A stretch of DNA of 64,000 nt, from assembly GCA_963702095.1 (NCBI GenBank), contig OY969706.1, positions 416,001-480,000 of the forward strand, in the 5' to 3' direction. The notes below the pieces were generated by a model, which was not told the DNA's origin, ran no database searches, and worked only from the letters and a program-made list of their open reading frames with translations. Position numbers and translations under genes: made by a program. This DNA comes from Candidatus Bathyarchaeota archaeon (GTDB lineage Archaea; Thermoproteota; Bathyarchaeia; Bathyarchaeales; Bathycorpusculaceae). Of this stretch, positions 1-64,000 are shown in pieces (the stretch's first letter is position 1; each line of letters begins with the position of its first letter).

Positions 1-1399
1 CGAATAAGCCTACCATGCCGAAGAGAACGATGGTTCGGGCGGAGCAGGGTGCAAAGGTGATGGCGAATGCGGCTAGGAGTCGTTCGCGGCGGGTTTCCAT
101 GATTTTGCAGCTGTGAATCGCTGGCACACTACAGCCGTACCCCAAAATGATGGGAATGAGGGCTTTACCGTGCAGGCCCATTTTGTGCATGGCGCTGTCC
201 ATCATGAAGGCGACGCGGGTTAAGATGCCTGAATCCTCCACTACGGCCAGTAGCAGGTAGAATGGTATGACGAAGGGGATGATTAGCGTTAAGCCTGCAG
301 CGATTCCGCTCCAGACACCGTTTAAAACGATGTAGAATAGCGGCAGGGAACTTGTCAGTGCAGGATCCACAGGGTTAATGGCGTTCAAACCGTCTGAAAT
401 TACTGTGGATAACCCGTTGCCGACAAAGAACGTCCACAACAACAAACCTAATATGACGCCAGCGGAGGTGAAGTAGCCGAGTATGTGGTGAGTTGTTAAC
501 CATTCCAGTTTATCCGAGAAAGTGGTCCAGATTTCGCTCTGCTGCAATGCCGACGCGGCGACCAGACTTGCCAATGCATAACGTTCTGAGGCGATGACGG
601 AGAAGCAGGGTTCTTGGCAACTGCTCTGGAGTTCGGCGGCGATGGTTTTTGCCGCTACCGCTACCTTTGGGGATTTTGCAGCGACGGTTTTGGTGATTTC
701 GCTGTCGCCTTCTAGTAGCTTAATCGCCAGCCACCGGGCAGGGTACTGCAACCCAAGGTTTTCCTCATCAATCATGTGCTCGAGTTTTTCGATTTTGTCT
801 TCGAGTTCTTTTCTGTATTTGAGTTGTTTTGGTTTAGGTTTGTGGGTAGCGACTTCGACGGCTTCTTTTACGGCTTCATAGATGCCTTCGCCTCGGGTGG
901 CAGTAGCGAAAACCACGGGCACCCCCAGCGTTTGCTCCAACTTGTCTTTGTCGATTATGATGCCTTTGCTTTTGGCAACGTCAACTTGGTTGAGGCAGAG
1001 CACCAGCGGCGCATTCATCTCCAGCAACTGCAAGGTGAAAAACAGGTTACGCTCCAACACGGAAGCGTCGACGACGTTGATGACTGCGTCGGGTTTTTCG
1101 AGGGAGATGTAGTCTCTGGAAACCAACTCTTCCATTGAGAAGGTGGAGAACGAGTAGATGCCTGGTAGGTCGATGACTTTGATTTCGTGGCCTTCAAAGG
1201 TTAATGTGCCTTCGGCGCGGTCGACGGTTTTGCCTGGCCAGTTGCCGATTATCTGGTTGGAGCCGGTAAGCTGGTTGAATATGACACTTTTGCCTACGTT
1301 GGCGTTGCCCGCCAATGCGAAGGTTAAGTGTTTGCCGTTGGAGGCTTTGCTGCTCAATACTTTACCGTGATTATTAGTGAAAATTTTGTTACTTCGCAT
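1..1399 (-). CDS. feoB: Ferrous iron transporter FeoB (3' end runs off the window)
   Basis: Manual translation from the ATG at 1399 gives the G1 motif [11 protein letters not shown], then NWPGKTV and DLPGIYS, followed by membrane and gate segments; lies directly downstream of the DtxR gene. Confidence 0.93.
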
Positions 1400-1410
1400 A
1401 GTTACCCCCC

Positions 1411-2142
1411 TTAATTGGCTGCTACTGCCTCTTTCTCAACTTCCACAAACACGTTACAAGCGATGTCTCGCCCAATGGCTAATTTGGAGCCGCGGACCAA
1501 CACTTCGACGGGTCCATTCATCGGCGCAACTTTAACCACTTTAATTTTGGTGCCCGGAGTCAAACCCATGTCCAGCAGGCGCTGGAGCACTTTGTGTTCG
1601 CCTCGGATGAAGCTGATTTTGCCGTATTTGCCGCCTTTGAGCTCTTGGATTGGCGTTAGGTTTTCGTGGCGTTTGCCGACTTCTTCGAGTCCCTGTGCGT
1701 GGAGTTTGATGCATTCTTCGCAGGTGGAGAAGGGTAGGTCGCAGGCGGGGATGGTTTTGCCGTCGTCGCTGCAGGTGTCGGGGTGTTTTAGGAAGCGGCA
1801 GAGGGATTCTTCGGCTTCGTCGGAGAGGGCGTGTTCCATTGCGCAGGCTTGTACGTGGACTTTGTCTTTGCCGATGTGTAGTATGTCGGTTAGGAAGGTT
1901 TCTAGTAGGCGGTGTTTGCGGGTGACTTTTTGTGCTTCTTTTAGGCCTTTTTCTGTGAGGGTGCTTCCGTGGTAGGGTGAGTATTTGATGTAGCCTTCTT
2001 CGGAGAGTTTTTTGAGCATTTCGGTGACGCTTGCTGGGGCTACGTCTAGCTTTTGGGAGATCTGGGTTGTGCTGACGAGGTCTCCGTTTCTTCTTAGCCC
2101 GTATACGGCTTTGAGGTAGTCCTGTGTTGATTTTTGTTCCAT
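1411..2142 (-). CDS. DtxR/MntR family metal-dependent repressor with C-terminal FeoA domain
   Basis: [31 protein letters not shown] and CAMEH metal-site motifs; FeoA-like [10 protein letters not shown]...P.NGP tail. Confidence 0.95.
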
Positions 2143-2160
2143 GGGTCCTCATGTCCCGAA

Positions 2161-2220
2161 TTTTAGGTACACCTAAACCTTGGCAACCAGCCATATAAAG
2201 TTTTAGGCACACCTAAAAAA
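2161..2220. promoter_or_regulatory. Two DtxR-type operator palindromes flanking the TATA box of the dtxR-feoB unit
   Basis: TTTAGGTACACCTAAA (2162-2177) and TTTTAGGCACACCTAAAA (2201-2218); minus-strand TTTATAT at 2193-2199. Confidence 0.85.
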
Positions 2221-2267
2221 TAAAGCCCGTTCTAAATGTAATACGATGGAAATAAAAACGGAGTTTA

Positions 2268-3740
2268 CTAACTGCCGTTCCAGTAGAAAACCTCCGAATA
2301 TTTACCCTCAACAGGAAAAGCCGGATCCTCATACACTATATCGAGCTTTGAGCCATAAGTTGAAAGCTTATCCTGCAGCACAGACCAAATCTGCTGCGAA
2401 GTAGCGTTGGCACCCCAAATCCCCCATATTTTGTCCGTTGGATTACGCATGCCCCAGCCAAAGTCTCTGGGCAGAACCAACACCGCATCAGCGCCATTGC
2501 TTCCCACAGAGGGGTTCTCCACCACATCATGCCAAAAATGCTCCAGCGCCGAGAAGTGCTCATCCTGCAATGTGCCATAGGGCGCGCTCATGTCCTTGGC
2601 GTAATTGAAGATGATGACGTATTTTGCGCCCGCCTCGTAGGAAGCCTTCATCTGGCCATACATTTCGTCGCCGCCCGGCAGGTACGGCGCCTGCATGTAC
2701 TTCCAAGTTACGGTTGTACCCCAACTCTTGTTCTGCAAGTTAGCGGCTCCACGCACCAAGGCGATTTCTTGGTTGATGCTGTTGTTCCAACCCAACTGCG
2801 CGAGCATCATGTCGTAGCCCAGCTTGTAATCCCACCAGTACAGCGCGTAGTCGGAGGTGAATATGGGAAAGGGTCTACTGCTAAGGTTCCAGTAGCTGCT
2901 GAACTCGTCTAAGGGTCTGCCGGTTTTGTTCATGAAGAGATCAGCGGCTACACCTACGTTGGGTATGGGGTTGTGGCTTTGCACCTGCCGGTAGGTTTCT
3001 TCCTGTGCGATGCGGTCAGTGCCGTTTTGGGATGTGTGGAAGGTTTGAGAAACATATTGCGTACTTCTATCCGACTCAAGGGAGTTAATGCATTTATTAA
3101 CTCTGTCCGATACGGTTACTGAACCGTCAGAGTAGTAGTAAATATCAGAAAATAGAATGCAGTAGTCGGAGCCATCTTGAGGTATTTCGGTCACGTTCGC
3201 TTTAGAGTAATGGATTGTGCCATTAGGATGAAAAAAGTAATAATTAGAATTCCCGGCTTGTATGGTGCCGTCTGACATTTTATTTACAGTACTACCATTG
3301 GCGGTTAACAAGGTTAGTTGGGTGTCGAGCATTTTTCCGCCGGGCTCATCAGCGTAGTAGACGCCGCCAAACATATCTCCCCACCGCTGCGTCGCGTTGA
3401 CCATCCACTGGGCCCATTCTGGAATCTGCGAAGTATCATAGTAGACGGCGTAGTGCAGTCCCTTGGAGATGGCGTAGTCGCCAATTTCGGTGATGGTGGC
3501 GCTATTAGCGCTATTAGCCATAAACGGTCCCGATTGGACGACGAACAGATTAGTGTAATTCGCTACTTTGTCGACGAGGAGTTTTGCGTCGTCTGTTGAG
3601 TCTCCACAGTAGGTGACGCCCACGTAGAACTCCTGGGGTTTGTTGATTGGCTGTGTGTTGCTTGTTAACACGACCGCAGCCACTGAAGCTAATACAAGAA
3701 CTGAAATGATGGCTACAACAGCGATTATCATTTTTTTCAT
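2268..3740 (-). CDS. Secreted/membrane-anchored hypothetical protein, possible glycoside-hydrolase-like barrel
   Basis: N-terminal signal anchor, Trp/Tyr-rich, YADEPGG motif; function inferred only. Confidence 0.7.
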   Translation of the reverse strand: MKKMIIAVVAIISVLVLASVAAVVLTSNTQPINKPQEFYVGVTYCGDSTDDAKLLVDKVANYTNLFVVQSGPFMANSANSATITEIGDYAISKGLHYAVYYDTSQIPEWAQWMVNATQRWGDMFGGVYYADEPGGKMLDTQLTLLTANGSTVNKMSDGTIQAGNSNYYFFHPNGTIHYSKANVTEIPQDGSDYCILFSDIYYYSDGSVTVSDRVNKCINSLESDRSTQYVSQTFHTSQNGTDRIAQEETYRQVQSHNPIPNVGVAADLFMNKTGRPLDEFSSYWNLSSRPFPIFTSDYALYWWDYKLGYDMMLAQLGWNNSINQEIALVRGAANLQNKSWGTTVTWKYMQAPYLPGGDEMYGQMKASYEAGAKYVIIFNYAKDMSAPYGTLQDEHFSALEHFWHDVVENPSVGSNGADAVLVLPRDFGWGMRNPTDKIWGIWGANATSQQIWSVLQDKLSTYGSKLDIVYEDPAFPVEGKYSEVFYWNGS

Positions 3741-3821
3741 TTTTCGGTCGCTCCACTTAGCTGAGTGGCTAAGTTATCTTTCCTTATGTAGTTTACTCAA
3801 AAACAGCCTCTGATTCCAGAG

Positions 3822-3973
3822 GCGGTCGGAAATGCTTCAGTTCTGCTTGTAGATTACGCCACAACCAGCCTGCAATCTGCTCCAACGCCTGAACCAAAAC
3901 AGCAATCAGCACCCAAGCCCGCTGGTAGTTGTTGTGTATAGGCGACTTTTCACTGCAACTAACAATAGAAAAA
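3822..3973 (-). repeat. Dispersed intergenic repeat family B, copy 1
   Basis: Reverse complement shares TTCTATTGTT...AAAAGTCGCC.ATACACAACAAC...TGCAGGCTGGTTGTGGCG.AATCTACAAGCAGA with 39174, 58488 and 58688. Confidence 0.8.
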
Positions 3974-4139
3974 CCGCCAGCCAAACCCTTAAGCTGCCCT
4001 TTGCAGCCCAACAAGTTCCCGGCACCATTTTTTGGGCGGCTTTCATGCTATCTCTCAATCTACTAACATAGTTTTGCTTCCAGTAACGGCTAAATACAAC
4101 AAACCCCAATCCGTTGATAACTTTGCGAAGGAAAAAAGC

Positions 4140-5477
4140 ATGACCGACCTGCCTCACATAGTCACCAACTTAATTGAAGCATCCAAAAAACACGAGCAAT
4201 ACCGCGACAAAGAATGCATAAACATGATCGCCAGCGAAGGCATCAAATCCCCCGCCGTCTGTCAAATGCTCGACATGAGCCACGACCTCGCCACCCGATA
4301 CGCAGAAGGCGACAATGACAGTGTGGGGCATGTTAAGAAGCGGTATTACCAAGGGCAAAAGTACATGTCTCAAATCGAGGACCTCGCATGCGACGCAGTG
4401 AAAAGCCTCTTTGGCGCAGCTTGGGCGGATGTTCGCTTGATTTCAGGCACCCATGCCAACACGGCGACCTTCAAAGGCTTATCGGCGGCGTCAAAAAACA
4501 ACAAAATGGTCGTCACACCACTTAGCTGTGGTGCACACATAAGCCACGACTACACAGGCTTAGCCGGCAGCATCCTTGGCATCGACAACATCAACCACGT
4601 CTACGACATAGACGAATTCAACATAGACCCCGACAAATCAGCCATCGTTATCCGCGCCGCCAAACCCGGCATCGTCACCTTCGGCGGCAGCCTATTCCTC
4701 TTCCCACACCCCATAAAAGAGCTCAAAGCAGTCTGTGACGAAGTAGGCGCATACGTCGCATACGACGCAGCCCACGTCTTAGGCTTGATCGCAGGCGACC
4801 AATTCCAAGACCCCCTCCGCGAAGGCGCAGACTTCATCACCTCTTCAACCCACAAGACTTTTCCGGGTCCACAGGGCGGCGTAGTCATGGGCAACCCCGA
4901 CACACCCGCCAAAGAGAAAGCGGTCCGAAAAATCCAGCATGCCATCTTTCCATTAACTGCATCGAGCACCCACCTTGGCAGACTGCCCGCTTTGGGTATA
5001 GCCTGCTTGGAAATGAAGGTGTTCGGCAGAGACTTAGCGGCTCAAATCGTTAAAAACGCTCAAACCGCGGGGCAGTACCTCTGTGAAAACGGCGTAAAAG
5101 TCCTGGCGGAAAAGAAGGGTTTCACACGCAGCCACCAGATCGCGTTGGATGTTCGGGGCTTCGGCGGCGGCAACAAGATCGCTCAGGATCTTGAAGACGC
5201 CAACATCATCCTCAACAAAAACCTCTTGCCCTATGATGACCAGGCAAGCAAAGAAGACCCCTCAGGCTTACGCGTAGGCTTCCAAGACATCACCAGACGG
5301 GGCTTCGGTGAAGGCGACGTTAAACACCTCTGCGACTTGATGCTTGACGTAATCAAGGGTAAACGGAAACCCGCGGAAGTCAAGGTTGATGTGCTTGCGT
5401 TTAAGAAGGAGTTCTGCGGCGTCAAATACTGCTTCCAAACCGTTGAAGATGCCTTCCGCTACTCCAAAAACCTGTAG
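4140..5477 (+). CDS. glyA: Serine hydroxymethyltransferase
   Basis: INMIASE, RYAEG, RYYQG, YDAAH and PLP-lysine motif STHKTFPGPQGG. Confidence 0.96.
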   Translation: MTDLPHIVTNLIEASKKHEQYRDKECINMIASEGIKSPAVCQMLDMSHDLATRYAEGDNDSVGHVKKRYYQGQKYMSQIEDLACDAVKSLFGAAWADVRLISGTHANTATFKGLSAASKNNKMVVTPLSCGAHISHDYTGLAGSILGIDNINHVYDIDEFNIDPDKSAIVIRAAKPGIVTFGGSLFLFPHPIKELKAVCDEVGAYVAYDAAHVLGLIAGDQFQDPLREGADFITSSTHKTFPGPQGGVVMGNPDTPAKEKAVRKIQHAIFPLTASSTHLGRLPALGIACLEMKVFGRDLAAQIVKNAQTAGQYLCENGVKVLAEKKGFTRSHQIALDVRGFGGGNKIAQDLEDANIILNKNLLPYDDQASKEDPSGLRVGFQDITRRGFGEGDVKHLCDLMLDVIKGKRKPAEVKVDVLAFKKEFCGVKYCFQTVEDAFRYSKNL

Positions 5478-5500
5478 CCCCTTTTTTATTGGGGTTTTTC
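5478..5500 (+). terminator. T-rich terminator with short hairpin after glyA
   Basis: CCCC-ttttttatt-GGGG followed by TTTTT. Confidence 0.45.
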
Positions 5501-5559
5501 CCTTTACTTCTGTAAAGATTAATTAACTTATAGTTCACTTTTTATGAGTTTGAATTGTC

Positions 5560-5847
5560 ATGACGCTAGACTTGCTTTCGCTGATGTTCTTCGTCGTCGC
5601 CATCGGAGCCGCAATAATCCTTATGCTCCTGCCAAGGTACGGTCCACACTACACTTCACGGCTCACCTGTCCAAACTGCAAAAAAACCTTCAACTTCCAC
5701 TACATACCAGGAGCCACCATAACCTCGATTATCCAACGCAACTACCGCACGCTCAAATGTCCATACTGCCACAGAAAAACCACCTACGACATCGCCGCCA
5801 CAAGAATCCGCACTGCCCGACCTCAGAAACCTAAGGTGAAAGCATAG
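5560..5847 (+). CDS. Small membrane-anchored zinc-ribbon protein
   Basis: N-terminal TM helix; CPNC and CPYC pairs. Confidence 0.75.
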   Translation: MTLDLLSLMFFVVAIGAAIILMLLPRYGPHYTSRLTCPNCKKTFNFHYIPGATITSIIQRNYRTLKCPYCHRKTTYDIAATRIRTARPQKPKVKA

Positions 5848-5928
5848 GTGTCAAACGGTTTTTCCTAGAGACCTTTATTATTCACGCCAGCAATCACCTT
5901 TTCAATTAGCATTCAAGGTGAATCTCGC

Positions 5929-7113
5929 ATGAAGGTATTGTTAAACGATGGTTTAGAGAAAGAAGGCTTAGCCATATTCCAGCAAGCCGGCATCGAAACA
6001 GACACAAAAAAGCGGGACGCAGCCAAGTTAGTTGCGGAAATCAAAGAGTTTGACGCCCTCGTGGTACGAAGCGCCACTAAAGTCACCCGCGAAATCATCG
6101 AGGCAGGCGCCAAAGGAAAACTCAAAATCATCGGACGCGCAGGCGTAGGATACGACAACATCGACGCTGCAGCAGCATCAGAATTCGGTGTACTCGTAAA
6201 AATCGCTCCGTACGGTAGCAGCAACGCCGTCGCAGAGTTAGCCATAGGCTTAATGTTGGCGGTCTCGCGGAATACGCCGCAAGCACATCACTCCCTCAAA
6301 AATGGGGTTTGGATAAAAAAGAAGTTTCAAGGCAGAGAACTCAACGGCAAAACCCTCGCCCTCATAGGTTGCGGCAGAATCGGACAGAAAGTCGCTCAGA
6401 TGGCTAAATTGGGCTTTAACATGGAAGTGGTGGGTTTTGACATTAAACCTTGCCCGGAAAGCGGCATTAAATTCCTCGCAACCAAAGAGGAAGTGCTGCA
6501 GAAAGCGGACTACATCAGCGTCCACACAGGCGGCAAAGACGTCATCATAGGCGCCAAAGAACTCGCCCTAATGAAGCCAACCGCCTACATCATCAACACC
6601 AGCAGAGGCAACAACATCGACCAACAAGCCCTCTTCACGATGCTTAAAGATGGTAAAATCGGTGGCTACGCAACCGACGTCTACAAAGAAGAGCCTAAAG
6701 CCGAAGGCGACGTGTTCATCGACAAACTAAAAGAACTCGACAACGTCGTCTTAAGCAGTCACCTTGGCGCGTCTACGGTGGAGGCGCAACAGGAAACAGC
6801 CACTGAAATGGCACGTGTCTTAACCGGCTACCTCATGGGTGGCGACTTCACCAATTCCGTCAACGCAGGCGAATCCATCGAAACTGAAGAAAAACAGGTG
6901 TACACCCTTTTCATACACCACAAAGACGTCCCAGGAGTCTTCGCTAACATCGACAAAGTCCTCGCCGACGACAACATAAACATCCGCGCCAACTACAGCC
7001 GCCAAATCAACAAGGGCTATGCCATCAGCGTCTACGTGCTCCACCAAGAAGCCACAGCTGAGATCGTGGGCAAACTGAAAGCTGTTCCCAACGTCTGCAA
7101 CGTTAAATTCTAA
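5929..7113 (+). CDS. serA: D-3-phosphoglycerate dehydrogenase with C-terminal ACT domain
   Basis: GRAGVGYDNID, GCGRIG Rossmann motif, HLGAST, ACT-like HKDVPGV. Confidence 0.88.
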   Translation: MKVLLNDGLEKEGLAIFQQAGIETDTKKRDAAKLVAEIKEFDALVVRSATKVTREIIEAGAKGKLKIIGRAGVGYDNIDAAAASEFGVLVKIAPYGSSNAVAELAIGLMLAVSRNTPQAHHSLKNGVWIKKKFQGRELNGKTLALIGCGRIGQKVAQMAKLGFNMEVVGFDIKPCPESGIKFLATKEEVLQKADYISVHTGGKDVIIGAKELALMKPTAYIINTSRGNNIDQQALFTMLKDGKIGGYATDVYKEEPKAEGDVFIDKLKELDNVVLSSHLGASTVEAQQETATEMARVLTGYLMGGDFTNSVNAGESIETEEKQVYTLFIHHKDVPGVFANIDKVLADDNINIRANYSRQINKGYAISVYVLHQEATAEIVGKLKAVPNVCNVKF

Positions 7114-7242
7114 ATGAAAATCGTTTTTTCCTTTCTTTTATTTTTGCAGCTGATTTGAAGTAGGCGCGCGGGGTTTAGTCAAGAAACCTTTACGGAAAAC
7201 GATATAACCCAAAGCACAAACACCCATAAACGGTAATAGGGA

Positions 7243-7824
7243 ATGGACAAAAAAACTTTTGTCGCCAGCACCGTAGTGATAGTGGTTGTCTGCCTATCTG
7301 TCAGCGCCTTCTTTTACTGCCAAATCAGCAGCCTCCAAACCCAAAAAGACCAACTCACACGCCAAGCCACTGCATTGCAAGAGCAGAACAGCACCCTCCA
7401 AGCCCAACTCGCCGAGCTTCAACTGCAAAACCGCGAGCAACAGGAACGCTTAAGCGACTACACCCTTCAACTTGTCCTCCAACGGCATCTAAACGTGGAA
7501 ATCATAGGTGCCTACTGCAGTGGCGGATGGAGCCCCCTTGGAGGCGTGACTGTAAGCTACCCAGCCAACGCAACAATAGCCAACCGCGATGTTGTTCCGC
7601 TTTATGGGTTAGTGATATCCTTTCGTTTCGTCGATAGGGACAGTGGCAGACAGATTGGGGAAGAGATGACCATAAAAGTTGACCGAATTAATGCGGGAGA
7701 AAGCAAAGTCGCGGTGGGCAGTGTCTTAGCTTCCTTGAACACAAATGTAGATAACGCCGTCTGCAAGATTGTGCTCTCCAAAGGCGACATCGTCTTAGAC
7801 CAGTGGACACAGGAACTAAATTAA
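7243..7824 (+). CDS. Membrane-anchored coiled-coil hypothetical protein
   Basis: N-terminal TM, Gln/Leu heptads, beta-rich C-terminus. Confidence 0.75.
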   Translation: MDKKTFVASTVVIVVVCLSVSAFFYCQISSLQTQKDQLTRQATALQEQNSTLQAQLAELQLQNREQQERLSDYTLQLVLQRHLNVEIIGAYCSGGWSPLGGVTVSYPANATIANRDVVPLYGLVISFRFVDRDSGRQIGEEMTIKVDRINAGESKVAVGSVLASLNTNVDNAVCKIVLSKGDIVLDQWTQELN

Positions 7825-7877
7825 GCAGCGTCCTTTCTAATTGTGTATATAAGCGGGTTTTTACGTTAACGGTAACC

Positions 7878-8558
7878 ATGAGACTTGGCGTGCTATTTTC
7901 AGGCGGCAAAGACTCCACCCTTGCCCTGCACATGGCGGCAGAGAAAGAAACAGTAGCCTGCCTAATCACCGTGGTCTCCGCTAACAAGGAGAGCTACATG
8001 TTCCACACGCCAAACATCGATATGACAGCGTTGCAGGCTGAAGCATTGGGGTTGCCGCTGGTCTCAGTGCCCACTGCCGGGCGGAAGGAGGAGGAACTCG
8101 CCGACCTCGAACAAGCCATCAAAGAAGCCAAACGCCGCTACCAAATCGAAGGCGTCGTCACAGGCGCAGTCGAATCCGTCTATCAGGCAACGCGGGTTCA
8201 ACGCATCTGCAGCCATCTCGACCTCTGGCAATTCAACCCGCTATGGAAAAAAAACCAGAAGGCGCTTCTCGAAACACTCCTTGCAAAACGTTTCCATGTA
8301 GTCATTTCGGGGGTTTTCGCTTATCCGCTCGACCAAAGCTGGCTCGGCAAACCCCTTGACGCAGACATGATTGCGCGACTGGTGGAGTTGCAGGGCAAAT
8401 ATGGCATCAGTCCCTCGGGGGAAGGCGGCGAAATCGAGACGACGGTGATGGATGCGCCGATGTTCAAGAAAAAAATCGAGACAACCGACTCCACGGCTCA
8501 GTGGCTTAGGGACTCTGGCACCTACATCATTAAGCATGCGAGGCTGGCACCCAAATGA
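7878..8558 (+). CDS. dph6: Diphthine--ammonia ligase (Dph6 / MJ0570 family PP-loop ATPase)
   Basis: FSGGKDS PP-loop, ESYMFH, GAVESVYQ, GEGGEIET. Confidence 0.9.
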   Translation: MRLGVLFSGGKDSTLALHMAAEKETVACLITVVSANKESYMFHTPNIDMTALQAEALGLPLVSVPTAGRKEEELADLEQAIKEAKRRYQIEGVVTGAVESVYQATRVQRICSHLDLWQFNPLWKKNQKALLETLLAKRFHVVISGVFAYPLDQSWLGKPLDADMIARLVELQGKYGISPSGEGGEIETTVMDAPMFKKKIETTDSTAQWLRDSGTYIIKHARLAPK

Positions 8559-9100
8559 TTCTCGTAGTAGACATGAATTGGAAGCCTGATTCATTGGCTT
8601 ACACTGAGTTTGTGTCGCCCATCCTTGCTGTGGTGGAGCCACTTGAGGCATGCACAGTTAAGCATTACTCTGAGGTTGAGCCAGCGGAAATAACCAGTTA
8701 CAGCCACATTATCCTCTCGGGCACCACACTCAAAGACTTCGCTTTCTTAGAAAACCTCCGCCGCTTCAACTGGATAAAAACCTATGACAAACCCGTTCTG
8801 GGCATCTGCGCAGGCATGCAAACCATCCTCCAAATCTACGGCGAACCACTCGCCCCATGCACACAGGTCGGAATGACCGAAATCACAACAACAAAACCCA
8901 ACCCCCTATTCGACGGAGTCTTCCAAGCCTACACGCTGCATAGCTACACCGCCAAACCCGGCGGCGGCATCTTTGAGTTTCTCGCAAAATCCGCACAGTG
9001 CATCCAAGCCATCAAACACAAACAGAAACCCATCTACGGCGTACTCTTCCACCCCGAGGTGCGAAACCAAGAAATCCTAAGGCGCTTTGTTAAAGGTTAA
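8555..9100 (+). CDS. Class I glutamine amidotransferase (GuaA-glutaminase-like, standalone)
   Basis: PVLGICAGMQ nucleophile elbow and FHPE His-Glu; ATGA overlap with dph6. Confidence 0.9.
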   Translation: MILVVDMNWKPDSLAYTEFVSPILAVVEPLEACTVKHYSEVEPAEITSYSHIILSGTTLKDFAFLENLRRFNWIKTYDKPVLGICAGMQTILQIYGEPLAPCTQVGMTEITTTKPNPLFDGVFQAYTLHSYTAKPGGGIFEFLAKSAQCIQAIKHKQKPIYGVLFHPEVRNQEILRRFVKG

Positions 9101-9236
9101 CCTCACCCAATCAGTCATATACATCCACTACTAAACTCAAAGTTAGGCAGGACTTTTCACTCCGTATTACCCCTTGGCAAAAACAGTTAAAAGCCAAAAC
9201 CGTATTCTTCTAATTTAGTTCTTCGGAGGTTTTTGT

Positions 9237-11663
9237 TTGGTTGATAAATTACCAGTAGAAAAATTACGGAATACCTGTGACACTAACATTCTTCATTGTA
9301 CAACCACTAAAGAGTTAACCCCCCTTACAGAAATTATTGGGCAAGATCGCGCGGTCCGAGCCCTCAAATTTGGGTTAGGCATAAAAAACCATGGTTTCAA
9401 CGTGTACGTCGCCGGCTACCCTGGGACCGGTCGCAAAACGGCGGTGAAGAGTTTTGTGGAAGCCCAAGCCAAAATCCAGCCTGTTCCCTCGGATTGGTGC
9501 TACGTCAACAACTTCAGCAACCCCTATGAACCCACCGCTATCCAGTTGGCATCAGGCAGAGGCAAAGAGTTCCGCGATGACATGAAAAACTTTATTGAAA
9601 ACGTCAAAAACACCTTGCCTAAAACGTTTGAAAGCGAAGACTACGTGGCTCGACGCGAAGCTACCCTGCGGGGACTGGAGAGTCAACGCAAAAGCCTAAT
9701 CGACGAACTCAACGCGAAAGCTCAGCAAGAGGGCTTCGTAATTCAAACCACCCCGGTTGGGTTACTTCTTATCCCCGTTTTAGATGGCAAACCGCTAAGC
9801 GAAGAAGAAATGCTTGCGCTTCCCCAAAAAATCAAAGACAAACTAGCTGAGAAACGTGAAAAACTTGAAGTTGAATTCCGCAACGCCATGCGGCAGCTCA
9901 TCAATATGGAACAGCAAATCCATGATACCTTAAAAAAACTCAACAAGGACGTGGCGCTCTACGCCATCGGCACCCAAATCCAGAGTTTAATGGAGAAGTA
10001 CCGCACCAACCTCGAAGTCACCGCTTACCTAAAAGCCGTGGAAAACGATATCCTCGACAACCTCCAGCGTTTCGCCCGTCGAGACGGCCCGCAGCAGGAG
10101 CAGCAGATGCCCTTTGCTTTGCCTTGGATGCGCGGTGAGGAACCCTACAAAAAATATGAGATAAACGTAGTCATAGATAACTCGGAGACCAAAGGTGCGC
10201 CGGTCGTGGTGGAAACCAACCCCACTTACCCTAACCTGCTGGGTAAAACCGAGAAGGAAGCCCAGTTCGGCGCGTTAACCACGGATTTCAGCATGATTCG
10301 GGGCGGCAGCATCCACAAAGCCAACGGCGGATACCTCATCATCCCCGTCGAAGACCTCTTGCGCAACCCCCTCTCCTACGACGGTTTAAAACGCGACATC
10401 AAAGAAGGCAAAATGTCCATTGAAGAACCCGAAGAACGCTACGGCTTCTTAAGCATAAAAACACTCAAACCCAAACCCATACCATTAACAGCCAAAGTCA
10501 TCTTAATCGGCGACCCCAACCTCTACCAAATGATGTTTAGCCTAGACCCCGACTTCCGTGAACTCTTCAAAATCAAAGCTGAATTCGACACCACTATGCC
10601 ACGCAACGACGAAAAAATCCAGTTGTACGCCGCGTTTGTCTGTAGCCTCTGCGAACACGAGGGGCTTAGGCACCTTGACAGCGGCGGCTTAGCTAAACTC
10701 ATCGAGTACAGTTCACGCATAATTGAAGACCAATACAAGCTTTCCACGCAATTCAGCGCCATAGCCGACATCATCCGCGAAGCCAACTACTACGCAGAAC
10801 AGGACAACGCTGAATTCATCACTGCCGTCCACATCAATAAAGCCATTGAAGAGCGAATCTACCGCAGCAAACTCATCCAAGAAAAAATCCAGGAAATGAT
10901 CGCCCGCGGCTTCTTTCTCATTGACACCAAAGAGGCGAAAGTGGGACAAGTCAACGGATTATCGGTCATGGGACTCGGCGACTTCGCGTTTGGCACGCCG
11001 TCACGCGTCACAGCCAGCATCGGGTTGGGCCGTGAAGGCGTCATCGACATTGAACGCGAAGCCAAAATGGGCGGACCCATCCACACCAAAGGCGTCCTCA
11101 TCCTAAGCGGCTACATCAACGACAAATACGCCCGCGACAAGCCACTAAGCCTCAGCGCACGACTCGTATTCGAACAGAGCTACGAGGGCGTGGAAGGCGA
11201 CAGCGCGTCGAGCACTGAACTCTACAGTATCCTCTCTGCACTCGGCGGACTCCCCGTAAGGCAGAACATCGCCGTAACAGGCTCCGTCAACCAGAAGGGT
11301 GAAGTGCAAGCCATCGGCGGCGTCAACGAAAAAATCGAGGGCTTCTACGAAGTTGCCAAAGCCAAAGGCTTAACGGGTGAACAGGGCGTCATGATTCCAG
11401 AAAGCAACGTCCAGAACCTGATGCTCAAAGAAGAAGTGCTCGACGCGGTGAGGGCGGGCAAATTCAGCATTTACTCGGTTAAAAACATCGACGAAGGCAT
11501 CGAAGTCTTAACAGGCGCCAAAGCTGGGCAGCGACGGGCAGACGGCTCATTCGAAGAGGGTACGGTTAACTATCTTGTTGATAAGCAGTTGCGGGATATG
11601 GCGGAGAAACTAAAAGAGTATCCCTCTGTTGAGTTTAAACCGAGAAAGCTAGAGGAACAATAG
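9237..11663 (+). CDS. Lon-family protease, soluble LonC-like
   Basis: GQDRA, degenerate Walker A GYPGTGRKT, coiled-coil insertion, GDSASSTEL catalytic Ser and EKIEG Lys; no TM segment. Confidence 0.9.
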   Translation: MVDKLPVEKLRNTCDTNILHCTTTKELTPLTEIIGQDRAVRALKFGLGIKNHGFNVYVAGYPGTGRKTAVKSFVEAQAKIQPVPSDWCYVNNFSNPYEPTAIQLASGRGKEFRDDMKNFIENVKNTLPKTFESEDYVARREATLRGLESQRKSLIDELNAKAQQEGFVIQTTPVGLLLIPVLDGKPLSEEEMLALPQKIKDKLAEKREKLEVEFRNAMRQLINMEQQIHDTLKKLNKDVALYAIGTQIQSLMEKYRTNLEVTAYLKAVENDILDNLQRFARRDGPQQEQQMPFALPWMRGEEPYKKYEINVVIDNSETKGAPVVVETNPTYPNLLGKTEKEAQFGALTTDFSMIRGGSIHKANGGYLIIPVEDLLRNPLSYDGLKRDIKEGKMSIEEPEERYGFLSIKTLKPKPIPLTAKVILIGDPNLYQMMFSLDPDFRELFKIKAEFDTTMPRNDEKIQLYAAFVCSLCEHEGLRHLDSGGLAKLIEYSSRIIEDQYKLSTQFSAIADIIREANYYAEQDNAEFITAVHINKAIEERIYRSKLIQEKIQEMIARGFFLIDTKEAKVGQVNGLSVMGLGDFAFGTPSRVTASIGLGREGVIDIEREAKMGGPIHTKGVLILSGYINDKYARDKPLSLSARLVFEQSYEGVEGDSASSTELYSILSALGGLPVRQNIAVTGSVNQKGEVQAIGGVNEKIEGFYEVAKAKGLTGEQGVMIPESNVQNLMLKEEVLDAVRAGKFSIYSVKNIDEGIEVLTGAKAGQRRADGSFEEGTVNYLVDKQLRDMAEKLKEYPSVEFKPRKLEEQ

Positions 11664-11792
11664 TCTTTTGCCCTTTTTTTGTTGGCTGCTTTGGCAGTGC
11701 CAAGTCGGCGGCTCCACAGAAAAGCAGCTTTTTCCATGCCAACAAACCTATTAGTGGCGGACAATTGGTATATTATAGGTGGTTTTTTAGAA

Positions 11793-12377
11793 TTGCAAGC
11801 TATCGGAATAGTGTTGTTGATCCTTAGTGTCGGTTTAATTGTGGCACCGGTCGGCGTCATGGCATGTGTGCACCGCAACGATTTATCGGGGCTGGTTTAT
11901 CCCAACCAAGTCCGGGGCTTACTGCATGGAGACACAAGCTTCATCCTAAACCAGAACAGCAGAAACAACCCAAACTCTATCCTATACAACCTGGTCGCGC
12001 CCAACTTTGTAGATGCAACCGTTAACGAAACCTCCAAAGCCTTCGTTGTAAAAATCAACGTAACAAACCCCCTCACCTTTGCCCTAACATTGAAAACTTT
12101 TAGCACTCAGGTGCAGACTCCCAACGGCCAAGAAATGGCATCCATAACCATACATAAACCGGTCACACTCTGCCCGGACCGAAGCACCATCATCCAAGTT
12201 GACGGCGCATGGACGCAAACCGGAGAATGCTACCTCTACGCTCACAAAGCGGATTCATCCATAACCATCTGCATCGCCAACATAGTTGTAGACGTCAACG
12301 GCTTAAAAGTGGAAAGAGACACACCGCTCCCCATTACAATCCCCATATCGTTTGCAGAAGTCGCTTTCACTGATTAA
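11793..12377 (+). CDS. Membrane-anchored hypothetical protein (LEA_2-like beta-sandwich possible)
   Basis: N-terminal TM, VTNP motif; start codon uncertain. Confidence 0.6.
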   Translation: MQAIGIVLLILSVGLIVAPVGVMACVHRNDLSGLVYPNQVRGLLHGDTSFILNQNSRNNPNSILYNLVAPNFVDATVNETSKAFVVKINVTNPLTFALTLKTFSTQVQTPNGQEMASITIHKPVTLCPDRSTIIQVDGAWTQTGECYLYAHKADSSITICIANIVVDVNGLKVERDTPLPITIPISFAEVAFTD

Positions 12378-12389
12378 ACTGATTTAAAC

Positions 12390-12986
12390 ATGGCTAAACA
12401 ACTCAACTACATTGCACTATTTGCAGGTATCCTATCTCTGATACTGATTGCCGTCTCAATGTACGTTCCCTGGTGGGTATTCACCGTAGGCGACCCAGCA
12501 ATCGCCACAGTCAACTTTTCACCGGTCAACTTCAACTTCTCCCTTTTTGACACCTTGCTTGTTGTGCCCCTGATTTGGGCTCTTAACCTCGCATGCCTAC
12601 TTATATTGCTCGCAGGCGGCATCGCCATGCTTATCTACTCGGCGTTTCCCACCAAAACCTACGCTAAACCCCTGCTTGGATTTGGATACAGAAAACCCCT
12701 CTACGCAGTCATCCTCTTCATAGCTGAACTCGTTGTCCTCTACTCCGCTGCCACAGTGTTGACGGGCGTTGGGTTCCCACTTGCGGGTTCAGGCGCAATG
12801 CAGTTGCCCGCTCAACTAGCACCCGGCGACATAACCGTCAGCGTAAACGTTTCCGCTGCGTTTGGCTGGACCTTCTACTTTGCCATCGCTGTGGCGGCGC
12901 TCTGTATCGTAGCAAGATTTTACCACAAGAAAGTGGTGTCGCAATCGGCTAGGACTGGTTTGGCTGCTAAGAACTTGGGTATGTAA
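12390..12986 (+). CDS. Four-TM hypothetical membrane protein
   Basis: Hydrophobic ORF with PWW motif. Confidence 0.75.
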   Translation: MAKQLNYIALFAGILSLILIAVSMYVPWWVFTVGDPAIATVNFSPVNFNFSLFDTLLVVPLIWALNLACLLILLAGGIAMLIYSAFPTKTYAKPLLGFGYRKPLYAVILFIAELVVLYSAATVLTGVGFPLAGSGAMQLPAQLAPGDITVSVNVSAAFGWTFYFAIAVAALCIVARFYHKKVVSQSARTGLAAKNLGM

Positions 12987-13043
12987 CCAAGTTTCGTGTT
13001 TCTTTATATGCTTTTTAAGGGATACTGTGCTATCGATGTCACG

Positions 13044-13673
13044 ATGTCAACAAAAACCGCACAGAAACTCCAACATGAACTCCGCAGCCTCCAAGGCCTC
13101 GCAATAATCAACTTGATGTGCAGCGCATTAGCGTTTGCCTTCGGTGCGTACTTCTTGATGCCCAACCTCATCCAAGCAGCAACAACCCTTACTATTCCGC
13201 CAATCGAACAGATAGGGTTGATGGTGCTGGGTGGTTTAGCTTTCGGGGTTGCCTTCAAATGGTTGCTGTCTACCATACCGATTATGGAGGTTGCCTTCGA
13301 CCTTAGCAACAGCCTAAAAAAACAGGAAAAAGACAAAGCCTTAGACGACACCGCATTAACAGGCTTAATCGTCGGGTTAACTGCTGCCTACCGAGAAAAC
13401 AAACCCACCCTCAAACTGATGGCTACAATCAGCAAAGTAGCCGGCGTCCTCTTCGCACTGGCAGCGACCGCATCCCTAATCTCCATAGCCATAGGCGCAT
13501 CTGACACAGCACTCTGGATGGGACTCGTAAATGCCGCCATCAACTACGCAGTAGCAGCCGCATGCTACATCATCCCCCACTTCTTCAAAAACTACTCCTC
13601 AGTTTGGGACCAGCGACTATTGCAGACCGCAAAAGCAGAAGCAGAACTCCAAAAAGCCCTAGGAGACGCCTAA
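13044..13673 (+). CDS. Hypothetical membrane protein
   Basis: Four hydrophobic helices; abuts the next gene. Confidence 0.72.
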   Translation: MSTKTAQKLQHELRSLQGLAIINLMCSALAFAFGAYFLMPNLIQAATTLTIPPIEQIGLMVLGGLAFGVAFKWLLSTIPIMEVAFDLSNSLKKQEKDKALDDTALTGLIVGLTAAYRENKPTLKLMATISKVAGVLFALAATASLISIAIGASDTALWMGLVNAAINYAVAAACYIIPHFFKNYSSVWDQRLLQTAKAEAELQKALGDA

Positions 13674-13943
13674 ATGAAGCGCACCCACTACGAAATCTTC
13701 TGGGAAATCCTAACCTTCTGCCGAACCCCGCGGTCTTTCACCAGCATAATCAACCGCTGCAACCTCAACTCCAAAATCGGGCAAACCCACCTGGACTTCC
13801 TCAAACAGAGGCATTTTCTGGCGGAAGTCGAAAAAGACGGAATGAAACTGCTCAAGTCAACTGAGCAAGCAGGCGAATACATTGCCCTGTTCAACAAAAC
13901 GTACCGCCAACTCTTCGACGACACCCCAGAATTTCGGCTATAA
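13674..13943 (+). CDS. Archaeal winged-helix DNA-binding protein (HTH_45-like)
   Basis: KRT.YEI..EIL...T.I...CNLN pattern. Confidence 0.8.
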   Translation: MKRTHYEIFWEILTFCRTPRSFTSIINRCNLNSKIGQTHLDFLKQRHFLAEVEKDGMKLLKSTEQAGEYIALFNKTYRQLFDDTPEFRL

Positions 13944-13949
13944 GCATGA

Positions 13950-14290
13950 TGCTCAACAACCTGAAATCCTAATCACTGATGGGCTTCCAAGTTAATCAGG
14001 AGCATGTGAACAAGCATTACCTGATACTGATAACATCCGTAAAATCACCTTTTAGACGGAAAGTACACAACAATAACAAGATGGAACGGCTAAACGGAAC
14101 TATCAGAGATAGAGAAAAGACTATGCGAGGACTCAAAAAGAAACGTACAGTCATACTGCAAGGCTACCAACTCTATCATAACTATATTCGTCCGCATGAA
14201 GCATTAGATGGGAAAACTCCCGCCGACCTATGTGGAATCGACAACAAGGAAAAAACAAATGGATTACATTGATTCAGAACGATAGTAGAA
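13950..14290 (+). mobile_element. Degraded IS6-like DDE transposase remnant
   Basis: QPEILITDGLPS* at about 13957, then NNKMERLNGTIRDR...YHNYIRPHEALDGKTPA in another frame; AT-rich. Confidence 0.8.
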
Positions 14291-14324
14291 AATCTTAAAT
14301 TTTCTACGCTTCAAATTAAGTATT

Positions 14325-14802
14325 ATGTCAACAGAACGCCAAATTGCCATTATCAGAGATGTTGTTGTTTCAAGAGATTCTCAAAACAGGTTTGACTTGT
14401 TTTTTACAGATAGGCGTATTGCCATAATTTATGTAGGCGGTAAGGGCGAAAGATTCTATGGCACTGGTGGTTTAATTGGTAGCTTAGTGGGAGAGGGAAT
14501 AACTACCCTGAACAAAAAAATTGCGAACGATAACCTTAAGGAAACCGGAAGATAATATGGAAAATTTTTCGCTAGATGAATTATTAGCAATGGAAAAAAG
14601 AAACTGTTTCTACACTTATGATGAAATCGAGGAAATAAAGCTCTATGCGATGAAGCGAGGGTTCTTTAAATTTATAATACTGAGCGAAGAATGTGAAGGC
14701 GAGTTTTCGCCAAATCAAGAGAAATATACACAATTATGTGGTTTATTACCCAGTATAGAAGCTTTAAAAGGAAAAATAAATGACATACCTGTGAAGTGGT
14801 AA
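14325..14802 (+). pseudogene. AT-rich hypothetical gene split by a frameshift (14325-14555 / 14521-14802)
   Basis: Two overlapping same-strand ORFs that read as one protein; real lesion or assembly indel. Confidence 0.55.
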
Positions 14803-14835
14803 CCGACTTTTTACATGGAGAAGATTTTACCGAAG

Positions 14836-14848
14836 ACTTGACAGAACC
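14836..14848 (-). mobile_element. Putative IS6-family terminal inverted repeat (right end)
   Basis: Reverse complement is GGTTCTGTCAAGT; IS6 ends begin GGTTCTGT/GGCACTGT. Confidence 0.5.
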
Positions 14849-14972
14849 CTTTATCCAATTATATAACTGGGGGTTCGAGACTCAGAGGTCTAAAGTATGG
14901 GGGTTAGTTGTTTAAATTAGGTATTTGAATAGGGATTTTCTAAAAATTTCAGTTAATGGTTGGGCAACTGGG

Positions 14973-15176
14973 TTATTGTTTTGTTGTTTCGGTTTGGGTT
15001 GTTTTTGTTATTATTATTGTTTGGTCTTTTATTTCGTAGTGTACTTTTTCGTTTTCTTTGAAGGGGAATGTGGCGTCTCTGGATAGTTCGGTTGGGGTGT
15101 AGAAGAAGAATCTGTCGTAGGTTTTTTTGCCGGTTTTTGTTTTTCTGTTGATGGATGTTCCTGTACCGGTTTTCAT
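14973..15176 (-). CDS. Small AbrB/SpoVT-like DNA-binding protein
   Basis: Y.RFFFYTP.EL..D..FPFK..E.V swapped-hairpin pattern. Confidence 0.6.
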   Translation of the reverse strand: MKTGTGTSINRKTKTGKKTYDRFFFYTPTELSRDATFPFKENEKVHYEIKDQTIIITKTTQTETTKQ

Positions 15177-15296
15177 TTTTGGTCCTTATTTGGGTACATA
15201 ATGTTTGTTCACAAATGACCTTTTCCAGTTCATAAATTATGTACAAAAATTAGTAGTAAACACTTATTAGCACACACAACCTAATAAACACAAAAT

Positions 15297-16154
15297 ATGA
15301 AGAGCCTAACCACCCAAAACCAGCACAACCAAACGAGCTTAAACAAAATCAATAATTCGCCACACAGCTTAGCTAAAAATTTTGAGGGAGCTCAGATTCT
15401 GATGGGCTTGGGTCTGACTGAGCGACAGGCACGTGTGTACTTAACGCTGCTCCGAACTGCCACCGCAAAGGCGCGAACGGTTGCAATATACGCAGGCGTC
15501 CCCCGTCAAGAAGCGTATGGTTTGCTTTTAGAGCTACAACAGAGGGGGATAGTTCACAAAAACTTGACGGATCCTGTGTTAGCTATGGTGCGGTGCCGTT
15601 TGCTGAAGCTGTAAAGATGTTGTTTGCGGTAAAGGCTAGCGAGTTAACGTTGATTTCTCAGAAGGCAAAATATGTGACGGAAAAATTCAGCCATAACCCG
15701 CCAGCCCTTGCGGTGGTGGAGTCGCCTCTGCCCTGTTTTGGTACAGTCAGCGAGGGGGAGAGGGGCAAAAAGTATGCTGCTGCTTTGGTGGGGGTGGAGG
15801 GTTGTGTTGAGTTGGTTTGTAGTTGGGGGCGTTTTAGGCAGTTGTGTTTTTATTTTGAGGCTGAATTGAAGGCGGCGCTTGGGAGGGGTGTGCGGGTGCG
15901 TGTGGTTGTTGAGAAGCCGCCTAGGTATTCTTATCCGAAATGGATCAGCGCACATAATAATCCCGCTTTTGAGGTGCGAACCATGCCCAATCTGCCTGCG
16001 GCTGTCATCGCAGTTTTTGATGGCACAGAGGTGGCGGTTGCGTTTGATGGGGGCTGTCCGTTTGGCAAGTGGACCTGATTTGTGGAGTCGGCATGTGGGT
16101 TTGGTTGCGGTGTGTCGGGGCTATTTTGATGGGCTTTGGGCTGTTTTGGGGTGA
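15297..16154 (+). pseudogene. TrmB-family transcriptional regulator, two frameshifts
   Basis: LGLTERQARVYLTLL HTH; continues in ORF 15593-16078 and ends ...LWSRHVGLVAVCRGYFDGLW. Confidence 0.75.
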
Positions 16155-16264
16155 GGGGTTTTGTTGGTTGTATTGTGCTTTTTTGTTGTGTTTTTGTTTG
16201 TGGGGATTCTTTTTTGGGGCGGGGTTGGTTGGGTGTGAGAGGTGGCTTAGGTTGTCGGAGGGCT

Positions 16265-16437
16265 ATGCTAGTGCCCGCTTGCATTGCGCTGTTCATTGCT
16301 GGTCACTTGTGGAAGAAATCGCACTTTCCACACCGAAACAGGCAGTGAAAAACGTTGCAATCCCAAAATACAACTGCGTTCTCAACCAGTCTTGTGGTGC
16401 CCCGTAAAACGCCACACCCACACAAAAAGAGAGAAGC
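16265..16437 (+). repeat. Dispersed intergenic repeat family A, copy 1 (internally deleted)
   Basis: ATGCTAGTGCCCGCT..CATTGCGCT.TTCATTGC, CCACACCGAAACAG and GTCTTGTGG..CCC..AAA.CGCCAC.CCCACA shared with the 55484 copy. Confidence 0.85.
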
Positions 16438-16497
16438 AGTTGTGATGCATAAAGCAGAATAATGGGCAATCCACTCTTTCTTCTGAGTTAACCGAAC

Positions 16498-17026
16498 ATG
16501 ATTAATGACTTTAACCTCTTAGCTACGACTGCCCGTGGCAACGAACGCGCCATGACCAACGAAATCGTTTTTCTCCTAAAAGACCAACTCGGCGATGTAG
16601 AGGCGAAGGCGAGTAAAACCAAAGTTCGCGGTTTAATCGTCGCCAAAACCAGCCTCGACCCCATCGTAGTCATGGAAAAATTCCGAAGCATCCTAACCGA
16701 GCAACCCTACGAGTTCCGCTATGCACTGCGCATCGTGCCGATTGAGCGGGTGGTGACGACGGATTTGGAGGAAATCAAGAAAGCCACCGCGGAGTTGCGC
16801 AGCAAAAATCGGTGAAGACCAATCGTTCCGCATCACCGTGGAGAAGCGCTTCACAGAGCTCCATTCAAAAGACATCATTGAGGCGGCGGTGGGCGACATT
16901 AAACGCAAAGTTGACCTCCATAACCCTGATTGGATTGTGCAAATCGAGGTTTTAGGGGCTTTGACTGGGGTTTCGCTGCTTAAGCCCAACGATGTTTTGG
17001 CTGTTGTTAAGGAGAAGATGCTTTAG
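16498..17026 (+). CDS. THUMP-domain RNA-binding protein (apparent frameshift near 16805)
   Basis: FNLLATT.RG.E, SFRITVEKR, VDL.NPD..V.IEV; frame break at an A-run, probably a sequence error. Confidence 0.85.
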
Positions 17027-17027
17027 C

Positions 17028-17591
17028 TTATTGTTGGGTCGATAGTAGGGCGATGTGTTCGACGACGAGGTCTACGATTGCCCTCTCGGTGTTGCCCCTG
17101 TTTTGTGTTGCCAATTCGGTGTCGGTGATTTGGAAGGCAACGCGGATTTTTGCCACTTTATCCGCTGTCAATTGCAGCACAGACTCGTCGGGCGCACACC
17201 CCAAATGCTCTGACAGGACGCTGAGTTGGGCTCCTATCTGCTTCTGGTCTTCGCCCACAATGAGAACGGCCATGTTTTGAGTCTGCAGTTTTATGCCAAT
17301 ATGCTCGATGGCTCTTTGGATTTGCCTTTGCGCCGAGGCGTAGAGCATGGTTTCTACGGCTACGCTTTTGGAACGGTTGGTTTTACCCTTGAAGGCTTGC
17401 AGTGCGTTTAGGGCGGCGAAGTAGAGGTGCTCAGGCATGGCGATTAGGTCTGCGTCGAAGAATTGGATGCCGACGCCGTTTTGGGGTTGCCTCCGGGTTG
17501 CCTTCAAAAACTCTTCAGCTCCCGCGAAGCGGATGCTTCGGTACCCTGTGATTTCAACCATTTTTTCGAACTCTTCGAGTTGGTGCAGCAT
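17028..17591 (-). CDS. cgi121: KEOPS complex subunit Cgi121
   Basis: QFFDADLIA..EHLYFA, ETMLYASAQRQI.RAI..IG. Confidence 0.9.
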   Translation of the reverse strand: MLHQLEEFEKMVEITGYRSIRFAGAEEFLKATRRQPQNGVGIQFFDADLIAMPEHLYFAALNALQAFKGKTNRSKSVAVETMLYASAQRQIQRAIEHIGIKLQTQNMAVLIVGEDQKQIGAQLSVLSEHLGCAPDESVLQLTADKVAKIRVAFQITDTELATQNRGNTERAIVDLVVEHIALLSTQQ

Positions 17592-17601
17592 TCTTTTTCT
17601 C

Positions 17602-18183
17602 CTATTGCATGTCAGCTAAGAGTCTATCAGCTAGTTGTTTGGGGAGGCCAGCTTTTACGATTTTTGCGATTTCCTGGGTTGCTTGGCGTTTGCCCCATGT
17701 TTGGGTGATTTCTCGGAGGGTTTCTTTGATGTCCCACGGAAAAATAACCCAATTTGAAGTTTGTTTTGTGTAATAGTCGGGTTTGAGGGTGCTTTGGGGT
17801 TTATGGTAGAGGGTGGCGATTCTAATTTCGGCGGCGCCCTTGGCTTTTAAGGTGGACTGGGCGAGTTTTAGGCTCTCCCCGGTGTCGGCGATGTCATCGA
17901 CCAGTAGCACCCGTTTGCCCTCCACGGAGCTACTTAGGGCTTGCTCTATAGTGGCCGCGGTTTTGGTCTGGGCTACGCCGATGTAATACTGGATTTGCAG
18001 CGTCGCCAACACATCCACCTCAAGCAGATCCGCCAAGACACGGGCAGGCACCAAGCCGCCGCGGGCAACCGCAACCACCACGTCGACGCTAAACGCTGCG
18101 CTGCGGATTTTCTCTGCCAAAGACAACAGCAACTCGTAGATTTGGCTCCAAGTTGGAACTTCATACTCGACGGTGCCAGCCAA
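17602..18183 (-). CDS. Purine phosphoribosyltransferase (type I PRTase)
   Basis: VARGGLVPAR, VLLVDDIADTGESL PRPP loop, WVIFPWD. Confidence 0.92.
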   Translation of the reverse strand: MAGTVEYEVPTWSQIYELLLSLAEKIRSAAFSVDVVVAVARGGLVPARVLADLLEVDVLATLQIQYYIGVAQTKTAATIEQALSSSVEGKRVLLVDDIADTGESLKLAQSTLKAKGAAEIRIATLYHKPQSTLKPDYYTKQTSNWVIFPWDIKETLREITQTWGKRQATQEIAKIVKAGLPKQLADRLLADMQ

Positions 18184-18476
18184 AGCGGCTCCTCCGCAGG
18201 GATGGAACCCACAGGCTCAGTTAAGCCTTTCGCCAAAAAACAACCAGCCCCTAATCTCTCAACCAAAACAAACCAGCCAACAAAAATAGACAAAACCGCC
18301 AAAACAACCCCAAAATTGACCGTGCCCAACAACAAATCCCTTGTAGGTTTATAAGTAACCAATACAAATATGCTATATTCGGGAGCTAGGCGACTGGAGA
18401 TATGTTTCGCAATTCGTAATATAGTTTAAAAGCCCAGACGTTAATATTGATACAAAAAAGAAAGGAGACAACAAAA

Positions 18477-18812
18477 ATGGTGAAGAATGTGGATGAAGAG
18501 AAAATAAAGCAGATTCTCACTGACCCCAAACTGGCTTCAATCAAAGCAATGCTGGAAAAAGACCATGCCATCGACTGTTTGCTGCTACTCTATATTGGAC
18601 GCGGCAAATGGAAAGACGCTAAGGACTTTATGCGCGACAACAACTTGACCCTTAGCGATGGCACCTTCAGAGCAAGAATGATTGAAATCGAATCCTTGGG
18701 GCTGGCAAAAAGCGAACGAATTGATCCGCTCAAAAAATATTATTTAAAAACAGATATGGGCAAAAAAATTGCCGATCTACTTCTCGGATTCTTCGATGAG
18801 ATCAGCGAATAA
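18477..18812 (+). CDS. Winged-helix-like hypothetical protein
   Basis: LSDGTFRARMIEIESLGL helix followed by wing YYLKTDMGK. Confidence 0.65.
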   Translation: MVKNVDEEKIKQILTDPKLASIKAMLEKDHAIDCLLLLYIGRGKWKDAKDFMRDNNLTLSDGTFRARMIEIESLGLAKSERIDPLKKYYLKTDMGKKIADLLLGFFDEISE

Positions 18813-18967
18813 AAACCCTGTTTTTATCCTCTGTTTCTGTCTACTTTTGTTTCTTGACTTAAGTGTAGATGTGTTAGACATACATATACTATTGTTTAGT
18901 AAGTCATAATACTTAAAAGCCTGTTTTTCTAAAACTTAGTGTAAATTAAAAAAAGGAGTTAAGAATC

Positions 18968-19399
18968 TTGAATATCGTAAGAAAAGTCAGGAAGAATTCG
19001 AAAGCCCTAAGTCCCGTCGTTGCATCAATTATACTCATCGCCGTCACGGTCGCTGTCAGCGTTGTAGTCGCGGCATGGATGGGTGGAACAACCATTGGGT
19101 TGATGGGGAGTGCTGAGCAGGTGTCGATAACTAACGTTGCGTTTTCACCGGGAACCCCTGATACGATGGATATCATGGTGACCAATTCAGGCGGTAACAC
19201 TGTAACCATTAGTTCAGCCTTTGTCAACGGGGACTCAGTTGCAATCACAAATTCCACGGCAGAGTGCGCGCTTAACAAATCAACTACTAACATCATATGC
19301 TTGACTGGAACCAGTTTCGATGCAGGCACAGCATACACGATAAAGTTGATCACTGCCAAAGGCACCTCAGCAGTCTACACTGCAACATACAACCCATAA
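18968..19399 (+). CDS. Archaeal type IV pilin (class III signal peptide)
   Basis: KA/LSPVVASIILIAVTVAVSVVVAAW PibD/FlaK cleavage motif; VTNSG; C-terminal Y.IKLIT.KG. Confidence 0.88.
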   Translation: MNIVRKVRKNSKALSPVVASIILIAVTVAVSVVVAAWMGGTTIGLMGSAEQVSITNVAFSPGTPDTMDIMVTNSGGNTVTISSAFVNGDSVAITNSTAECALNKSTTNIICLTGTSFDAGTAYTIKLITAKGTSAVYTATYNP

Positions 19400-19429
19400 A
19401 CATCCAAACTTTAACAGAAACTTAGGGTA

Positions 19430-19470
19430 AGGTGAAAGTGTTTTTCACCTAATTTTCCTTTTCTCTCTTA
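19430..19470 (+). terminator. Hairpin plus pyrimidine tract after the pilin gene
   Basis: AGGTGAAA-gtgtt-TTTCACCT followed by ttttccttttctctctt. Confidence 0.55.
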
Positions 19471-19498
19471 AAAATGGTGAGAAGGAGACAAACCAATC

Positions 19499-19924
19499 AT
19501 GGTTACACAAATTAAAGAATACACTTCAGCTCAAGCAATCGCCGAGGCATTAGACAAACAACTCGCTGAAACCAAAAGCGTTTTAGGAGAATACCTAAGA
19601 AAACTCGACGACATCCGCACCTTAGCTGAGAAATCCAAAAAAATCCGCGACACAGTCCTAAAACTCGCGGGTAAAAAAGCGCCCACAGATAACCCCAGCG
19701 AAATCACCGTGGGCACCCTAAACATAGTTTTAGACGCCACTCCCTATCACGAGTTGTCAGCTATAGAATCGGTTGTGCGTAGTCACCAAGAACGGCTTTT
19801 GGTGTTGCAGAAGGTTCGGGAAGCGCTTAAATGGCTCGACCAACTCGGCGATACAGACGGCCTCAAATACCTGGTTTTAGAAGACGAAGGCATACCTGAT
19901 CGAATCCTATTCAAAATATCATAG
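19499..19924 (+). CDS. Coiled-coil hypothetical protein
   Basis: Two heptad helices separated by a beta hairpin; SD-like GGAG upstream. Confidence 0.75.
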   Translation: MVTQIKEYTSAQAIAEALDKQLAETKSVLGEYLRKLDDIRTLAEKSKKIRDTVLKLAGKKAPTDNPSEITVGTLNIVLDATPYHELSAIESVVRSHQERLLVLQKVREALKWLDQLGDTDGLKYLVLEDEGIPDRILFKIS

Positions 19925-19949
19925 AATAACCTGAAAGGAGTAAAACACT

Positions 19950-20792
19950 GTGACTGAGGAACACTCAAACGCGTTGCAAACAGTTATTGGCGAATTAAAA
20001 ACTCTTAGCCCAGACATAACCAACGCTTTTGTTTTCAAAGCAGACGGCGAAACCTTAGCCAGCAGCGAAAAAACCACCCCCGACCAAACACTGAGTTTAA
20101 TCGCCAACCTCAAAACCATAACACACGCCCAGACCATCGGAGGCATCGAAAACTTCATCATCCAAGACGTCAGCAGCCAACTACGCTTAACCGCTGTGGG
20201 CGACGTGTATTTTGGGACAGTTTCATCTCGGACCGCTAACCAAAAAATCGTTAAGTCACTCACACAAGTGGTGGTTCCCGCATTCATACAACTTAGCGTT
20301 GGAACACCAATCACGCTTTTAGAGTTGCCGAAGTCAACTGTTGCAGAGGAGGAAGTTGTCGAAGAGGCTGTCGAAGCTGTTTCGTCGGTGCAGGAACAGG
20401 AACTTGAGCAGCCCACAATCGAAGTTACTCCTGAAATTCCTCCTGAAGTAGAGGAGGACCCTGAACCGCCTGAACCGTTGCTGCCCACTGCCCCGACCAC
20501 GCAGTTTATGGTGGAGAGAATCGGCGGTTTACTTGTTGCATCGGACACAGTGCGTATTGACAGTGAAACAATTAAGAATTGGCGTGAACTCTATGGCACC
20601 AAACTATTCAGTCAGGTTCGCATCGAAACTTTAGAGGGCAAAAATATCGTTTGCAAATATAGACCCCTAAACTCAAAAGCTAATGCTAAAGGCATAATCG
20701 AGATTCCGGGAAAAATCATCCAAGACCTTGGAATAGACAGGGGAAAACTGGTAATGGTTAAACCAGCAATAAACAAGGAGCTGCCACGTTGA
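19950..20792 (+). CDS. Roadblock-like domain + acidic linker + double-psi-barrel-like C-terminal domain
   Basis: AFVFKADGETLAS roadblock pattern; Glu/Pro-rich linker; DTVRID...GIIEIP...LGI.RG.LVMVKP. Confidence 0.6.
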   Translation: MTEEHSNALQTVIGELKTLSPDITNAFVFKADGETLASSEKTTPDQTLSLIANLKTITHAQTIGGIENFIIQDVSSQLRLTAVGDVYFGTVSSRTANQKIVKSLTQVVVPAFIQLSVGTPITLLELPKSTVAEEEVVEEAVEAVSSVQEQELEQPTIEVTPEIPPEVEEDPEPPEPLLPTAPTTQFMVERIGGLLVASDTVRIDSETIKNWRELYGTKLFSQVRIETLEGKNIVCKYRPLNSKANAKGIIEIPGKIIQDLGIDRGKLVMVKPAINKELPR

Positions 20793-21190
20793 AACAGCAA
20801 ATAACCACCCAAGAAACAATGCCAATCATCGACACGGCAACCATAATTCCGATTGATGAGGACAACGCGGTGTTTGCAAGTTTAGCAACCAGTCTAGCGG
20901 AAATACGCAAACTCAAAGGGGTCCAAGGATACATCCTCAGAAGCAATACCTCCGCTGTCTTTGATATAGTGGAGCAAGACAAAGTTCCCGACTACGCAAT
21001 TTTATCAACGCAGATTGAAGAAGCCTACCCTGGTATGGCTAAAAGCTTCAAGTTAGCCGACATTGAAAGCGTCATAGTTGAGGGTAAAGACGCTAAAGTG
21101 CTTTGCATGAGTGTAGGCGGCCACAAAATGAGCGTTTTCATGGATAAAACCGCTACACATTCATGGATAATAAAAAGAATCCTGCTTTAG
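20789..21190 (+). CDS. Roadblock/LC7 domain protein
   Basis: L.EI..LKGVQGYILR, IESVIVEGKD.KVL pattern; 4-bp overlap with the upstream gene. Confidence 0.7.
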   Translation: MKQQITTQETMPIIDTATIIPIDEDNAVFASLATSLAEIRKLKGVQGYILRSNTSAVFDIVEQDKVPDYAILSTQIEEAYPGMAKSFKLADIESVIVEGKDAKVLCMSVGGHKMSVFMDKTATHSWIIKRILL

Positions 21191-21197
21191 CGGCTCT

Positions 21198-21385
21198 GTT
21201 CTCTCTCTTTATGTGGGTGTGGCGGTTTACGGGGTGCCACAAGATGGCTTGAGGGTTGCGTCGTTTTTTGCGGTTGCATTGTTTTTCGGCTCCTGTTTCG
21301 GTGTGGCAAGTGAGATTTTCTCCACGCCCTGCATGGCTCTATGCAGAGTTGGGCTGGATGTGTGTGTTAAAACATGTATGATAAG
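21198..21385 (-). repeat. Dispersed intergenic repeat family A, copy 2
   Basis: Reverse complement aligns with 55545-55731 (CCATG.AGGGCGTG, TTGCCACACCGAAACAG, TCTTGTGGCACCCC..AAACCGCCAC.CCCACATAAAGAGA). Confidence 0.88.
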
Positions 21386-21946
21386 CCTTATACCGTCCGA
21401 GAAAAATAAACCTGCAAAATAAAAACCATGACCCAGGTTCAACTTCGCTGCTCTGCCACCACCTCCCCTTACATAAAGGCAAAAATAGGGTCCTGTAAGT
21501 CTGCGACTGCTCTTTTTTCCTGTAAAAAATCGTGCGCTACCATTTTTCCCTTGGGGCTGGCTTTTCTACTTCTGGAAAGAGGGCTTAAAGCAAAAATTCT
21601 GCGAGTGTTTCCTCAAGTTTTTCTTTAGGCTTGTTAGTTTTTGAAGGATTATCTTTCTTCATATTATAACGGTCGCTCGTTTGCAATAAAAGTTGATGTG
21701 ATTGCTTACCGGTTACAACACTATCGTTTGAGTTCTTTGGGCTGGTCTTTTAAGTTCTGAAGAACTTGTTGCTTCAATTTTAAACCACATTACCTTATAC
21801 AGCTGTTGGGGAATTGATTTATTGCGGATTTGCCGCAATCCACACCATCGATAACCGAATATTCGGATTACTCAAACATTTGGATTGTAAGGGCAAAAAT
21901 CCGCACTTAACCTTTAGAAAGTGTCTTATTAAAAAGAGAATAAGCT

Positions 21947-22186
21947 GTGAGTTTGCTAAGAGAAATCCTGCAAGTTTGTGATGGAATAAATGAGCAAGCC
22001 GTTATGCTTATGCCTCCAAACTCAGACGATGTCCATTCTCAGGGCTACCAACTCCACATTAAAGCAACAGCAATGGATAATACTGCTTGCCTTATACCTC
22101 TTGCAAAGAAGCGTAACTTAGAGGTTGCTCAAGATGCAAGCAAGGATTTAATCGTAATTTACAGACCGATGCAACCGCAAAAGTGA
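21947..22186 (+). CDS. Small hypothetical protein
   Basis: ORF with normal composition ending LIVIYRP. Confidence 0.55.
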   Translation: MSLLREILQVCDGINEQAVMLMPPNSDDVHSQGYQLHIKATAMDNTACLIPLAKKRNLEVAQDASKDLIVIYRPMQPQK

Positions 22187-22453
22187 ATATCGCTTATTGG
22201 GGATTGGCTTTGTTTTTGTGTTAACTCAGTCAACTTTTTGTGAGGCATTCTGAATTAGGATTAGCCACTTGTTTTATCCCTCAATAGTTACTCTGCGCAT
22301 ATCCTTTTAGCCAAGTCACTTAACCCTCGCCTTCAAACTGTTACAAATAGTTATGGACAGTGCTCTTTAGCCATTAAACTGTTTTTTGGATGTAGCCCAA
22401 CCAGTTTAGTTAAGGTATAAAAACCATATTTTCTAATTATTAGTGGCTGACAT

Positions 22454-22903
22454 TTGTCACTCCGTGCTTTTGCTGAGGTTCTGCTGTCTTATTTTGACGG
22501 ATTGTCTGCCCTCAAAATGGTGGGTCAACTGTTTTTGGAAGGATTTGAGTCGTTGTATGTTCTTCGGTATTTGCCATGTCTGGTAATGGTTTTTATGGGG
22601 TTCATGGACTGTGCCACCACCGTAATCGGGACAGCATATTACGGCACACAAGAACTCAATCCCCTCATCGCAGAGTTAGTTCACACTAACCTGTTAGCGT
22701 TTGTGGTTGTTAAGTCGGCTGTGACGGTTTCGGTGGGGGTGCTTTTTGTTTTAGCGGAGAGAACTCTTATTCGGAGCGCAACTCCAGACGACCGGTCTTT
22801 TAGGCTTGCCCACAACATCTTAAGGGCAGCCTATGTCGGCATAATTCTTTTCCTCACTGTGGTTGTTGTAAACAACCTTTTGGTTATCCTACAAAACGCT
22901 TAG
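22454..22903 (+). CDS. DUF5658-like membrane protein
   Basis: D..TT.IG......E.NP.....FVVVK...VVVNN pattern; true start probably further downstream. Confidence 0.7.
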   Translation: MSLRAFAEVLLSYFDGLSALKMVGQLFLEGFESLYVLRYLPCLVMVFMGFMDCATTVIGTAYYGTQELNPLIAELVHTNLLAFVVVKSAVTVSVGVLFVLAERTLIRSATPDDRSFRLAHNILRAAYVGIILFLTVVVVNNLLVILQNA

Positions 22904-22947
22904 CAGCAAGAAAGGGCTTTAAAGCAACCTAAGCATACCCAGTAAAT

Positions 22948-23526
22948 GTGAACGCTTTGCCAAGAGAATTCGTCCTTTTTTCCCGTTTGGGAAAAACTGA
23001 TTCAAACTTTACCAGTCTCCACGAAGCAGGACGCTTAGACATAGTGCATGAATGCATAGTGGGCAGCCTATTTCTTAGCCACGGTTTGCGCAGAGACGTT
23101 ACCTTCCACGCCATCCTCAACGGACCCCCCAACCCACCACAGCACATCCAAATCAACGGTGAAACCCTCTACGACGTCCGAACCGACATGGAAACCTGGC
23201 AGCAAATCCTCAAAAAAACCCTCGCCGGCAAACCACACCCCGGCATCTCCAAAGACAAAACCGCCTTCGAAAACTTGCTTAAAACCAAAGCGCAAACTCA
23301 CCAAATCTACGTTCTCGAAGAAGACGGAAAAAACGTTAGTGAAGTTACCTTCTCCGATAACTGTTTGTTTGTGCTAGGCGACCATGTTGGGTTGCCTAGG
23401 AAAGCTGAAGATTTTGCTTTACGGTTCGGGGAAAAAGTTAGTCTTGGAAAAACGCCCTATTTGGCTGCGTCGTGCATAACCATCATCAACTACACGTTGG
23501 ATCGACAGGCTAAGGCTGGCTCTTGA
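22948..23526 (+). CDS. trmY: tRNA pseudouridine(54)-N1 methyltransferase (SPOUT)
   Basis: GRLDIV, FLSHGLRRDV, LEEDG, FVLGDH.G, SLG...YLA..CI. Confidence 0.88.
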   Translation: MNALPREFVLFSRLGKTDSNFTSLHEAGRLDIVHECIVGSLFLSHGLRRDVTFHAILNGPPNPPQHIQINGETLYDVRTDMETWQQILKKTLAGKPHPGISKDKTAFENLLKTKAQTHQIYVLEEDGKNVSEVTFSDNCLFVLGDHVGLPRKAEDFALRFGEKVSLGKTPYLAASCITIINYTLDRQAKAGS

Positions 23527-24508
23527 AGTGTTCCCAACCCTTTGCTTTGATCGCCTGTTTTTTGCCCTCCACTTCCAAAACGACCTCTTTGTTAGCTGCC
23601 GTTGCCCTTCCAATCGGGATTAAGCTGCCGTGGACTGCTTCAACAACGGCTTTGGCTTCTTCCCACTTTTTAGGTTTAACCGTTAACACCAACTCGTACT
23701 CTTCGCCGCCGTAAAACGCCAAATCCACCGTGTCTAAGCCATTCTGCAGAGCGAATTTCTCCACTTCAGGCGCAATCGGCACCCTATCCAACACAAAGCC
23801 CACCCCACTCATCTTGCCAATTTCATGCAGACTCCACGCTAAGCCGTCGCTTGAATCCATAGACGCCGTGACGTAGTCATAGCCGCGAAGCGCCAAACCC
23901 TCCGCCAGCCGTGCCTTAGGATAGAAAACTGCGTCCACCAGTACGTCCTGGGTTCGAGTTGAGGCTTTGCAGCCGCCAGTAAGCAGCCGCAGCCCCGCCG
24001 GGGGTTTACCGAACAAACCTGTGACTGCGACGATGTCGCCGTCTTTGGCTCCGCTGCGCAGCATCAGGGCGTTTCTGGCGATGCCGAAGAGTGATATGCT
24101 GATGATGAGGTCGCTGGTTTGGTTAGTGTCTCCTCCGACTATGTAGGCGCCGTATTCTCGTGCCCCCGAGTTAAGTCCATCAGCTATTTCGGTTACAGCT
24201 TTCCGGTTTGTCAGAGCTTTTGGCAGCCCCAGCGCAACCACGATGGCGGAGGGCATGACGCCTTTGGAGGCGAAGTCGCTGATGTTCATGACAACGGCTT
24301 TTCGGGCGGCGGCAAACAGGCTCATTCCAGCTGGGACATCGGTTGCTCCAACAAGCATGTCGGTTTTTAACACTGCGATTTCATCGCCCAACAGTGATGC
24401 TCCCGAGACGTCGTCGCCAAACGGCACCGGCATGCCAGGCATAAGTGTCAATTGCTTCTGAATCAACCGAATTATCTCGTGTTCCCCCAAGCCTTCTGCA
24501 TCGCCCAA
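23510..24508 (-). CDS. thiL: Thiamine-monophosphate kinase
   Basis: GE.EII, FGDD, KTDML, NISDFASKG, GGDT, MDSSDGL, GGEEYEL, GWEHF. Confidence 0.95.
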   Translation of the reverse strand: MGDAEGLGEHEIIRLIQKQLTLMPGMPVPFGDDVSGASLLGDEIAVLKTDMLVGATDVPAGMSLFAAARKAVVMNISDFASKGVMPSAIVVALGLPKALTNRKAVTEIADGLNSGAREYGAYIVGGDTNQTSDLIISISLFGIARNALMLRSGAKDGDIVAVTGLFGKPPAGLRLLTGGCKASTRTQDVLVDAVFYPKARLAEGLALRGYDYVTASMDSSDGLAWSLHEIGKMSGVGFVLDRVPIAPEVEKFALQNGLDTVDLAFYGGEEYELVLTVKPKKWEEAKAVVEAVHGSLIPIGRATAANKEVVLEVEGKKQAIKAKGWEHFKSQP

Positions 24509-24627
24509 ACCATGTCACCTCTACAGGGCAAATGATGCATTCAACCAAATAAATAAACACCCAACTAACCTAAACTAACCTTTAAAAATACGCAGAACCC
24601 TTCCAATTACGCAAATGCAAATGTGAT

Positions 24628-24704
24628 GCCCCGATGGCTCAGCCTGGTAGAGCGGCTGCCTCGTAAGCAGCAGGCCGCGGGATCAAAGCCCGCTCGAGGC
24701 TCCA
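24628..24704 (+). tRNA. tRNA-Thr(CGT), CCA encoded
   Basis: Cloverleaf folded by hand: GCCCCGA/TCGAGGC acceptor (one C:A mismatch), GCTGC-CTCGTAA-GCAGC anticodon arm, GCGGG-ATCAAAG-CCCGC T arm. Confidence 0.92.
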
Positions 24705-25179
24705 TTTCTTTACTTTTTGGTTGGCTGTTTAGGCTGTGTTTTCTTTTTGGAATTTCTGGTGCCTTATGTTGTAGTATAGGAAGGCTGCTGAGAGTAGGGC
24801 TGTGCAGAAGGTGAAGGTGATTATGAAGTTCGTGTTTTTATCTCCTATATGTGTGGGAAGTAGAGGACTTGTTTTTCGGTTGTTTTTTTGGGGGTTTTTT
24901 CCATTTTTTCCACCAACGGTGTTTGGTATTATGTGGGCATCAACCAATATAAGGCTAGTTGAGATTTGTTCACAATTATTGTGAAATAGTGCATAAGTGG
25001 CTTATTTGGCGATTAAATGCGTGAAGTTTGTCCTTGTTATGTAACGTAGACTGTACAAACGTGAAAAAGACACGATCGTTTTCCCTGCGTTTACTGTAGA
25101 AGAGTTGTACATTTACGCTGCAAAGCCAAAACCGAGACAATGTTTATAATATATCGCTATACTCAATAATCCAGAGTAT

Positions 25180-25527
25180 ATGGAAGTGACTAGCATGCAA
25201 CTTTTCGGGCACCACGAAGACAAACTCAAATGCCCCTACAAAGGATGCGAAAAACACTTCGATAAGCCAACCATGATCACCGACAACTCCGTCATACCAC
25301 GCCAAATGCACTACGCCTGCCCCCACTGCATGTCACGACTCGACATTATCACAGAAAAATCAAGGATAATCGACGTACGGGCAACCGAATACCCGATGGT
25401 TTTCGATTCCCCCGCCAAATGCGCCCACTTCAACGGCTTACTCAACGCACCCGCGGGCAGCATACTCACACAGGATGAATGCCTCGTTTGCCCCAAAGTG
25501 CTGCAGTGTAACCTGCGCAAAAAATAA
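25180..25527 (+). CDS. Cys-rich zinc-finger hypothetical protein
   Basis: CPYKGC, CPHC, C.HF and CLVC...C clusters. Confidence 0.75.
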   Translation: MEVTSMQLFGHHEDKLKCPYKGCEKHFDKPTMITDNSVIPRQMHYACPHCMSRLDIITEKSRIIDVRATEYPMVFDSPAKCAHFNGLLNAPAGSILTQDECLVCPKVLQCNLRKK

Positions 25528-25583
25528 CATTGATCCGACACTGTCTTCCATCCCTTTTTTGAAGTGTAAATTGGTTTTTTAGT

Positions 25584-25625
25584 CTTTGTGTGGTATGGCT
25601 GTTTTAGGGTTGCCACAAGACTGCC
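25584..25625 (-). repeat. Repeat family A, partial copy 3
   Basis: CTTTGTGTGGTATGGCTGTTTTAGGGTTGCCACAAGACTG resembles the starts of copies 2 and 4. Confidence 0.55.
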
Positions 25626-25741
25626 CCAGTGTGTTTCTGCGGATTTTCTAACAGAGCCTAAAGTGCATTGATATCCATCTTAAAAGTTTAAATGATGGAA
25701 GACAGACTAAACAATCCGACGCCGCCGTTTTGAGGGCGTTT

Positions 25742-25849
25742 GCCGGGGTAGCCTAGCCTGGCTAGGGCGCCAGACTCATAATCTGGAGAACAATAGGGCC
25801 ACACGCCCCTGTCCAGAAGTCGCGGGCTCGAATCCCGCCCCCGGCACCA
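25742..25849 (+). tRNA. Elongator tRNA-Met(CAT) with 30-nt intron (25789-25818) at position 45/46
   Basis: GCCGGGG/CCCCGGC acceptor, CCAGA-CTCATAA-TCTGG anticodon arm; removing the intron restores variable loop AGGTC; BHB-like CTGG/CCAG helix with AGA and AAG bulges. Confidence 0.9.
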
Positions 25850-25922
25850 CTATTTTAGTTTGGGCCTCGTTGCGTTTTTTGCATAAAATTTTAAAGCAAA
25901 AAACCGATAATTTTACTGTTGC

Positions 25923-26316
25923 GTGATAACTTTGGCGGGTAAACATCACATATTAAGGTTAAATAAAGAAAATGATTTTTGCATTGTACTTAAGCGTCAG
26001 AAGTATTTCACATCCATGACATCGGTTAATGGTTGGCGAGAAGGGACAGCTGTCATTTTTCTTAAAAATACCGATGATGGTGATGGCGTTGTAGGTGTTG
26101 GCTATTTTGAGTATGCAATATGTCGACATGCCTACGGATGATAAGATTATCTGTGAAAGAACAGGCAGCAAATTTCTAGTTAAATTAACCGATTTTGCTT
26201 CTATTGCGCCTCATAGGCTCGTAGAGGAGACTGCGATTGGTAACTGGGGAATCAACGGAAAAATGTTACATGGCAAAAGCCTGTCCGATAAAGAACTAAA
26301 GACAGTGTTGGGTTGA
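25923..26316 (+). pseudogene. AT-rich hypothetical gene split by a frameshift
   Basis: Overlapping ORFs 25923-26141 and 26095-26316. Confidence 0.5.
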
Positions 26317-26504
26317 AAAAGCGAAAACCCCGTAGTTCGCTAATACCAAAGGCAGAAAACAAAACGGTTGCCATAACAAAACATGGAATCACCCGGCATA
26401 TTCCTGTACTTTCAATAGAAGAGACAGAAGGTTTTATTTCGAGACTTAATAGCAAAAACTTGCGTGATGAGACCGATAGAATTTGTTTAGGGCGTCTTGA
26501 TTAG
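26313..26504 (+). CDS. Small hypothetical protein (possible antitoxin-like fragment)
   Basis: Short ORF overlapping the upstream stop; ends NLRDETDR. Confidence 0.35.
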   Translation: MKKRKPRSSLIPKAENKTVAITKHGITRHIPVLSIEETEGFISRLNSKNLRDETDRICLGRLD

Positions 26505-26709
26505 GCTGTCTCTACGATTGCCTCTTCAACCTTTTTTATAAGACCGCTTTGTTTGGCGTTCCAAATTTCGATGCCCATGACTTTGTCTTTTTGTCTAATT
26601 CAAGAAGGACGTCTGGGTCGGCTTCGATTACTTCGTAGCTTGGGCCTTCTTTGAAGAGCAAGTGAAGTATGTCCTCTTTTTTATCATAAGTTGTTTTCAG
26701 TAATGTCAT
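26502..26709 (-). CDS. DUF2283-like small protein (apparent -1 frameshift in an A-run near 26590)
   Basis: YDKKEDILHL motif; adding one A gives ELDKKDKVMGIEIWNA. Confidence 0.7.
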
Positions 26710-26737
26710 GCCCCTTCTCAATGTAATTAATACGCCC

Positions 26738-27745
26738 TTAACTGTAAAATCTCTTTAGCGCCATAAGCGCTTTTAGAGTTATCCATTTGCTTGGTTCGCC
26801 TTTGCGTTCGATGTTAACTTGGAATCTGCCGTTAAAGGTGTTCTCCAGCTTCCATCTGCCCTTCTCATCCTGCTTGGAAACGACCAAGTCCACTGCCTCC
26901 TGCATTCGCTCGTCTTTACCCAACTTCGATAGTATCTCCAGCACCTCCAACGCGTCCGTTTGATACATCAGTGGAAAACCAAAGTGCATCCAACCCGGCT
27001 TCGAAACCCTGCCAAGGTTGTGGCTTCTTTTGTAGATGTGGTGTTTGAGGAAGTATTCTGCGCCTGCCTTTATGGTAACTTCTGACTTGGCGTCTCTTTT
27101 CTGCTGCGGGATTTCTGCGAGCGCCTTCAGCGCTTTGGCTGCGCCCATGTGGCAGCTGTGCTTGCCCCAGCACGTTTCGTACTTGTCGTAGGGCCAACCC
27201 GCTGGTGCTCCCTCGCCTTCTGCGTCGTCGAATCGCTGGTAACGGTTAATCCAGTCGATGCCCGCTTGCACTCGGGGGTCATCGAGGTACCCGAGCCTGA
27301 TAAGACTAAAGACCATGTTGCCTGTTAAGCAGGGTATGACGCCGCTTTCTCTGCCTCCACCAGCCCTCTCAGACCTCGCCATCGAAAACCCGCCGCTCTG
27401 CGGGTGCTGGCTGTTTTCGAGGATGAATTCGCAGGCTTTCTTGACTCGGCAGTCGGCTGGGTCTGCGCTGAGTTCCGCCAAAATTAGGAGCTGCCAAACT
27501 GTGCCCTTGTATTTGTCAGTGTAGAAGGCGACGGGGGTTTCCCAACGGCCGTCTCTGTTCATTTTGGCAAGGATTTTGGGGACTACGCCCGTTTTCATAA
27601 TTGCCTTTCTTGCCGCGTCAGCTTCTGGGCTGTCTTTTGGCTTATCTAAGAGGTCTGTTAGGGTATAGTAGCGGACTGAGGGGTTGTCTTCTTCCAGTAG
27701 CCACTCGGTTGCATCTGTCCTCGAAATCGACCGCCAATCAACCAT
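26738..27745 (-). CDS. Prenyltransferase/squalene-cyclase-like alpha-alpha barrel protein
   Basis: WLLE..NPSVRY, QW-like repeats (SQ...GGF, KQDEKGRW), SKWITL. Confidence 0.75.
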   Translation of the reverse strand: MVDWRSISRTDATEWLLEEDNPSVRYYTLTDLLDKPKDSPEADAARKAIMKTGVVPKILAKMNRDGRWETPVAFYTDKYKGTVWQLLILAELSADPADCRVKKACEFILENSQHPQSGGFSMARSERAGGGRESGVIPCLTGNMVFSLIRLGYLDDPRVQAGIDWINRYQRFDDAEGEGAPAGWPYDKYETCWGKHSCHMGAAKALKALAEIPQQKRDAKSEVTIKAGAEYFLKHHIYKRSHNLGRVSKPGWMHFGFPLMYQTDALEVLEILSKLGKDERMQEAVDLVVSKQDEKGRWKLENTFNGRFQVNIERKGEPSKWITLKALMALKRFYS

Positions 27746-27806
27746 TCTAAGTTACCTTTTCTTGTCGATAGGCTTGTTTGTGTTTTTTGCTTAAATGGCT
27801 TTAGTG

Positions 27807-28271
27807 TTAACTGCTCTGCATTAGCTTTTGGGCAAATGCTTCTGCTGCTGCAAGGTCTTCGCTGTTGGGTCTGCCCTTGTTTATACCGCCGAACAGTTTC
27901 AAGAAACTGTTGGTATCGTGGCCATGGCAGTTGAACTCGTCAACGATGACGTAGCCTTTGGCTTGCAGTTTCTCCCTAAGTGAGGTGTGGATTTTGACTT
28001 TGTAATCTGGGTTAGATATGCCGCTGGTGGAGAAAATAAACGCTTTCTTTCCGTCGCTGTTTGGTAGTTGGTCGGCGAAATCGAGTAGTTCTTTGTAATG
28101 CTTGCCGCTGTCTATCCCCGCGCCGAAACCCACTACGTCATAATCTGCAAGTTGGGCTGCGTCAGTGTTCTGTGGCGTCTTTATTTCTGCCTCGAGCACT
28201 TTAGCGATGACCTCGGCGATTTTTTGGGTGTTTAAGTGATGGTAAGAATACACGATAATAAGTGATTTCAA
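27807..28271 (-). CDS. Flavodoxin-like protein
   Basis: YSYHH.NT.KIAE, FIFSTSG, GRPN.EDL. Confidence 0.88.
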   Translation of the reverse strand: MKSLIIVYSYHHLNTQKIAEVIAKVLEAEIKTPQNTDAAQLADYDVVGFGAGIDSGKHYKELLDFADQLPNSDGKKAFIFSTSGISNPDYKVKIHTSLREKLQAKGYVIVDEFNCHGHDTNSFLKLFGGINKGRPNSEDLAAAEAFAQKLMQSS

Positions 28272-28347
28272 GCTAGCCCCTTGTCATTTGTGGCAGTCAC
28301 GACTTATTTCCCTTTTTGTTTTAATGCAAACTGTTAATTAGTCAAGC

Positions 28348-28842
28348 TTGATGGCTATTACTGTGGTTAGATGCATGCAGTTTTTTCATATGCGAGACGA
28401 TGAATCCAAAAACTGGCATAACTACTTAGTCGTGCAATTGGGCAAAGAAGAGTTTAGGGCGCTTAAAACCCGTTTTGAAACGCAGGTTCCCAAATTAGAC
28501 TGCTGGGCGATGATACGCGACGGCGGCCCCTACATAGTGTTCGATTATGGCGGTGTTATTAGTCTCGGCGAAGCCTTCGGCAGCGGGCAAACCTTGGGTG
28601 AGAAACTCCAAGTCGGCGACGTCGTCACCGTTATCTTAACTGATAAACCGCAGGATCAACTGTTCATACTTGAAAACAGAGTTCTCAAACTTAACTTTGC
28701 CCTCTCAGAAGTCATCGTTTATCCCTTCACCTACACCAAAGAAATGGAGCAAACCTACGAATTCTACGCCCACTACGCAAGACTAAAAGAAGGCAACCGA
28801 GAAGTAACTATAAAGAACAAACCTCGACTATCCCTTAGGTGA
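28348..28842 (+). CDS. Hypothetical protein
   Basis: ORF overlapping the next gene by 4 bp. Confidence 0.65.
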   Translation: MMAITVVRCMQFFHMRDDESKNWHNYLVVQLGKEEFRALKTRFETQVPKLDCWAMIRDGGPYIVFDYGGVISLGEAFGSGQTLGEKLQVGDVVTVILTDKPQDQLFILENRVLKLNFALSEVIVYPFTYTKEMEQTYEFYAHYARLKEGNREVTIKNKPRLSLR

Positions 28843-29270
28843 AAGAAATGAATTGCCCCAGATGTGGAAGCATAAATCCTGAAGGTGCAGGTTTCTGCAC
28901 AAAATGCGGCACCTCACTCGCTTCAAACTCGCAGTTCCTAATCGTAACTACCCCGACGGTTGCAGGCTACAAAATCAAGAAGGTCTTCGGCGTCGTCACA
29001 GGCATGACTCCGCGGACACGGGGCATCCTTGGCCAGTTTGTGGGGGGATTGGAATCTATGGTTGGCGGTGAAGTCACGGCTTTTTCCTCTGAGATGGAGA
29101 AGGCACGTTGGGAAGCCATCGACCGCGTCAAAGCGCGAGCCGCCGCTTTGGGGGCAAACGCCATCATCGGGTTAGACGTGGAGACTTCAAGTATAGGGCA
29201 ATCTAACATTGTGTTGTTTTCGGCGACTGGAACCGCTGTATTGATTGAACCTGAAGTTTCTGAGGCGTAG
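28839..29270 (+). CDS. Zinc-ribbon + YbjQ/UPF0145 domain protein
   Basis: CPRCG..N....FC.KCG; IVTTP.V.GY.I, VGGEV, LGANAIIG, ATGTAV. Confidence 0.9.
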   Translation: MKEMNCPRCGSINPEGAGFCTKCGTSLASNSQFLIVTTPTVAGYKIKKVFGVVTGMTPRTRGILGQFVGGLESMVGGEVTAFSSEMEKARWEAIDRVKARAAALGANAIIGLDVETSSIGQSNIVLFSATGTAVLIEPEVSEA

Positions 29271-30822
29271 CTGTTTATTGGACGGGCAGTCGGTGCATAA
29301 GCGTTTGGATTATTCGTGTGTTGCGCTTCAGGGATTGCTTGAGGTAAATGCAAAAAAAGCCCCAGATGACATAGCTGTTGTTTTTGGCGATACAGCCTAT
29401 TCTTATTCGGAATTGGATTCGTTGTGTAATCGATTCGCGAATGCCCTGATTGGGTTAGGCATAGCAAAAGGCGACCGCGTGGCTCTTTACCTGCCCAACA
29501 TTCCCCAGTTCATAATCGCCTACTTCGGAGCCCTCAAAGCAGGCGCAGTCGTGACGGCGCTCAGTCCGCTGCATCGGGAGCGCGAAGTTGCATTTCAACT
29601 CAGCGATTCAGGAGCCCAAACCCTCGTAACCTTGGACACGCTGTGCCCTGTTGTGGAGAAAGTCAAGGAAAAAGTATCAATCAAACATGTCATCGTCACT
29701 GGCTTAGATGAATGCGGCTTCCCAAAGTTACTCAAAGACAGCTCAAGCCGCAATCCCAACATCCCAATCGATCCAACAGAAGATTCGGCGGCGTTGCAAT
29801 ACACCGGTGGCACCACAGGCACACCCAAAGCAGCTATGTTAACCCACCGCAACCTCGTCTCAAACGCCTACGCCTTCGCCGTAGCCATAGAGGGAACACC
29901 GCAAGATGTCTTCCTTACGGCGTTGCCGCTTTTCCACATCTACGGCATGACAACCAGCCTAACCGTGCCAGCCAGTTTAGGGGCGAAGATGGTGTTGTTG
30001 TCCAAGTTTGAAGCGGCCAAAGCCTGCCAAGCCATCCGGCAGCATAAAGTCACCGTCTTCTGCGGTGTCCCAACCATGTACCAGATGCTCCTAGCTAACT
30101 CCGACATAGCCAACTACGATTTGAGGTCGATTCGGGTGTGCATTTCGGGTGCTTCGCCGCTTCGGCCAATGGTGCAGAAACAGTTCATGTTGGTTACGGG
30201 TGGGTTGTTGGCGGAGGGGTATGGGTTGACTGAGGCGTCGCCTGTTACGCATTGCAGCCCAGTCGAGGGGGCGCGGGTGAGGGTGGGTTCGATTGGAGTG
30301 CCACTGCCCAATACAGATGCGCGCATTGTGGATTTAGAAACTGGGCATAGAACGCTTGGGGTGGGTGAGGTTGGAGAGTTGGCTGTTAGGGGACCGCAGG
30401 TTATGAAGGGCTACTGGAACCACCCCGAGGAAACCGCTTTGGTGCTCCGTGGTGGGTGGCTTTTGACAGGTGACATCGCCCGCGTAGACGGCGACGGCTA
30501 CTATTACATTGTCGACCGCAAAAAAGACCTCATCAAACACAAAGGCTACAGCATATACCCCCGAGAACTCGAAGACATCCTCTACGAACACCCCGCAGTA
30601 AAACTCTGCGCAGTGGTGGGTAAACCTGATGTGGCAGCGGGTGAGGTGCCAGTGGCGTTTGTAGTGCTCAAGGACGGCGCCCAAGTCTCCGAAGCGGATT
30701 TGAAGGAGTTTGTTAATGGCAAAGTTGCAGCTTACAAATCCCTAAGAGCAGTCTGTCTTTTGGGCGATTTGCCGTTGAATGCAGCAGGTAAAGTGCAAAA
30801 ACGCATACTTAGAGCGCTTTAA
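29245..30822 (+). CDS. Long-chain fatty-acid--CoA ligase (ANL superfamily)
   Basis: YTGGTTGTPK, EGYGLTE, TGD, DRKKD, GKV; start uncertain. Confidence 0.92.
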   Translation: MNLKFLRRSCLLDGQSVHKRLDYSCVALQGLLEVNAKKAPDDIAVVFGDTAYSYSELDSLCNRFANALIGLGIAKGDRVALYLPNIPQFIIAYFGALKAGAVVTALSPLHREREVAFQLSDSGAQTLVTLDTLCPVVEKVKEKVSIKHVIVTGLDECGFPKLLKDSSSRNPNIPIDPTEDSAALQYTGGTTGTPKAAMLTHRNLVSNAYAFAVAIEGTPQDVFLTALPLFHIYGMTTSLTVPASLGAKMVLLSKFEAAKACQAIRQHKVTVFCGVPTMYQMLLANSDIANYDLRSIRVCISGASPLRPMVQKQFMLVTGGLLAEGYGLTEASPVTHCSPVEGARVRVGSIGVPLPNTDARIVDLETGHRTLGVGEVGELAVRGPQVMKGYWNHPEETALVLRGGWLLTGDIARVDGDGYYYIVDRKKDLIKHKGYSIYPRELEDILYEHPAVKLCAVVGKPDVAAGEVPVAFVVLKDGAQVSEADLKEFVNGKVAAYKSLRAVCLLGDLPLNAAGKVQKRILRAL

Positions 30823-31445
30823 CAGGCAGGTTTTTGGGTGCTAAGAGCGTTCCAAGCCGAGTCTTTCTTTCTAAAAACCTCAACCTCCACAAACCCCGCC
30901 GACCGCAGCATTTCGCATATTTCGTCAAGCCCAAAAAGGTGCACATGAGCTTTTCTTATCGTTTCGGCTTTTTTTATTTCATAGACGCCGTCTTTAACCA
31001 TCTCGTTAATCATCAGCAGTTTGCCTTTTGGCTTAAGCACCCGTATTATCTCTTTGAAAGCAGTGGATAAGCTGGGCCAGAAATAGTATGTTTCAACAGC
31101 CGTCACCAAATCAAAAAAGTCGCTTGGAAACCCTGTTTTTCCAACTGAGGCTTCAACGATTTCCACCCTGTTCTGCTCGACGAATTTCCTGTTAACCTTT
31201 TTGGCGTACGCCACCATGTCGGCTGAGTAATCAACGCCGTAGACTTTTCCCTGCGGCACCTGTTGGGCTAAGCGGTTGACGGTTTTGCCGCCTCCACATC
31301 CTAAATCCAAAATCGTAAAGTTCGGTTGGAGGGTTGCATATGTGAGTCCCCAAGTTGTAAGCGCCCAATGCTCCCTATTCATTACTGACGCGACGATTCT
31401 ACCTTGAAGCCCAGTTGGGCGTCGGAACTGATCCATTAAACCCAT
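30819..31445 (-). CDS. Class I SAM-dependent methyltransferase
   Basis: ILDLGCGGG, GVDYS, RVLKP.G. Confidence 0.92.
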   Translation of the reverse strand: MGLMDQFRRPTGLQGRIVASVMNREHWALTTWGLTYATLQPNFTILDLGCGGGKTVNRLAQQVPQGKVYGVDYSADMVAYAKKVNRKFVEQNRVEIVEASVGKTGFPSDFFDLVTAVETYYFWPSLSTAFKEIIRVLKPKGKLLMINEMVKDGVYEIKKAETIRKAHVHLFGLDEICEMLRSAGFVEVEVFRKKDSAWNALSTQKPAC

Positions 31446-31503
31446 GCCTTATTTAACGTGCAAAGTACCTATTATCCCATCCCACCAAGTAAAGTCAAAA
31501 AGG

Positions 31504-31716
31504 CTACTCTTTTTTGAGCAGTTTCAGCACCAGTTTTTCGCCGAGCCAACCCAAACCCAGAAACACACAGAACGGCCCCAAAAACAAGCCGAAGACGATT
31601 TCGTTGTTGGTTGTTGCCGCTTTGCCTAAGATGTCTGGGAACAGGACGATGCCAGCGATGATTACGCAGACGGTGAGTATGAATGCAACGGTAAAGGTTA
31701 AGGGCTTCATTTTCAA
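31504..31716 (-). CDS. Small two-TM protein
   Basis: Two hydrophobic helices. Confidence 0.55.
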   Translation of the reverse strand: MKMKPLTFTVAFILTVCVIIAGIVLFPDILGKAATTNNEIVFGLFLGPFCVFLGLGWLGEKLVLKLLKKE

Positions 31717-31770
31717 ACATTCCTTGAATGAGCCTTCTTTGTTTTAAAGCTTCCCAACATAACCCTAGAA

Positions 31771-34098
31771 ATGTATAAGAGAAAACTTGACGCAGAAATA
31801 AGTAAGGTTTGGTCTTTGCGGGTTAAACTCCTAATTTCAGGCATTGTTCAAGGCGTCGGTTTCCGTCCCTTCATCTACCGCACCGCCGTTAAGCATGGTT
31901 TGGTGGGGTATGTTCGCAACAGGGGCGACGCTGGCGTCGAAGTGCTCTTGGAAGGCACCGCACAGGGTATCGAGGGGTTCCTGGTGGATTCGGCTGCACA
32001 GAAGCCGCCGCTGGCAAGAATAGACAAAATTCAAAAAAGCCAGTTAACGGGCAAACCCCAGTATATCCAGTTCACCATAATCAAGAGCTCGCAGGAAGCA
32101 GAAAATTCAGGCTCAATCATACCCCCAGACATCGCCATCTGCAACCAATGCCTCAAAGAACTCCGCGACCCCAACAACCCACGCTTCGACTACTTCTTCA
32201 TCACCTGCACCGACTGCGGCCCACGCTTCACCATCATCGAGCGACTGCCCTACGACCGAGAAAACACTACCATGCGTGAGTTTCCAATCTGCGGTTTTTG
32301 TGGGCGCGAATACGAGGACCCGGCGAACCGTCGTTTCCATGCGCAGACGGTGGCGTGCCCAACTTGTGGACCCAAAGCCTTCCTGACAACTAACCGCGGA
32401 GAACCTGTAGGCGCCGTTGACCCTGTGCGGTTGGCGGGGAAACTGCTCTCTGAAGGCAAAATCTTAGCCGTCAAAGGGTATGGTGGATTCCACATAGCCG
32501 CTTCCACCACGCTTGAGAAGCCGCTTTCTAGGCTACGGGAAACTAAGCATCGCCGCGAAAAACCCTTTGCAATAATGGCTAGAAGCTTTGAGGCGGCAAA
32601 AACTTTCGGCGAAGTAAGTCCCAAAGAGCAGGATCTACTGACTTCTCCACAGCGCCCCATCGTCCTGTTAAACAAAAACCAAGACTACAGCCTCTCTCCG
32701 ATGGTTGCGCCCAACCTGCACAACGTCGGTGTCATGCTGCCCTACACGGCGCTGCATTACATGCTCTTCGACCAAGTCGAGGACTCAGCCTTTGTGATGA
32801 CTAGCGCCAATCCCGCCAGCGAACCCATCGTAAAAGACAACGAAGCAGCAATCAAAATCCTAGGCGGCACCGTCGACTATTTCCTTTTTCACAACCGCAA
32901 AATCGCCCACCGATGCGACGACAGCGTCATGCGCGTCCACGGTAGTCACCCTGTGTTTATCCGCAGAAGCCGCGGTTACGCCCCAGCTCCAATCCGCCTA
33001 AAACACAGAACCAAACACAGCATCGTCGCTTTAGGCGGCGAACTCAACAATACCTCTACTGTACTCTATGATGATAAAGCCTTCATCAGTCAACACATCG
33101 GCGACGTAGAAAACATCGAAACAGAAAACTTCCTCCGCCAAGCCACCAACCACCTCCAGCACCTCACAAACACCCATGCAGAAGCATTCGCCTGCGATTT
33201 GCACCCCAAATTCAATACCACCCGACTCGCAAAAGAAATGGCTCAGCAGAATGGGTTGCCCTTTGTTCAGGTGCAGCATCACCATGCCCATGCGGCGGCG
33301 TTGATGGCGGAACACGGCTTAGACGATGTAGTGGCGGTAGTCTGTGACGGCTACGGCTACGGTTTAGGCGGCGAAGCATGGGGCGGCGAAATCCTCCACT
33401 GCACCGCAGAATCGGCGGAGTTTCGGCGGGTGGGGCATTTGGAGGCTCAGCCCCTTTTGGGCGGCGACTTAGCCAGCCGGTATCCGCTGCGTATCGCAGC
33501 TGGTATGCTTCAGAAAGCAGGCGTTAACATAGAGGCTTGGCTTAGCAAAAATTTTGAGCACCTGCCCCATGGCGCAACAGAAGCCCAGCTAATAGTGGAG
33601 CAGCTTAAAACTGGCATGGGAACCATTGAAACCACCAGTTGTGGACGCGTTTTGGATGCGGTTGCAGCCTTGTTGGGCGTCTGTTTTGAACGCAGCTACG
33701 AGGGGGAACCCGCCATGAAACTTGAGTCAGCGGCAATGCAGGGCGAGGACGCGTTAGCCCTAAAACCCCTGTTCAAAGGCGACGTTTTAGAGACTGCAAA
33801 CCTTATCAGATCAATTTATGACACTTCAGGCAGGGCTTCCACGGCGGATTTGGCGTATTCAACTCACGTTTATCTCGCCTGTGGCTTAGCAGAGTTAGCT
33901 ATCCAAAAAGCCGTTGCAGAGGGCACGGTAAACGTGGGTTTCACAGGCGGTGCAGCATGCAACCAAATCCTCGCCCAGACCATCCGCCAAATGGTCGAAG
34001 CCGAAGGCCTGCGGTTCTTTGTGCATGAATCTGTACCGGCAGGCGATGGAGGAGTCTCGTTCGGACAGGCAGTTGTAGCATCAAAATCTGTTTTTTAG
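31771..34098 (+). CDS. hypF: [NiFe]-hydrogenase carbamoyltransferase HypF
   Basis: GIVQGVGFRPF acylphosphatase domain, CxxC zinc fingers, QHHHAH, DGGVSFGQ. Confidence 0.97.
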   Translation: MYKRKLDAEISKVWSLRVKLLISGIVQGVGFRPFIYRTAVKHGLVGYVRNRGDAGVEVLLEGTAQGIEGFLVDSAAQKPPLARIDKIQKSQLTGKPQYIQFTIIKSSQEAENSGSIIPPDIAICNQCLKELRDPNNPRFDYFFITCTDCGPRFTIIERLPYDRENTTMREFPICGFCGREYEDPANRRFHAQTVACPTCGPKAFLTTNRGEPVGAVDPVRLAGKLLSEGKILAVKGYGGFHIAASTTLEKPLSRLRETKHRREKPFAIMARSFEAAKTFGEVSPKEQDLLTSPQRPIVLLNKNQDYSLSPMVAPNLHNVGVMLPYTALHYMLFDQVEDSAFVMTSANPASEPIVKDNEAAIKILGGTVDYFLFHNRKIAHRCDDSVMRVHGSHPVFIRRSRGYAPAPIRLKHRTKHSIVALGGELNNTSTVLYDDKAFISQHIGDVENIETENFLRQATNHLQHLTNTHAEAFACDLHPKFNTTRLAKEMAQQNGLPFVQVQHHHAHAAALMAEHGLDDVVAVVCDGYGYGLGGEAWGGEILHCTAESAEFRRVGHLEAQPLLGGDLASRYPLRIAAGMLQKAGVNIEAWLSKNFEHLPHGATEAQLIVEQLKTGMGTIETTSCGRVLDAVAALLGVCFERSYEGEPAMKLESAAMQGEDALALKPLFKGDVLETANLIRSIYDTSGRASTADLAYSTHVYLACGLAELAIQKAVAEGTVNVGFTGGAACNQILAQTIRQMVEAEGLRFFVHESVPAGDGGVSFGQAVVASKSVF

Positions 34099-34149
34099 AC
34101 CAATCTGTTTTTATCGCGCTTCAAACCATTTTCTGGGTATCTGATGCTT

Positions 34150-34377
34150 ATGTGTTTAGCTATTCCAGCCAAAATCATGTCATTATCAGGCGAAAAAGCC
34201 CAGGTTGACTTCGGACAGGGCGTTTTGCGCGAAGTTAATGTGTCGCTTGTGGAGGCTAAACTGGGCAATTACGTGCTGGTCCACGCTGGCTACGCGATCC
34301 AGGTTCTTGAAGAGAAAGAGGCACTTGAAACCCTTAGCCTCTGGAAAGACGTGTTAGCTTCCGCCGGCGAGGAATAG
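34150..34377 (+). CDS. hypC: Hydrogenase maturation chaperone HypC
   Basis: MCLAIP, VLVHAGYAI. Confidence 0.97.
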   Translation: MCLAIPAKIMSLSGEKAQVDFGQGVLREVNVSLVEAKLGNYVLVHAGYAIQVLEEKEALETLSLWKDVLASAGEE

Positions 34378-34379
34378 GC

Positions 34380-35471
34380 ATGTCGGAGAATCTCCGCTTC
34401 AGAAACCCAGAAGTTGCTTATAGTATTGCCCAAAAAATACGCGCAGTCGCACCCAAAACTGGGCAAATCAAAATCTGCCATGTCTGCGGAACCCACGAGT
34501 GGACGATAACTCATTTTGGATTACGCAGCCTTCTGCCCCCAAACGTTGAGGTGATTGCTGGACCAGGATGCCCCGTCTGCATTGTTCCCGCCGCAGAAGT
34601 CGATGAAGCCGTCTCTTTGGCGAAACAGGGTAAAGTACTAACATGCTTCGGCGACCTGTTGCGTGTGCCAGGCAGTGAATCCTCGCTTATAGACGCCAAA
34701 GCCGCCGGCGCAGACGTCCGAATCGTCTATGCACTTTCAGACGCGGTGGAAATGGCTAAAAAGGAACCGGAAAAAGACTTTGTGTTCCATGCTGTCGGCT
34801 TCGAAACCACTGCACCCATCACCGCGGTTGAGGCACTGGGCGATTTACCCAAAAACTTCAGTTTCCTTGTTTCTCACCGCCTGATTCCGCCTGCTATGGA
34901 GTTGCTTTTGGGCGTGGAGGGTTTGCAAATTGACGGGTTTATTGCGCCGGGGCACGTGAGCGCCATAATCGGCACCAAACCCTATGAATTATTCACCGAT
35001 GTCTACCGTATGCCCACTGTTGTTGCGGGGTTTGAACCCAATGACGTGTTAATGTCCATCTACTTGATTCTCAAACAATGCAGCGTCGGTGACGCTAAAC
35101 TGGAAAACGAGTACTCCAGAGTGGTTAATCCTGAGGGCAACAGAAAAGCCTTGGAGATGATGCGCCGAGCCTTCGATGTTGCTGATGGAAACTGGCGGGG
35201 CATCGGCAAGCTAGCCAACTCAGCCCTGCAGCTCAAGTCCTCCCTAGCAGATTATGATGCATGCAAAAAATATGGCCTCAAACCCCAAGAGGGCAAAGAC
35301 ATCCACACCGGCTGCCAATGCCACCAAGTCATAGTCGGCAAAATCAAACCCGATCAGTGCCCACTGTTCCTGTCCGCCTGCACCCCAGCTAAACCCGTGG
35401 GCGCCTGCATGGTTAGCAGCGAAGGCACCTGCCGGGTCTGGGCAAAAAACGCATCCGCAAATGCCCTCTAA
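34380..35471 (+). CDS. hypD: Hydrogenase maturation protein HypD
   Basis: CGTH, GPGCPVC, GFETT, PGHVS, GACMVS.EG.C. Confidence 0.97.
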   Translation: MSENLRFRNPEVAYSIAQKIRAVAPKTGQIKICHVCGTHEWTITHFGLRSLLPPNVEVIAGPGCPVCIVPAAEVDEAVSLAKQGKVLTCFGDLLRVPGSESSLIDAKAAGADVRIVYALSDAVEMAKKEPEKDFVFHAVGFETTAPITAVEALGDLPKNFSFLVSHRLIPPAMELLLGVEGLQIDGFIAPGHVSAIIGTKPYELFTDVYRMPTVVAGFEPNDVLMSIYLILKQCSVGDAKLENEYSRVVNPEGNRKALEMMRRAFDVADGNWRGIGKLANSALQLKSSLADYDACKKYGLKPQEGKDIHTGCQCHQVIVGKIKPDQCPLFLSACTPAKPVGACMVSSEGTCRVWAKNASANAL

Positions 35472-35498
35472 AAAATGACTTAGCGCTTAGCTTGTGCT

Positions 35499-35939
35499 TT
35501 ACCAGAAGCCGCCTTTAGACGAAACTGTAACGGTAGCCTCCAACGAGCCGGCTCCGATTAATCTGAAAGTCAAATTGTAGCTTCCAGAGGCTAAATCTAT
35601 CCAGTCGCTGGTGTAGCTTTGCTGTCCGCCCTGTGCAGCGGTATGTTCCCATACGACTTGGTCACCGCTTAAGATTTGGGCTTGCCAAACTGCAACGCCG
35701 CTCTGAACAGCTACTGTAACCTGAGCTTTATCGTCTAGAAAAGGCTGGTCAAACGATGCAGTCTGGGAATCTACGCCTGCTGAGAAAGAAACTGGAATAT
35801 CAACGGTTGTTCTGGGGTAAGTTAAACCAAGGTAAACTGCGAACCCTGCAATTACGATAATCACAATAACTACTGTCGCTACAATTGATCTTCTCACAAA
35901 CAAAACTCCTTTAGGCAAAAGTAGGTAACGCATTTCCAT
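35499..35939 (-). CDS. Membrane-anchored beta-sandwich hypothetical protein
   Basis: N-terminal TM; L.SGSY.L pattern. Confidence 0.65.
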   Translation of the reverse strand: MEMRYLLLPKGVLFVRRSIVATVVIVIIVIAGFAVYLGLTYPRTTVDIPVSFSAGVDSQTASFDQPFLDDKAQVTVAVQSGVAVWQAQILSGDQVVWEHTAAQGGQQSYTSDWIDLASGSYNLTFRLIGAGSLEATVTVSSKGGFW

Positions 35940-36027
35940 ATAATCGTTTGTGGGCGCACCTTGTTATAATTTAGATTTACAACCAAGATCGTTTGCTGAT
36001 AGAGCAATGGCCTGTTAGTTGATGGCT

Positions 36028-36648
36028 TCAGGTTGGGTGGGTTTTTTCCCATAAGCGTCTGAAGTTTGGCAATAGGAGCGTCAGCAGCCATAATATTATT
36101 CTTACAGGCACCACTATGCTGCTTGTTATGGTTATGGTCCAGCTCCAAAAGATCGGTATCGTCGAAATAAAGAACAAAGCTGAACTTATTAGGAACGTGT
36201 TTCGTCTGAGTTTGAATTCTCGGAGATTCTCTTTTGTATAGTGTTTATCGGTGACTATGGCGTTGGCAAAGATGCTTTGTATGAGGAATAAACAGCCTAA
36301 ATCAATCGCGTAGAGTATAGAGACATCTTCTACGAGTTGTGCGTTTGTTCCGAACAGTTGGTTGAATAGGTAAGGTTCAATCGAGACCAGAAACAGCAAC
36401 AGAACATTAGCCGCAACCAAGCCGCCTGTTTCAAAATGCAACAGCGCCATGGTGCGTGTGTAGCCATACCAAACGCTGATTAAGATTATGAAGCTAAAAG
36501 CATAGAAAAGAATGAATTGGATCAGTTGCCCCGCATTGTCCGGCGGTTGCCCGATCAATGTTAAGGCACCAATGGAGAGCGCTAAGCCAAAGATTAAGTC
36601 AGAAAGTGTTTCGATTCGGGGTTTGCGTATGGGTCGGTCTTCAGCCAT
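36028..36648 (-). CDS. TMEM175/DUF1211 family potassium-channel-like protein
   Basis: RIETLSDLIFGLALSI resembles the TM1 motif R.E.FSD..F; six TM helices. Confidence 0.82.
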   Translation of the reverse strand: MAEDRPIRKPRIETLSDLIFGLALSIGALTLIGQPPDNAGQLIQFILFYAFSFIILISVWYGYTRTMALLHFETGGLVAANVLLLFLVSIEPYLFNQLFGTNAQLVEDVSILYAIDLGCLFLIQSIFANAIVTDKHYTKENLREFKLRRNTFLISSALFFISTIPIFWSWTITITSSIVVPVRIILWLLTLLLPNFRRLWEKTHPT

Positions 36649-36758
36649 AAGTTGCGCCTAACTGGCTAACTAGGGCTAATGAGTGTTAATAACTCTTAAA
36701 CGTTGAGACCTAAAAAAGGAAAAACTAAATAGAAATGGGTTGAAAATATTTTGGGTGC

Positions 36759-36935
36759 TTATCTTATTGCTTCGTCGATTCGCTGGTTCCGTTTGGTGCT
36801 GGTAACTTCTTTGAAGAGCTCCAAGCACTCTTCTTTTGTTGGCGCTTCAATGCATATGCTGCCATATGCACCTATGTCGATTCGGTAGTTTTTTTCTCCT
36901 CTGTCTCTTCTCTCTAATTCTTCGATTTGAGCCAT
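36759..36935 (-). CDS. Small hypothetical protein
   Basis: GAGGGGAG SD-like sequence before the ATG; T-tract after the stop. Confidence 0.55.
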   Translation of the reverse strand: MAQIEELERRDRGEKNYRIDIGAYGSICIEAPTKEECLELFKEVTSTKRNQRIDEAIR

Positions 36936-37262
36936 ATTGTTCTCCCCTCTCCAAATAAGATTATACATACATGTGCACCACAGGTTATATTCTTAGTGTC
37001 GTTTCAGCGTTTTAGAAACTAAAGCGATAACTTGGCTGCTATTTTTCTTTGTGAATGATAAATTTTTGCAAGTAGAAAGTAGCTTAAACGCAGATAAGGG
37101 AAATTCAGGAAGAGAGAGGGGAAACACCTGCGTTTAAGCTGACTTTATTATACTATTCGCCTTCGCAGCATAAATAATAATGTGACTGCACCCTCACAGC
37201 AACAAAAAGTCATGTTTTAAATCCGATTTTTTCGACTGCACAGTTTTTTGTCAAGTTCGATA

Positions 37263-37446
37263 AGCTTTTTTCTCTTTATGCGAGTGTGGCGGTTTTAACT
37301 GTGCCGCAAGACTGCAAGTGGGGCGGTTGCTTTAGGCTGTATGACTGTTTTCCTGCCTCTGTTTCGGTGTGAAAACCCGTTTTTCAGACACACGGTACAT
37401 GACTCCATGTGAAGCAGTCAGGATGTGAATGTGGATCCATGCATCA
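37263..37446 (-). repeat. Dispersed intergenic repeat family A, copy 4
   Basis: TCTCTTTATG.G.GTGTGGCGGTTT....GTGCC.CAAGAC.GCAAGTG..GCGGTTGCTTT...CTGTTTCGGTGTG...CATG.CTCCATGT matches the reverse complement of the 55484 copy. Confidence 0.85.
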
Positions 37447-37501
37447 ACCGAATACCCACGAACCTAATTGTCTCAATTGGTTCCATGCTCCTGTGTGGGC
37501 T

Positions 37502-38566
37502 CTAGCAGATTCTTGGCACGGGGTCACCGACGGGGCGAGCTATGATACGTTTTCCGCCGACCGCCGTCTGCATCGCAACACCCCTGAACACAGCGGTGGC
37601 TTCACCGATTATTTGCGCCTCTTTACCCTGGGGGGTTTGCCGCAGAAACTCTAGTACCTCCTCAGCTTTGCCCGGAACGACGCCGATAATGAGTTTGCCT
37701 TCGTTGCCGATTTCGAGTGGATCCAGACCAAGCATTTCGCAGGCGGTCTGGACGTCTGGGTGGATTGGGATTTTGTTTTCCTGGGTTAGGATGCCGACTT
37801 TGGATTTTTCGGTCCACTCGTTTAGGGCGTCGGCTAATCCGCCGCGGGTGGGGTCTTTCATTGCGACGACTCCGCCCACTTCGCCCAGCAGTGCCTGTAC
37901 CATGCGGTTAAGCGGTTTCACGTCGGATTTGATATCGCTGCCAAACTTGAGGCCCTGCTGTGCAGAGAGAACTGCAACGCCGTGATCGCCGATGGCGCCG
38001 CTTAGTATGATTTTGTCGCCTACTGTCAAGTTCGAGTCCAGGGTCCAGCGGGCGTTTAGCATCCGAGTTTTCCCTACAACCGCCAAGTTACTTTCCAATG
38101 CGGGGGTGCGTTTGCCGATGCCTGAAACATTCATTACGCAGCCGCCTAACGCGCCTTTCTCAACGACTTTGGTGTCGCCGGTGACTATGCCCACGTCTGC
38201 TTCAAGGCAGGCTGTTCTCATACTGCCCAGTATGCGTTCTAAATCTGAAATTGGCAAACCCTCCTCCAAAATCAAGCCGCAAGCCAACGCGAACGGTTGG
38301 GCGCCTAAGCAGCTGATGTCGTTGACGGTGCCTGAGATGGCGATGCGTCCGATGTCTCCGCCGGGGAAAAATATGGGTTTTACCGCGTGTGAGTCGCTTT
38401 TGAAGACTATGTCGCCTACGACTGCTGCATCATCCATGGCTTCTATGGGGACTTCTGCGTTGCCTATGCCGCCGAAGGCTTTGACAATATAGTTTTTGAC
38501 GAGGTCATGCATGACTGTGCCGCCTGCGCCATGTAGCATAGTGATTTTCTCATCTTTGGACGCCAT
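37502..38566 (-). CDS. hypE: Hydrogenase maturation carbamoyl dehydratase HypE
   Basis: HGAGG, FFPGGDIG, GDTKVV, DPTRGG, C-terminal PRIC. Confidence 0.97.
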   Translation of the reverse strand: MASKDEKITMLHGAGGTVMHDLVKNYIVKAFGGIGNAEVPIEAMDDAAVVGDIVFKSDSHAVKPIFFPGGDIGRIAISGTVNDISCLGAQPFALACGLILEEGLPISDLERILGSMRTACLEADVGIVTGDTKVVEKGALGGCVMNVSGIGKRTPALESNLAVVGKTRMLNARWTLDSNLTVGDKIILSGAIGDHGVAVLSAQQGLKFGSDIKSDVKPLNRMVQALLGEVGGVVAMKDPTRGGLADALNEWTEKSKVGILTQENKIPIHPDVQTACEMLGLDPLEIGNEGKLIIGVVPGKAEEVLEFLRQTPQGKEAQIIGEATAVFRGVAMQTAVGGKRIIARPVGDPVPRIC

Positions 38567-38719
38567 TGAAGTTGCTTCCTGATTATAATAGACTGTTCTC
38601 TCTTTAAAGATAAACATTAACAAATCTTAGGCCGAAAAGTTGACGCGTTTTTTACTCAGCCCATAGTTTTATACCCCACAACCAAGAGATAATACCGCAA
38701 GGTATTGAGGGACAAGAGA

Positions 38720-39169
38720 ATGGCTAATCAGCAAGCAAGTAATCCGCCGAGTGCAGCCTACTATTTGACTTTAATCGGCGGCATACTGGGCATAATCGTC
38801 GGCGCGTTTCTCCTGTTAATCGTAATTGGAGTTTGGCTTATAATCGCTAACGTTTTACTGGTTGTTTTTGCTCAGAGTCTCATGGCGCATCCGGAGGAAC
38901 ACTCAAAATACGGTACCCTAATCATAGTCTTCTCGATACTTAGCGGAATAAACATATTAGCCCTAATTGGCGGCGTCCTCGCACTCACCTATCAACGGGC
39001 GCCAGCTGCTCCGGCACAGCCCTACCAAACATATGCACCCCCGACATATGCACCACCCTCCACTCAGCCAATAACTTACGCAACAACTAAGTATTGTACC
39101 CAATGTGGTAACCCAGTCGGCGGAGAAGCCCAGTACTGCCCAAAATGCGGCAAAAAACTCTCTCCCTAA
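38720..39169 (+). CDS. Membrane protein with Pro-rich linker and C-terminal zinc ribbon
   Basis: TM helices, YAPPTYAPP, CTQCG...CPKCG. Confidence 0.8.
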   Translation: MANQQASNPPSAAYYLTLIGGILGIIVGAFLLLIVIGVWLIIANVLLVVFAQSLMAHPEEHSKYGTLIIVFSILSGINILALIGGVLALTYQRAPAAPAQPYQTYAPPTYAPPSTQPITYATTKYCTQCGNPVGGEAQYCPKCGKKLSP

Positions 39170-39173
39170 CCAC

Positions 39174-39310
39174 TTTTTTCTATTGTTAGAAGAAGAGAAT
39201 CTCGCCCTTACTCAACATCTTCTCGGGGGCTTGGCGGCAGTTTGTATTTTGGCTTTAGGTTGCGTAGTGGGTTGCAGGCGGGTTGTGACGAAATCTACAA
39301 GCAGAGCAAA
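39174..39310 (+). repeat. Dispersed intergenic repeat family B, copy 2
   Basis: TTTTTTCTATTGTTAGAAGAAGAGAATCTCGCCCTTAC.CAAC...TTGCAGGC.GGTTGTG.CG.AATCTACAAGCAGA. Confidence 0.8.
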
Positions 39311-39341
39311 TGCAAAACAAACTTTTTTGAATGATGTTAAC

Positions 39342-39764
39342 TCAAATTCTGCCTTTTAACTGTGACCTAATAGTCTCTACACAAAAAGCTACCGCACACA
39401 CTGCAATAACAGCCGCCGCAAAAAAGTAGCCGCTTGTTACAGTGGCAGGCATAAAAAAAGTCAAATCAACTATAAGCGCAGCGACTGCAAAAATAGCGTA
39501 GAACAAGTATCTTGGAAAGAGGAAACGGCTGATTTTAACGGTGTCTTCTAAGATGACTTTGTCGATGACGTAGCTGCCGTTCTGCCGTTTCAGCAAACCA
39601 GCATCCTCCAGTTTATTGAGGTGATAAACCGCCAGCGACGGCGAGCTTAAGTTTAGGGCTCTTTGAACTTCGCGGGTTCCCTGGGGTTTGCCTTTTTTGA
39701 GCAGAAGACGGTAGACTTCAAGCGTTGTTCCCCGCAACACATCCTCCGTCTTATCTGAGCCCAT
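39342..39764 (-). CDS. Membrane-tethered HTH transcriptional regulator
   Basis: GTTL.VY..LL, REVQRAL.LSSPS...YHL.KL...GL, two C-terminal TM helices. Confidence 0.85.
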   Translation of the reverse strand: MGSDKTEDVLRGTTLEVYRLLLKKGKPQGTREVQRALNLSSPSLAVYHLNKLEDAGLLKRQNGSYVIDKVILEDTVKISRFLFPRYLFYAIFAVAALIVDLTFFMPATVTSGYFFAAAVIAVCAVAFCVETIRSQLKGRI

Positions 39765-39816
39765 GGTATACCCACTGTTTCTTTCCAGTAGAGATGGCTC
39801 TGATTTAAGGGCATCC

Positions 39817-39875
39817 GTGTTCAAAGCTTTAGAACGCCCGAGAACTCTTGAGATAATGTGTTCAACACTGTAGAA
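39817..39875. promoter_or_regulatory. Pair of GTTC-N9-GAA(C/T) operator-like sites in a divergent promoter
   Basis: GTGTTCAAAGCTTTAGAA (39817-39834) and GTGTTCAACACTGTAGAA (39858-39875), 41 bp apart. Confidence 0.6.
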
Positions 39876-39894
39876 TTAAGTATCCTCAGCCCCA

Positions 39895-40233
39895 TTGTTC
39901 TTCCATACAAGAACTCGGGAGAAACCAAAGGTGTTGGAAGACAGAAAATTCCTCTTAGCGGCATTTGCCTGTGGCTTGGCAGTTCTGCTCATCGTTGCAG
40001 GCGGCATAGTATACTCCAATATTCCTCAGTCACTCCAAGACGTAAAGGTCCAGCATCAAGTAGGTGATCTGCAATCAAACATTAACTATACCCAAACAGC
40101 CGCAGAAATTCTTCCCCAATCGCCTTCTAACATAATGGAAACCGCCTGTCATAATCTCTACAGTTCTACCCCTATAATATTTGAGGGCAACTGCACATAT
40201 GAACTGGTAACTCCAGGTTATACTAAGAAGTGA
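39895..40233 (+). CDS. Membrane-anchored hypothetical protein
   Basis: Single N-terminal TM. Confidence 0.5.
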   Translation: MFFHTRTREKPKVLEDRKFLLAAFACGLAVLLIVAGGIVYSNIPQSLQDVKVQHQVGDLQSNINYTQTAAEILPQSPSNIMETACHNLYSSTPIIFEGNCTYELVTPGYTKK

Positions 40234-40237
40234 CTCT

Positions 40238-41560
40238 ATGAGCGCCCAAAAAAACAAAACCATACTCGCAATAACCCTTGCGGTAGTAGCGGTTTTCTTA
40301 TTGGGCGGAGTCAGCTTCACCTATTTCCCGACTCAGTTGTCCCAACAGCAAAACCTGCCATCAGCGGCGCATATCCTGTGGACGGCACCAGCAGCATCCA
40401 ACACCAGTTACCAAGTGGTAGGTCCCACCTCAACCGACCATCAATACTACTGGGTTACAACACGGCATTTCCCCATGGATACCATTTGCGTCGGTAGCGA
40501 TGGAAGCCTCAACGCCACAAATGCGCCTATCCAGCGCGAGGGAAACACCTACACACTAACAGGTGACATAGTTAACGAAACCATTCTAATCCAGAAAGAC
40601 AACATAGTCCTCGATGGAGTCGGCTACACGTTGCAGGGTTGGTCACAAACCATCGGCGACCAAGCCACCGGAATAAGTATCCTAAACGGAAACAGCATAA
40701 CCATAACAGACCTCAACATCAAACAATTCACCATACCCATCTGGCTCCAAAACTCCACCAACATCAAGGTGGAAAACAACAACATAACACAGGGCTACCC
40801 ATACGCTATACTGATGGAATCCACAAACCAAATATCCATAGTAAACAACACTTTTTTGGGCTCAATGATTGAGTTAAACGATTGCTCAAACAATCTAATA
40901 GAGGGCAATACTTTTGGCAGTGGCTATACTGGGATTTCGGATTACGATGGCGGATGCGACAACTTGATTACGAAGAATACTTTTTTCTCGGTTAATGAGT
41001 CGATAATATTAGAAGGTGCCAATTCAGTGGTAACCCAAAACATGATGGTAAACGGCGATTGCGGGGTTTCGGTGAATGGTCAAAATTTTGTTGTCTCCAA
41101 AAACAGCATATACAACTGCACAACAGCCTTCTTTGTTAATTCACTAAACAGCAAAATATACGAAAATGACGTTTCAAATTCTTCCTTGGCTGTGATGCTT
41201 AACCTTGCTTCTCATGAGCCCCCGACAGGAAACAACACCTTTATCCAAAATAATTTTAGAAACTGCAGTAAACCCCTTCTGGTTTTATATCCATCTAACT
41301 TCCCAGATCACTGGGACGATGGCAGAGAAGGCAACTACTGGAGCAACTACACTGGGGCAGACGGCAACGGCGACGGCGTCGGCGATACACCTTACTTTTT
41401 GGCACAGAACTCCGCCGACAGGTACCCGCTAATGCAGCCCTACGTTACCCAATCAACCAACACCCAAATGGGCACTTATTTCTTCATCATTGCAGTCCTT
41501 GCAGCGCTGGTGGGAGCACTCGCAGCTATAGCGGTGTACATAAAATTCAAAGCCAATTAA
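40238..41560 (+). CDS. NosD-like parallel beta-helix surface protein
   Basis: Signal peptide, GNTYTLTGDI, Asn-ladder repeats, GNYWSNY.G.D..GDG.GDTPY, C-terminal TM. Confidence 0.88.
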   Translation: MSAQKNKTILAITLAVVAVFLLGGVSFTYFPTQLSQQQNLPSAAHILWTAPAASNTSYQVVGPTSTDHQYYWVTTRHFPMDTICVGSDGSLNATNAPIQREGNTYTLTGDIVNETILIQKDNIVLDGVGYTLQGWSQTIGDQATGISILNGNSITITDLNIKQFTIPIWLQNSTNIKVENNNITQGYPYAILMESTNQISIVNNTFLGSMIELNDCSNNLIEGNTFGSGYTGISDYDGGCDNLITKNTFFSVNESIILEGANSVVTQNMMVNGDCGVSVNGQNFVVSKNSIYNCTTAFFVNSLNSKIYENDVSNSSLAVMLNLASHEPPTGNNTFIQNNFRNCSKPLLVLYPSNFPDHWDDGREGNYWSNYTGADGNGDGVGDTPYFLAQNSADRYPLMQPYVTQSTNTQMGTYFFIIAVLAALVGALAAIAVYIKFKAN

Positions 41561-41692
41561 CGGGTGCGCCAACGCATTTTTCCATGGTTTGGCTGTTTCT
41601 TGCCTTTTTCGCTTAATTAGACTACCCTAAATGAATAAATATTGCCTGTATCAAATTGCAAGAATTACGGGGGTCTTTTTTTGATAAAAAAA

Positions 41693-41980
41693 TTAGGCAT
41701 TATCTTCAGCTGGTTCGGCTGGAGGTAATGCTTCGTCTTCTGGGATTTCTTGTGGTTCTTCGGCTCCTTTTGACATGACCGCAACGATTAATGAGAAGAT
41801 GGTGACTAGCAAATAGGGCATTATCGTTGAGAGGACTACGAAAGTGACGTATTCTATGGGCGGCTCGGTGTAAGTCATTCCAAGTGTGAGGTAAGTGATT
41901 ATGGCTAAGATAACAGTGATTACGGCGGCTGTGAGGGTGAAGTAGGTGGCTATTTTGCCTATTAGTTTCCAGTTTTTCAT
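41693..41980 (-). CDS. Small two-TM protein with acidic tail
   Basis: Hydrophobic ORF. Confidence 0.7.
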   Translation of the reverse strand: MKNWKLIGKIATYFTLTAAVITVILAIITYLTLGMTYTEPPIEYVTFVVLSTIMPYLLVTIFSLIVAVMSKGAEEPQEIPEDEALPPAEPAEDNA

Positions 41981-42083
41981 GGAGTTATACCTAACTGTGG
42001 GTTAGGCGCTTGATTGCTATTTTAAGTTATGCCCGAATCCACCGCACACTACGAATTGTCGATAATGCTAAAATGTCAATCCG

Positions 42084-42455
42084 CTATATTCCTTCGGTTT
42101 CAACCCACTTCAAACTCTTCAAATCAGTAATCCGCTTATCAAGAAGCTTAACCAATTCCTGCCGCAACTGCTCCCCACTCATGCCCCTTTTGATGAAGCA
42201 TAGGCTGTTTGCGAAGTCTCTGTCACCTAAGGTGTCGTCGATCCACCTTTGTATGTCGCCTCGGTAATAGTGATAGGCGACTGAGTCGGAGTCGATGGTT
42301 TTGAGTTTATCTGAGAAGTCTTCTAGGCTAAGGGCGGTTGTGCCGGTGTAGGTGCCTGTTTGGATGTTAAAGTGGAATCCGTTTTCGTAGGGTACTGTTC
42401 TTAGTATGGTTGTGCTGTCTTTTTCCTCTATGTTTTCTTGTTCATAAGCTGTCAA
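42084..42455 (-). CDS. DUF5752-like protein
   Basis: F.F....G.YTG..A.SL..F...L..I...S..YH..RGD..RWI...LGD. Confidence 0.75.
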   Translation of the reverse strand: MTAYEQENIEEKDSTTILRTVPYENGFHFNIQTGTYTGTTALSLEDFSDKLKTIDSDSVAYHYYRGDIQRWIDDTLGDRDFANSLCFIKRGMSGEQLRQELVKLLDKRITDLKSLKWVETEGI

Positions 42456-42980
42456 AACAAATTCTCCTCTTTAAACTCAGTCAGGGTTGGATATAGCTTG
42501 TTGTTGTGGTAGATAGGCAATTACAAACAGGTTCATGCCTACCTTTTTAAGCCAGATAGGAGCAGAGCTTGTTTTTTCTCCTTTTTCCTCAGCTCTTTTT
42601 CTCTTATAATCTGCTTGTGGTGTTCTAATCCTTCGATTTTCTCTTTTTTACTCTTATGCATACTAAGCACCAAAACACATCTATCGTAATTAGCGCGGAA
42701 CGATAAATATTGTAGCTTGAAAGATGCGAAGCCAAACGTTGGAGTTAAGGGCTGAAATTACCCTAAAAAATGCTTAGAAAACGATTTTTAGTGCAAATGG
42801 TGGGTTTTTTGGGTAAACTATAAAAGCGTAAAAGTAATCCAGAAACTGTACACCTCACGCGTTCGAATAGTTCCTTCGCAGGAACAACCACTCAGTCAGT
42901 TAAGAGTAAAATCTTAGTTGTGATACGGAAAGCCATATAAATTGCTTTTACGTGTTTGTTTGCGCATCGGAGATATAAAA

Positions 42981-43466
42981 ATGCCAAAATGGGGCTACTC
43001 AATAATCGAAGAAATGCTTAATCCAGAAAAAACAGCGAAAGCCAGTGGAAGAGAACTAAAGGTTTCCCACAAAGCCGCACGTGAAGTAGCAAAAGCTATC
43101 CGCGGCATGGACCTTGCCCCAGCCAAAGATTTCCTGCGCGACGTCGCCATCAAAAAGCGACCTGTCCCCTACACCAGATACATTAAGAAACTTGGCCACA
43201 AAGGCGGCATGGAGAATTGTGGCGTAGGTCGATACCCCATAAAAACTGCTGAAGCAGTCCTCCTTGTTTTGCAGGCTGCTCAGGCCAACGCAGAAAACAA
43301 GGGCTTAGACGTTGATCGCCTCCGAATCATGCACAGCGCCGCATATCAAGGTGTCAAACTTAAGCGTTACACCCCGCGAGCACACGGCAGAGCATCACCA
43401 AAATATGATATCATGACTCACATAGAAATCGTGCTCGAAGAGAAACCCACATCAGGAGAACAGTAA
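42981..43466 (+). CDS. rpl22: 50S ribosomal protein uL22
   Basis: GRYP.K, NAENKGLD, PRAHGRA. Confidence 0.97.
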   Translation: MPKWGYSIIEEMLNPEKTAKASGRELKVSHKAAREVAKAIRGMDLAPAKDFLRDVAIKKRPVPYTRYIKKLGHKGGMENCGVGRYPIKTAEAVLLVLQAAQANAENKGLDVDRLRIMHSAAYQGVKLKRYTPRAHGRASPKYDIMTHIEIVLEEKPTSGEQ

Positions 43467-44201
43467 ATGAGCATAGTAAAAAGGTTCATAACAGAATCAA
43501 TTAAACGCACAGAAATAGATGAGTTTTTACAGAGAAAACTTGAAAGAGCCGGATACGGCGGAGTCAACTTGTCCAAAACCCCGCTGGGCACCCACGTAGT
43601 CATCTACGCCATGCGCCCCGGCTTAGTTATCGGCAGAGGCGGAGAAACCATCAAAGAACTCGCCGCTTCTCTGGAACGCAACTTCAAAGTTTCCAATCCA
43701 CAGATTTCAGTTTCAGAAATTGAAGTCCCAGAATTCAACGCCCACGTCGTCGCAAACCGCGTTACCTCAGCATTAGAACGCGGTGTCCACTTCAGACGCG
43801 CAGGTTTCTGGGCACTCAACCAAGTTATGGAAGCAGGCGCACTCGGAGCTGAAATCGTTATCAGCGGCAAATTAACCACTGAACGCGCACGCTTCGAGAA
43901 ATTTAGGGCAGGTCACTTTCCCATCGTCGGCGAACCAGCCGCACGCGCCATGCGAACCGCCGAAGCACATGTCCAGCTTAAACCCGGCATGATCGGGGTC
44001 CGAGTGAAGCTTATGCCTGCAGACGCATTCTTCCCAGACAAAGTCACAATCATAGAACCTGAACCTGAAACCGAAGCAGCAGTCGTCGTAACCAGCGAAC
44101 CAACTCCCGCACCAACTCCAGCAGCACCAGCATCCGCACCTGAACCAGCCCAAGAAGCAGCACCTGAAACAGAAACTAAACCAGCGGAGGAGAAACAGTA
44201 A
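43467..44201 (+). CDS. rps3: 30S ribosomal protein uS3 with Pro/Ala/Glu C-terminal tail
   Basis: RPGLVIGRGG KH domain, ERG.HFRRAG. Confidence 0.97.
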   Translation: MSIVKRFITESIKRTEIDEFLQRKLERAGYGGVNLSKTPLGTHVVIYAMRPGLVIGRGGETIKELAASLERNFKVSNPQISVSEIEVPEFNAHVVANRVTSALERGVHFRRAGFWALNQVMEAGALGAEIVISGKLTTERARFEKFRAGHFPIVGEPAARAMRTAEAHVQLKPGMIGVRVKLMPADAFFPDKVTIIEPEPETEAAVVVTSEPTPAPTPAAPASAPEPAQEAAPETETKPAEEKQ

Positions 44202-44515
44202 TGCCAGTTATGCGTATCAAAGAAATCGCGGCCCTATCAGAGGAAGCACGTGAACAGCGCCTGATCGATTTCCGTACTGAGCTTGCACGCATTAGAACCA
44301 TGGTTAACGCAGGCGGCGCCGTAGAAAACCCTACCCGCATCCGCCAACTGCGCAAGACCATCGCTCAAATCCTCACCATTGAGAATGAACAGAAACTTGG
44401 GCTCCGCAAGGCTCCTGTAGCTGAAAAGAAAGAGGAAAAACCCGCTAAGAAAGCTAAGCCCAAAAAAGAGGTTAAAGAAACAACAGAAGAACCTGAGGAG
44501 AAAGCTTCCCAATGA
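44201..44515 (+). CDS. rpl29: 50S ribosomal protein uL29 with Lys/Glu tail
   Basis: GGAVENP.RIR.LRKTIA.ILT. Confidence 0.95.
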   Translation: MPVMRIKEIAALSEEAREQRLIDFRTELARIRTMVNAGGAVENPTRIRQLRKTIAQILTIENEQKLGLRKAPVAEKKEEKPAKKAKPKKEVKETTEEPEEKASQ

Positions 44516-44793
44516 AAGTAACTCCAGACATTATCCGTTATGAATTCATCGGAGCAAAAGGATTAGTCGCCCAAAGCCCCAACCCAAACCTGATGGGTGT
44601 AGGCGGCTTAGTTGTAGGTGAAACCCGCAACACCTTCACTTTCCAAGGCGAAGGCAGAACACGCAGCGTCATAAAGGAAGCTGCAACATTCGATTTTACC
44701 TTCGACGACGGCGCAGTCGTTGAGATTGATGGTAAACTACTGGTCGCCAGCTCAGAAGACCGGCTTAAGAAAAGCGTAAAGAGGTTATGGTAA
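44512..44793 (+). CDS. rnp1: Ribonuclease P protein component 1 (Rpp29)
   Basis: EFIG, G.VV.ETRNT, EIDG..L....EDRLK; canonical operon position. Confidence 0.92.
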   Translation: MKVTPDIIRYEFIGAKGLVAQSPNPNLMGVGGLVVGETRNTFTFQGEGRTRSVIKEAATFDFTFDDGAVVEIDGKLLVASSEDRLKKSVKRLW

Positions 44794-44794
44794 T

Positions 44795-45115
44795 ATGTCA
44801 ATGAGTTTCAAGCAACCAAAAAAGACCTGTGACGACAAAAACTGTCCCTTCCACGGATCCCTCCCAATTCGAGGTCGAGTACTAGAAGGCGTAGTTCACA
44901 CAGCCAAGATGGACAAAACCGTTATCGTTGACCGAGAATTCATGCAGTTCTCATCAAAATTCGTCCGATATGAACGCAGACACGGACACATCCCATCACA
45001 CAATCCACCATGTTTAGACGTTAAAGAAGGCGACCGCGTTAAAATCGCTGAGTGTAGACCACTGAGCAAAACGGTTTCCTTCGTAGTTGTTGAAAAAGTA
45101 GGAGAAGAGAAGTAA
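44795..45115 (+). CDS. rps17: 30S ribosomal protein uS17
   Basis: CPFHG, ECRPLSKT. Confidence 0.97.
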   Translation: MSMSFKQPKKTCDDKNCPFHGSLPIRGRVLEGVVHTAKMDKTVIVDREFMQFSSKFVRYERRHGHIPSHNPPCLDVKEGDRVKIAECRPLSKTVSFVVVEKVGEEK

Positions 45116-45116
45116 A

Positions 45117-45560
45117 ATGTGTGCAGCGAAAGCAAAACAGAGAGCATTAACCGCAAAAGGCATGCTATCACACGGACAAAAAATCAGCCGTGGCTTACTT
45201 GCAGGCTCAGAAATGAAATGCGCAGACAACACCGGCGCACGTGTCCTACGCTTAATACAAGCCATGGGCTACAAGGGCAGACTAAGACGTTACCCATCCG
45301 CCACAGTCGGCGACAAAGTCACCGTCTCCGTCCGCCAAGGCTCACCGGACATGCGTAAAAAAATGTTCCAGGCAATCATTGTCCGCCAAAGAAAAACGTA
45401 CCGCCGCATCGACGGCGTCTGGATTCAATTTGAAGATAACGCAGCAGTCATCATTACTCCAGAAGGCGAAATGAAAGGCTCAGAAATCCGTGGCCCCGTA
45501 GCCAGAGAAGCAGCTGAAAGATGGCCAAGAATCGCAAGCGCCTCAAGCATAATAGTGTAG
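45117..45560 (+). CDS. rpl14: 50S ribosomal protein uL14
   Basis: CADNTGA, FEDNAAV, GPVAREAAERWP. Confidence 0.98.
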   Translation: MCAAKAKQRALTAKGMLSHGQKISRGLLAGSEMKCADNTGARVLRLIQAMGYKGRLRRYPSATVGDKVTVSVRQGSPDMRKKMFQAIIVRQRKTYRRIDGVWIQFEDNAAVIITPEGEMKGSEIRGPVAREAAERWPRIASASSIIV

Positions 45561-45573
45561 GAGAATAAAGATA

Positions 45574-46176
45574 ATGCAGAAATCAGTAAAAGACCCCAGT
45601 AAACAAAGAAAAAGGCTTTTCAACGCCCCAGCCCACATACGCCACAAAATGATGGCTGCGCCGCTCTCAAGTGAACTTCAAGCTTCAAGAGGCGCAAAAA
45701 CCCTGCCCGTCCGCAGAGGCGACACCGTTCGCATCTTACGCGGCGACAACAAGGGTTTCGAAGGCAAAGTTTCACGTGTCGACCTCAAAGCCTACCGAAT
45801 CTACATGGAAGGCTTAACACGTGAAAAAGTCGACGGAACCAACATTTTCTTGGCAGTTCACCCATCCAAAGTCCAAATACGCAACCTAAACCTCGACGAC
45901 AAATACCGCAAAGACACCATCATTGGACGCAAACAAGCGCCCGCGAAAAAAGAGAACAAAAAGCCGAAAGCTCAGCCAGCCAAAGCTGCAAAGGCTCCAA
46001 CCAAGAAAAAGGCTAAGGTTGAAGAAGAACCAGAAATCGAAGAAGAAGCGGCGCCTGAAGAAGTTGAAGAAGAGAAAGCACCAGCCGAAAATGAAGCCGC
46101 CGAAAAAGAAACAGAGGAAGAAGAAGCCGCACCTAAAAAGCGCGCTGAGAAAGCCTCTGCAAAAGGAGGAGAATAA
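45574..46176 (+). CDS. rpl24: 50S ribosomal protein uL24 with long charged tail
   Basis: KQRK, GD.V...RG, HPSKV. Confidence 0.96.
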   Translation: MQKSVKDPSKQRKRLFNAPAHIRHKMMAAPLSSELQASRGAKTLPVRRGDTVRILRGDNKGFEGKVSRVDLKAYRIYMEGLTREKVDGTNIFLAVHPSKVQIRNLNLDDKYRKDTIIGRKQAPAKKENKKPKAQPAKAAKAPTKKKAKVEEEPEIEEEAAPEEVEEEKAPAENEAAEKETEEEEAAPKKRAEKASAKGGE

Positions 46177-46178
46177 GT

Positions 46179-46943
46179 TTGGGTAAAAAAGGAAAGACCG
46201 CACGTTTGAAACGTAAGCCAGCACCAGCATTCTGGCAGATTCACAGAAAAGAATTACCTTGGGTAGTTAAGCCTTCATCAGGTTCACATTCACTACACAA
46301 ATGTCTACCCTTAACCTTGGTTTTACGTGACATGCTAGGTGTAGCTCAAACAAGAAAAGAAGGCAAAATCGTCATTGCGCAAGGCAAAGTGATAGTCAAC
46401 GGGAAAGTCTACAGAAAAGACGATATCCCAGTTGGCTTAATGGATGTCATTGCTTTACCTGACAGCGGCAAATACTACAGAGTTATGCCTTCACACAAAG
46501 GACTCATTGTAGCTCCAATAAGCAAAGAAGAATCCAACACCTCTTTGCTGCGAGTCGAAAGCAAAACCACAGTATCTAACGGAGTACAAATTGCCGTTCA
46601 CGACGGCTCAGTTATGCTAGTCAAAGTTGCGGACCCAAAGAAACCCACAGAAGTCACCTACGACACATTCGACGTTCTCAAAGTCACCTATCCAGATAAA
46701 ACCGTAACACAAACCCTCAAAACCAAAGAGGGCACTCTTGCATTAATTACAGGCGGCAAAAACATTGGCAAAATGGGCAAAATCGTAGAAATCGAAAAAA
46801 CAGAAGCCAAGAAACGCCGCCAAGCCCTCGTCGTCATCGAAGACGCCCAAGGCCAACGTTACCAAACAATCCTTGACTTTATCTTCAGCATAGGTGAAAC
46901 TGCACCATTGATCAACACTTTGGAGGCATTAACAGTTGAGTGA
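46179..46943 (+). CDS. rps4e: 30S ribosomal protein eS4
   Basis: LKR..AP..W.I.RK, PVGLMDV, TGGKNIG. Confidence 0.97.
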   Translation: MGKKGKTARLKRKPAPAFWQIHRKELPWVVKPSSGSHSLHKCLPLTLVLRDMLGVAQTRKEGKIVIAQGKVIVNGKVYRKDDIPVGLMDVIALPDSGKYYRVMPSHKGLIVAPISKEESNTSLLRVESKTTVSNGVQIAVHDGSVMLVKVADPKKPTEVTYDTFDVLKVTYPDKTVTQTLKTKEGTLALITGGKNIGKMGKIVEIEKTEAKKRRQALVVIEDAQGQRYQTILDFIFSIGETAPLINTLEALTVE

Positions 46944-47478
46944 AGAAGAAGCAATGATTAAGACTTGGGAAGAGTGCCCGATGCTTAAACCACGCATCGA
47001 AAAAGTCGTGGTTAACCTCAACGTCGGCAAATCAGGTGAACCCCTAGAAAAAGCCAACAGAGTCCTCGAAGAAATCACCGGACGCACCCCAGTTAAACGA
47101 AAAGCCAAAAGCACCATCCGCGACTTCGGCATACGTGAAGGCGAATCCATCGCAGTTGTCGTAACCCTGCGCAAACAAGAAGCACTTGCCTTCCTAAAGA
47201 AAGTCATGCCAGTCATCGATAACAAAGTCGCTAAACGCGCTTTTGATGTCCGCGGAAACTTTAGCTTCGGACTCAAAGAACACATCGACATCCCAGGCGT
47301 CAAATATGACCCAGAAATCGGCATATTCGGCATGGACATCTGCGTTACCGTTAACCGTCCAGGTCAACGCATCAAAATCCGCAAACGCCAAAGCCAACCA
47401 ATCGGTCCCAAGCACGTGTTAACACCTGAAGAATCAATTCTCTTCATAAAACAAACGTTAGGAGTAGAAATCGTCTAA
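46936..47478 (+). CDS. rpl5: 50S ribosomal protein uL5
   Basis: KVVVN..VG, GNFSFG..EHID.PG.KYDP.IGI.GMD. Confidence 0.98.
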
Positions 47479-47494
47479 AACAGAGAGTGAATGT

Positions 47495-47659
47495 ATGGGA
47501 AAACAGCAAGTCAAGAAAGAACGAAAATACGGCAAAGGCGCACGTCCATGTGTAAGATGCGGTTCTTACGGTCCCGTTATCAGACGTTACAATTTATATT
47601 TATGTAGGACATGTTTTAGAGAGGCTGCTCCAAAATTGGGTTTCAAAAAATATGAGTAG
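47495..47659 (+). CDS. rps14: 30S ribosomal protein uS14 (zinc-binding; not in the ORF track)
   Basis: Manual translation [54 protein letters not shown]. Confidence 0.96.
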
Positions 47660-47674
47660 GAGCTAAGAAAGAAA

Positions 47675-48058
47675 ATGGACACTTTAACAAACGGTCTCAT
47701 AACCATCATAAACAACGAAACACGCAACAAACGTGAATGCATCATTAGCCCTGCCTCTAAACTTTTGGGGCGCGTCCTACGCATCATGCAACTTAACGGT
47801 TACATAGGCGAATTCGAATTCATCGATGATGGACGTCAAGGAAAATTCAAAGTCCAACTCCTCGGCAGAATCAACAAGTGTGGCCCAGTTAAACCACGCT
47901 TTGCCGTAAAATCCACGGAGTACGAGGACTGGGAAAAGAAATTCCTCCCCTCCAGAGACGTCGGCATCATGGTTGTATCCACATCTAAAGGCGTCATCGC
48001 CCACAAGGATGCAGAACAAAAGAACATCGGAGGAAGGCTCTTAGCCTTCGTGTATTAG
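47675..48058 (+). CDS. rps8: 30S ribosomal protein uS8
   Basis: GYIGEFEFIDDGR, INKCG, GGRLLAFVY. Confidence 0.98.
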   Translation: MDTLTNGLITIINNETRNKRECIISPASKLLGRVLRIMQLNGYIGEFEFIDDGRQGKFKVQLLGRINKCGPVKPRFAVKSTEYEDWEKKFLPSRDVGIMVVSTSKGVIAHKDAEQKNIGGRLLAFVY

Positions 48059-48070
48059 GAGAAGAAACTT

Positions 48071-48616
48071 ATGCGGCTTCCAGAAGTATCAAGAACCATC
48101 GAAGTTCCAGACGACGTAACCCTCAGTGTAGTTGACAAAAAAGTCAGCGTTAAAGGTGCCAAAGGAAACCTTACCCGCGACTTCTCCTATGCAACAGTAG
48201 CCATAGAAGGCGAAGGCAAAAACGTCCGCATATTCGCCAAGTGGCCACGCAAAAAGGAAACCGCCCTCGTAGGAACCATCTACTCACACATCAACAACAT
48301 GATCACAGGCGTAACCAAAGGCTACTCCTACAAGCTGAAAATCGTCTTCTCACACTTCCCCATATCTGTGAAACTCCAAGGCAAATCCGTCCTCATCGAA
48401 AACTTTACAGGAGAACGCAGACCACGCCGAGTTGACATTCTAGGCGAAGTCAAAGTCAAAATCGAACCAGAAGACATCATCATCCAAGGCACAAACCTTG
48501 AAGAAGTCAGCCAAACCGCCGCCAACATCGAACAGTCCACAAAGGTACGGGGAAAAGACCCACGCGTCTTCCTAGACGGCATCTACATTTATGAACGAAA
48601 CGAAGGAATGGCATAA
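48071..48616 (+). CDS. rpl6: 50S ribosomal protein uL6
   Basis: NMITGV..G, SHFPI, DPRVF.DGIY. Confidence 0.98.
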   Translation: MRLPEVSRTIEVPDDVTLSVVDKKVSVKGAKGNLTRDFSYATVAIEGEGKNVRIFAKWPRKKETALVGTIYSHINNMITGVTKGYSYKLKIVFSHFPISVKLQGKSVLIENFTGERRPRRVDILGEVKVKIEPEDIIIQGTNLEEVSQTAANIEQSTKVRGKDPRVFLDGIYIYERNEGMA

Positions 48617-49257
48617 TGAGCGAAAAGAAAATTTCACCCTCACGCAAAGAACTCCGCCTAAGGGAACGCGCTAGAAACAAGAAGCCCAAGTTTGTACGGG
48701 CGGAAAGCTGGAAATACGACCGCTTCAGCTTAAGCTGGCGCCGACCACGCGGACTCGACAACAAGATCCGCCGAAAAATCCTCGGTTGGCCTCCAGGACC
48801 AAGCATGGGTTACAAGGGCCCTAAAGTTGCCCGCGGCGTTCACCCATCAGGTTACCGTGAAGTTATCGTTTACAACGTAGCAGACCTATCTGGCGTAGAC
48901 ATCAACACTCAAGCAGTCCGCATCGCCCACACAGTCGGTAAACGCAAACGCGCAGACATCATTGCCAAAGCCAAAGAACTCAACCTTAAAATCCTAAACA
49001 TCAAAGTCTCCGCTGAAGCCGAAGCAGTAGAAACTGAAGAGAAAGAAGAAGCAGAGGAAACCGAAGAAACAACCGAAGAAGAATCCGCTGAAGAGAAAAA
49101 GGAAGCCAAGGTCGAAAAGAAGAAGCCTAAGCCTAAAGCAAAGAAAGAAGAGGCAAAACCCAAAGCAAAAAAGCCCAAAGAAAAAGCCAAGGCTGCACCC
49201 AAAAAGAAAGAAACTAAATCGAAAACTAAACCCAAGAAAGGAGACAAAAAGCAATGA
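48616..49257 (+). CDS. rpl32e: 50S ribosomal protein eL32 with acidic-then-basic tail
   Basis: WRRPRG.DNK, RG.HPSG. Confidence 0.96.
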   Translation: MSEKKISPSRKELRLRERARNKKPKFVRAESWKYDRFSLSWRRPRGLDNKIRRKILGWPPGPSMGYKGPKVARGVHPSGYREVIVYNVADLSGVDINTQAVRIAHTVGKRKRADIIAKAKELNLKILNIKVSAEAEAVETEEKEEAEETEETTEEESAEEKKEAKVEKKKPKPKAKKEEAKPKAKKPKEKAKAAPKKKETKSKTKPKKGDKKQ

Positions 49258-49709
49258 CTGACTTAAGTGGACAAAGACGGCTCGCGGCTCAAATTCTCAA
49301 AATCGGTCAGAACCGAGTTTGGATTAACCCCGCACGCATGGACGACGTGGACGGAGCAATTACACGTGAAGAAATCCGCAAGCTGATCCACGAGAAAATC
49401 ATCGTTTCATTACCCGAGAAAGGCGTAAGCCGCTCTAGGGCAAAAACCATCCGAGCAAAGAAACGCCTAGGTCGCCGCCGAGGAATGGGCAGCGTTACCG
49501 GCGCAGGCTACGCAAAAGTCACTCAGAAAGACGCTTGGATGCTAAAAATCCGTTCGTTGCGGCGTAAACTCCGCGCGCTCAAAGCCAGCCGAGTGATAGC
49601 TGAAACCACCTATACCCAGTACTATAGGATGGCGGGCAGTGGACGATTCGATTCTATCGCAGAGTTAGAACGCAACTTAAAAGAGCATGACTTATGGAGG
49701 AAACGTTAA
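49254..49709 (+). CDS. rpl19e: 50S ribosomal protein eL19
   Basis: QRRLAA.IL..G..RVWI.P, AITREEIRKLI. Confidence 0.97.
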   Translation: MTDLSGQRRLAAQILKIGQNRVWINPARMDDVDGAITREEIRKLIHEKIIVSLPEKGVSRSRAKTIRAKKRLGRRRGMGSVTGAGYAKVTQKDAWMLKIRSLRRKLRALKASRVIAETTYTQYYRMAGSGRFDSIAELERNLKEHDLWRKR

Positions 49710-50801
49710 GTGGCAAAGAGTAGCAATTACCGCGTACAACTACGTCGAAGACGCGAAGGAAAAACCGATTACCAAGCACGCAAGGCACTTGTCATTTCTG
49801 GCAGGCCCCGCTTAGTCGCTCGAACCTCATTACGGAACTCAACCGCACAGATCATCATTGCAAAACCCATAGGCGACCAAGTTTTAGCCGCAGCCAACAG
49901 CCGTGAACTCATCAAGAAATATGGTTGGAAAGCACCAACCGGCAACCTCCCAGCAGCCTACCTTACCGGTTTGCTCTGTGGACTCAAAGCCAAAGCAGCA
50001 GGCATAGACGCAGCCATCCTCGACTTAGGATTAATTAACCCAACCAAAGGCGCCAAAGTCTTCGCTGTCCTTCACGGTGTAATCGACGCAGGTGTAGAGG
50101 TACCGCATGGCGAGGGAAAAATCGTTGAATACCGCTCTAAAGGCGACCACATTGTAGGCTACGCTAATGAGTTAAGCAGCGAAGACCCTGAAGCTTATGA
50201 GGCAAAATTCTCAAAGTACACTGCTGAAGGGGTTGAACCTGAAAAGGTCGCTGAACACTTCAGCAAGGTTCGCTTGGCAATCGTCGGTTCCTTCAAAGGT
50301 GCTCAAGTTGCTCCTGAACCCGAAAGTGCACCACAAGCCAAAGCAAAACCTAAGGCAGCACCAAAACCTGAAGGCAAGCCTGCTCCAAAACATGAAGTTA
50401 AACCCGCCGCTCCTAAAGCTGAAGTTAAAGCTGTAGAAGCACCAAAAGCTGAAGCCAAGGTGGAGGTGCCAAAGGTAGAAATTAAAGTTGCGCCGAAAGC
50501 CGAAGTTAAAGCTCCCAAAGAAGAAGCCAAGCCCGAAGTAAAAGCAGTTAAAGAAAAGGCGCATGCAGAGGAGAAAGCTCCAAAAGCCAAAGCCGCAGAA
50601 GCCAAGGCTGCTCATGCCAAAGCGGCTCCTGAAGAAAAAGCAGAGAAAGCCGAAAAGGCTCCGGTGAAAGGTAAAGCTGCAAAAGCAAAAGCTCCTGCTA
50701 AAGGAAAAGCATCAAAAGAAAAAGCTGCCTCCAAAGGAAAGGCGCCGGCAAAAGAGAAAGCACCAGCTAAAAAAGCTGCTGCAAAGAAGGGTGGAAAGTA
50801 A
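49710..50801 (+). CDS. rpl18: 50S ribosomal protein uL18 with approx. 165-aa Lys/Ala/Pro/Glu tail
   Basis: RRRREGKTDY, GN.PAAYLTG, ILDLGL. Confidence 0.96.
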   Translation: MAKSSNYRVQLRRRREGKTDYQARKALVISGRPRLVARTSLRNSTAQIIIAKPIGDQVLAAANSRELIKKYGWKAPTGNLPAAYLTGLLCGLKAKAAGIDAAILDLGLINPTKGAKVFAVLHGVIDAGVEVPHGEGKIVEYRSKGDHIVGYANELSSEDPEAYEAKFSKYTAEGVEPEKVAEHFSKVRLAIVGSFKGAQVAPEPESAPQAKAKPKAAPKPEGKPAPKHEVKPAAPKAEVKAVEAPKAEAKVEVPKVEIKVAPKAEVKAPKEEAKPEVKAVKEKAHAEEKAPKAKAAEAKAAHAKAAPEEKAEKAEKAPVKGKAAKAKAPAKGKASKEKAASKGKAPAKEKAPAKKAAAKKGGK

Positions 50802-50803
50802 GA

Positions 50804-51475
50804 ATGAGTCGAAGAAGTCAACCAAGAGATAGAAGTCGAGACAGCGAACGACGTGCAGCAAGCCTAGAACAGTGGGTACCAAGAACCCGCTTGGGCAAAA
50901 TGATTCAAGAAGGCAAAATCACAACCATTGAAGACCTATTCCTATCAGGGATAAAAATCAGTGAATCCCAAATCGTCGACTCGCTAATCCCAGACCTGCA
51001 AGAAGAAGTCATAAACGTTAACCTTGTACAGAAACAAACCGACGCCGGCGAAAAAAGCCGCTTCAAAGCCATAGTCGCCGTAGGCAACAGAGACGGCTAC
51101 GTCGGATTAGGCCAAGGTAAAGCCAGCCAAGTCCGCAACGCCATCGAAAAAGCAGCAGCCAACGCACGCCTCAACATCATCCCAGTTAAACGGGGATGCG
51201 GAAGTTGGGAATGCGGCTGCGGTAAACCCCACAGCGTACCCTTCCAAGTGGAGGGCAAATGCGGCGGCGTCCGAGTCGTCATCGTTCCCGGTCCAAGAGG
51301 CTTAGGCTTGGTTTCCAGCGAAGTCGCCAAAGTCATCTTGGGGTTAGCAGGCGTTAAAGACCTCTGGATGAGAAGCTACGGCTCAACCCGAACCGTCCCA
51401 TCCTATGCCTGCGCAATCTTTGACGGATTAACCAAAACCTACAACTTAATCACAACAACCGATTGGGTGAAGTAA
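50804..51475 (+). CDS. rps5: 30S ribosomal protein uS5
   Basis: WVPRTRLG, RGCGSWEC, PGPRGLGL. Confidence 0.98.
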   Translation: MSRRSQPRDRSRDSERRAASLEQWVPRTRLGKMIQEGKITTIEDLFLSGIKISESQIVDSLIPDLQEEVINVNLVQKQTDAGEKSRFKAIVAVGNRDGYVGLGQGKASQVRNAIEKAAANARLNIIPVKRGCGSWECGCGKPHSVPFQVEGKCGGVRVVIVPGPRGLGLVSSEVAKVILGLAGVKDLWMRSYGSTRTVPSYACAIFDGLTKTYNLITTTDWVK

Positions 51476-51476
51476 A

Positions 51477-51962
51477 TTGGCACAACAAATAGAAGAATGC
51501 AAATGCTTCGTAGTTGTCAGAATCCGCGGAACCATCAGTGCAGTGCGAGAAGCCCGTGAAACCCTAGAGCTCCTACGCTTAAGCCACACTAACCACGCAA
51601 TACTCATCGACAGCCGACCCGCCTACAAAGGCATGCTGCAACGCGTAAACAACTATGTAACCTGGGGCGAACCCACCAAAGAAACCGTCTTAGCAATGTT
51701 GCAGAAACGCGGCAGATACTTAGGCGACAAAAAACTCGCTGAAAACATAGAAAAAACAGGCTACAAAACCATCGATGAACTCGCAGACGCCATCGTCAAC
51801 TGCAAAGTTGCATACAAAAACCTGCCAGACATCGAAGCACGCTTTAAACTGCATCCGCCAAGCAAAGGTTACAAGGGTCAAATCAAGAACTCTTTCCGTG
51901 CAGGCGGCGAAGCAGGCTACCGCGGCGAAGCCATCAACGAACTCGTCAAACGCATGGTTTAA
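51477..51962 (+). CDS. rpl30: 50S ribosomal protein uL30
   Basis: VVRIRG, VTWGE, LHPP.KG, GYRG..IN.L..RM. Confidence 0.97.
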   Translation: MAQQIEECKCFVVVRIRGTISAVREARETLELLRLSHTNHAILIDSRPAYKGMLQRVNNYVTWGEPTKETVLAMLQKRGRYLGDKKLAENIEKTGYKTIDELADAIVNCKVAYKNLPDIEARFKLHPPSKGYKGQIKNSFRAGGEAGYRGEAINELVKRMV

Positions 51963-52180
51963 GCCTGCGTTTATATTTTTACTATTTTTATTTTCTTGTG
52001 GTATTTCCATTTCACGCATTTTGGTTAAATCTTACTTTGTCTTCAGTAAAATTGTTAGCTTGGATTCTTTATGACTAAGGCAACAACCTCATTGCGGTCC
52101 ATCTCGGAAGAAATACAAAAGATGAGCGCTATACTAGATAAGCTTGTAAATGCTTACATAGAAAAACAGGGTTAACCTGG

Positions 52181-52873
52181 CTAGTTTAGGTCATCGAAGG
52201 TTTCTTTGATTAGGCGTCGGGTTCTCCAGGAAACTTGGGCTTCCGCAATGTATGTTTTGGGTTGATTCTTGCTTAGCATGCTGCCCAAGTTTTTCTTTGT
52301 CACGTATGCGGCTACGGCTTGTCGTGGGTGATAAATGAAAGTGAAGTAGGACGCTCCTGAACCCACTAGGAATCCGCTTGCCCACAGAGGCGCTACAAAG
52401 AAGAAGAAGTAGAAGTTCCAAACGTCTACCGCTCCTATCAACGGCACCATCACCGGCGGCGGATAAGTCATGTTTGTCCAGTAGAAGCATCCCAACATAA
52501 AGTCTAGGGTGTTGAAGCCTAATCCCGTCATGATTATGGCAACGAAGAACGCCGCTATCAAGATAAAGAGGTGTTTTCTGGTTTTTTTAACCGAAAAGAA
52601 CGCAGCCATGGCCAATCCTGTTGCTAACCCGCCTATTGCCAGCGTCGCCAATCCGAAGATGCTGTAGGCGTATTTGGCTTCCATAACTACGTAGTTGTTC
52701 ATGTGCCAGAGGAACGAGGATTCTTCGTTAAACCACGGTGAACCAATCATTAATCCGATGTAAACACTGTCGACTAGTAGTATAGCGCCAATAACTAATG
52801 TTATAGTTAAGCAGGTAGCTATGCGTCCCCTCAACTGAATTTCTCTCCCTTCCTCAACATCTCCTAGCTTCAT
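52181..52873 (-). CDS. Four-TM hypothetical membrane protein
   Basis: Hydrophobic ORF. Confidence 0.75.
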   Translation of the reverse strand: MKLGDVEEGREIQLRGRIATCLTITLVIGAILLVDSVYIGLMIGSPWFNEESSFLWHMNNYVVMEAKYAYSIFGLATLAIGGLATGLAMAAFFSVKKTRKHLFILIAAFFVAIIMTGLGFNTLDFMLGCFYWTNMTYPPPVMVPLIGAVDVWNFYFFFFVAPLWASGFLVGSGASYFTFIYHPRQAVAAYVTKKNLGSMLSKNQPKTYIAEAQVSWRTRRLIKETFDDLN

Positions 52874-53034
52874 CCCTGTTAAATATTATCACGAGACAGC
52901 GCTCTAAACTCCCCGAATACGTGGTCAGATGCATGATTGTCCAAACCTGCATTGTAAGGCAACAAATTATGTCAATATCTAATGCAACAACCGTTAAATA
53001 ATACCTTGAAATAAAGGTGCGAAAAGGTGTAGCT

Positions 53035-53340
53035 ATGCAGAAGTGGGCAGATTACCTCATCAGTGGCGTTAAATCAGCCACTGGCTCGAACTGCATACAA
53101 TACGTAGAGGTACACAGCGACTTCGGTTGCATAGTTTGCGAAACCAGTGTTGTCTCCCGCGCCGACGTTATTTCCAACATTAAAAAGGGCACCAGCTACG
53201 TTACGGTCTTCAAAACAACCATGGGCAAATGGCGCAGAGGAGAAGACGTCCGCGTTGTAACCGTCAATGGGCAAGAGTATCTCCGTACAGACGCTAAACC
53301 CGTTGCCTCAGACAACTTCGATGATGTCCCCGAACTCTGA
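53035..53340 (+). CDS. DUF3892-like protein
   Basis: WADY.IS.V, R..V...I..G, V.VNG..YLRTD.....DN....P. Confidence 0.8.
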   Translation: MQKWADYLISGVKSATGSNCIQYVEVHSDFGCIVCETSVVSRADVISNIKKGTSYVTVFKTTMGKWRRGEDVRVVTVNGQEYLRTDAKPVASDNFDDVPEL

Positions 53341-53411
53341 TATAGGCAATTACGTTTTCGAAATACTGATTTAAAAAGGAAGCTGCGTTCTTCTCGCCGA
53401 GGATAGGTTGC

Positions 53412-53630
53412 ATGAAGCGAGCATCTGCTCTTAAAACTCCAAAAAGTACCACGGAAATTCGGGCGCTTCTAAAAAGCGTTAACATGGATTTCGAATCAGT
53501 CGTTAACAAGGCATTAAACGATTATCTGTCCAAAATCTTCATCAGCTGCCCCTTCACTGACGAGTTATGCATACACCGGAAGCAATGCATAGGCTGCACT
53601 TCATTCGACAAAGAGATAATCATCAAATAG
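53412..53630 (+). CDS. Small protein, ribbon-helix-helix-like N-part with a Cys cluster
   Basis: VVNKAL..YL, CPF...C....C..C. Confidence 0.6.
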   Translation: MKRASALKTPKSTTEIRALLKSVNMDFESVVNKALNDYLSKIFISCPFTDELCIHRKQCIGCTSFDKEIIIK

Positions 53631-53729
53631 GGTTAGCCCAAATATTTCGTTAACTCGAAAAGTAGGGCTAGGGCACACCGTAGTACTGGATTAACTCGCG
53701 AGTCTACAACAAGCGTAACTATCGGAAAC

Positions 53730-54008
53730 ATGTTAAGCGTGTATGCTTCGGTGGCAGACTGGATTCCGTTGAATCCTAATGTCCAAGTTGATGGCAACTC
53801 TGTTGGAACCGCCCCTATTTCTGTTCCAGTGACTTCAGGCAGCCATACAGTAACCATCGATGACCTTACACAAGACTCATTGGTTCCTGGCTACTATGAC
53901 TCCTTTAGCTGTTTCATTGACAACAATAACAACTACTACTACAATGGCCAATCAATACCAATCACTTCTCCCAAAACATTATATGCATACTATAACTGGG
54001 GATATTAA
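53730..54008 (+). CDS. PEGA-like domain fragment
   Basis: V.VDG..VGTAP....V..GSHTVTI; looks like an orphan C-terminal piece. Confidence 0.5.
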   Translation: MLSVYASVADWIPLNPNVQVDGNSVGTAPISVPVTSGSHTVTIDDLTQDSLVPGYYDSFSCFIDNNNNYYYNGQSIPITSPKTLYAYYNWGY

Positions 54009-54068
54009 AAGTGCAATCGGTAGGCACCTAATCCCTTTTCTTATCCTAAAAAATTAGTTTGAGCTAGT

Positions 54069-55375
54069 TTGAGAAAGCTTTTAATTGTTAATAACTCAAA
54101 ATGGAAAGCAATGAACTCGAGCTTGATGCATATGAAGTTATCCCAGATAAAACCATATTCCTGGTTTAACCTCACGACAAAAACCTTTGCCTTAACTATA
54201 ATGCTCGTATGCCTTACGGTTTTAGGTATCATTTGTTCCCCGCCAGTTAAGGCCCAAACACCCAACGCAATCACCATTAATGCTAATGGAACTGTGACTC
54301 CTTCAGCAGCGCCGATTGAGCAAATGGGTAACGCCTATACTTTGACAAGTGATTTTGTCGGAAGTATAACGGTAAACAGGAGCAACGTGATAATCGACGG
54401 AAAAAATTACGCTCTGTCCGGTGGTCTCTTAGTTAGGGGTGTTTCGAACATAACCGTTGAAGGATTTGTTGTTACAAATGGTGTGGCGTTTGTGTCTAAC
54501 GAGGTTGACGGTATTTTGTTAGACCATGCATCTCAAGTTAGGGTTACTAATAACACAATCTCGGGTATATGGAGTATTCAACAGATGAACGGTGTAGGGT
54601 TTAGTGCAATTGACGTCTGGATGGGGGATTCAAACGTTATTATGGGAAACAATTTACTGAATAACGCTTACGGCATATATTTTTCAAAAACCCAGAACAA
54701 CTTGATCGCAGACAACACTTTCGTAAGCAGTATGATTAACTTTTGGGATTCCTCAAATAACACTATTTACCACAATAATTTCGTGGCCTCGTGTGGTATC
54801 CTGGCTTCTGATGGAGACTATGAAAACCCCAACTCTGTTAACGTATGGGACAACGGCTATCCTAGTGGAGGCAACTACTGGGCTGACTACGCGAATTACG
54901 GCGCTAGAGAACTAGACTTATCGGGGATAGGCGACAAACACTACGTTATTGACACAAAAAATTCTGATCAATATCCCCTCATGAAATCATTCAACGCTAC
55001 GTTTTTTGCGTTGCAGACCACCCCGCCGAAAATAACCATACAACACCAATTAACGAAACATACCAGAACTCAACTGTACCTTTGATTTTTACAGTAGACG
55101 TTGTCTCCCAAGTAAAACTTGTTAACTGGACAGGCTACAGCATAGATGGACAGCGAAACGTTACCGCAACAGGAAACGTCGTTTTAACTCAGCTCCCAAG
55201 CGGCGCACACAGCATCACAGTCTATGCCAATGACACTTACGGCAACATGGGTGCTTCAGAAACGGTGGCTTTCAGTACTTCCGAACCTTATCCTGGGCAG
55301 CTCGCTTTAATTTCAGCGGTGATTGTAGCAGTTGCGGTTGTTGCTGTGGTTGTTTTCTTTAAGAGACGTCGATAA
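54069..55375 (+). CDS. NosD-like beta-helix surface protein with Ig-like domain and C-terminal TM (frameshift near 55040)
   Basis: GNAYTLTSD, IYHNNF, GGNYW, D.YPLM; continues in ORF 55082-55375 (GYSIDG, TVYANDT.GN.G.S). Confidence 0.8.
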
Positions 55376-55483
55376 CCCGTTTGTTTATTTTTAATTGCCT
55401 TTTTGTGGTCAAATTCTTTTAAAGGATTTTTACTTTTTTTGCCCACTTAGGGTAAGATATGCCTGGAACCTGCTGACTGGACC

Positions 55484-55731
55484 ATGCTAGTGCCCGCTGT
55501 ATTGCGCTCTTCATTGCCGTTCACTGTAACGCTAAGAAAGCAAATGATGCATGCTTTCACATCCACACCGCGGCGGTTTCAACATGGAGCCATGTAGGGC
55601 GTGTTGAGAAAAACACCGTTGCCACACCGAAACAGATGCTGAGAAATGCTGCAGCCGCAAAAAGCAACCGCCTTCACTTGCCGTCTTGTGGCACCCCACA
55701 AACCGCCACGCCCACATAAAGAGAAAAAAGC
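55484..55731 (+). repeat. Dispersed intergenic repeat family A, copy 5 (longest)
   Basis: Contains all the blocks seen separately in copies 1, 2 and 4. Confidence 0.88.
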
Positions 55732-56273
55732 AAAAGTTGCGCAGAGCAACAAAATTCTCGTATGTTAGAAAAAGGAGGGAGAGGAAAAGGGTCGGTCTTT
55801 TTTCTCCCTCGATGATAGCAATGTTCTCAATGCTATTGCGGTAAATTGGATCATGTTTTGCATACGATTTTTTGATGCTTAACCTGCGATTTTTGACTCT
55901 TTTCCTCAATTAAATAATTGCATAACGATAGGATATAAAATTTACTCGAATCCACGTTTAATGATCGAAAAATATCCGATACTCATAATTTAACTTAGCA
56001 GAAGCCCAAGAAATGCAGTGATGCTTGTTCTTCCCCGCTTATCTTGGTTAAAATCGCTACTTTTACCATCAAACTGCACTCTGCTGTTCAGGTATTTTCT
56101 AACCCTTTATGTGCGATACGTTTTATAATGTCATCAGAGAGATGCGTAGTTAATCTGGAGGGGGAAAGAAGACGAGTGCAAGATGGAGAAGAACAAACAA
56201 AAATCGTAAATGGCTAGACCTAAAAGAACTAAAGTCAACTCCGAAACAGAGGGCTAACACCAAGAATAAGGCC

Positions 56274-56606
56274 ATGCCTACACCACCCAATTTCCGTACA
56301 TCCAAAAGCTACACCAAACGCAGCAGCGAACCCAAACCATTAATCGACATGTTCCAAGACACCCACAACATCACCATCATCGCTGAGATAGCGGGCTTCA
56401 GCAAGGACTCCCTCAAAATCAACGTAAAAGACCAGAAAATCACGCTATCTGCCAAATCAAAAGAGCGCCGTTACTATAAAAGTTTAAATTTACCGAAGGT
56501 AGTGATTCCTGACGAAACGCACACCAAATACAAGAACGGTGTGCTCGAAATTAAACTTAAAAAAGCTGAATCACCAGCGAAAGAAGCGGATCAACATGCC
56601 CCATAA
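56274..56606 (+). CDS. Small heat-shock protein (Hsp20/alpha-crystallin)
   Basis: PLID.F, IIAE..G..K, YKNGVLEI.LKK. Confidence 0.9.
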   Translation: MPTPPNFRTSKSYTKRSSEPKPLIDMFQDTHNITIIAEIAGFSKDSLKINVKDQKITLSAKSKERRYYKSLNLPKVVIPDETHTKYKNGVLEIKLKKAESPAKEADQHAP

Positions 56607-57006
56607 GCTTAGAAAAATCAGGAAATTCAGAGGCTCAAGAACAGTAGGTTACGGAAGAATCGGGCAGCACCGAGACAGCGGAAGCAAAGGTAACCGCAAA
56701 GTCGGACGCCACAAACATCTCTGGAGCAAAGTCGTTACCTCAGACCCCAACTACTTCGGAAAAAGTGGATTCACGTCTCCGCAAAGCAAACACCGAATCG
56801 AATCCACTATTAACCTATCCAAACTCGACCAACTCGCCGCCGGATCAGAAATCAACCTTACTGAACTTGGATACACTAAACTCCTCGGCACAGGCAAATT
56901 AACCAAAGCCTTAACTGTTCAAGTCGAGGCAGCCTCAAAGTCCGCCGCCACAAAAGTTCAAGAAGCAGGCGGCAAACTCATAACCCCTCAAGCTACCGAG
57001 GAGTAA
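56596..57006 (+). CDS. rpl15: 50S ribosomal protein uL15
   Basis: RK.RGSRT.G.GR.GQHR, YFGK.GF, KLLG.G, A..KV..AGG. Confidence 0.96.
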   Translation: MPHKLRKIRKFRGSRTVGYGRIGQHRDSGSKGNRKVGRHKHLWSKVVTSDPNYFGKSGFTSPQSKHRIESTINLSKLDQLAAGSEINLTELGYTKLLGTGKLTKALTVQVEAASKSAATKVQEAGGKLITPQATEE

Positions 57007-57015
57007 CGCGTTTAG

Positions 57016-58450
57016 ATGCCCGGAAGATTCCTCAGCCTCTTTAAACCCATAGGTCGAGTGCTACCTGAAATCAAGAAGCCAGAACGTAAGGTTTCTTTTA
57101 ACGAAAAAATCTTCTGGACCGCGCTAGTACCTAGTTATCTTTTTGGTTATGACTGAAATTCCGCTCTTCGGCGTGAGCACAAGCGCCCAAGACAACTTCG
57201 GTCAACTCAGAGTTATCTTTGCTTCAAACCGTGGCACGTTGATGGAGCTCGGTATCGGGCCCATTGTCACGGCAGGATTAATTCTCCAGTTACTCGCTGG
57301 TTCCAACATCATCAAATGTGATATGTCTAACCCTGAAGACAGAGGTCTCTTTACCTCCGCTAGCAAAGTCTTCAGCATCGTCCTCACCGCTATCCAAGCG
57401 GGCGCCTACATCTTAAGCGGTATGTACGGCACACTGGCTGAACTCGGCGGAGGAACGATCATTGTCATATTCCTGCAATTGCTATCAGCAGGCATAATCG
57501 TCATGTTAATGGATGAATTGGTTCAGAAGGGCTGGGGACTAGGCAGCGGCATCAGCCTCTTCATCATGGCAGGCGTCGCCCAGAGCATCCTCTGGTCTAT
57601 GTTTTCACCGCCAACAGGCTTATTCCTCGGTACTCTCCAGCAATACCTCGGCGGCGGCTTAACCACCATAGAATACGTGTTCGGAACTGCCTCAGGCATC
57701 TACCCATCAGTGTTAGGCTTAGCTGCTACCATCACAGTGTTCCTCATAGTCATCTACCTGCAGGGCGTTAGAGTCGAGTTGCCAATGAGCTACGCAGGCT
57801 ACAAAGGCTTCCGCAGCAGATACCCCATCAAGCTCCTCTACGTCAGCAACTTACCCGTCATCTTTGCCAGTGCACTCTTCGCTAACGTGTACTTCTTTAC
57901 GCAGTTGCTGTGGAGCCAACTTGGGCAGCCTGCGCCTGGCACGAATTTGTTCTTCCAAATAATAGGTGACTACAACCAAACAGTCTCAAGCACAGGACAA
58001 GTAAGCGTCCAGCCTGTCGGCGGCATAGCATACCTAGTCACTGCACCGCATAACATACAAAACGTCATCGCAGAGCCGCTTAGAGCAGCAGCGTACCTTG
58101 GCATCATCGTGGCTTTCTGCGCCGTGTTCAGCCTCATATGGCTCGAAGTCGGCGGCTTAGGCCCCAACAAAGTTGCAAAACAACTCATGGACAGCGGCAT
58201 GCAAATCCCCGGCTACAGACGCAGCGAACGCCCCATCGAAGCAATCCTCAAACGCTACATCCCAGTCGTTACAGTCTTAGGCGGCATATTCGTTGGGCTA
58301 CTCGCGGGACTTAGCGACTTCCTAGGAGCATTCGGCACAGGCACCGGTATCCTGCTGTCAGTAGGCATCATATACCAGTACTACGAGTTGCTGATGCGTG
58401 AACGCGCCGCAGAAATGTTCCCAGCATTCAGAAGGATACTAGGCGAATAA
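57016..58450 (+). CDS. secY: Preprotein translocase SecY/Sec61-alpha (apparent +1 frameshift near 57130)
   Basis: MPGRFL...LPEI.KPERKVSF.EK..WT, then GTLMELGIGPIVTA, G.GSGISLFI, YPIKLLY.SN.P, MQIPG.R. Confidence 0.96.
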
Positions 58451-58487
58451 GCCTAGACTCCCCGCTTTCTCCTTTTCTGAAATTTCC

Positions 58488-58620
58488 TTTTTCTAGTCTA
58501 AGAAGAAGAGAAAAGTCGCCCTTACACAACAACTTCTCAGGGACACGGCGGAACAGTCTGTTTTGGCGTCCGATTGCAGCGGCGACTGCAGGCTGGTTGA
58601 GGCGCAATCCACAAGAGCAA
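58488..58620 (+). repeat. Dispersed intergenic repeat family B, copy 3
   Basis: AGAAGAAGAGAAAAGTCGCCCTTACACAACAACTTCTC...TGCAGGCTGGTTG.GGCGCAATCCACAAG. Confidence 0.8.
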
Positions 58621-58687
58621 ACCCCCGCATAGAAAAAGCGTCTGCTGCTCAGCCCAAACCCCCCTATACGGTGGATCAAATTTTTTC

Positions 58688-58830
58688 TTCTATTGTTGTT
58701 GCAGGGAACCACCTATACACAACAACAACCAGCCGACTGCGCTACAGGCTGCTTTCGTCGGCATATTTGTTTTCCAAGTTGCAGACTGGTTGTGGAACAA
58801 AACACAAACAGAACAATCATTCTGACCTAC
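58688..58830 (+). repeat. Dispersed intergenic repeat family B, copy 4 (tandem with copy 3)
   Basis: TTCTATTGTT.GTTGCAG...CCTATACACAACAAC.ACCAGC...TTGCAGACTGGTTGTGG. Confidence 0.75.
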
Positions 58831-59061
58831 TGTATAAAAGGCAGAGTAGTCTTTCTCGCTTTATGGGTGGCACTATCAGACTGTTTAGAAACCCAACTCC
58901 CCTAACCCGCTTAAAACCCAAACCATCGATTTTGTCAGACTCCGCCTCTTGTAAATGTAAAGCCATCTATGATTTGGGGTACGCGACCCCTTGCAGAATG
59001 AGGCTTGTTCAAAAAATACCCAGTAAAAATAATTGGGTTCGTGAGATTTGCTAAGGCTTTG

Positions 59062-59368
59062 TTACCGCTTGTTTTCAAGTATCTTGAGGACTAAAGACCT
59101 AAGTTCACTCTCTGGCGCTCCATTGAACTCTTCATAGATTTCCAGCGATTGTTTGGCAAAATGAGAAAGCCCAGCTTTCCTGTCAATATCCTTGAAGTTA
59201 GCTATTCGCATTATTAGACTATCAACACTCATTCCGAGTTTTTCTGCCACTCTTTCCCGAATGAATGGGAACGGTATGTCTTAACTTATAGAGATAAAAC
59301 GCTACTTTGTCATCATCTTCCGTCCATTTGTGGATTTTTCTTGTTTTCTTCAAATCTATTTGCCTCAT
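59062..59368 (-). pseudogene. Frameshifted small HTH-like gene resembling the N-terminal domain of HNH nucleases
   Basis: WTEDDDKVAFYLY in one frame, AEKLG.S..S...RIANF..ID in another; AT-rich. Confidence 0.5.
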
Positions 59369-59440
59369 TTGGTTGGATTTACGAGATTTTTTTGGGTAAG
59401 TTTTTGCAGTTCGCCGTTTGGACGTACAATCAAGTATGGA

Positions 59441-59860
59441 CTAATTTTCAACCCAAGCTGTAGAGTGAAGGTCATTTAAGCTCCAAAAGCTTGCCTCACT
59501 AAACGTCAATGTTAAATCCTTTGAGCCTTTCTCATCCAAGTATATCGATTGGGATTTTGTCCACGAATCAGAGCCTTGTTGAAGCCTAGCCCATACCACA
59601 ACGGTTCCTGCTCCACCACTATTATGTACGCTAACATCAACATAGGCAATATAATCTAATCCGCTATTGCCTGTTCGGAGGTTTGTGCTTGTTACTGCAG
59701 CGTTTGGTGGATTAACCTGATTTACTAAGTTATTTCCGGCCCTGTTGAGTAAGGGTAAAGCTACAATAAACACAGCTGAAATAATAACAACCGCTAAAAC
59801 TACACCTACAACTTTTAGTGCTGTATTGCTATTTTTTGGTGGTGGCGGTGGATAAGTCAT
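59441..59860 (-). CDS. Membrane-anchored hypothetical protein
   Basis: YPPPPP, TM helix, V.V.N.GG.G Ig-like region. Confidence 0.75.
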   Translation of the reverse strand: MTYPPPPPKNSNTALKVVGVVLAVVIISAVFIVALPLLNRAGNNLVNQVNPPNAAVTSTNLRTGNSGLDYIAYVDVSVHNSGGAGTVVVWARLQQGSDSWTKSQSIYLDEKGSKDLTLTFSEASFWSLNDLHSTAWVEN

Positions 59861-60670
59861 TTTTGATTACCCCAAGAGTGATTCTTTCGCTTTATCATTG
59901 TTACCAACATGACAGTAACTAGTGATAATGTTAAGAAAATACCTACGATTGCCATTGCTGGAAACTCTGGTGTTGCCACTGTTGGATAGGGTGTAGCTGT
60001 TGCTGGTGGATACATTGCTTCCTTAGCTGAAGCCTGAGATAAATAATTAGATGCAGAATTCAGGTCATTAACTGCAGCTTGCCATTGCCCTTGATTGGCT
60101 AAAGAGGTAGCTTGATTAAAAATATTGGCAGCTTGCTGTACCAAAGATTGAGCTTCAGGGCTTTGATAGTAGCTATTCTGAGCATGAGTTAAGGAAGTCT
60201 GAACGCTGTTAATGTCCTGATTATATATTTTTTCATAAGCATCGTGAATGTTGACTGAACCTGTTGCAGAAACAGAATAGTCATACCAACCTAACAGCCC
60301 TTTTTGTTGACCATTATAGGTTATGGTATAGCTATGACTACCTACACTTGCACCAGACGGAATATTGAAATAAATACTATCGCAAGTGTATTGATTGCCA
60401 GTTGCAAGATTGGGTGAATTTACCGTTTCGGTGATTGATGTTGTTGACCAATCAAATTCAATATCTACCGAAATTATTTGTAATTGGTCAGGACAATTGC
60501 TATAAAATGTCGGTGTAACAAAACCGCTATCTCCTTGATAGTAAATGCCTTTATCCCAAGAACTTGACGAACTCCATTCATTTGACTTTAGAGCGTTCAC
60601 ACCTAAATACGCTGAACGATAAAAAGACTATCAATATTAGCCCAATAATGAGTGCCGAAACCCTTTTCAT
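59857..60670 (-). CDS. Secreted protein with PEF-CTERM-like sorting signal (signal peptide frameshifted near 60605)
   Basis: MKRVSALIIGLILIVFLSF from 60670; C-terminus TPEFP-TM-KRK. Confidence 0.7.
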
Positions 60671-61101
60671 TTAAGTTACCCATTGCTTGTCCCGTTATTA
60701 TCGTTTTGAGTATTTATATTTTTAATAATAAAATATCATGTGCCTCACCTGCTTCATAGGCGAAGTGCTATCCATTGTTTGTTTGCTCTAAAATAAAGAA
60801 AAACCTGATTTACTTATCTTTTTAACTTTCTTACATGCAGGTTTGGGCATATTTTTTATCTCATCCATCACTCGCTGACTATTGAGTTCCTTAGCTAATG
60901 CGTTTAAATATTACGTTTTGATGGAAGTTAAAATTACTATCACTCCAAAAGCCGTCTAAGAGGTCTTCCTTAATTCTGAGGTGTCAAAGCATATGGAATT
61001 TTTCAGGTTTGCTGAAGCGGGTAAATTGGTGTTGGAAGTGAAAATAGTTATTAACGAGGAACATGTACGCATAGTCCAAAGAGCGTCAAGAGGAAAACAC
61101 G

Positions 61102-61572
61102 ATGTCGTTAGCAGTTACCACCCTACCTATAGCCACTTTAATCATTATGGGAATTGCAGCTGGGATTGCTATCCTAAACTCCAGCATCTACAGAGTATTA
61201 ATCAACTATTTCATCGGCTGGGAACAATACCACGTTATGCAAAAAGAAATGGCTGAGTACCGATCGGAGTCTATGGCGGCTGCTCGATCCAACGATAAAA
61301 AGCAAATGGAGAAACTAAAGAAAAGACAATCCCAAATCAACAACATGAACACAAAAATGTTCAAACCGCAAATGCTCAACTTCGGCATCTCATTTGTCTA
61401 CCTTATCGTGTGGTTCCTAGTACTTACACCAACCTTCGGGAATACCCCTATGGCTTACATTCCAGGCTTAGGCGCAATCTCCGTGTTCTACCTGTACCCG
61501 ATATTCTCGCTGTTCTTTGGTTTGCTCTGCCAACGTATAATCGGCATCATGCCCATTGAACCCACAGCATAA
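61102..61572 (+). CDS. EMC3/TMCO1 (DUF106) Oxa1-superfamily membrane protein
   Basis: TM, coiled coil, MFKPQM, TM, and Y....S; conserved position upstream of cmk. Confidence 0.88.
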   Translation: MSLAVTTLPIATLIIMGIAAGIAILNSSIYRVLINYFIGWEQYHVMQKEMAEYRSESMAAARSNDKKQMEKLKKRQSQINNMNTKMFKPQMLNFGISFVYLIVWFLVLTPTFGNTPMAYIPGLGAISVFYLYPIFSLFFGLLCQRIIGIMPIEPTA

Positions 61573-61592
61573 CTCGGAATGGATGCAAAACC

Positions 61593-62204
61593 ATGGCGCA
61601 CCCCAAAAATAACGGCACCCAACAAAACAAAACAGTAATTTGCATCTCGGGCATGGCAGGCACAGGCAAAAGCACCTTAGCCAAGAAACTCGCCGAAAAA
61701 TACCGCCTCAACTACTACTCCGGCGGAGACGCACTAAAAGCCTTGGCGAAAGAGGAAGGCTACGACATTTCCACTCAGGGCTGGTGGGAAAGTCCCGTCG
61801 GCTTAAAATTTCTCCAAGAACGCCTCAACGACCCCAAATTCGACAAGGCAGTTGACGATAAACTCTTAGAATTCGCCAAACAAGGCAACGTTCTTCTTGA
61901 CAGTTGGACTATGCCTTGGCTGCTTAAAGTCGGCGGATTCAAGATTTGGCTCGAAGCTTCTTTTGAGAAGCGTGCGGCAAGAGTTGCGGAGCGGGATAGT
62001 TTGACTTATGAGGAGGCTGTTTTGGTGCTTGGGGAAAAAGAAGGGCGCACTAAAGCTATTTACAAGGCGTTGTACGGGTTTAGTTTAGGCGAGGATTTGT
62101 CGCCGTTTGACTTCGTTTTGGATACGGACAATTTGGATGCGGGCGAGGTTTTTGAGGTTTTGTGCAGCGTCATAGACAACGTGGTTGTTTCTGCTACAGC
62201 TTAG
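61593..62204 (+). CDS. cmk: Cytidylate kinase (archaeal type)
   Basis: ISG..GTGKST, SGG, FD..VD, RA.RV..RD, Y..LYG, D.VLDT. Confidence 0.92.
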   Translation: MAHPKNNGTQQNKTVICISGMAGTGKSTLAKKLAEKYRLNYYSGGDALKALAKEEGYDISTQGWWESPVGLKFLQERLNDPKFDKAVDDKLLEFAKQGNVLLDSWTMPWLLKVGGFKIWLEASFEKRAARVAERDSLTYEEAVLVLGEKEGRTKAIYKALYGFSLGEDLSPFDFVLDTDNLDAGEVFEVLCSVIDNVVVSATA

Positions 62205-62299
62205 TTTAGATAGAATTTAATTCTATAACAATGTTCCAGATTCTTTAAAACTCCCTCGCTGAATCTTTTCCCCTAGCGTTGGAAAGGAGAGAGTGGACC

Positions 62300-62692
62300 A
62301 TGGGGAAGGCTATCCAATGTTTAGTTGTGATGCTTTTCTTTTTAGCTTCGTTTTCCTGCATTTTAGCCTCTTACCGGCTACTAAACCTTCAAACAACGTT
62401 TACTCTGATTATTTTCAACGCCTTCTTCCTACCGCTGTTTTTCCACCTCAACGGCACCTACCTCCAGAAAGCAGGCATATTGACCGCAGGTAACCTCTTG
62501 GGGTTATTCTGGAACTTTTTCTTCTAGTATCTCTCAACCACAGGTAACACGTACTTAGGGTTGCCTTTCAACGCTGTCTTCGCTCTCTTCTATCCCATTC
62601 TAAATTTGATGTGGGTCGTTCCCTTCTGGTCTCTTAGCCTAAGTTTTCTACCTAAACTTTCACCCCCATCAACCGCAGTCGTGGACGCATGA
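62300..62692 (+). pseudogene. Four-TM membrane protein interrupted by an in-frame TAG (62525-62527)
   Basis: Frame stays open and hydrophobic for 54 codons after the TAG and ends in an ATGA overlap with the GT2 gene. Confidence 0.7.
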
Positions 62693-63969
62693 TAAACGAG
62701 ATTTTAAGCGCCTTTTTCGTTTTTTCAGTGTTTGTCATCAGCGCCTATTTGATTCGGCACTACCTCTTCACCCTAACCGTACTTAGGCATATCAAAAACC
62801 AGCCGGCAACTGCCGCTGTGCCCCAAACCAACTTTGAACCAACAGTTAGCATACTCGTCCCCGCCCACGACGAAGACCAAGTCATAGGCGACTTACTGCA
62901 GAAGATGACGGAGATAGCTTACCCCAAAAACAAATATGAGGTAATAGTTGTAGACGACGCCTCACAGGACAAAACAGGGCAAATAGCCGACGCATACGCC
63001 GAACAATACCCCTTCATAAAAGCCCTACACCGAAACAGCCAAATCGGCGGAAAAGGCAAAGCAGCCGCCCTAAACGCAGCCCTCAAACAAGCCACAGGCG
63101 AAATCATCGTTTGCTTCGACGCCGACTACATCCCGCACCCAAACGTCGTCAGTAAGCTTGTAGAAAAATTCGTTGACCCCAAAGTTGGAGCTGTACAGGG
63201 CCGACCCGTGGTCCTCAATGAACCCCAAAATGTAGTCACCCGACTGGTCGCTTTGGAGCGGATTGGCGGGTATAGGGTAGACCAGGAAGCACGGGACTTG
63301 CTGGGGTTAGTGCCTCAGTTCGGCGGAACAGTAGCTGCTTTTCGCCGTGACGTAGCACTAAGTTTTGGCGGTTTTGACGAAACCATGCTAACAGAAGACA
63401 CTGACCTTACCTTCCAAATTTACCGTTCAGGCTATCAAATTCGCTATGCTGGCGACGCAGAATGCTATGAGGAGGCGGTGGATTCTTGGCGGACGTATTG
63501 GCGGCAGAGGCATCGGTGGGCAAAGGGACACATGCAGGTTTGCCTCAAACATACCTCCAAAGTGATCACAAGCAAGAACATGCGGCTTAGGGAGAAAATC
63601 GATGGGTTGCTGCTACTTCATATCTATTTCATGCCGTTGGTAACATTGCTTTCGCTTTTCATCGGCGCGTACCTTATCTTGACGGGCTCTGCCCTCGCAG
63701 GGACGCTTTGGTTCGTGGTGCCCATTTCCTTTTACAGTTTTGTCGGCAACTTTGCACCTTTCTTTGAAATTAGCGTAGGCGCCTACTTGGACGGAAGAAA
63801 ACGTGCGCAGTGGTTAGCGCCTTTGCTGATTTTCTCTTTCTTCTATAACATTCTGATTTGCGCCAAAGCCTTTTTCGATCTCTGTCTCGATAAACTGTTC
63901 CGCCGCAGGGGAGGCGACTGGGAGAAAACTACCCATTTGGGTAGGGGAAAGCGTTATATTGGGAATTAA
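62689..63969 (+). CDS. Processive family-2 glycosyltransferase (cellulose-synthase/IcaA-like)
   Basis: DDAS.D, GKA.ALN, FDAD, TED, QRHRW; flanking TM helices. Confidence 0.92.
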   Translation: MINEILSAFFVFSVFVISAYLIRHYLFTLTVLRHIKNQPATAAVPQTNFEPTVSILVPAHDEDQVIGDLLQKMTEIAYPKNKYEVIVVDDASQDKTGQIADAYAEQYPFIKALHRNSQIGGKGKAAALNAALKQATGEIIVCFDADYIPHPNVVSKLVEKFVDPKVGAVQGRPVVLNEPQNVVTRLVALERIGGYRVDQEARDLLGLVPQFGGTVAAFRRDVALSFGGFDETMLTEDTDLTFQIYRSGYQIRYAGDAECYEEAVDSWRTYWRQRHRWAKGHMQVCLKHTSKVITSKNMRLREKIDGLLLLHIYFMPLVTLLSLFIGAYLILTGSALAGTLWFVVPISFYSFVGNFAPFFEISVGAYLDGRKRAQWLAPLLIFSFFYNILICAKAFFDLCLDKLFRRRGGDWEKTTHLGRGKRYIGN

Positions 63970-64000
63970 GCGTTAATTATCAAAGATATTGATGATTCAG

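Follow-up and report, generated by a model that had tools for sequence, protein, structure and literature searches.

The window, a stretch of 64,000 nucleotides from a Candidatus Bathyarchaeota archaeon genome of 2.9 Mb, contains a ribosomal-protein operon in which all 17 genes could be placed by Pfam (17/17), in the order uL22, uS3, uL29, Rpp29, uS17, uL14, uL24, eS4, uL5, uS14, uS8, uL6, eL32, eL19, uL18, uS5, and uL30 (Table 1). The genes adjoin or share 4 nt, confirming the tight packing described in an earlier, sequence-only reading of this locus. This is the archaeal spc-type gene order, also found in 57 loci of relatives, and the five genes that carry unusual C-terminal tails occupy their expected positions within it. 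Their identity is supported by Pfam matches above cut-offs: uS3 by S3_C (84.8 bits) and KH_2 (58.3), uL29 by L29 (51.4), uL24 by L26 (94.4) and KOW (33.3), eL32 by L32e (131.7), and uL18 by L5e (103.4).

Table 1. Operon, tailed genes, and last codons of the tailed genes, in window coordinates.
Feature	Position	Strand	Details
Ribosomal-protein operon	42942..51962	+	ORFs and Pfam matches above curated cut-offs
uS3 gene, 244 aa	43467..44201	+	tail: residues 198-244, nt 44058-44198
uS3 last ~7 codons	44178..44198	+	GGAGGAG, Shine-Dalgarno-like site for uL29
uL29 gene, 104 aa	44201..44515	+	tail: residues 67-104, nt 44399-44512
uL29 last codons	44489..44512	+	GAGGAG, upstream of Rpp29 start 44512
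uL24 gene, 200 aa	45574..46176	+	tail: residues 119-200, nt 45928-46173
uL24 last codons (…KGGE)	46153..46173	+	AAGGAGGAG, Shine-Dalgarno-like site for eS4
eL32 gene, 213 aa	48616..49257	+	tail: residues 131-213, nt 49006-49254
eL32 last codons (…KGDKKQ)	49231..49254	+	AAGGAGA, upstream of eL19 start 49254
uL18 gene, 363 aa	49710..50801	+	tail: residues 194-363, nt 50289-50798
uL18 last codons (…KKGGK)	50778..50798	+	GGGTGGA, upstream of uS5 start 50804

Tails were measured against orthologues as the residues lying past the conserved core, and are 47 (uS3), 38 (uL29), 82 (uL24), 83 (eL32), and 170 (uL18) residues long, very close to the initial estimates of 48, 38, 80, 80, and 165. Together they amount to 420 residues, roughly 15% of those encoded by the 16 ribosomal-protein genes here (summed ORF lengths). 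The 12 remaining operon proteins have no extra residues and their ends match those of their relatives, so the neighbours are indeed of normal length. The archaeal chains of solved structures retrieved by phmmer span 174-205 aa for uL18, 118-128 for uL24, 65-71 for uL29, and 123-161 for eL32, the exceptions among the latter being Haloarcula forms of 234-241 aa with an N-terminal extension; solved archaeal uS3 chains have 186-229 aa, plus one of 318 aa (9o17 chain AC). In phmmer searches against solved chains the tail sequences of uL24, uL18, uS3, and uL29 themselves match nothing, and show no homology to the eukaryotic extensions; matches to the eukaryotic proteins stop at query residues 110-142 for uL24 and at or before residue 207 for uL18.

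The tails are charge-patterned, as had been proposed. K, E, and A make up 66-75% of those of uL29, uL24, eL32, and uL18, and the uS3 tail differs in being dominated by P, A, and E (23, 23, and 21%) with 13% T, and in being acidic throughout (net charge -8). The Lys-rich uL29 tail has an acidic end (net +3; by thirds +2, +4, and -3), that of uL24 carries +10, -10, and -3 by thirds, and that of eL32 consists of an acidic block followed by a basic one (-13, +6, and +12). The tail of uL18 (K 27%, A 29%, E 14%, P 12%) is basic, with a net charge of +23.

In order to follow the tails among relatives, we surveyed 57 loci at increasing distance from the window genome (Table 2). In the 23 loci of the genus (the window and 22 relatives) the same five proteins are tailed, with the exception of six loci whose uL18 has no tail, and the 12 other operon proteins show no C-terminal excess in nearly all genus rows. 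No genus row and no row of the family lacks the tails of uS3, uL29, uL24, and eL32. The expectation that close relatives would share the tails thus stands for these four and fails in part for uL18, and one of the species without a uL18 tail (L046) nests among tailed ones. A few relatives have frameshift-like tails or broken genes (L043, L044, L048), and row L040, which contains Ns, was set aside in the genus count for uS3.

Table 2. Tail lengths (residues) at increasing distance from the window genome.
Group	uS3	uL29	uL24	eL32	uL18
Genus, 23 loci	45-92 (21 rows)	26-48 (22 rows)	44-176 (21 rows)	46-83 (22 rows)	51-180 (17 rows); 8-9 (6 rows)
Other genera of the family, 7 loci	26-103	10-32	55-127	40-72	6-10 (4 rows); 59 (1 row)
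Other families of the order, 14 loci	18-126	2-9	14-95	6-60	6-46
Other orders of the class, 8 loci			2-41	3-29	1-19
Other classes, 5 loci			3-41	4-6	4-8

Tail size therefore falls with distance, from genus through family, order, and class to phylum. The same trend was seen in a phylum sample of 251 genomes with a uL24 core, where, among the matches listed, open frames span 196-255 aa for the genus, 180-321 for the family, and 136-222 for the order, most of the others having 122-181 aa. Acidic uS3 tails of 18-58 aa are the baseline across the phylum sample, and the longest tails occur in the larger genomes of the order. Among the 120 uL18 homologues in the matches listed, most have 280-419 aa. 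The tails have thus grown stepwise: they are short outside the class, reach greater lengths within the order and the family, and are longest in the genus. The uL18 tail is the latest gain, lost or never gained in some species; it is dispensable, being absent from 6 of 23 genus rows.

Misassembly, frameshift, or read-through, for which the defective sequences mentioned above might speak, has a negligible probability as an explanation, and for the window it is already refuted: the reading frame of all five tails stays open as far as conserved ends, near-identical long forms occur on independent contigs (a uL18 of 359 aa on an independent metagenome contig is 98% identical), at least 20 relatives agree, and the uL24 and eL32 tails are covered by relatives' contigs from other runs, in which their net length differences are in frame.

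All five tails are preceded by the folded core and followed by the last ~7 codons, which carry the Shine-Dalgarno site of the next gene. A Shine-Dalgarno-like word lies within the final 24 nt of 105 of 112 genus genes, as opposed to 21% of internal 24-nt windows; with strict 5-mer words the figures are 85 of 98 genes and 9% of internal windows. The tailed proteins thus have conserved end motifs because their last codons hold this site. uL18 ends in SFKGEKKE in its short forms and in SFKG…KKGGKKA in its long forms, and a low-complexity stretch was therefore inserted before the old uL18 end. In agreement with the first reading, the tails do not stem from loss of a stop codon, the ancestral last codons with their Shine-Dalgarno site being kept downstream of the inserted stretch. 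The conservation of these ends (…GGQ, …KKGGKKA, …GEKKQ, …EETKE) behind hypervariable linkers across the genus, an overall design shared with the canonical stalk protein aP1 of the same genome, could also suggest P-stalk-like tethers, in which a variable linker presents a conserved C-terminal peptide that recruits a partner. We regard this as very unlikely, since the overlap with the next gene's Shine-Dalgarno site accounts for the conserved ends and a peptide function is not needed; moreover, aP1 terminates in a hydrophobic …GLGALFG, whereas the tailed proteins have charged or Gly-rich ends.

The tails consist in part of short in-frame repeats: weak 27-nt and 15-nt tandem repeats in eL32, a 24-33-nt internal periodicity in uL18 (APKAEVKA-like units), and, in relatives, perfect runs such as PKKEKA x5 in eL32 and AAKKP x4-5 in uL24. 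No long near-identical DNA module is common to the tails of different genes; cross-gene matches cover 18-51 nt at 60-86% identity, which shared composition would lead one to expect. The tails have probably lengthened through successive in-frame duplications, or slippage, of short purine-rich units coding for K, E, A, and P. Growth would have taken place in a permissive slot at the solvent-exposed C-termini, bounded by the folded core on one side and by the last ~7 codons on the other; the latter are not free to change, as the Shine-Dalgarno site for the following gene, which is translationally coupled, lies within them.

Disorder, another claim of the first reading, is predicted for the uL18 tail. 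An AlphaFold2 model based on a 36-row alignment gave pLDDT values of 72-95 for the core and 41-54 for the tail, with no helix or strand after residue 194. The tail of uL24 lacks secondary structure in a single-sequence model, but this model is of low overall quality (mean pLDDT 55) and hardly informative. For the tails, the median dN/dS ratio is 0.27, and 32 of 34 comparisons give a ratio below 1; such values are biased downward in low-complexity sequence, since alignments are built for maximal identity and the count is confined to aligned codons, and they come from non-independent pairs (L049 was used twice). The median for the cores is 0.08 (35 comparisons), and non-synonymous change is about three times faster in tails than in cores. 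The acidic-then-basic order of the eL32 tail is kept in 20 of 23 genus-level rows, and the uS3 tail is net negative in 21 of 22; the net charge of single tails is loosely conserved (uL24 -5 to +28, eL32 -24 to +10). Judged by these data, the tails are subject to purifying selection for composition and charge blocks, which is relaxed yet real, and they do not evolve neutrally.

There is nevertheless a limited chance that the tails result from a nearly neutral ratchet, where functionless repeat expansions are tolerated at solvent-exposed ends under the sole constraint of staying soluble and harmless. The permissive slot between core and Shine-Dalgarno-bearing end would fully explain their position, and their repeats, their faster non-synonymous change, the loss or absence of the uL18 tail in some genus rows, and their extreme length spread within one genus (8-180 for uL18, 44-176 for uL24) all fit such a process. 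So does the presence of similar segments elsewhere in the genome: charged K/E/A/P segments were detected in 29 of 3704 non-overlapping ORFs, 21 of them non-ribosomal, by a low-complexity scan whose criterion was tuned to these tails and which the uS3 tail itself failed. Against it speak the dN/dS ratios below 1 in nearly all comparisons, the charge blocks kept across the genus, the persistence of all tails but that of uL18 throughout the genus and family rows, and the cost of some 420 extra residues in very abundant proteins (an argument after PMC6821194). In the same scan, eight of the segment-bearing ORFs encode ribosomal proteins, four of the 29 lie in this operon, and the uL18 segment is the longest of all; charged segments in the operon exceed chance expectation. 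Two further ribosomal proteins of this genome, uS2 and eL31, carry charged N-terminal extensions of about 60 aa, and the original count of five, while correct for each of its members, was an undercount.

The five tails are genuine low-complexity extensions, characteristic of a single lineage of Bathyarchaeia, and we consider it likely that they are translated, intrinsically disordered, and kept as flexible charged arms. Judging from composition, such arms would extend on the solvent side of the ribosome, where the lysine-rich blocks may bind RNA non-specifically or neutralise charge, and the acidic blocks may act as built-in counter-charges keeping proteins and ribosomes soluble.

The term polyampholyte brush, used in the sequence-only reading, is a fair physical description of these arms. 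The specific roles proposed along with it, namely chaperoning nascent chains at the tunnel exit (uL24, uL29), driving ribosome condensates, or tethering ribosomes to the nucleoid, appear improbable to us. uL24 and uL29 are indeed found at the exit of the tunnel, and uS3 where mRNA enters, and the charge patterns are blocky. However, the largest tail belongs to uL18, which sits on the central protuberance, away from the exit, and this tail is dispensable in some species; moreover, NAC, the usual archaeal exit-site chaperone, is present in 4/4 genomes checked. More favourable to these roles, the K/A/P-rich uL18 tail with its strong positive charge resembles the K/A-type nucleic-acid-binding low-complexity regions described in PMC6821194. 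The tails might alternatively compensate for a missing factor or for changes in the rRNA, either expansion segments or losses, given that protein extensions and rRNA expansion segments grew together in eukaryotes (reviewed in PMC11764897). This is highly improbable: in the four genomes compared, the length of 23S rRNA does not track the tails, being 3027 nt in three genomes despite uL18 tails of 170 (G000), 9 (G003), and 97 aa (G014), and 3065 nt in a tail-poor genome of another family, and NAC is present in all four.

The tails could also act collectively, with the cell holding the summed amount of basic tail on each ribosome close to a set-point, and lengthening of one tail being balanced by shortening of another; we offer this as a speculation that is probably wrong. 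Phylogenetically independent contrasts gave a negative relationship between uL24 and uL18 tail lengths (r = -0.47, p = 0.03; 14 of 20 contrasts of opposite sign), and leaving out the basal clade, which has no uL18 tail, gives a raw correlation of r = -0.73. This trade-off is weak, was noticed post hoc, and is drawn from 21 species that are related to one another. Added up over the five tails, K+R amounts to 74-112 in the 16 complete rows outside the basal clade (window included), while single tails vary up to about 20-fold. If true, a set-point would make the ribosome surface a regulated polyelectrolyte layer, and an archaeal parallel to eukaryotic extension growth without rRNA expansion.

Comparable features are known from several systems. 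The 318-aa archaeal uS3 (9o17 chain AC) likewise has a long C-terminal tail past its S3_C domain; in such archaea only uS3 is involved, unlike here. The Histone-H1-like lysine-rich extensions of mosquito RpS6 and RpL23a, cited in PMC11764897, are also long, K/A/P-rich, basic low-complexity tails that were independently added, whereas here acidic blocks stand beside basic ones and the uS3 tail is purely acidic. No linker-histone or H1-like Pfam family was matched at E <= 0.001 in any of the five proteins, where only ribosomal domains were found, and the likeness to H1 is thus one of composition, not homology. In Mycoplasma pneumoniae, 11 of 52 ribosomal proteins have N- or C-terminal extensions, mostly predicted to be disordered, and extensions of this kind are common across bacteria (PMC9534751; Xue et al., 2022, Nature). 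Both cases involve several ribosomal proteins of one organism with disordered terminal extensions, in a genome-reduced bacterium there and in a 2.9-Mb archaeon with another set of proteins here.

The closest framework is a survey of low-complexity regions in prokaryotic ribosomal proteins, based on one proteome per genus as of 2017 (PMC6821194; Ntountoumi et al., 2019, NAR), which describes A/E/K-dominated regions, recurrent archaeal carriers (S3, S24, L10, and L12), and an average archaeal length of 36 aa. The tails described here are similar in being terminal A/E/K stretches on abundant ribosomal proteins, with archaeal S3 among the carriers, and the AxPKAxK-type repeats of bacterial L21 in its supplement (K/A type, DNA/RNA-binding) resemble the uL18 tail. 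They differ in that uL18, uL24, eL32, and uL29 are not named as carriers in the parts of that source drawn on here, one supplementary table of which contains no bathyarchaeal name and no L18, and in that the three longest have 82, 83, and 170 aa. With respect to the class of at least 30% lysine, suggested there to bind nucleic acids, eL32 reaches 34%, and uL29 (29%), uL18 (27%), uL24 (22%), and uS3 (4%) fall below. The concern that such extensions might already be known as both common and neutral is borne out for the first point, which both PMC6821194 and PMC9534751 report; the passages of these papers used here do not report neutrality. The five tails are a striking instance of a type of extension that ribosomal proteins were already known to carry.

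The five C-terminal tails are real, lineage-typical and disordered. The genes of the spc-type archaeal ribosomal-protein operon (uL22, uS3, uL29, the RNase P subunit Rpp29, uS17, uL14, uL24, eS4, uL5, uS14, uS8, uL6, eL32, eL19, uL18, uS5 and uL30) all scored above the curated Pfam cut-offs, and the window itself lies on a single contig of 2.94 Mb with a G+C content of 46.8%. Tail length was taken as the number of residues past the conserved core, the window proteins being compared with their orthologues in relatives' loci, and amounted to 47 aa in uS3, 38 in uL29, 82 in uL24, 83 in eL32 and 170 in uL18, in agreement with the estimates of the sequence-only reading that had first pointed to these proteins. 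The same comparison gave 0 residues past the core in the other 12 operon proteins. The core ends are confirmed by the solved archaeal homologues, which stop there: 174-205 aa for uL18 (the match covering residues 1-199 of the query), 118-128 aa for uL24, 123-161 aa for eL32 except for the N-terminally extended Haloarcula forms, 65-71 aa for uL29, and 186-229 aa for uS3, plus one chain of 318 aa. Together the tails comprise 420 residues, including 108 K/R, with a net charge of +20, and, judged by ORF lengths, they account for about 15% of all residues that the 16 ribosomal-protein genes of the operon encode. A uL18 98% identical and 359 aa long occurs on an independent contig, and among the 120 matches listed the homologues of this protein are mostly 280-419 aa.

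Each tail has its own composition. That of uS3 is rich in P, A, E and T (net -8), that of uL29 holds 29% K and ends acidic (net +3), and that of uL18 consists of 27% K, 29% A, 14% E and 12% P (net +23). By successive thirds, net charge runs +10, -10 and -3 in uL24 and -13, +6 and +12 in eL32. The charge blocks persist across the genus: the acidic-then-basic order of eL32 is kept in 20 of the 23 rows at genus level, which comprise the window and 22 relatives, and 21 of 22 uS3 tails have a net negative charge. The disorder initially proposed from the sequence is likewise predicted for uL18 by an AlphaFold2 model built on a 36-row alignment, where pLDDT is 72-95 in the core and 41-54 in the tail, which has no secondary structure. 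A single-sequence model of uL24 was poor throughout (mean pLDDT 55) and uninformative. Against Pfam and solved chains, and in comparison with aP1, the tails showed no homology to linker histones, to extensions of eukaryotic proteins or to the end of the P-stalk.

The operon was fetched from 37 relatives and 20 more distant genomes, and the tail lengths are listed by taxonomic distance below.

Tail lengths (aa past the conserved core) by taxonomic distance from the window
Group	Loci	uS3	uL29	uL24	eL32	uL18
Same genus	23	45-92	26-48	44-176	46-83	51-180 in 17 rows; 8-9 in 6 rows
Other genera of the family	7	26-103	10-32	55-127	40-72	6-10 in 4 rows; 59 in 1
Other families of the order	14	18-126	2-9	14-95	6-60	6-46
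Other orders of the class	8	18-58	0-15	2-41	3-29	1-19
Other classes	5	25, 53	3, 5	3-41	4, 6	4, 8

The C-termini of the 12 other proteins are unchanged: almost every row of the genus has 0 extra residues, and most rows beyond it stay within ±6. Broken or frameshift-like rows were left out, namely uS3 of locus L040 (Ns) and of L044, uL24 and uL18 of L043, and eL32, eL19 and uL18 of L048. Several tails in L043, L044 and L048 (from the relatives G016, G004 and G021) look like frameshifted versions with R/N/S/T/Q-rich ends, and may be assembly errors in low-complexity repeats or real frameshifts. A sample of the phylum, with the uL24 core in 251 genomes, agrees: among the matches listed, open frames span 196-255 aa within the genus, 180-321 aa within the family and 136-222 aa within the order, and most of the remainder are 122-181 aa. 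In a tree of the concatenated cores (38 rows, IQ-TREE quick search, LG+G4; support for the genus 100), five species lacking the uL18 tail lie at the base of the genus, and the sixth (L046) is nested among tailed species. The picture is one of tails that grew stepwise, that of uL18 being the latest and most labile addition.

The tails carry traces of how they may have been built. Tandem Repeats Finder and a repeat search gave weak periodicities of 15-33 nt in the eL32 and uL18 tails, an APKAEVKA-like unit recurs five times in the latter, and relatives have perfect recent repeats (five copies of PKKEKA in eL32 and four or five of AAKKP in uL24), which would point to in-frame duplication or slippage. 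An exchange of DNA cassettes between the tails of different genes was not seen, the cross-gene matches being short, 60-86% identical and expected from composition. The extreme ends are conserved (…EGGQ/…GGE in uL24, …KKGGKKA in uL18, …GEKKQ in eL32, …EETKE/…EEKQ in uS3), which might be taken for a functional terminal peptide. Their conservation is explained instead by the Shine-Dalgarno (SD)-like site of the next gene, embedded within the last ~7 codons of each tailed gene (GGAGGAG, GAGGAG, AAGGAGGAG, AAGGAGA or GGGTGGA, 11-17 nt upstream of the next start). Such a word occurs in the last 24 nt of 105 of 112 tailed genes of the genus, whereas 21% of 727 internal windows of the same size hold one; restricting the word to strict 5-mers gives 85 of 98 and 9%. 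Since these SD-bearing last codons are conserved, the tails did not come from stop-codon loss, an origin that the sequence-only reading had also dismissed. Short forms of uL18 end in SFKGEKKE and long forms in SFKG…KKGGKKA, indicating that the low-complexity stretch was inserted ahead of the old C-terminus. In the best-supported account, repeats would have expanded in the slot that separates the core from the SD-bearing end, giving rise to tails that would have grown stepwise, with the uL18 tail gained or lost.

Nei-Gojobori dN/dS was computed for seven close pairs, which share species. For the tails the median is 0.27 and 32 of 34 comparisons fall below 1, with the reservation that alignment of low-complexity sequence inflates identity and that aligned codons alone were counted; the remaining two involve short uL29 tails, where dS is about 0.05. 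In the cores, 35 comparisons give a median of 0.08. The tails are weakly constrained. The eight public runs listed each share no more than 0.11 of the sampled words, and the four examined contain relatives 90-95% alike, not this strain; in such runs cover of the uL18 tail is at most 0.26 per bin at ≥90% likeness. RNA-library contigs of relatives, in which DNA carry-over is possible and which hold no information on expression level, extend across the tails of uL24 and eL32, where they differ in length by net in-frame changes (21 nt; 66 nt in place of 78; 12 nt). These changes fit the picture of the tails, and prove neither transcription nor translation.

Across the genome, a charged K/E/A/P segment of at least 30 aa, a criterion tuned to these tails, is present in only 29 of 3704 non-overlapping ORFs. 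Four of the 29 lie within the operon, the 170-aa segment of uL18 being the longest of all, and the other 25 include uS2, eL31, eS25 and aP1 (Pfam). Eight carriers are ribosomal proteins; CdvA, SepF, NuoB, FKBP, ThrRS and others are not (Pfam). Ribosomal proteins are therefore strongly over-represented, yet the habit also occurs elsewhere. At least seven ribosomal proteins of this genome have non-canonical extensions, besides the usual aP1 hinge and eS25 N-terminus, and eL31 indicates that charged extensions are found outside C-termini and outside the operon. In the 554-aa ORF of uS2, a linker rich in K and R leads in the same frame to a Memo-like domain (AmmeMemoRadiSam B), which may be a genuine fusion or the result of a missing stop. 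The CdvA-like protein has a long C-terminal part that is proline-rich (extensin-like) and charged, and SepF has a charged linker.

Coordinates of features (window positions, or positions on contig G000:C1 of the same genome for loci outside the window)
Feature	Position	Strand	Remarks
Integrase-core fragment (rve_3)	13979-14272		beside small ORFs without family
Low-G+C region	13979-16000		G+C 0.41, against about 0.47-0.50
HypF (775 aa), HypC, HypD	31771-35471		hydrogenase maturation cluster
Ribosomal-protein operon	42942-51962	+	spc-type
uL18 tail	50004-50765		stretch binned for run cover
Gap between uL30 and uL15	51963-56538
230-aa ORF	52181-52873	-	no Pfam match
NosD-like beta-helix protein	54069-55085
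Hsp20	56274-56606
uL15	56539-57006
SecY	57143-58450
uS2 (L015)	G000:C1:345720-347384	-	acidic N-terminal extension of ~65 aa
eL31 (L018)	G000:C1:505791-506261	+	N-terminal extension of ~60 aa, acidic then basic
CdvA-like protein (L019)	G000:C1:1115441-1117081	+	546 aa

The usual continuation of the operon, uL15 and SecY, is found ~4.5 kb downstream of uL30. The gap, which contains a DUF3892 protein in addition to the genes in the table, looks like an insertion splitting the operon. Elsewhere in the window, the low-G+C region may be a mobile-element remnant.

Two specific ideas on what the tails might make up for were rejected. For compensation of a different rRNA, the rejection concerns the length of the 23S, which the tails do not track: three complete genomes of the genus, with uL18 tails of 170, 9 and 97 aa, all have a 23S rRNA of 3027 nt, and a tail-poor genome from another family has one of 3065 nt. 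Nor do the tails replace a missing exit-site chaperone, as NAC was found in all four genomes searched (three of the genus, one of another family). The lengths of the uL24 and uL18 tails are negatively related in independent contrasts (r = -0.47, p = 0.03; 14 of 20 of opposite sign), a relation that was noticed after seeing the table and is a lead, not a result. As to function, the best-supported account is that the tails would act as flexible charged arms at the ribosome surface.

A free-living archaeal lineage with about 420 disordered residues on five ribosomal proteins, and more on uS2 and eL31, constitutes a natural experiment on the evolution of ribosome surfaces, on the origin of low-complexity regions under operon constraint, in the slot between a core and the next ribosome-binding site, and on whether such tails have a collective electrostatic role or none. 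In practice, the tails should be allowed for wherever Bathyarchaeia are quality-filtered by length or aligned by marker genes, and annotation pipelines should not call them fusions or errors.

A literature search, with subscription journals mostly outside its reach, returned nothing specific on tails in Bathyarchaeia or on archaeal uL18 or uL24 tails. Ribosomal proteins reportedly often carry low-complexity regions dominated by A, E and K, with S3, S24, L10 and L12 as recurrent archaeal carriers, and their cost has been used to argue that such regions must matter (Ntountoumi et al., 2019; PMC6821194); the ribosomal-protein table in Supplementary File 6 of that study may list further archaeal cases. 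In Mycoplasma pneumoniae, 11 of 52 ribosomal proteins are described as extended, mostly by disordered stretches, and such extensions, whose function is largely unknown, as widespread among bacteria (Xue et al., 2022; PMC9534751). A 2025 review mentions H1-like lysine-rich tails on mosquito RpS6 and RpL23a (PMC11764897). The tails are a rather extreme case of this already published general phenomenon, so their value lies in the detailed evolutionary picture and not in a new kind of biology; bacterial L21 and L22 segments in the PMC6821194 supplement closely resemble the uL18 tail described here.
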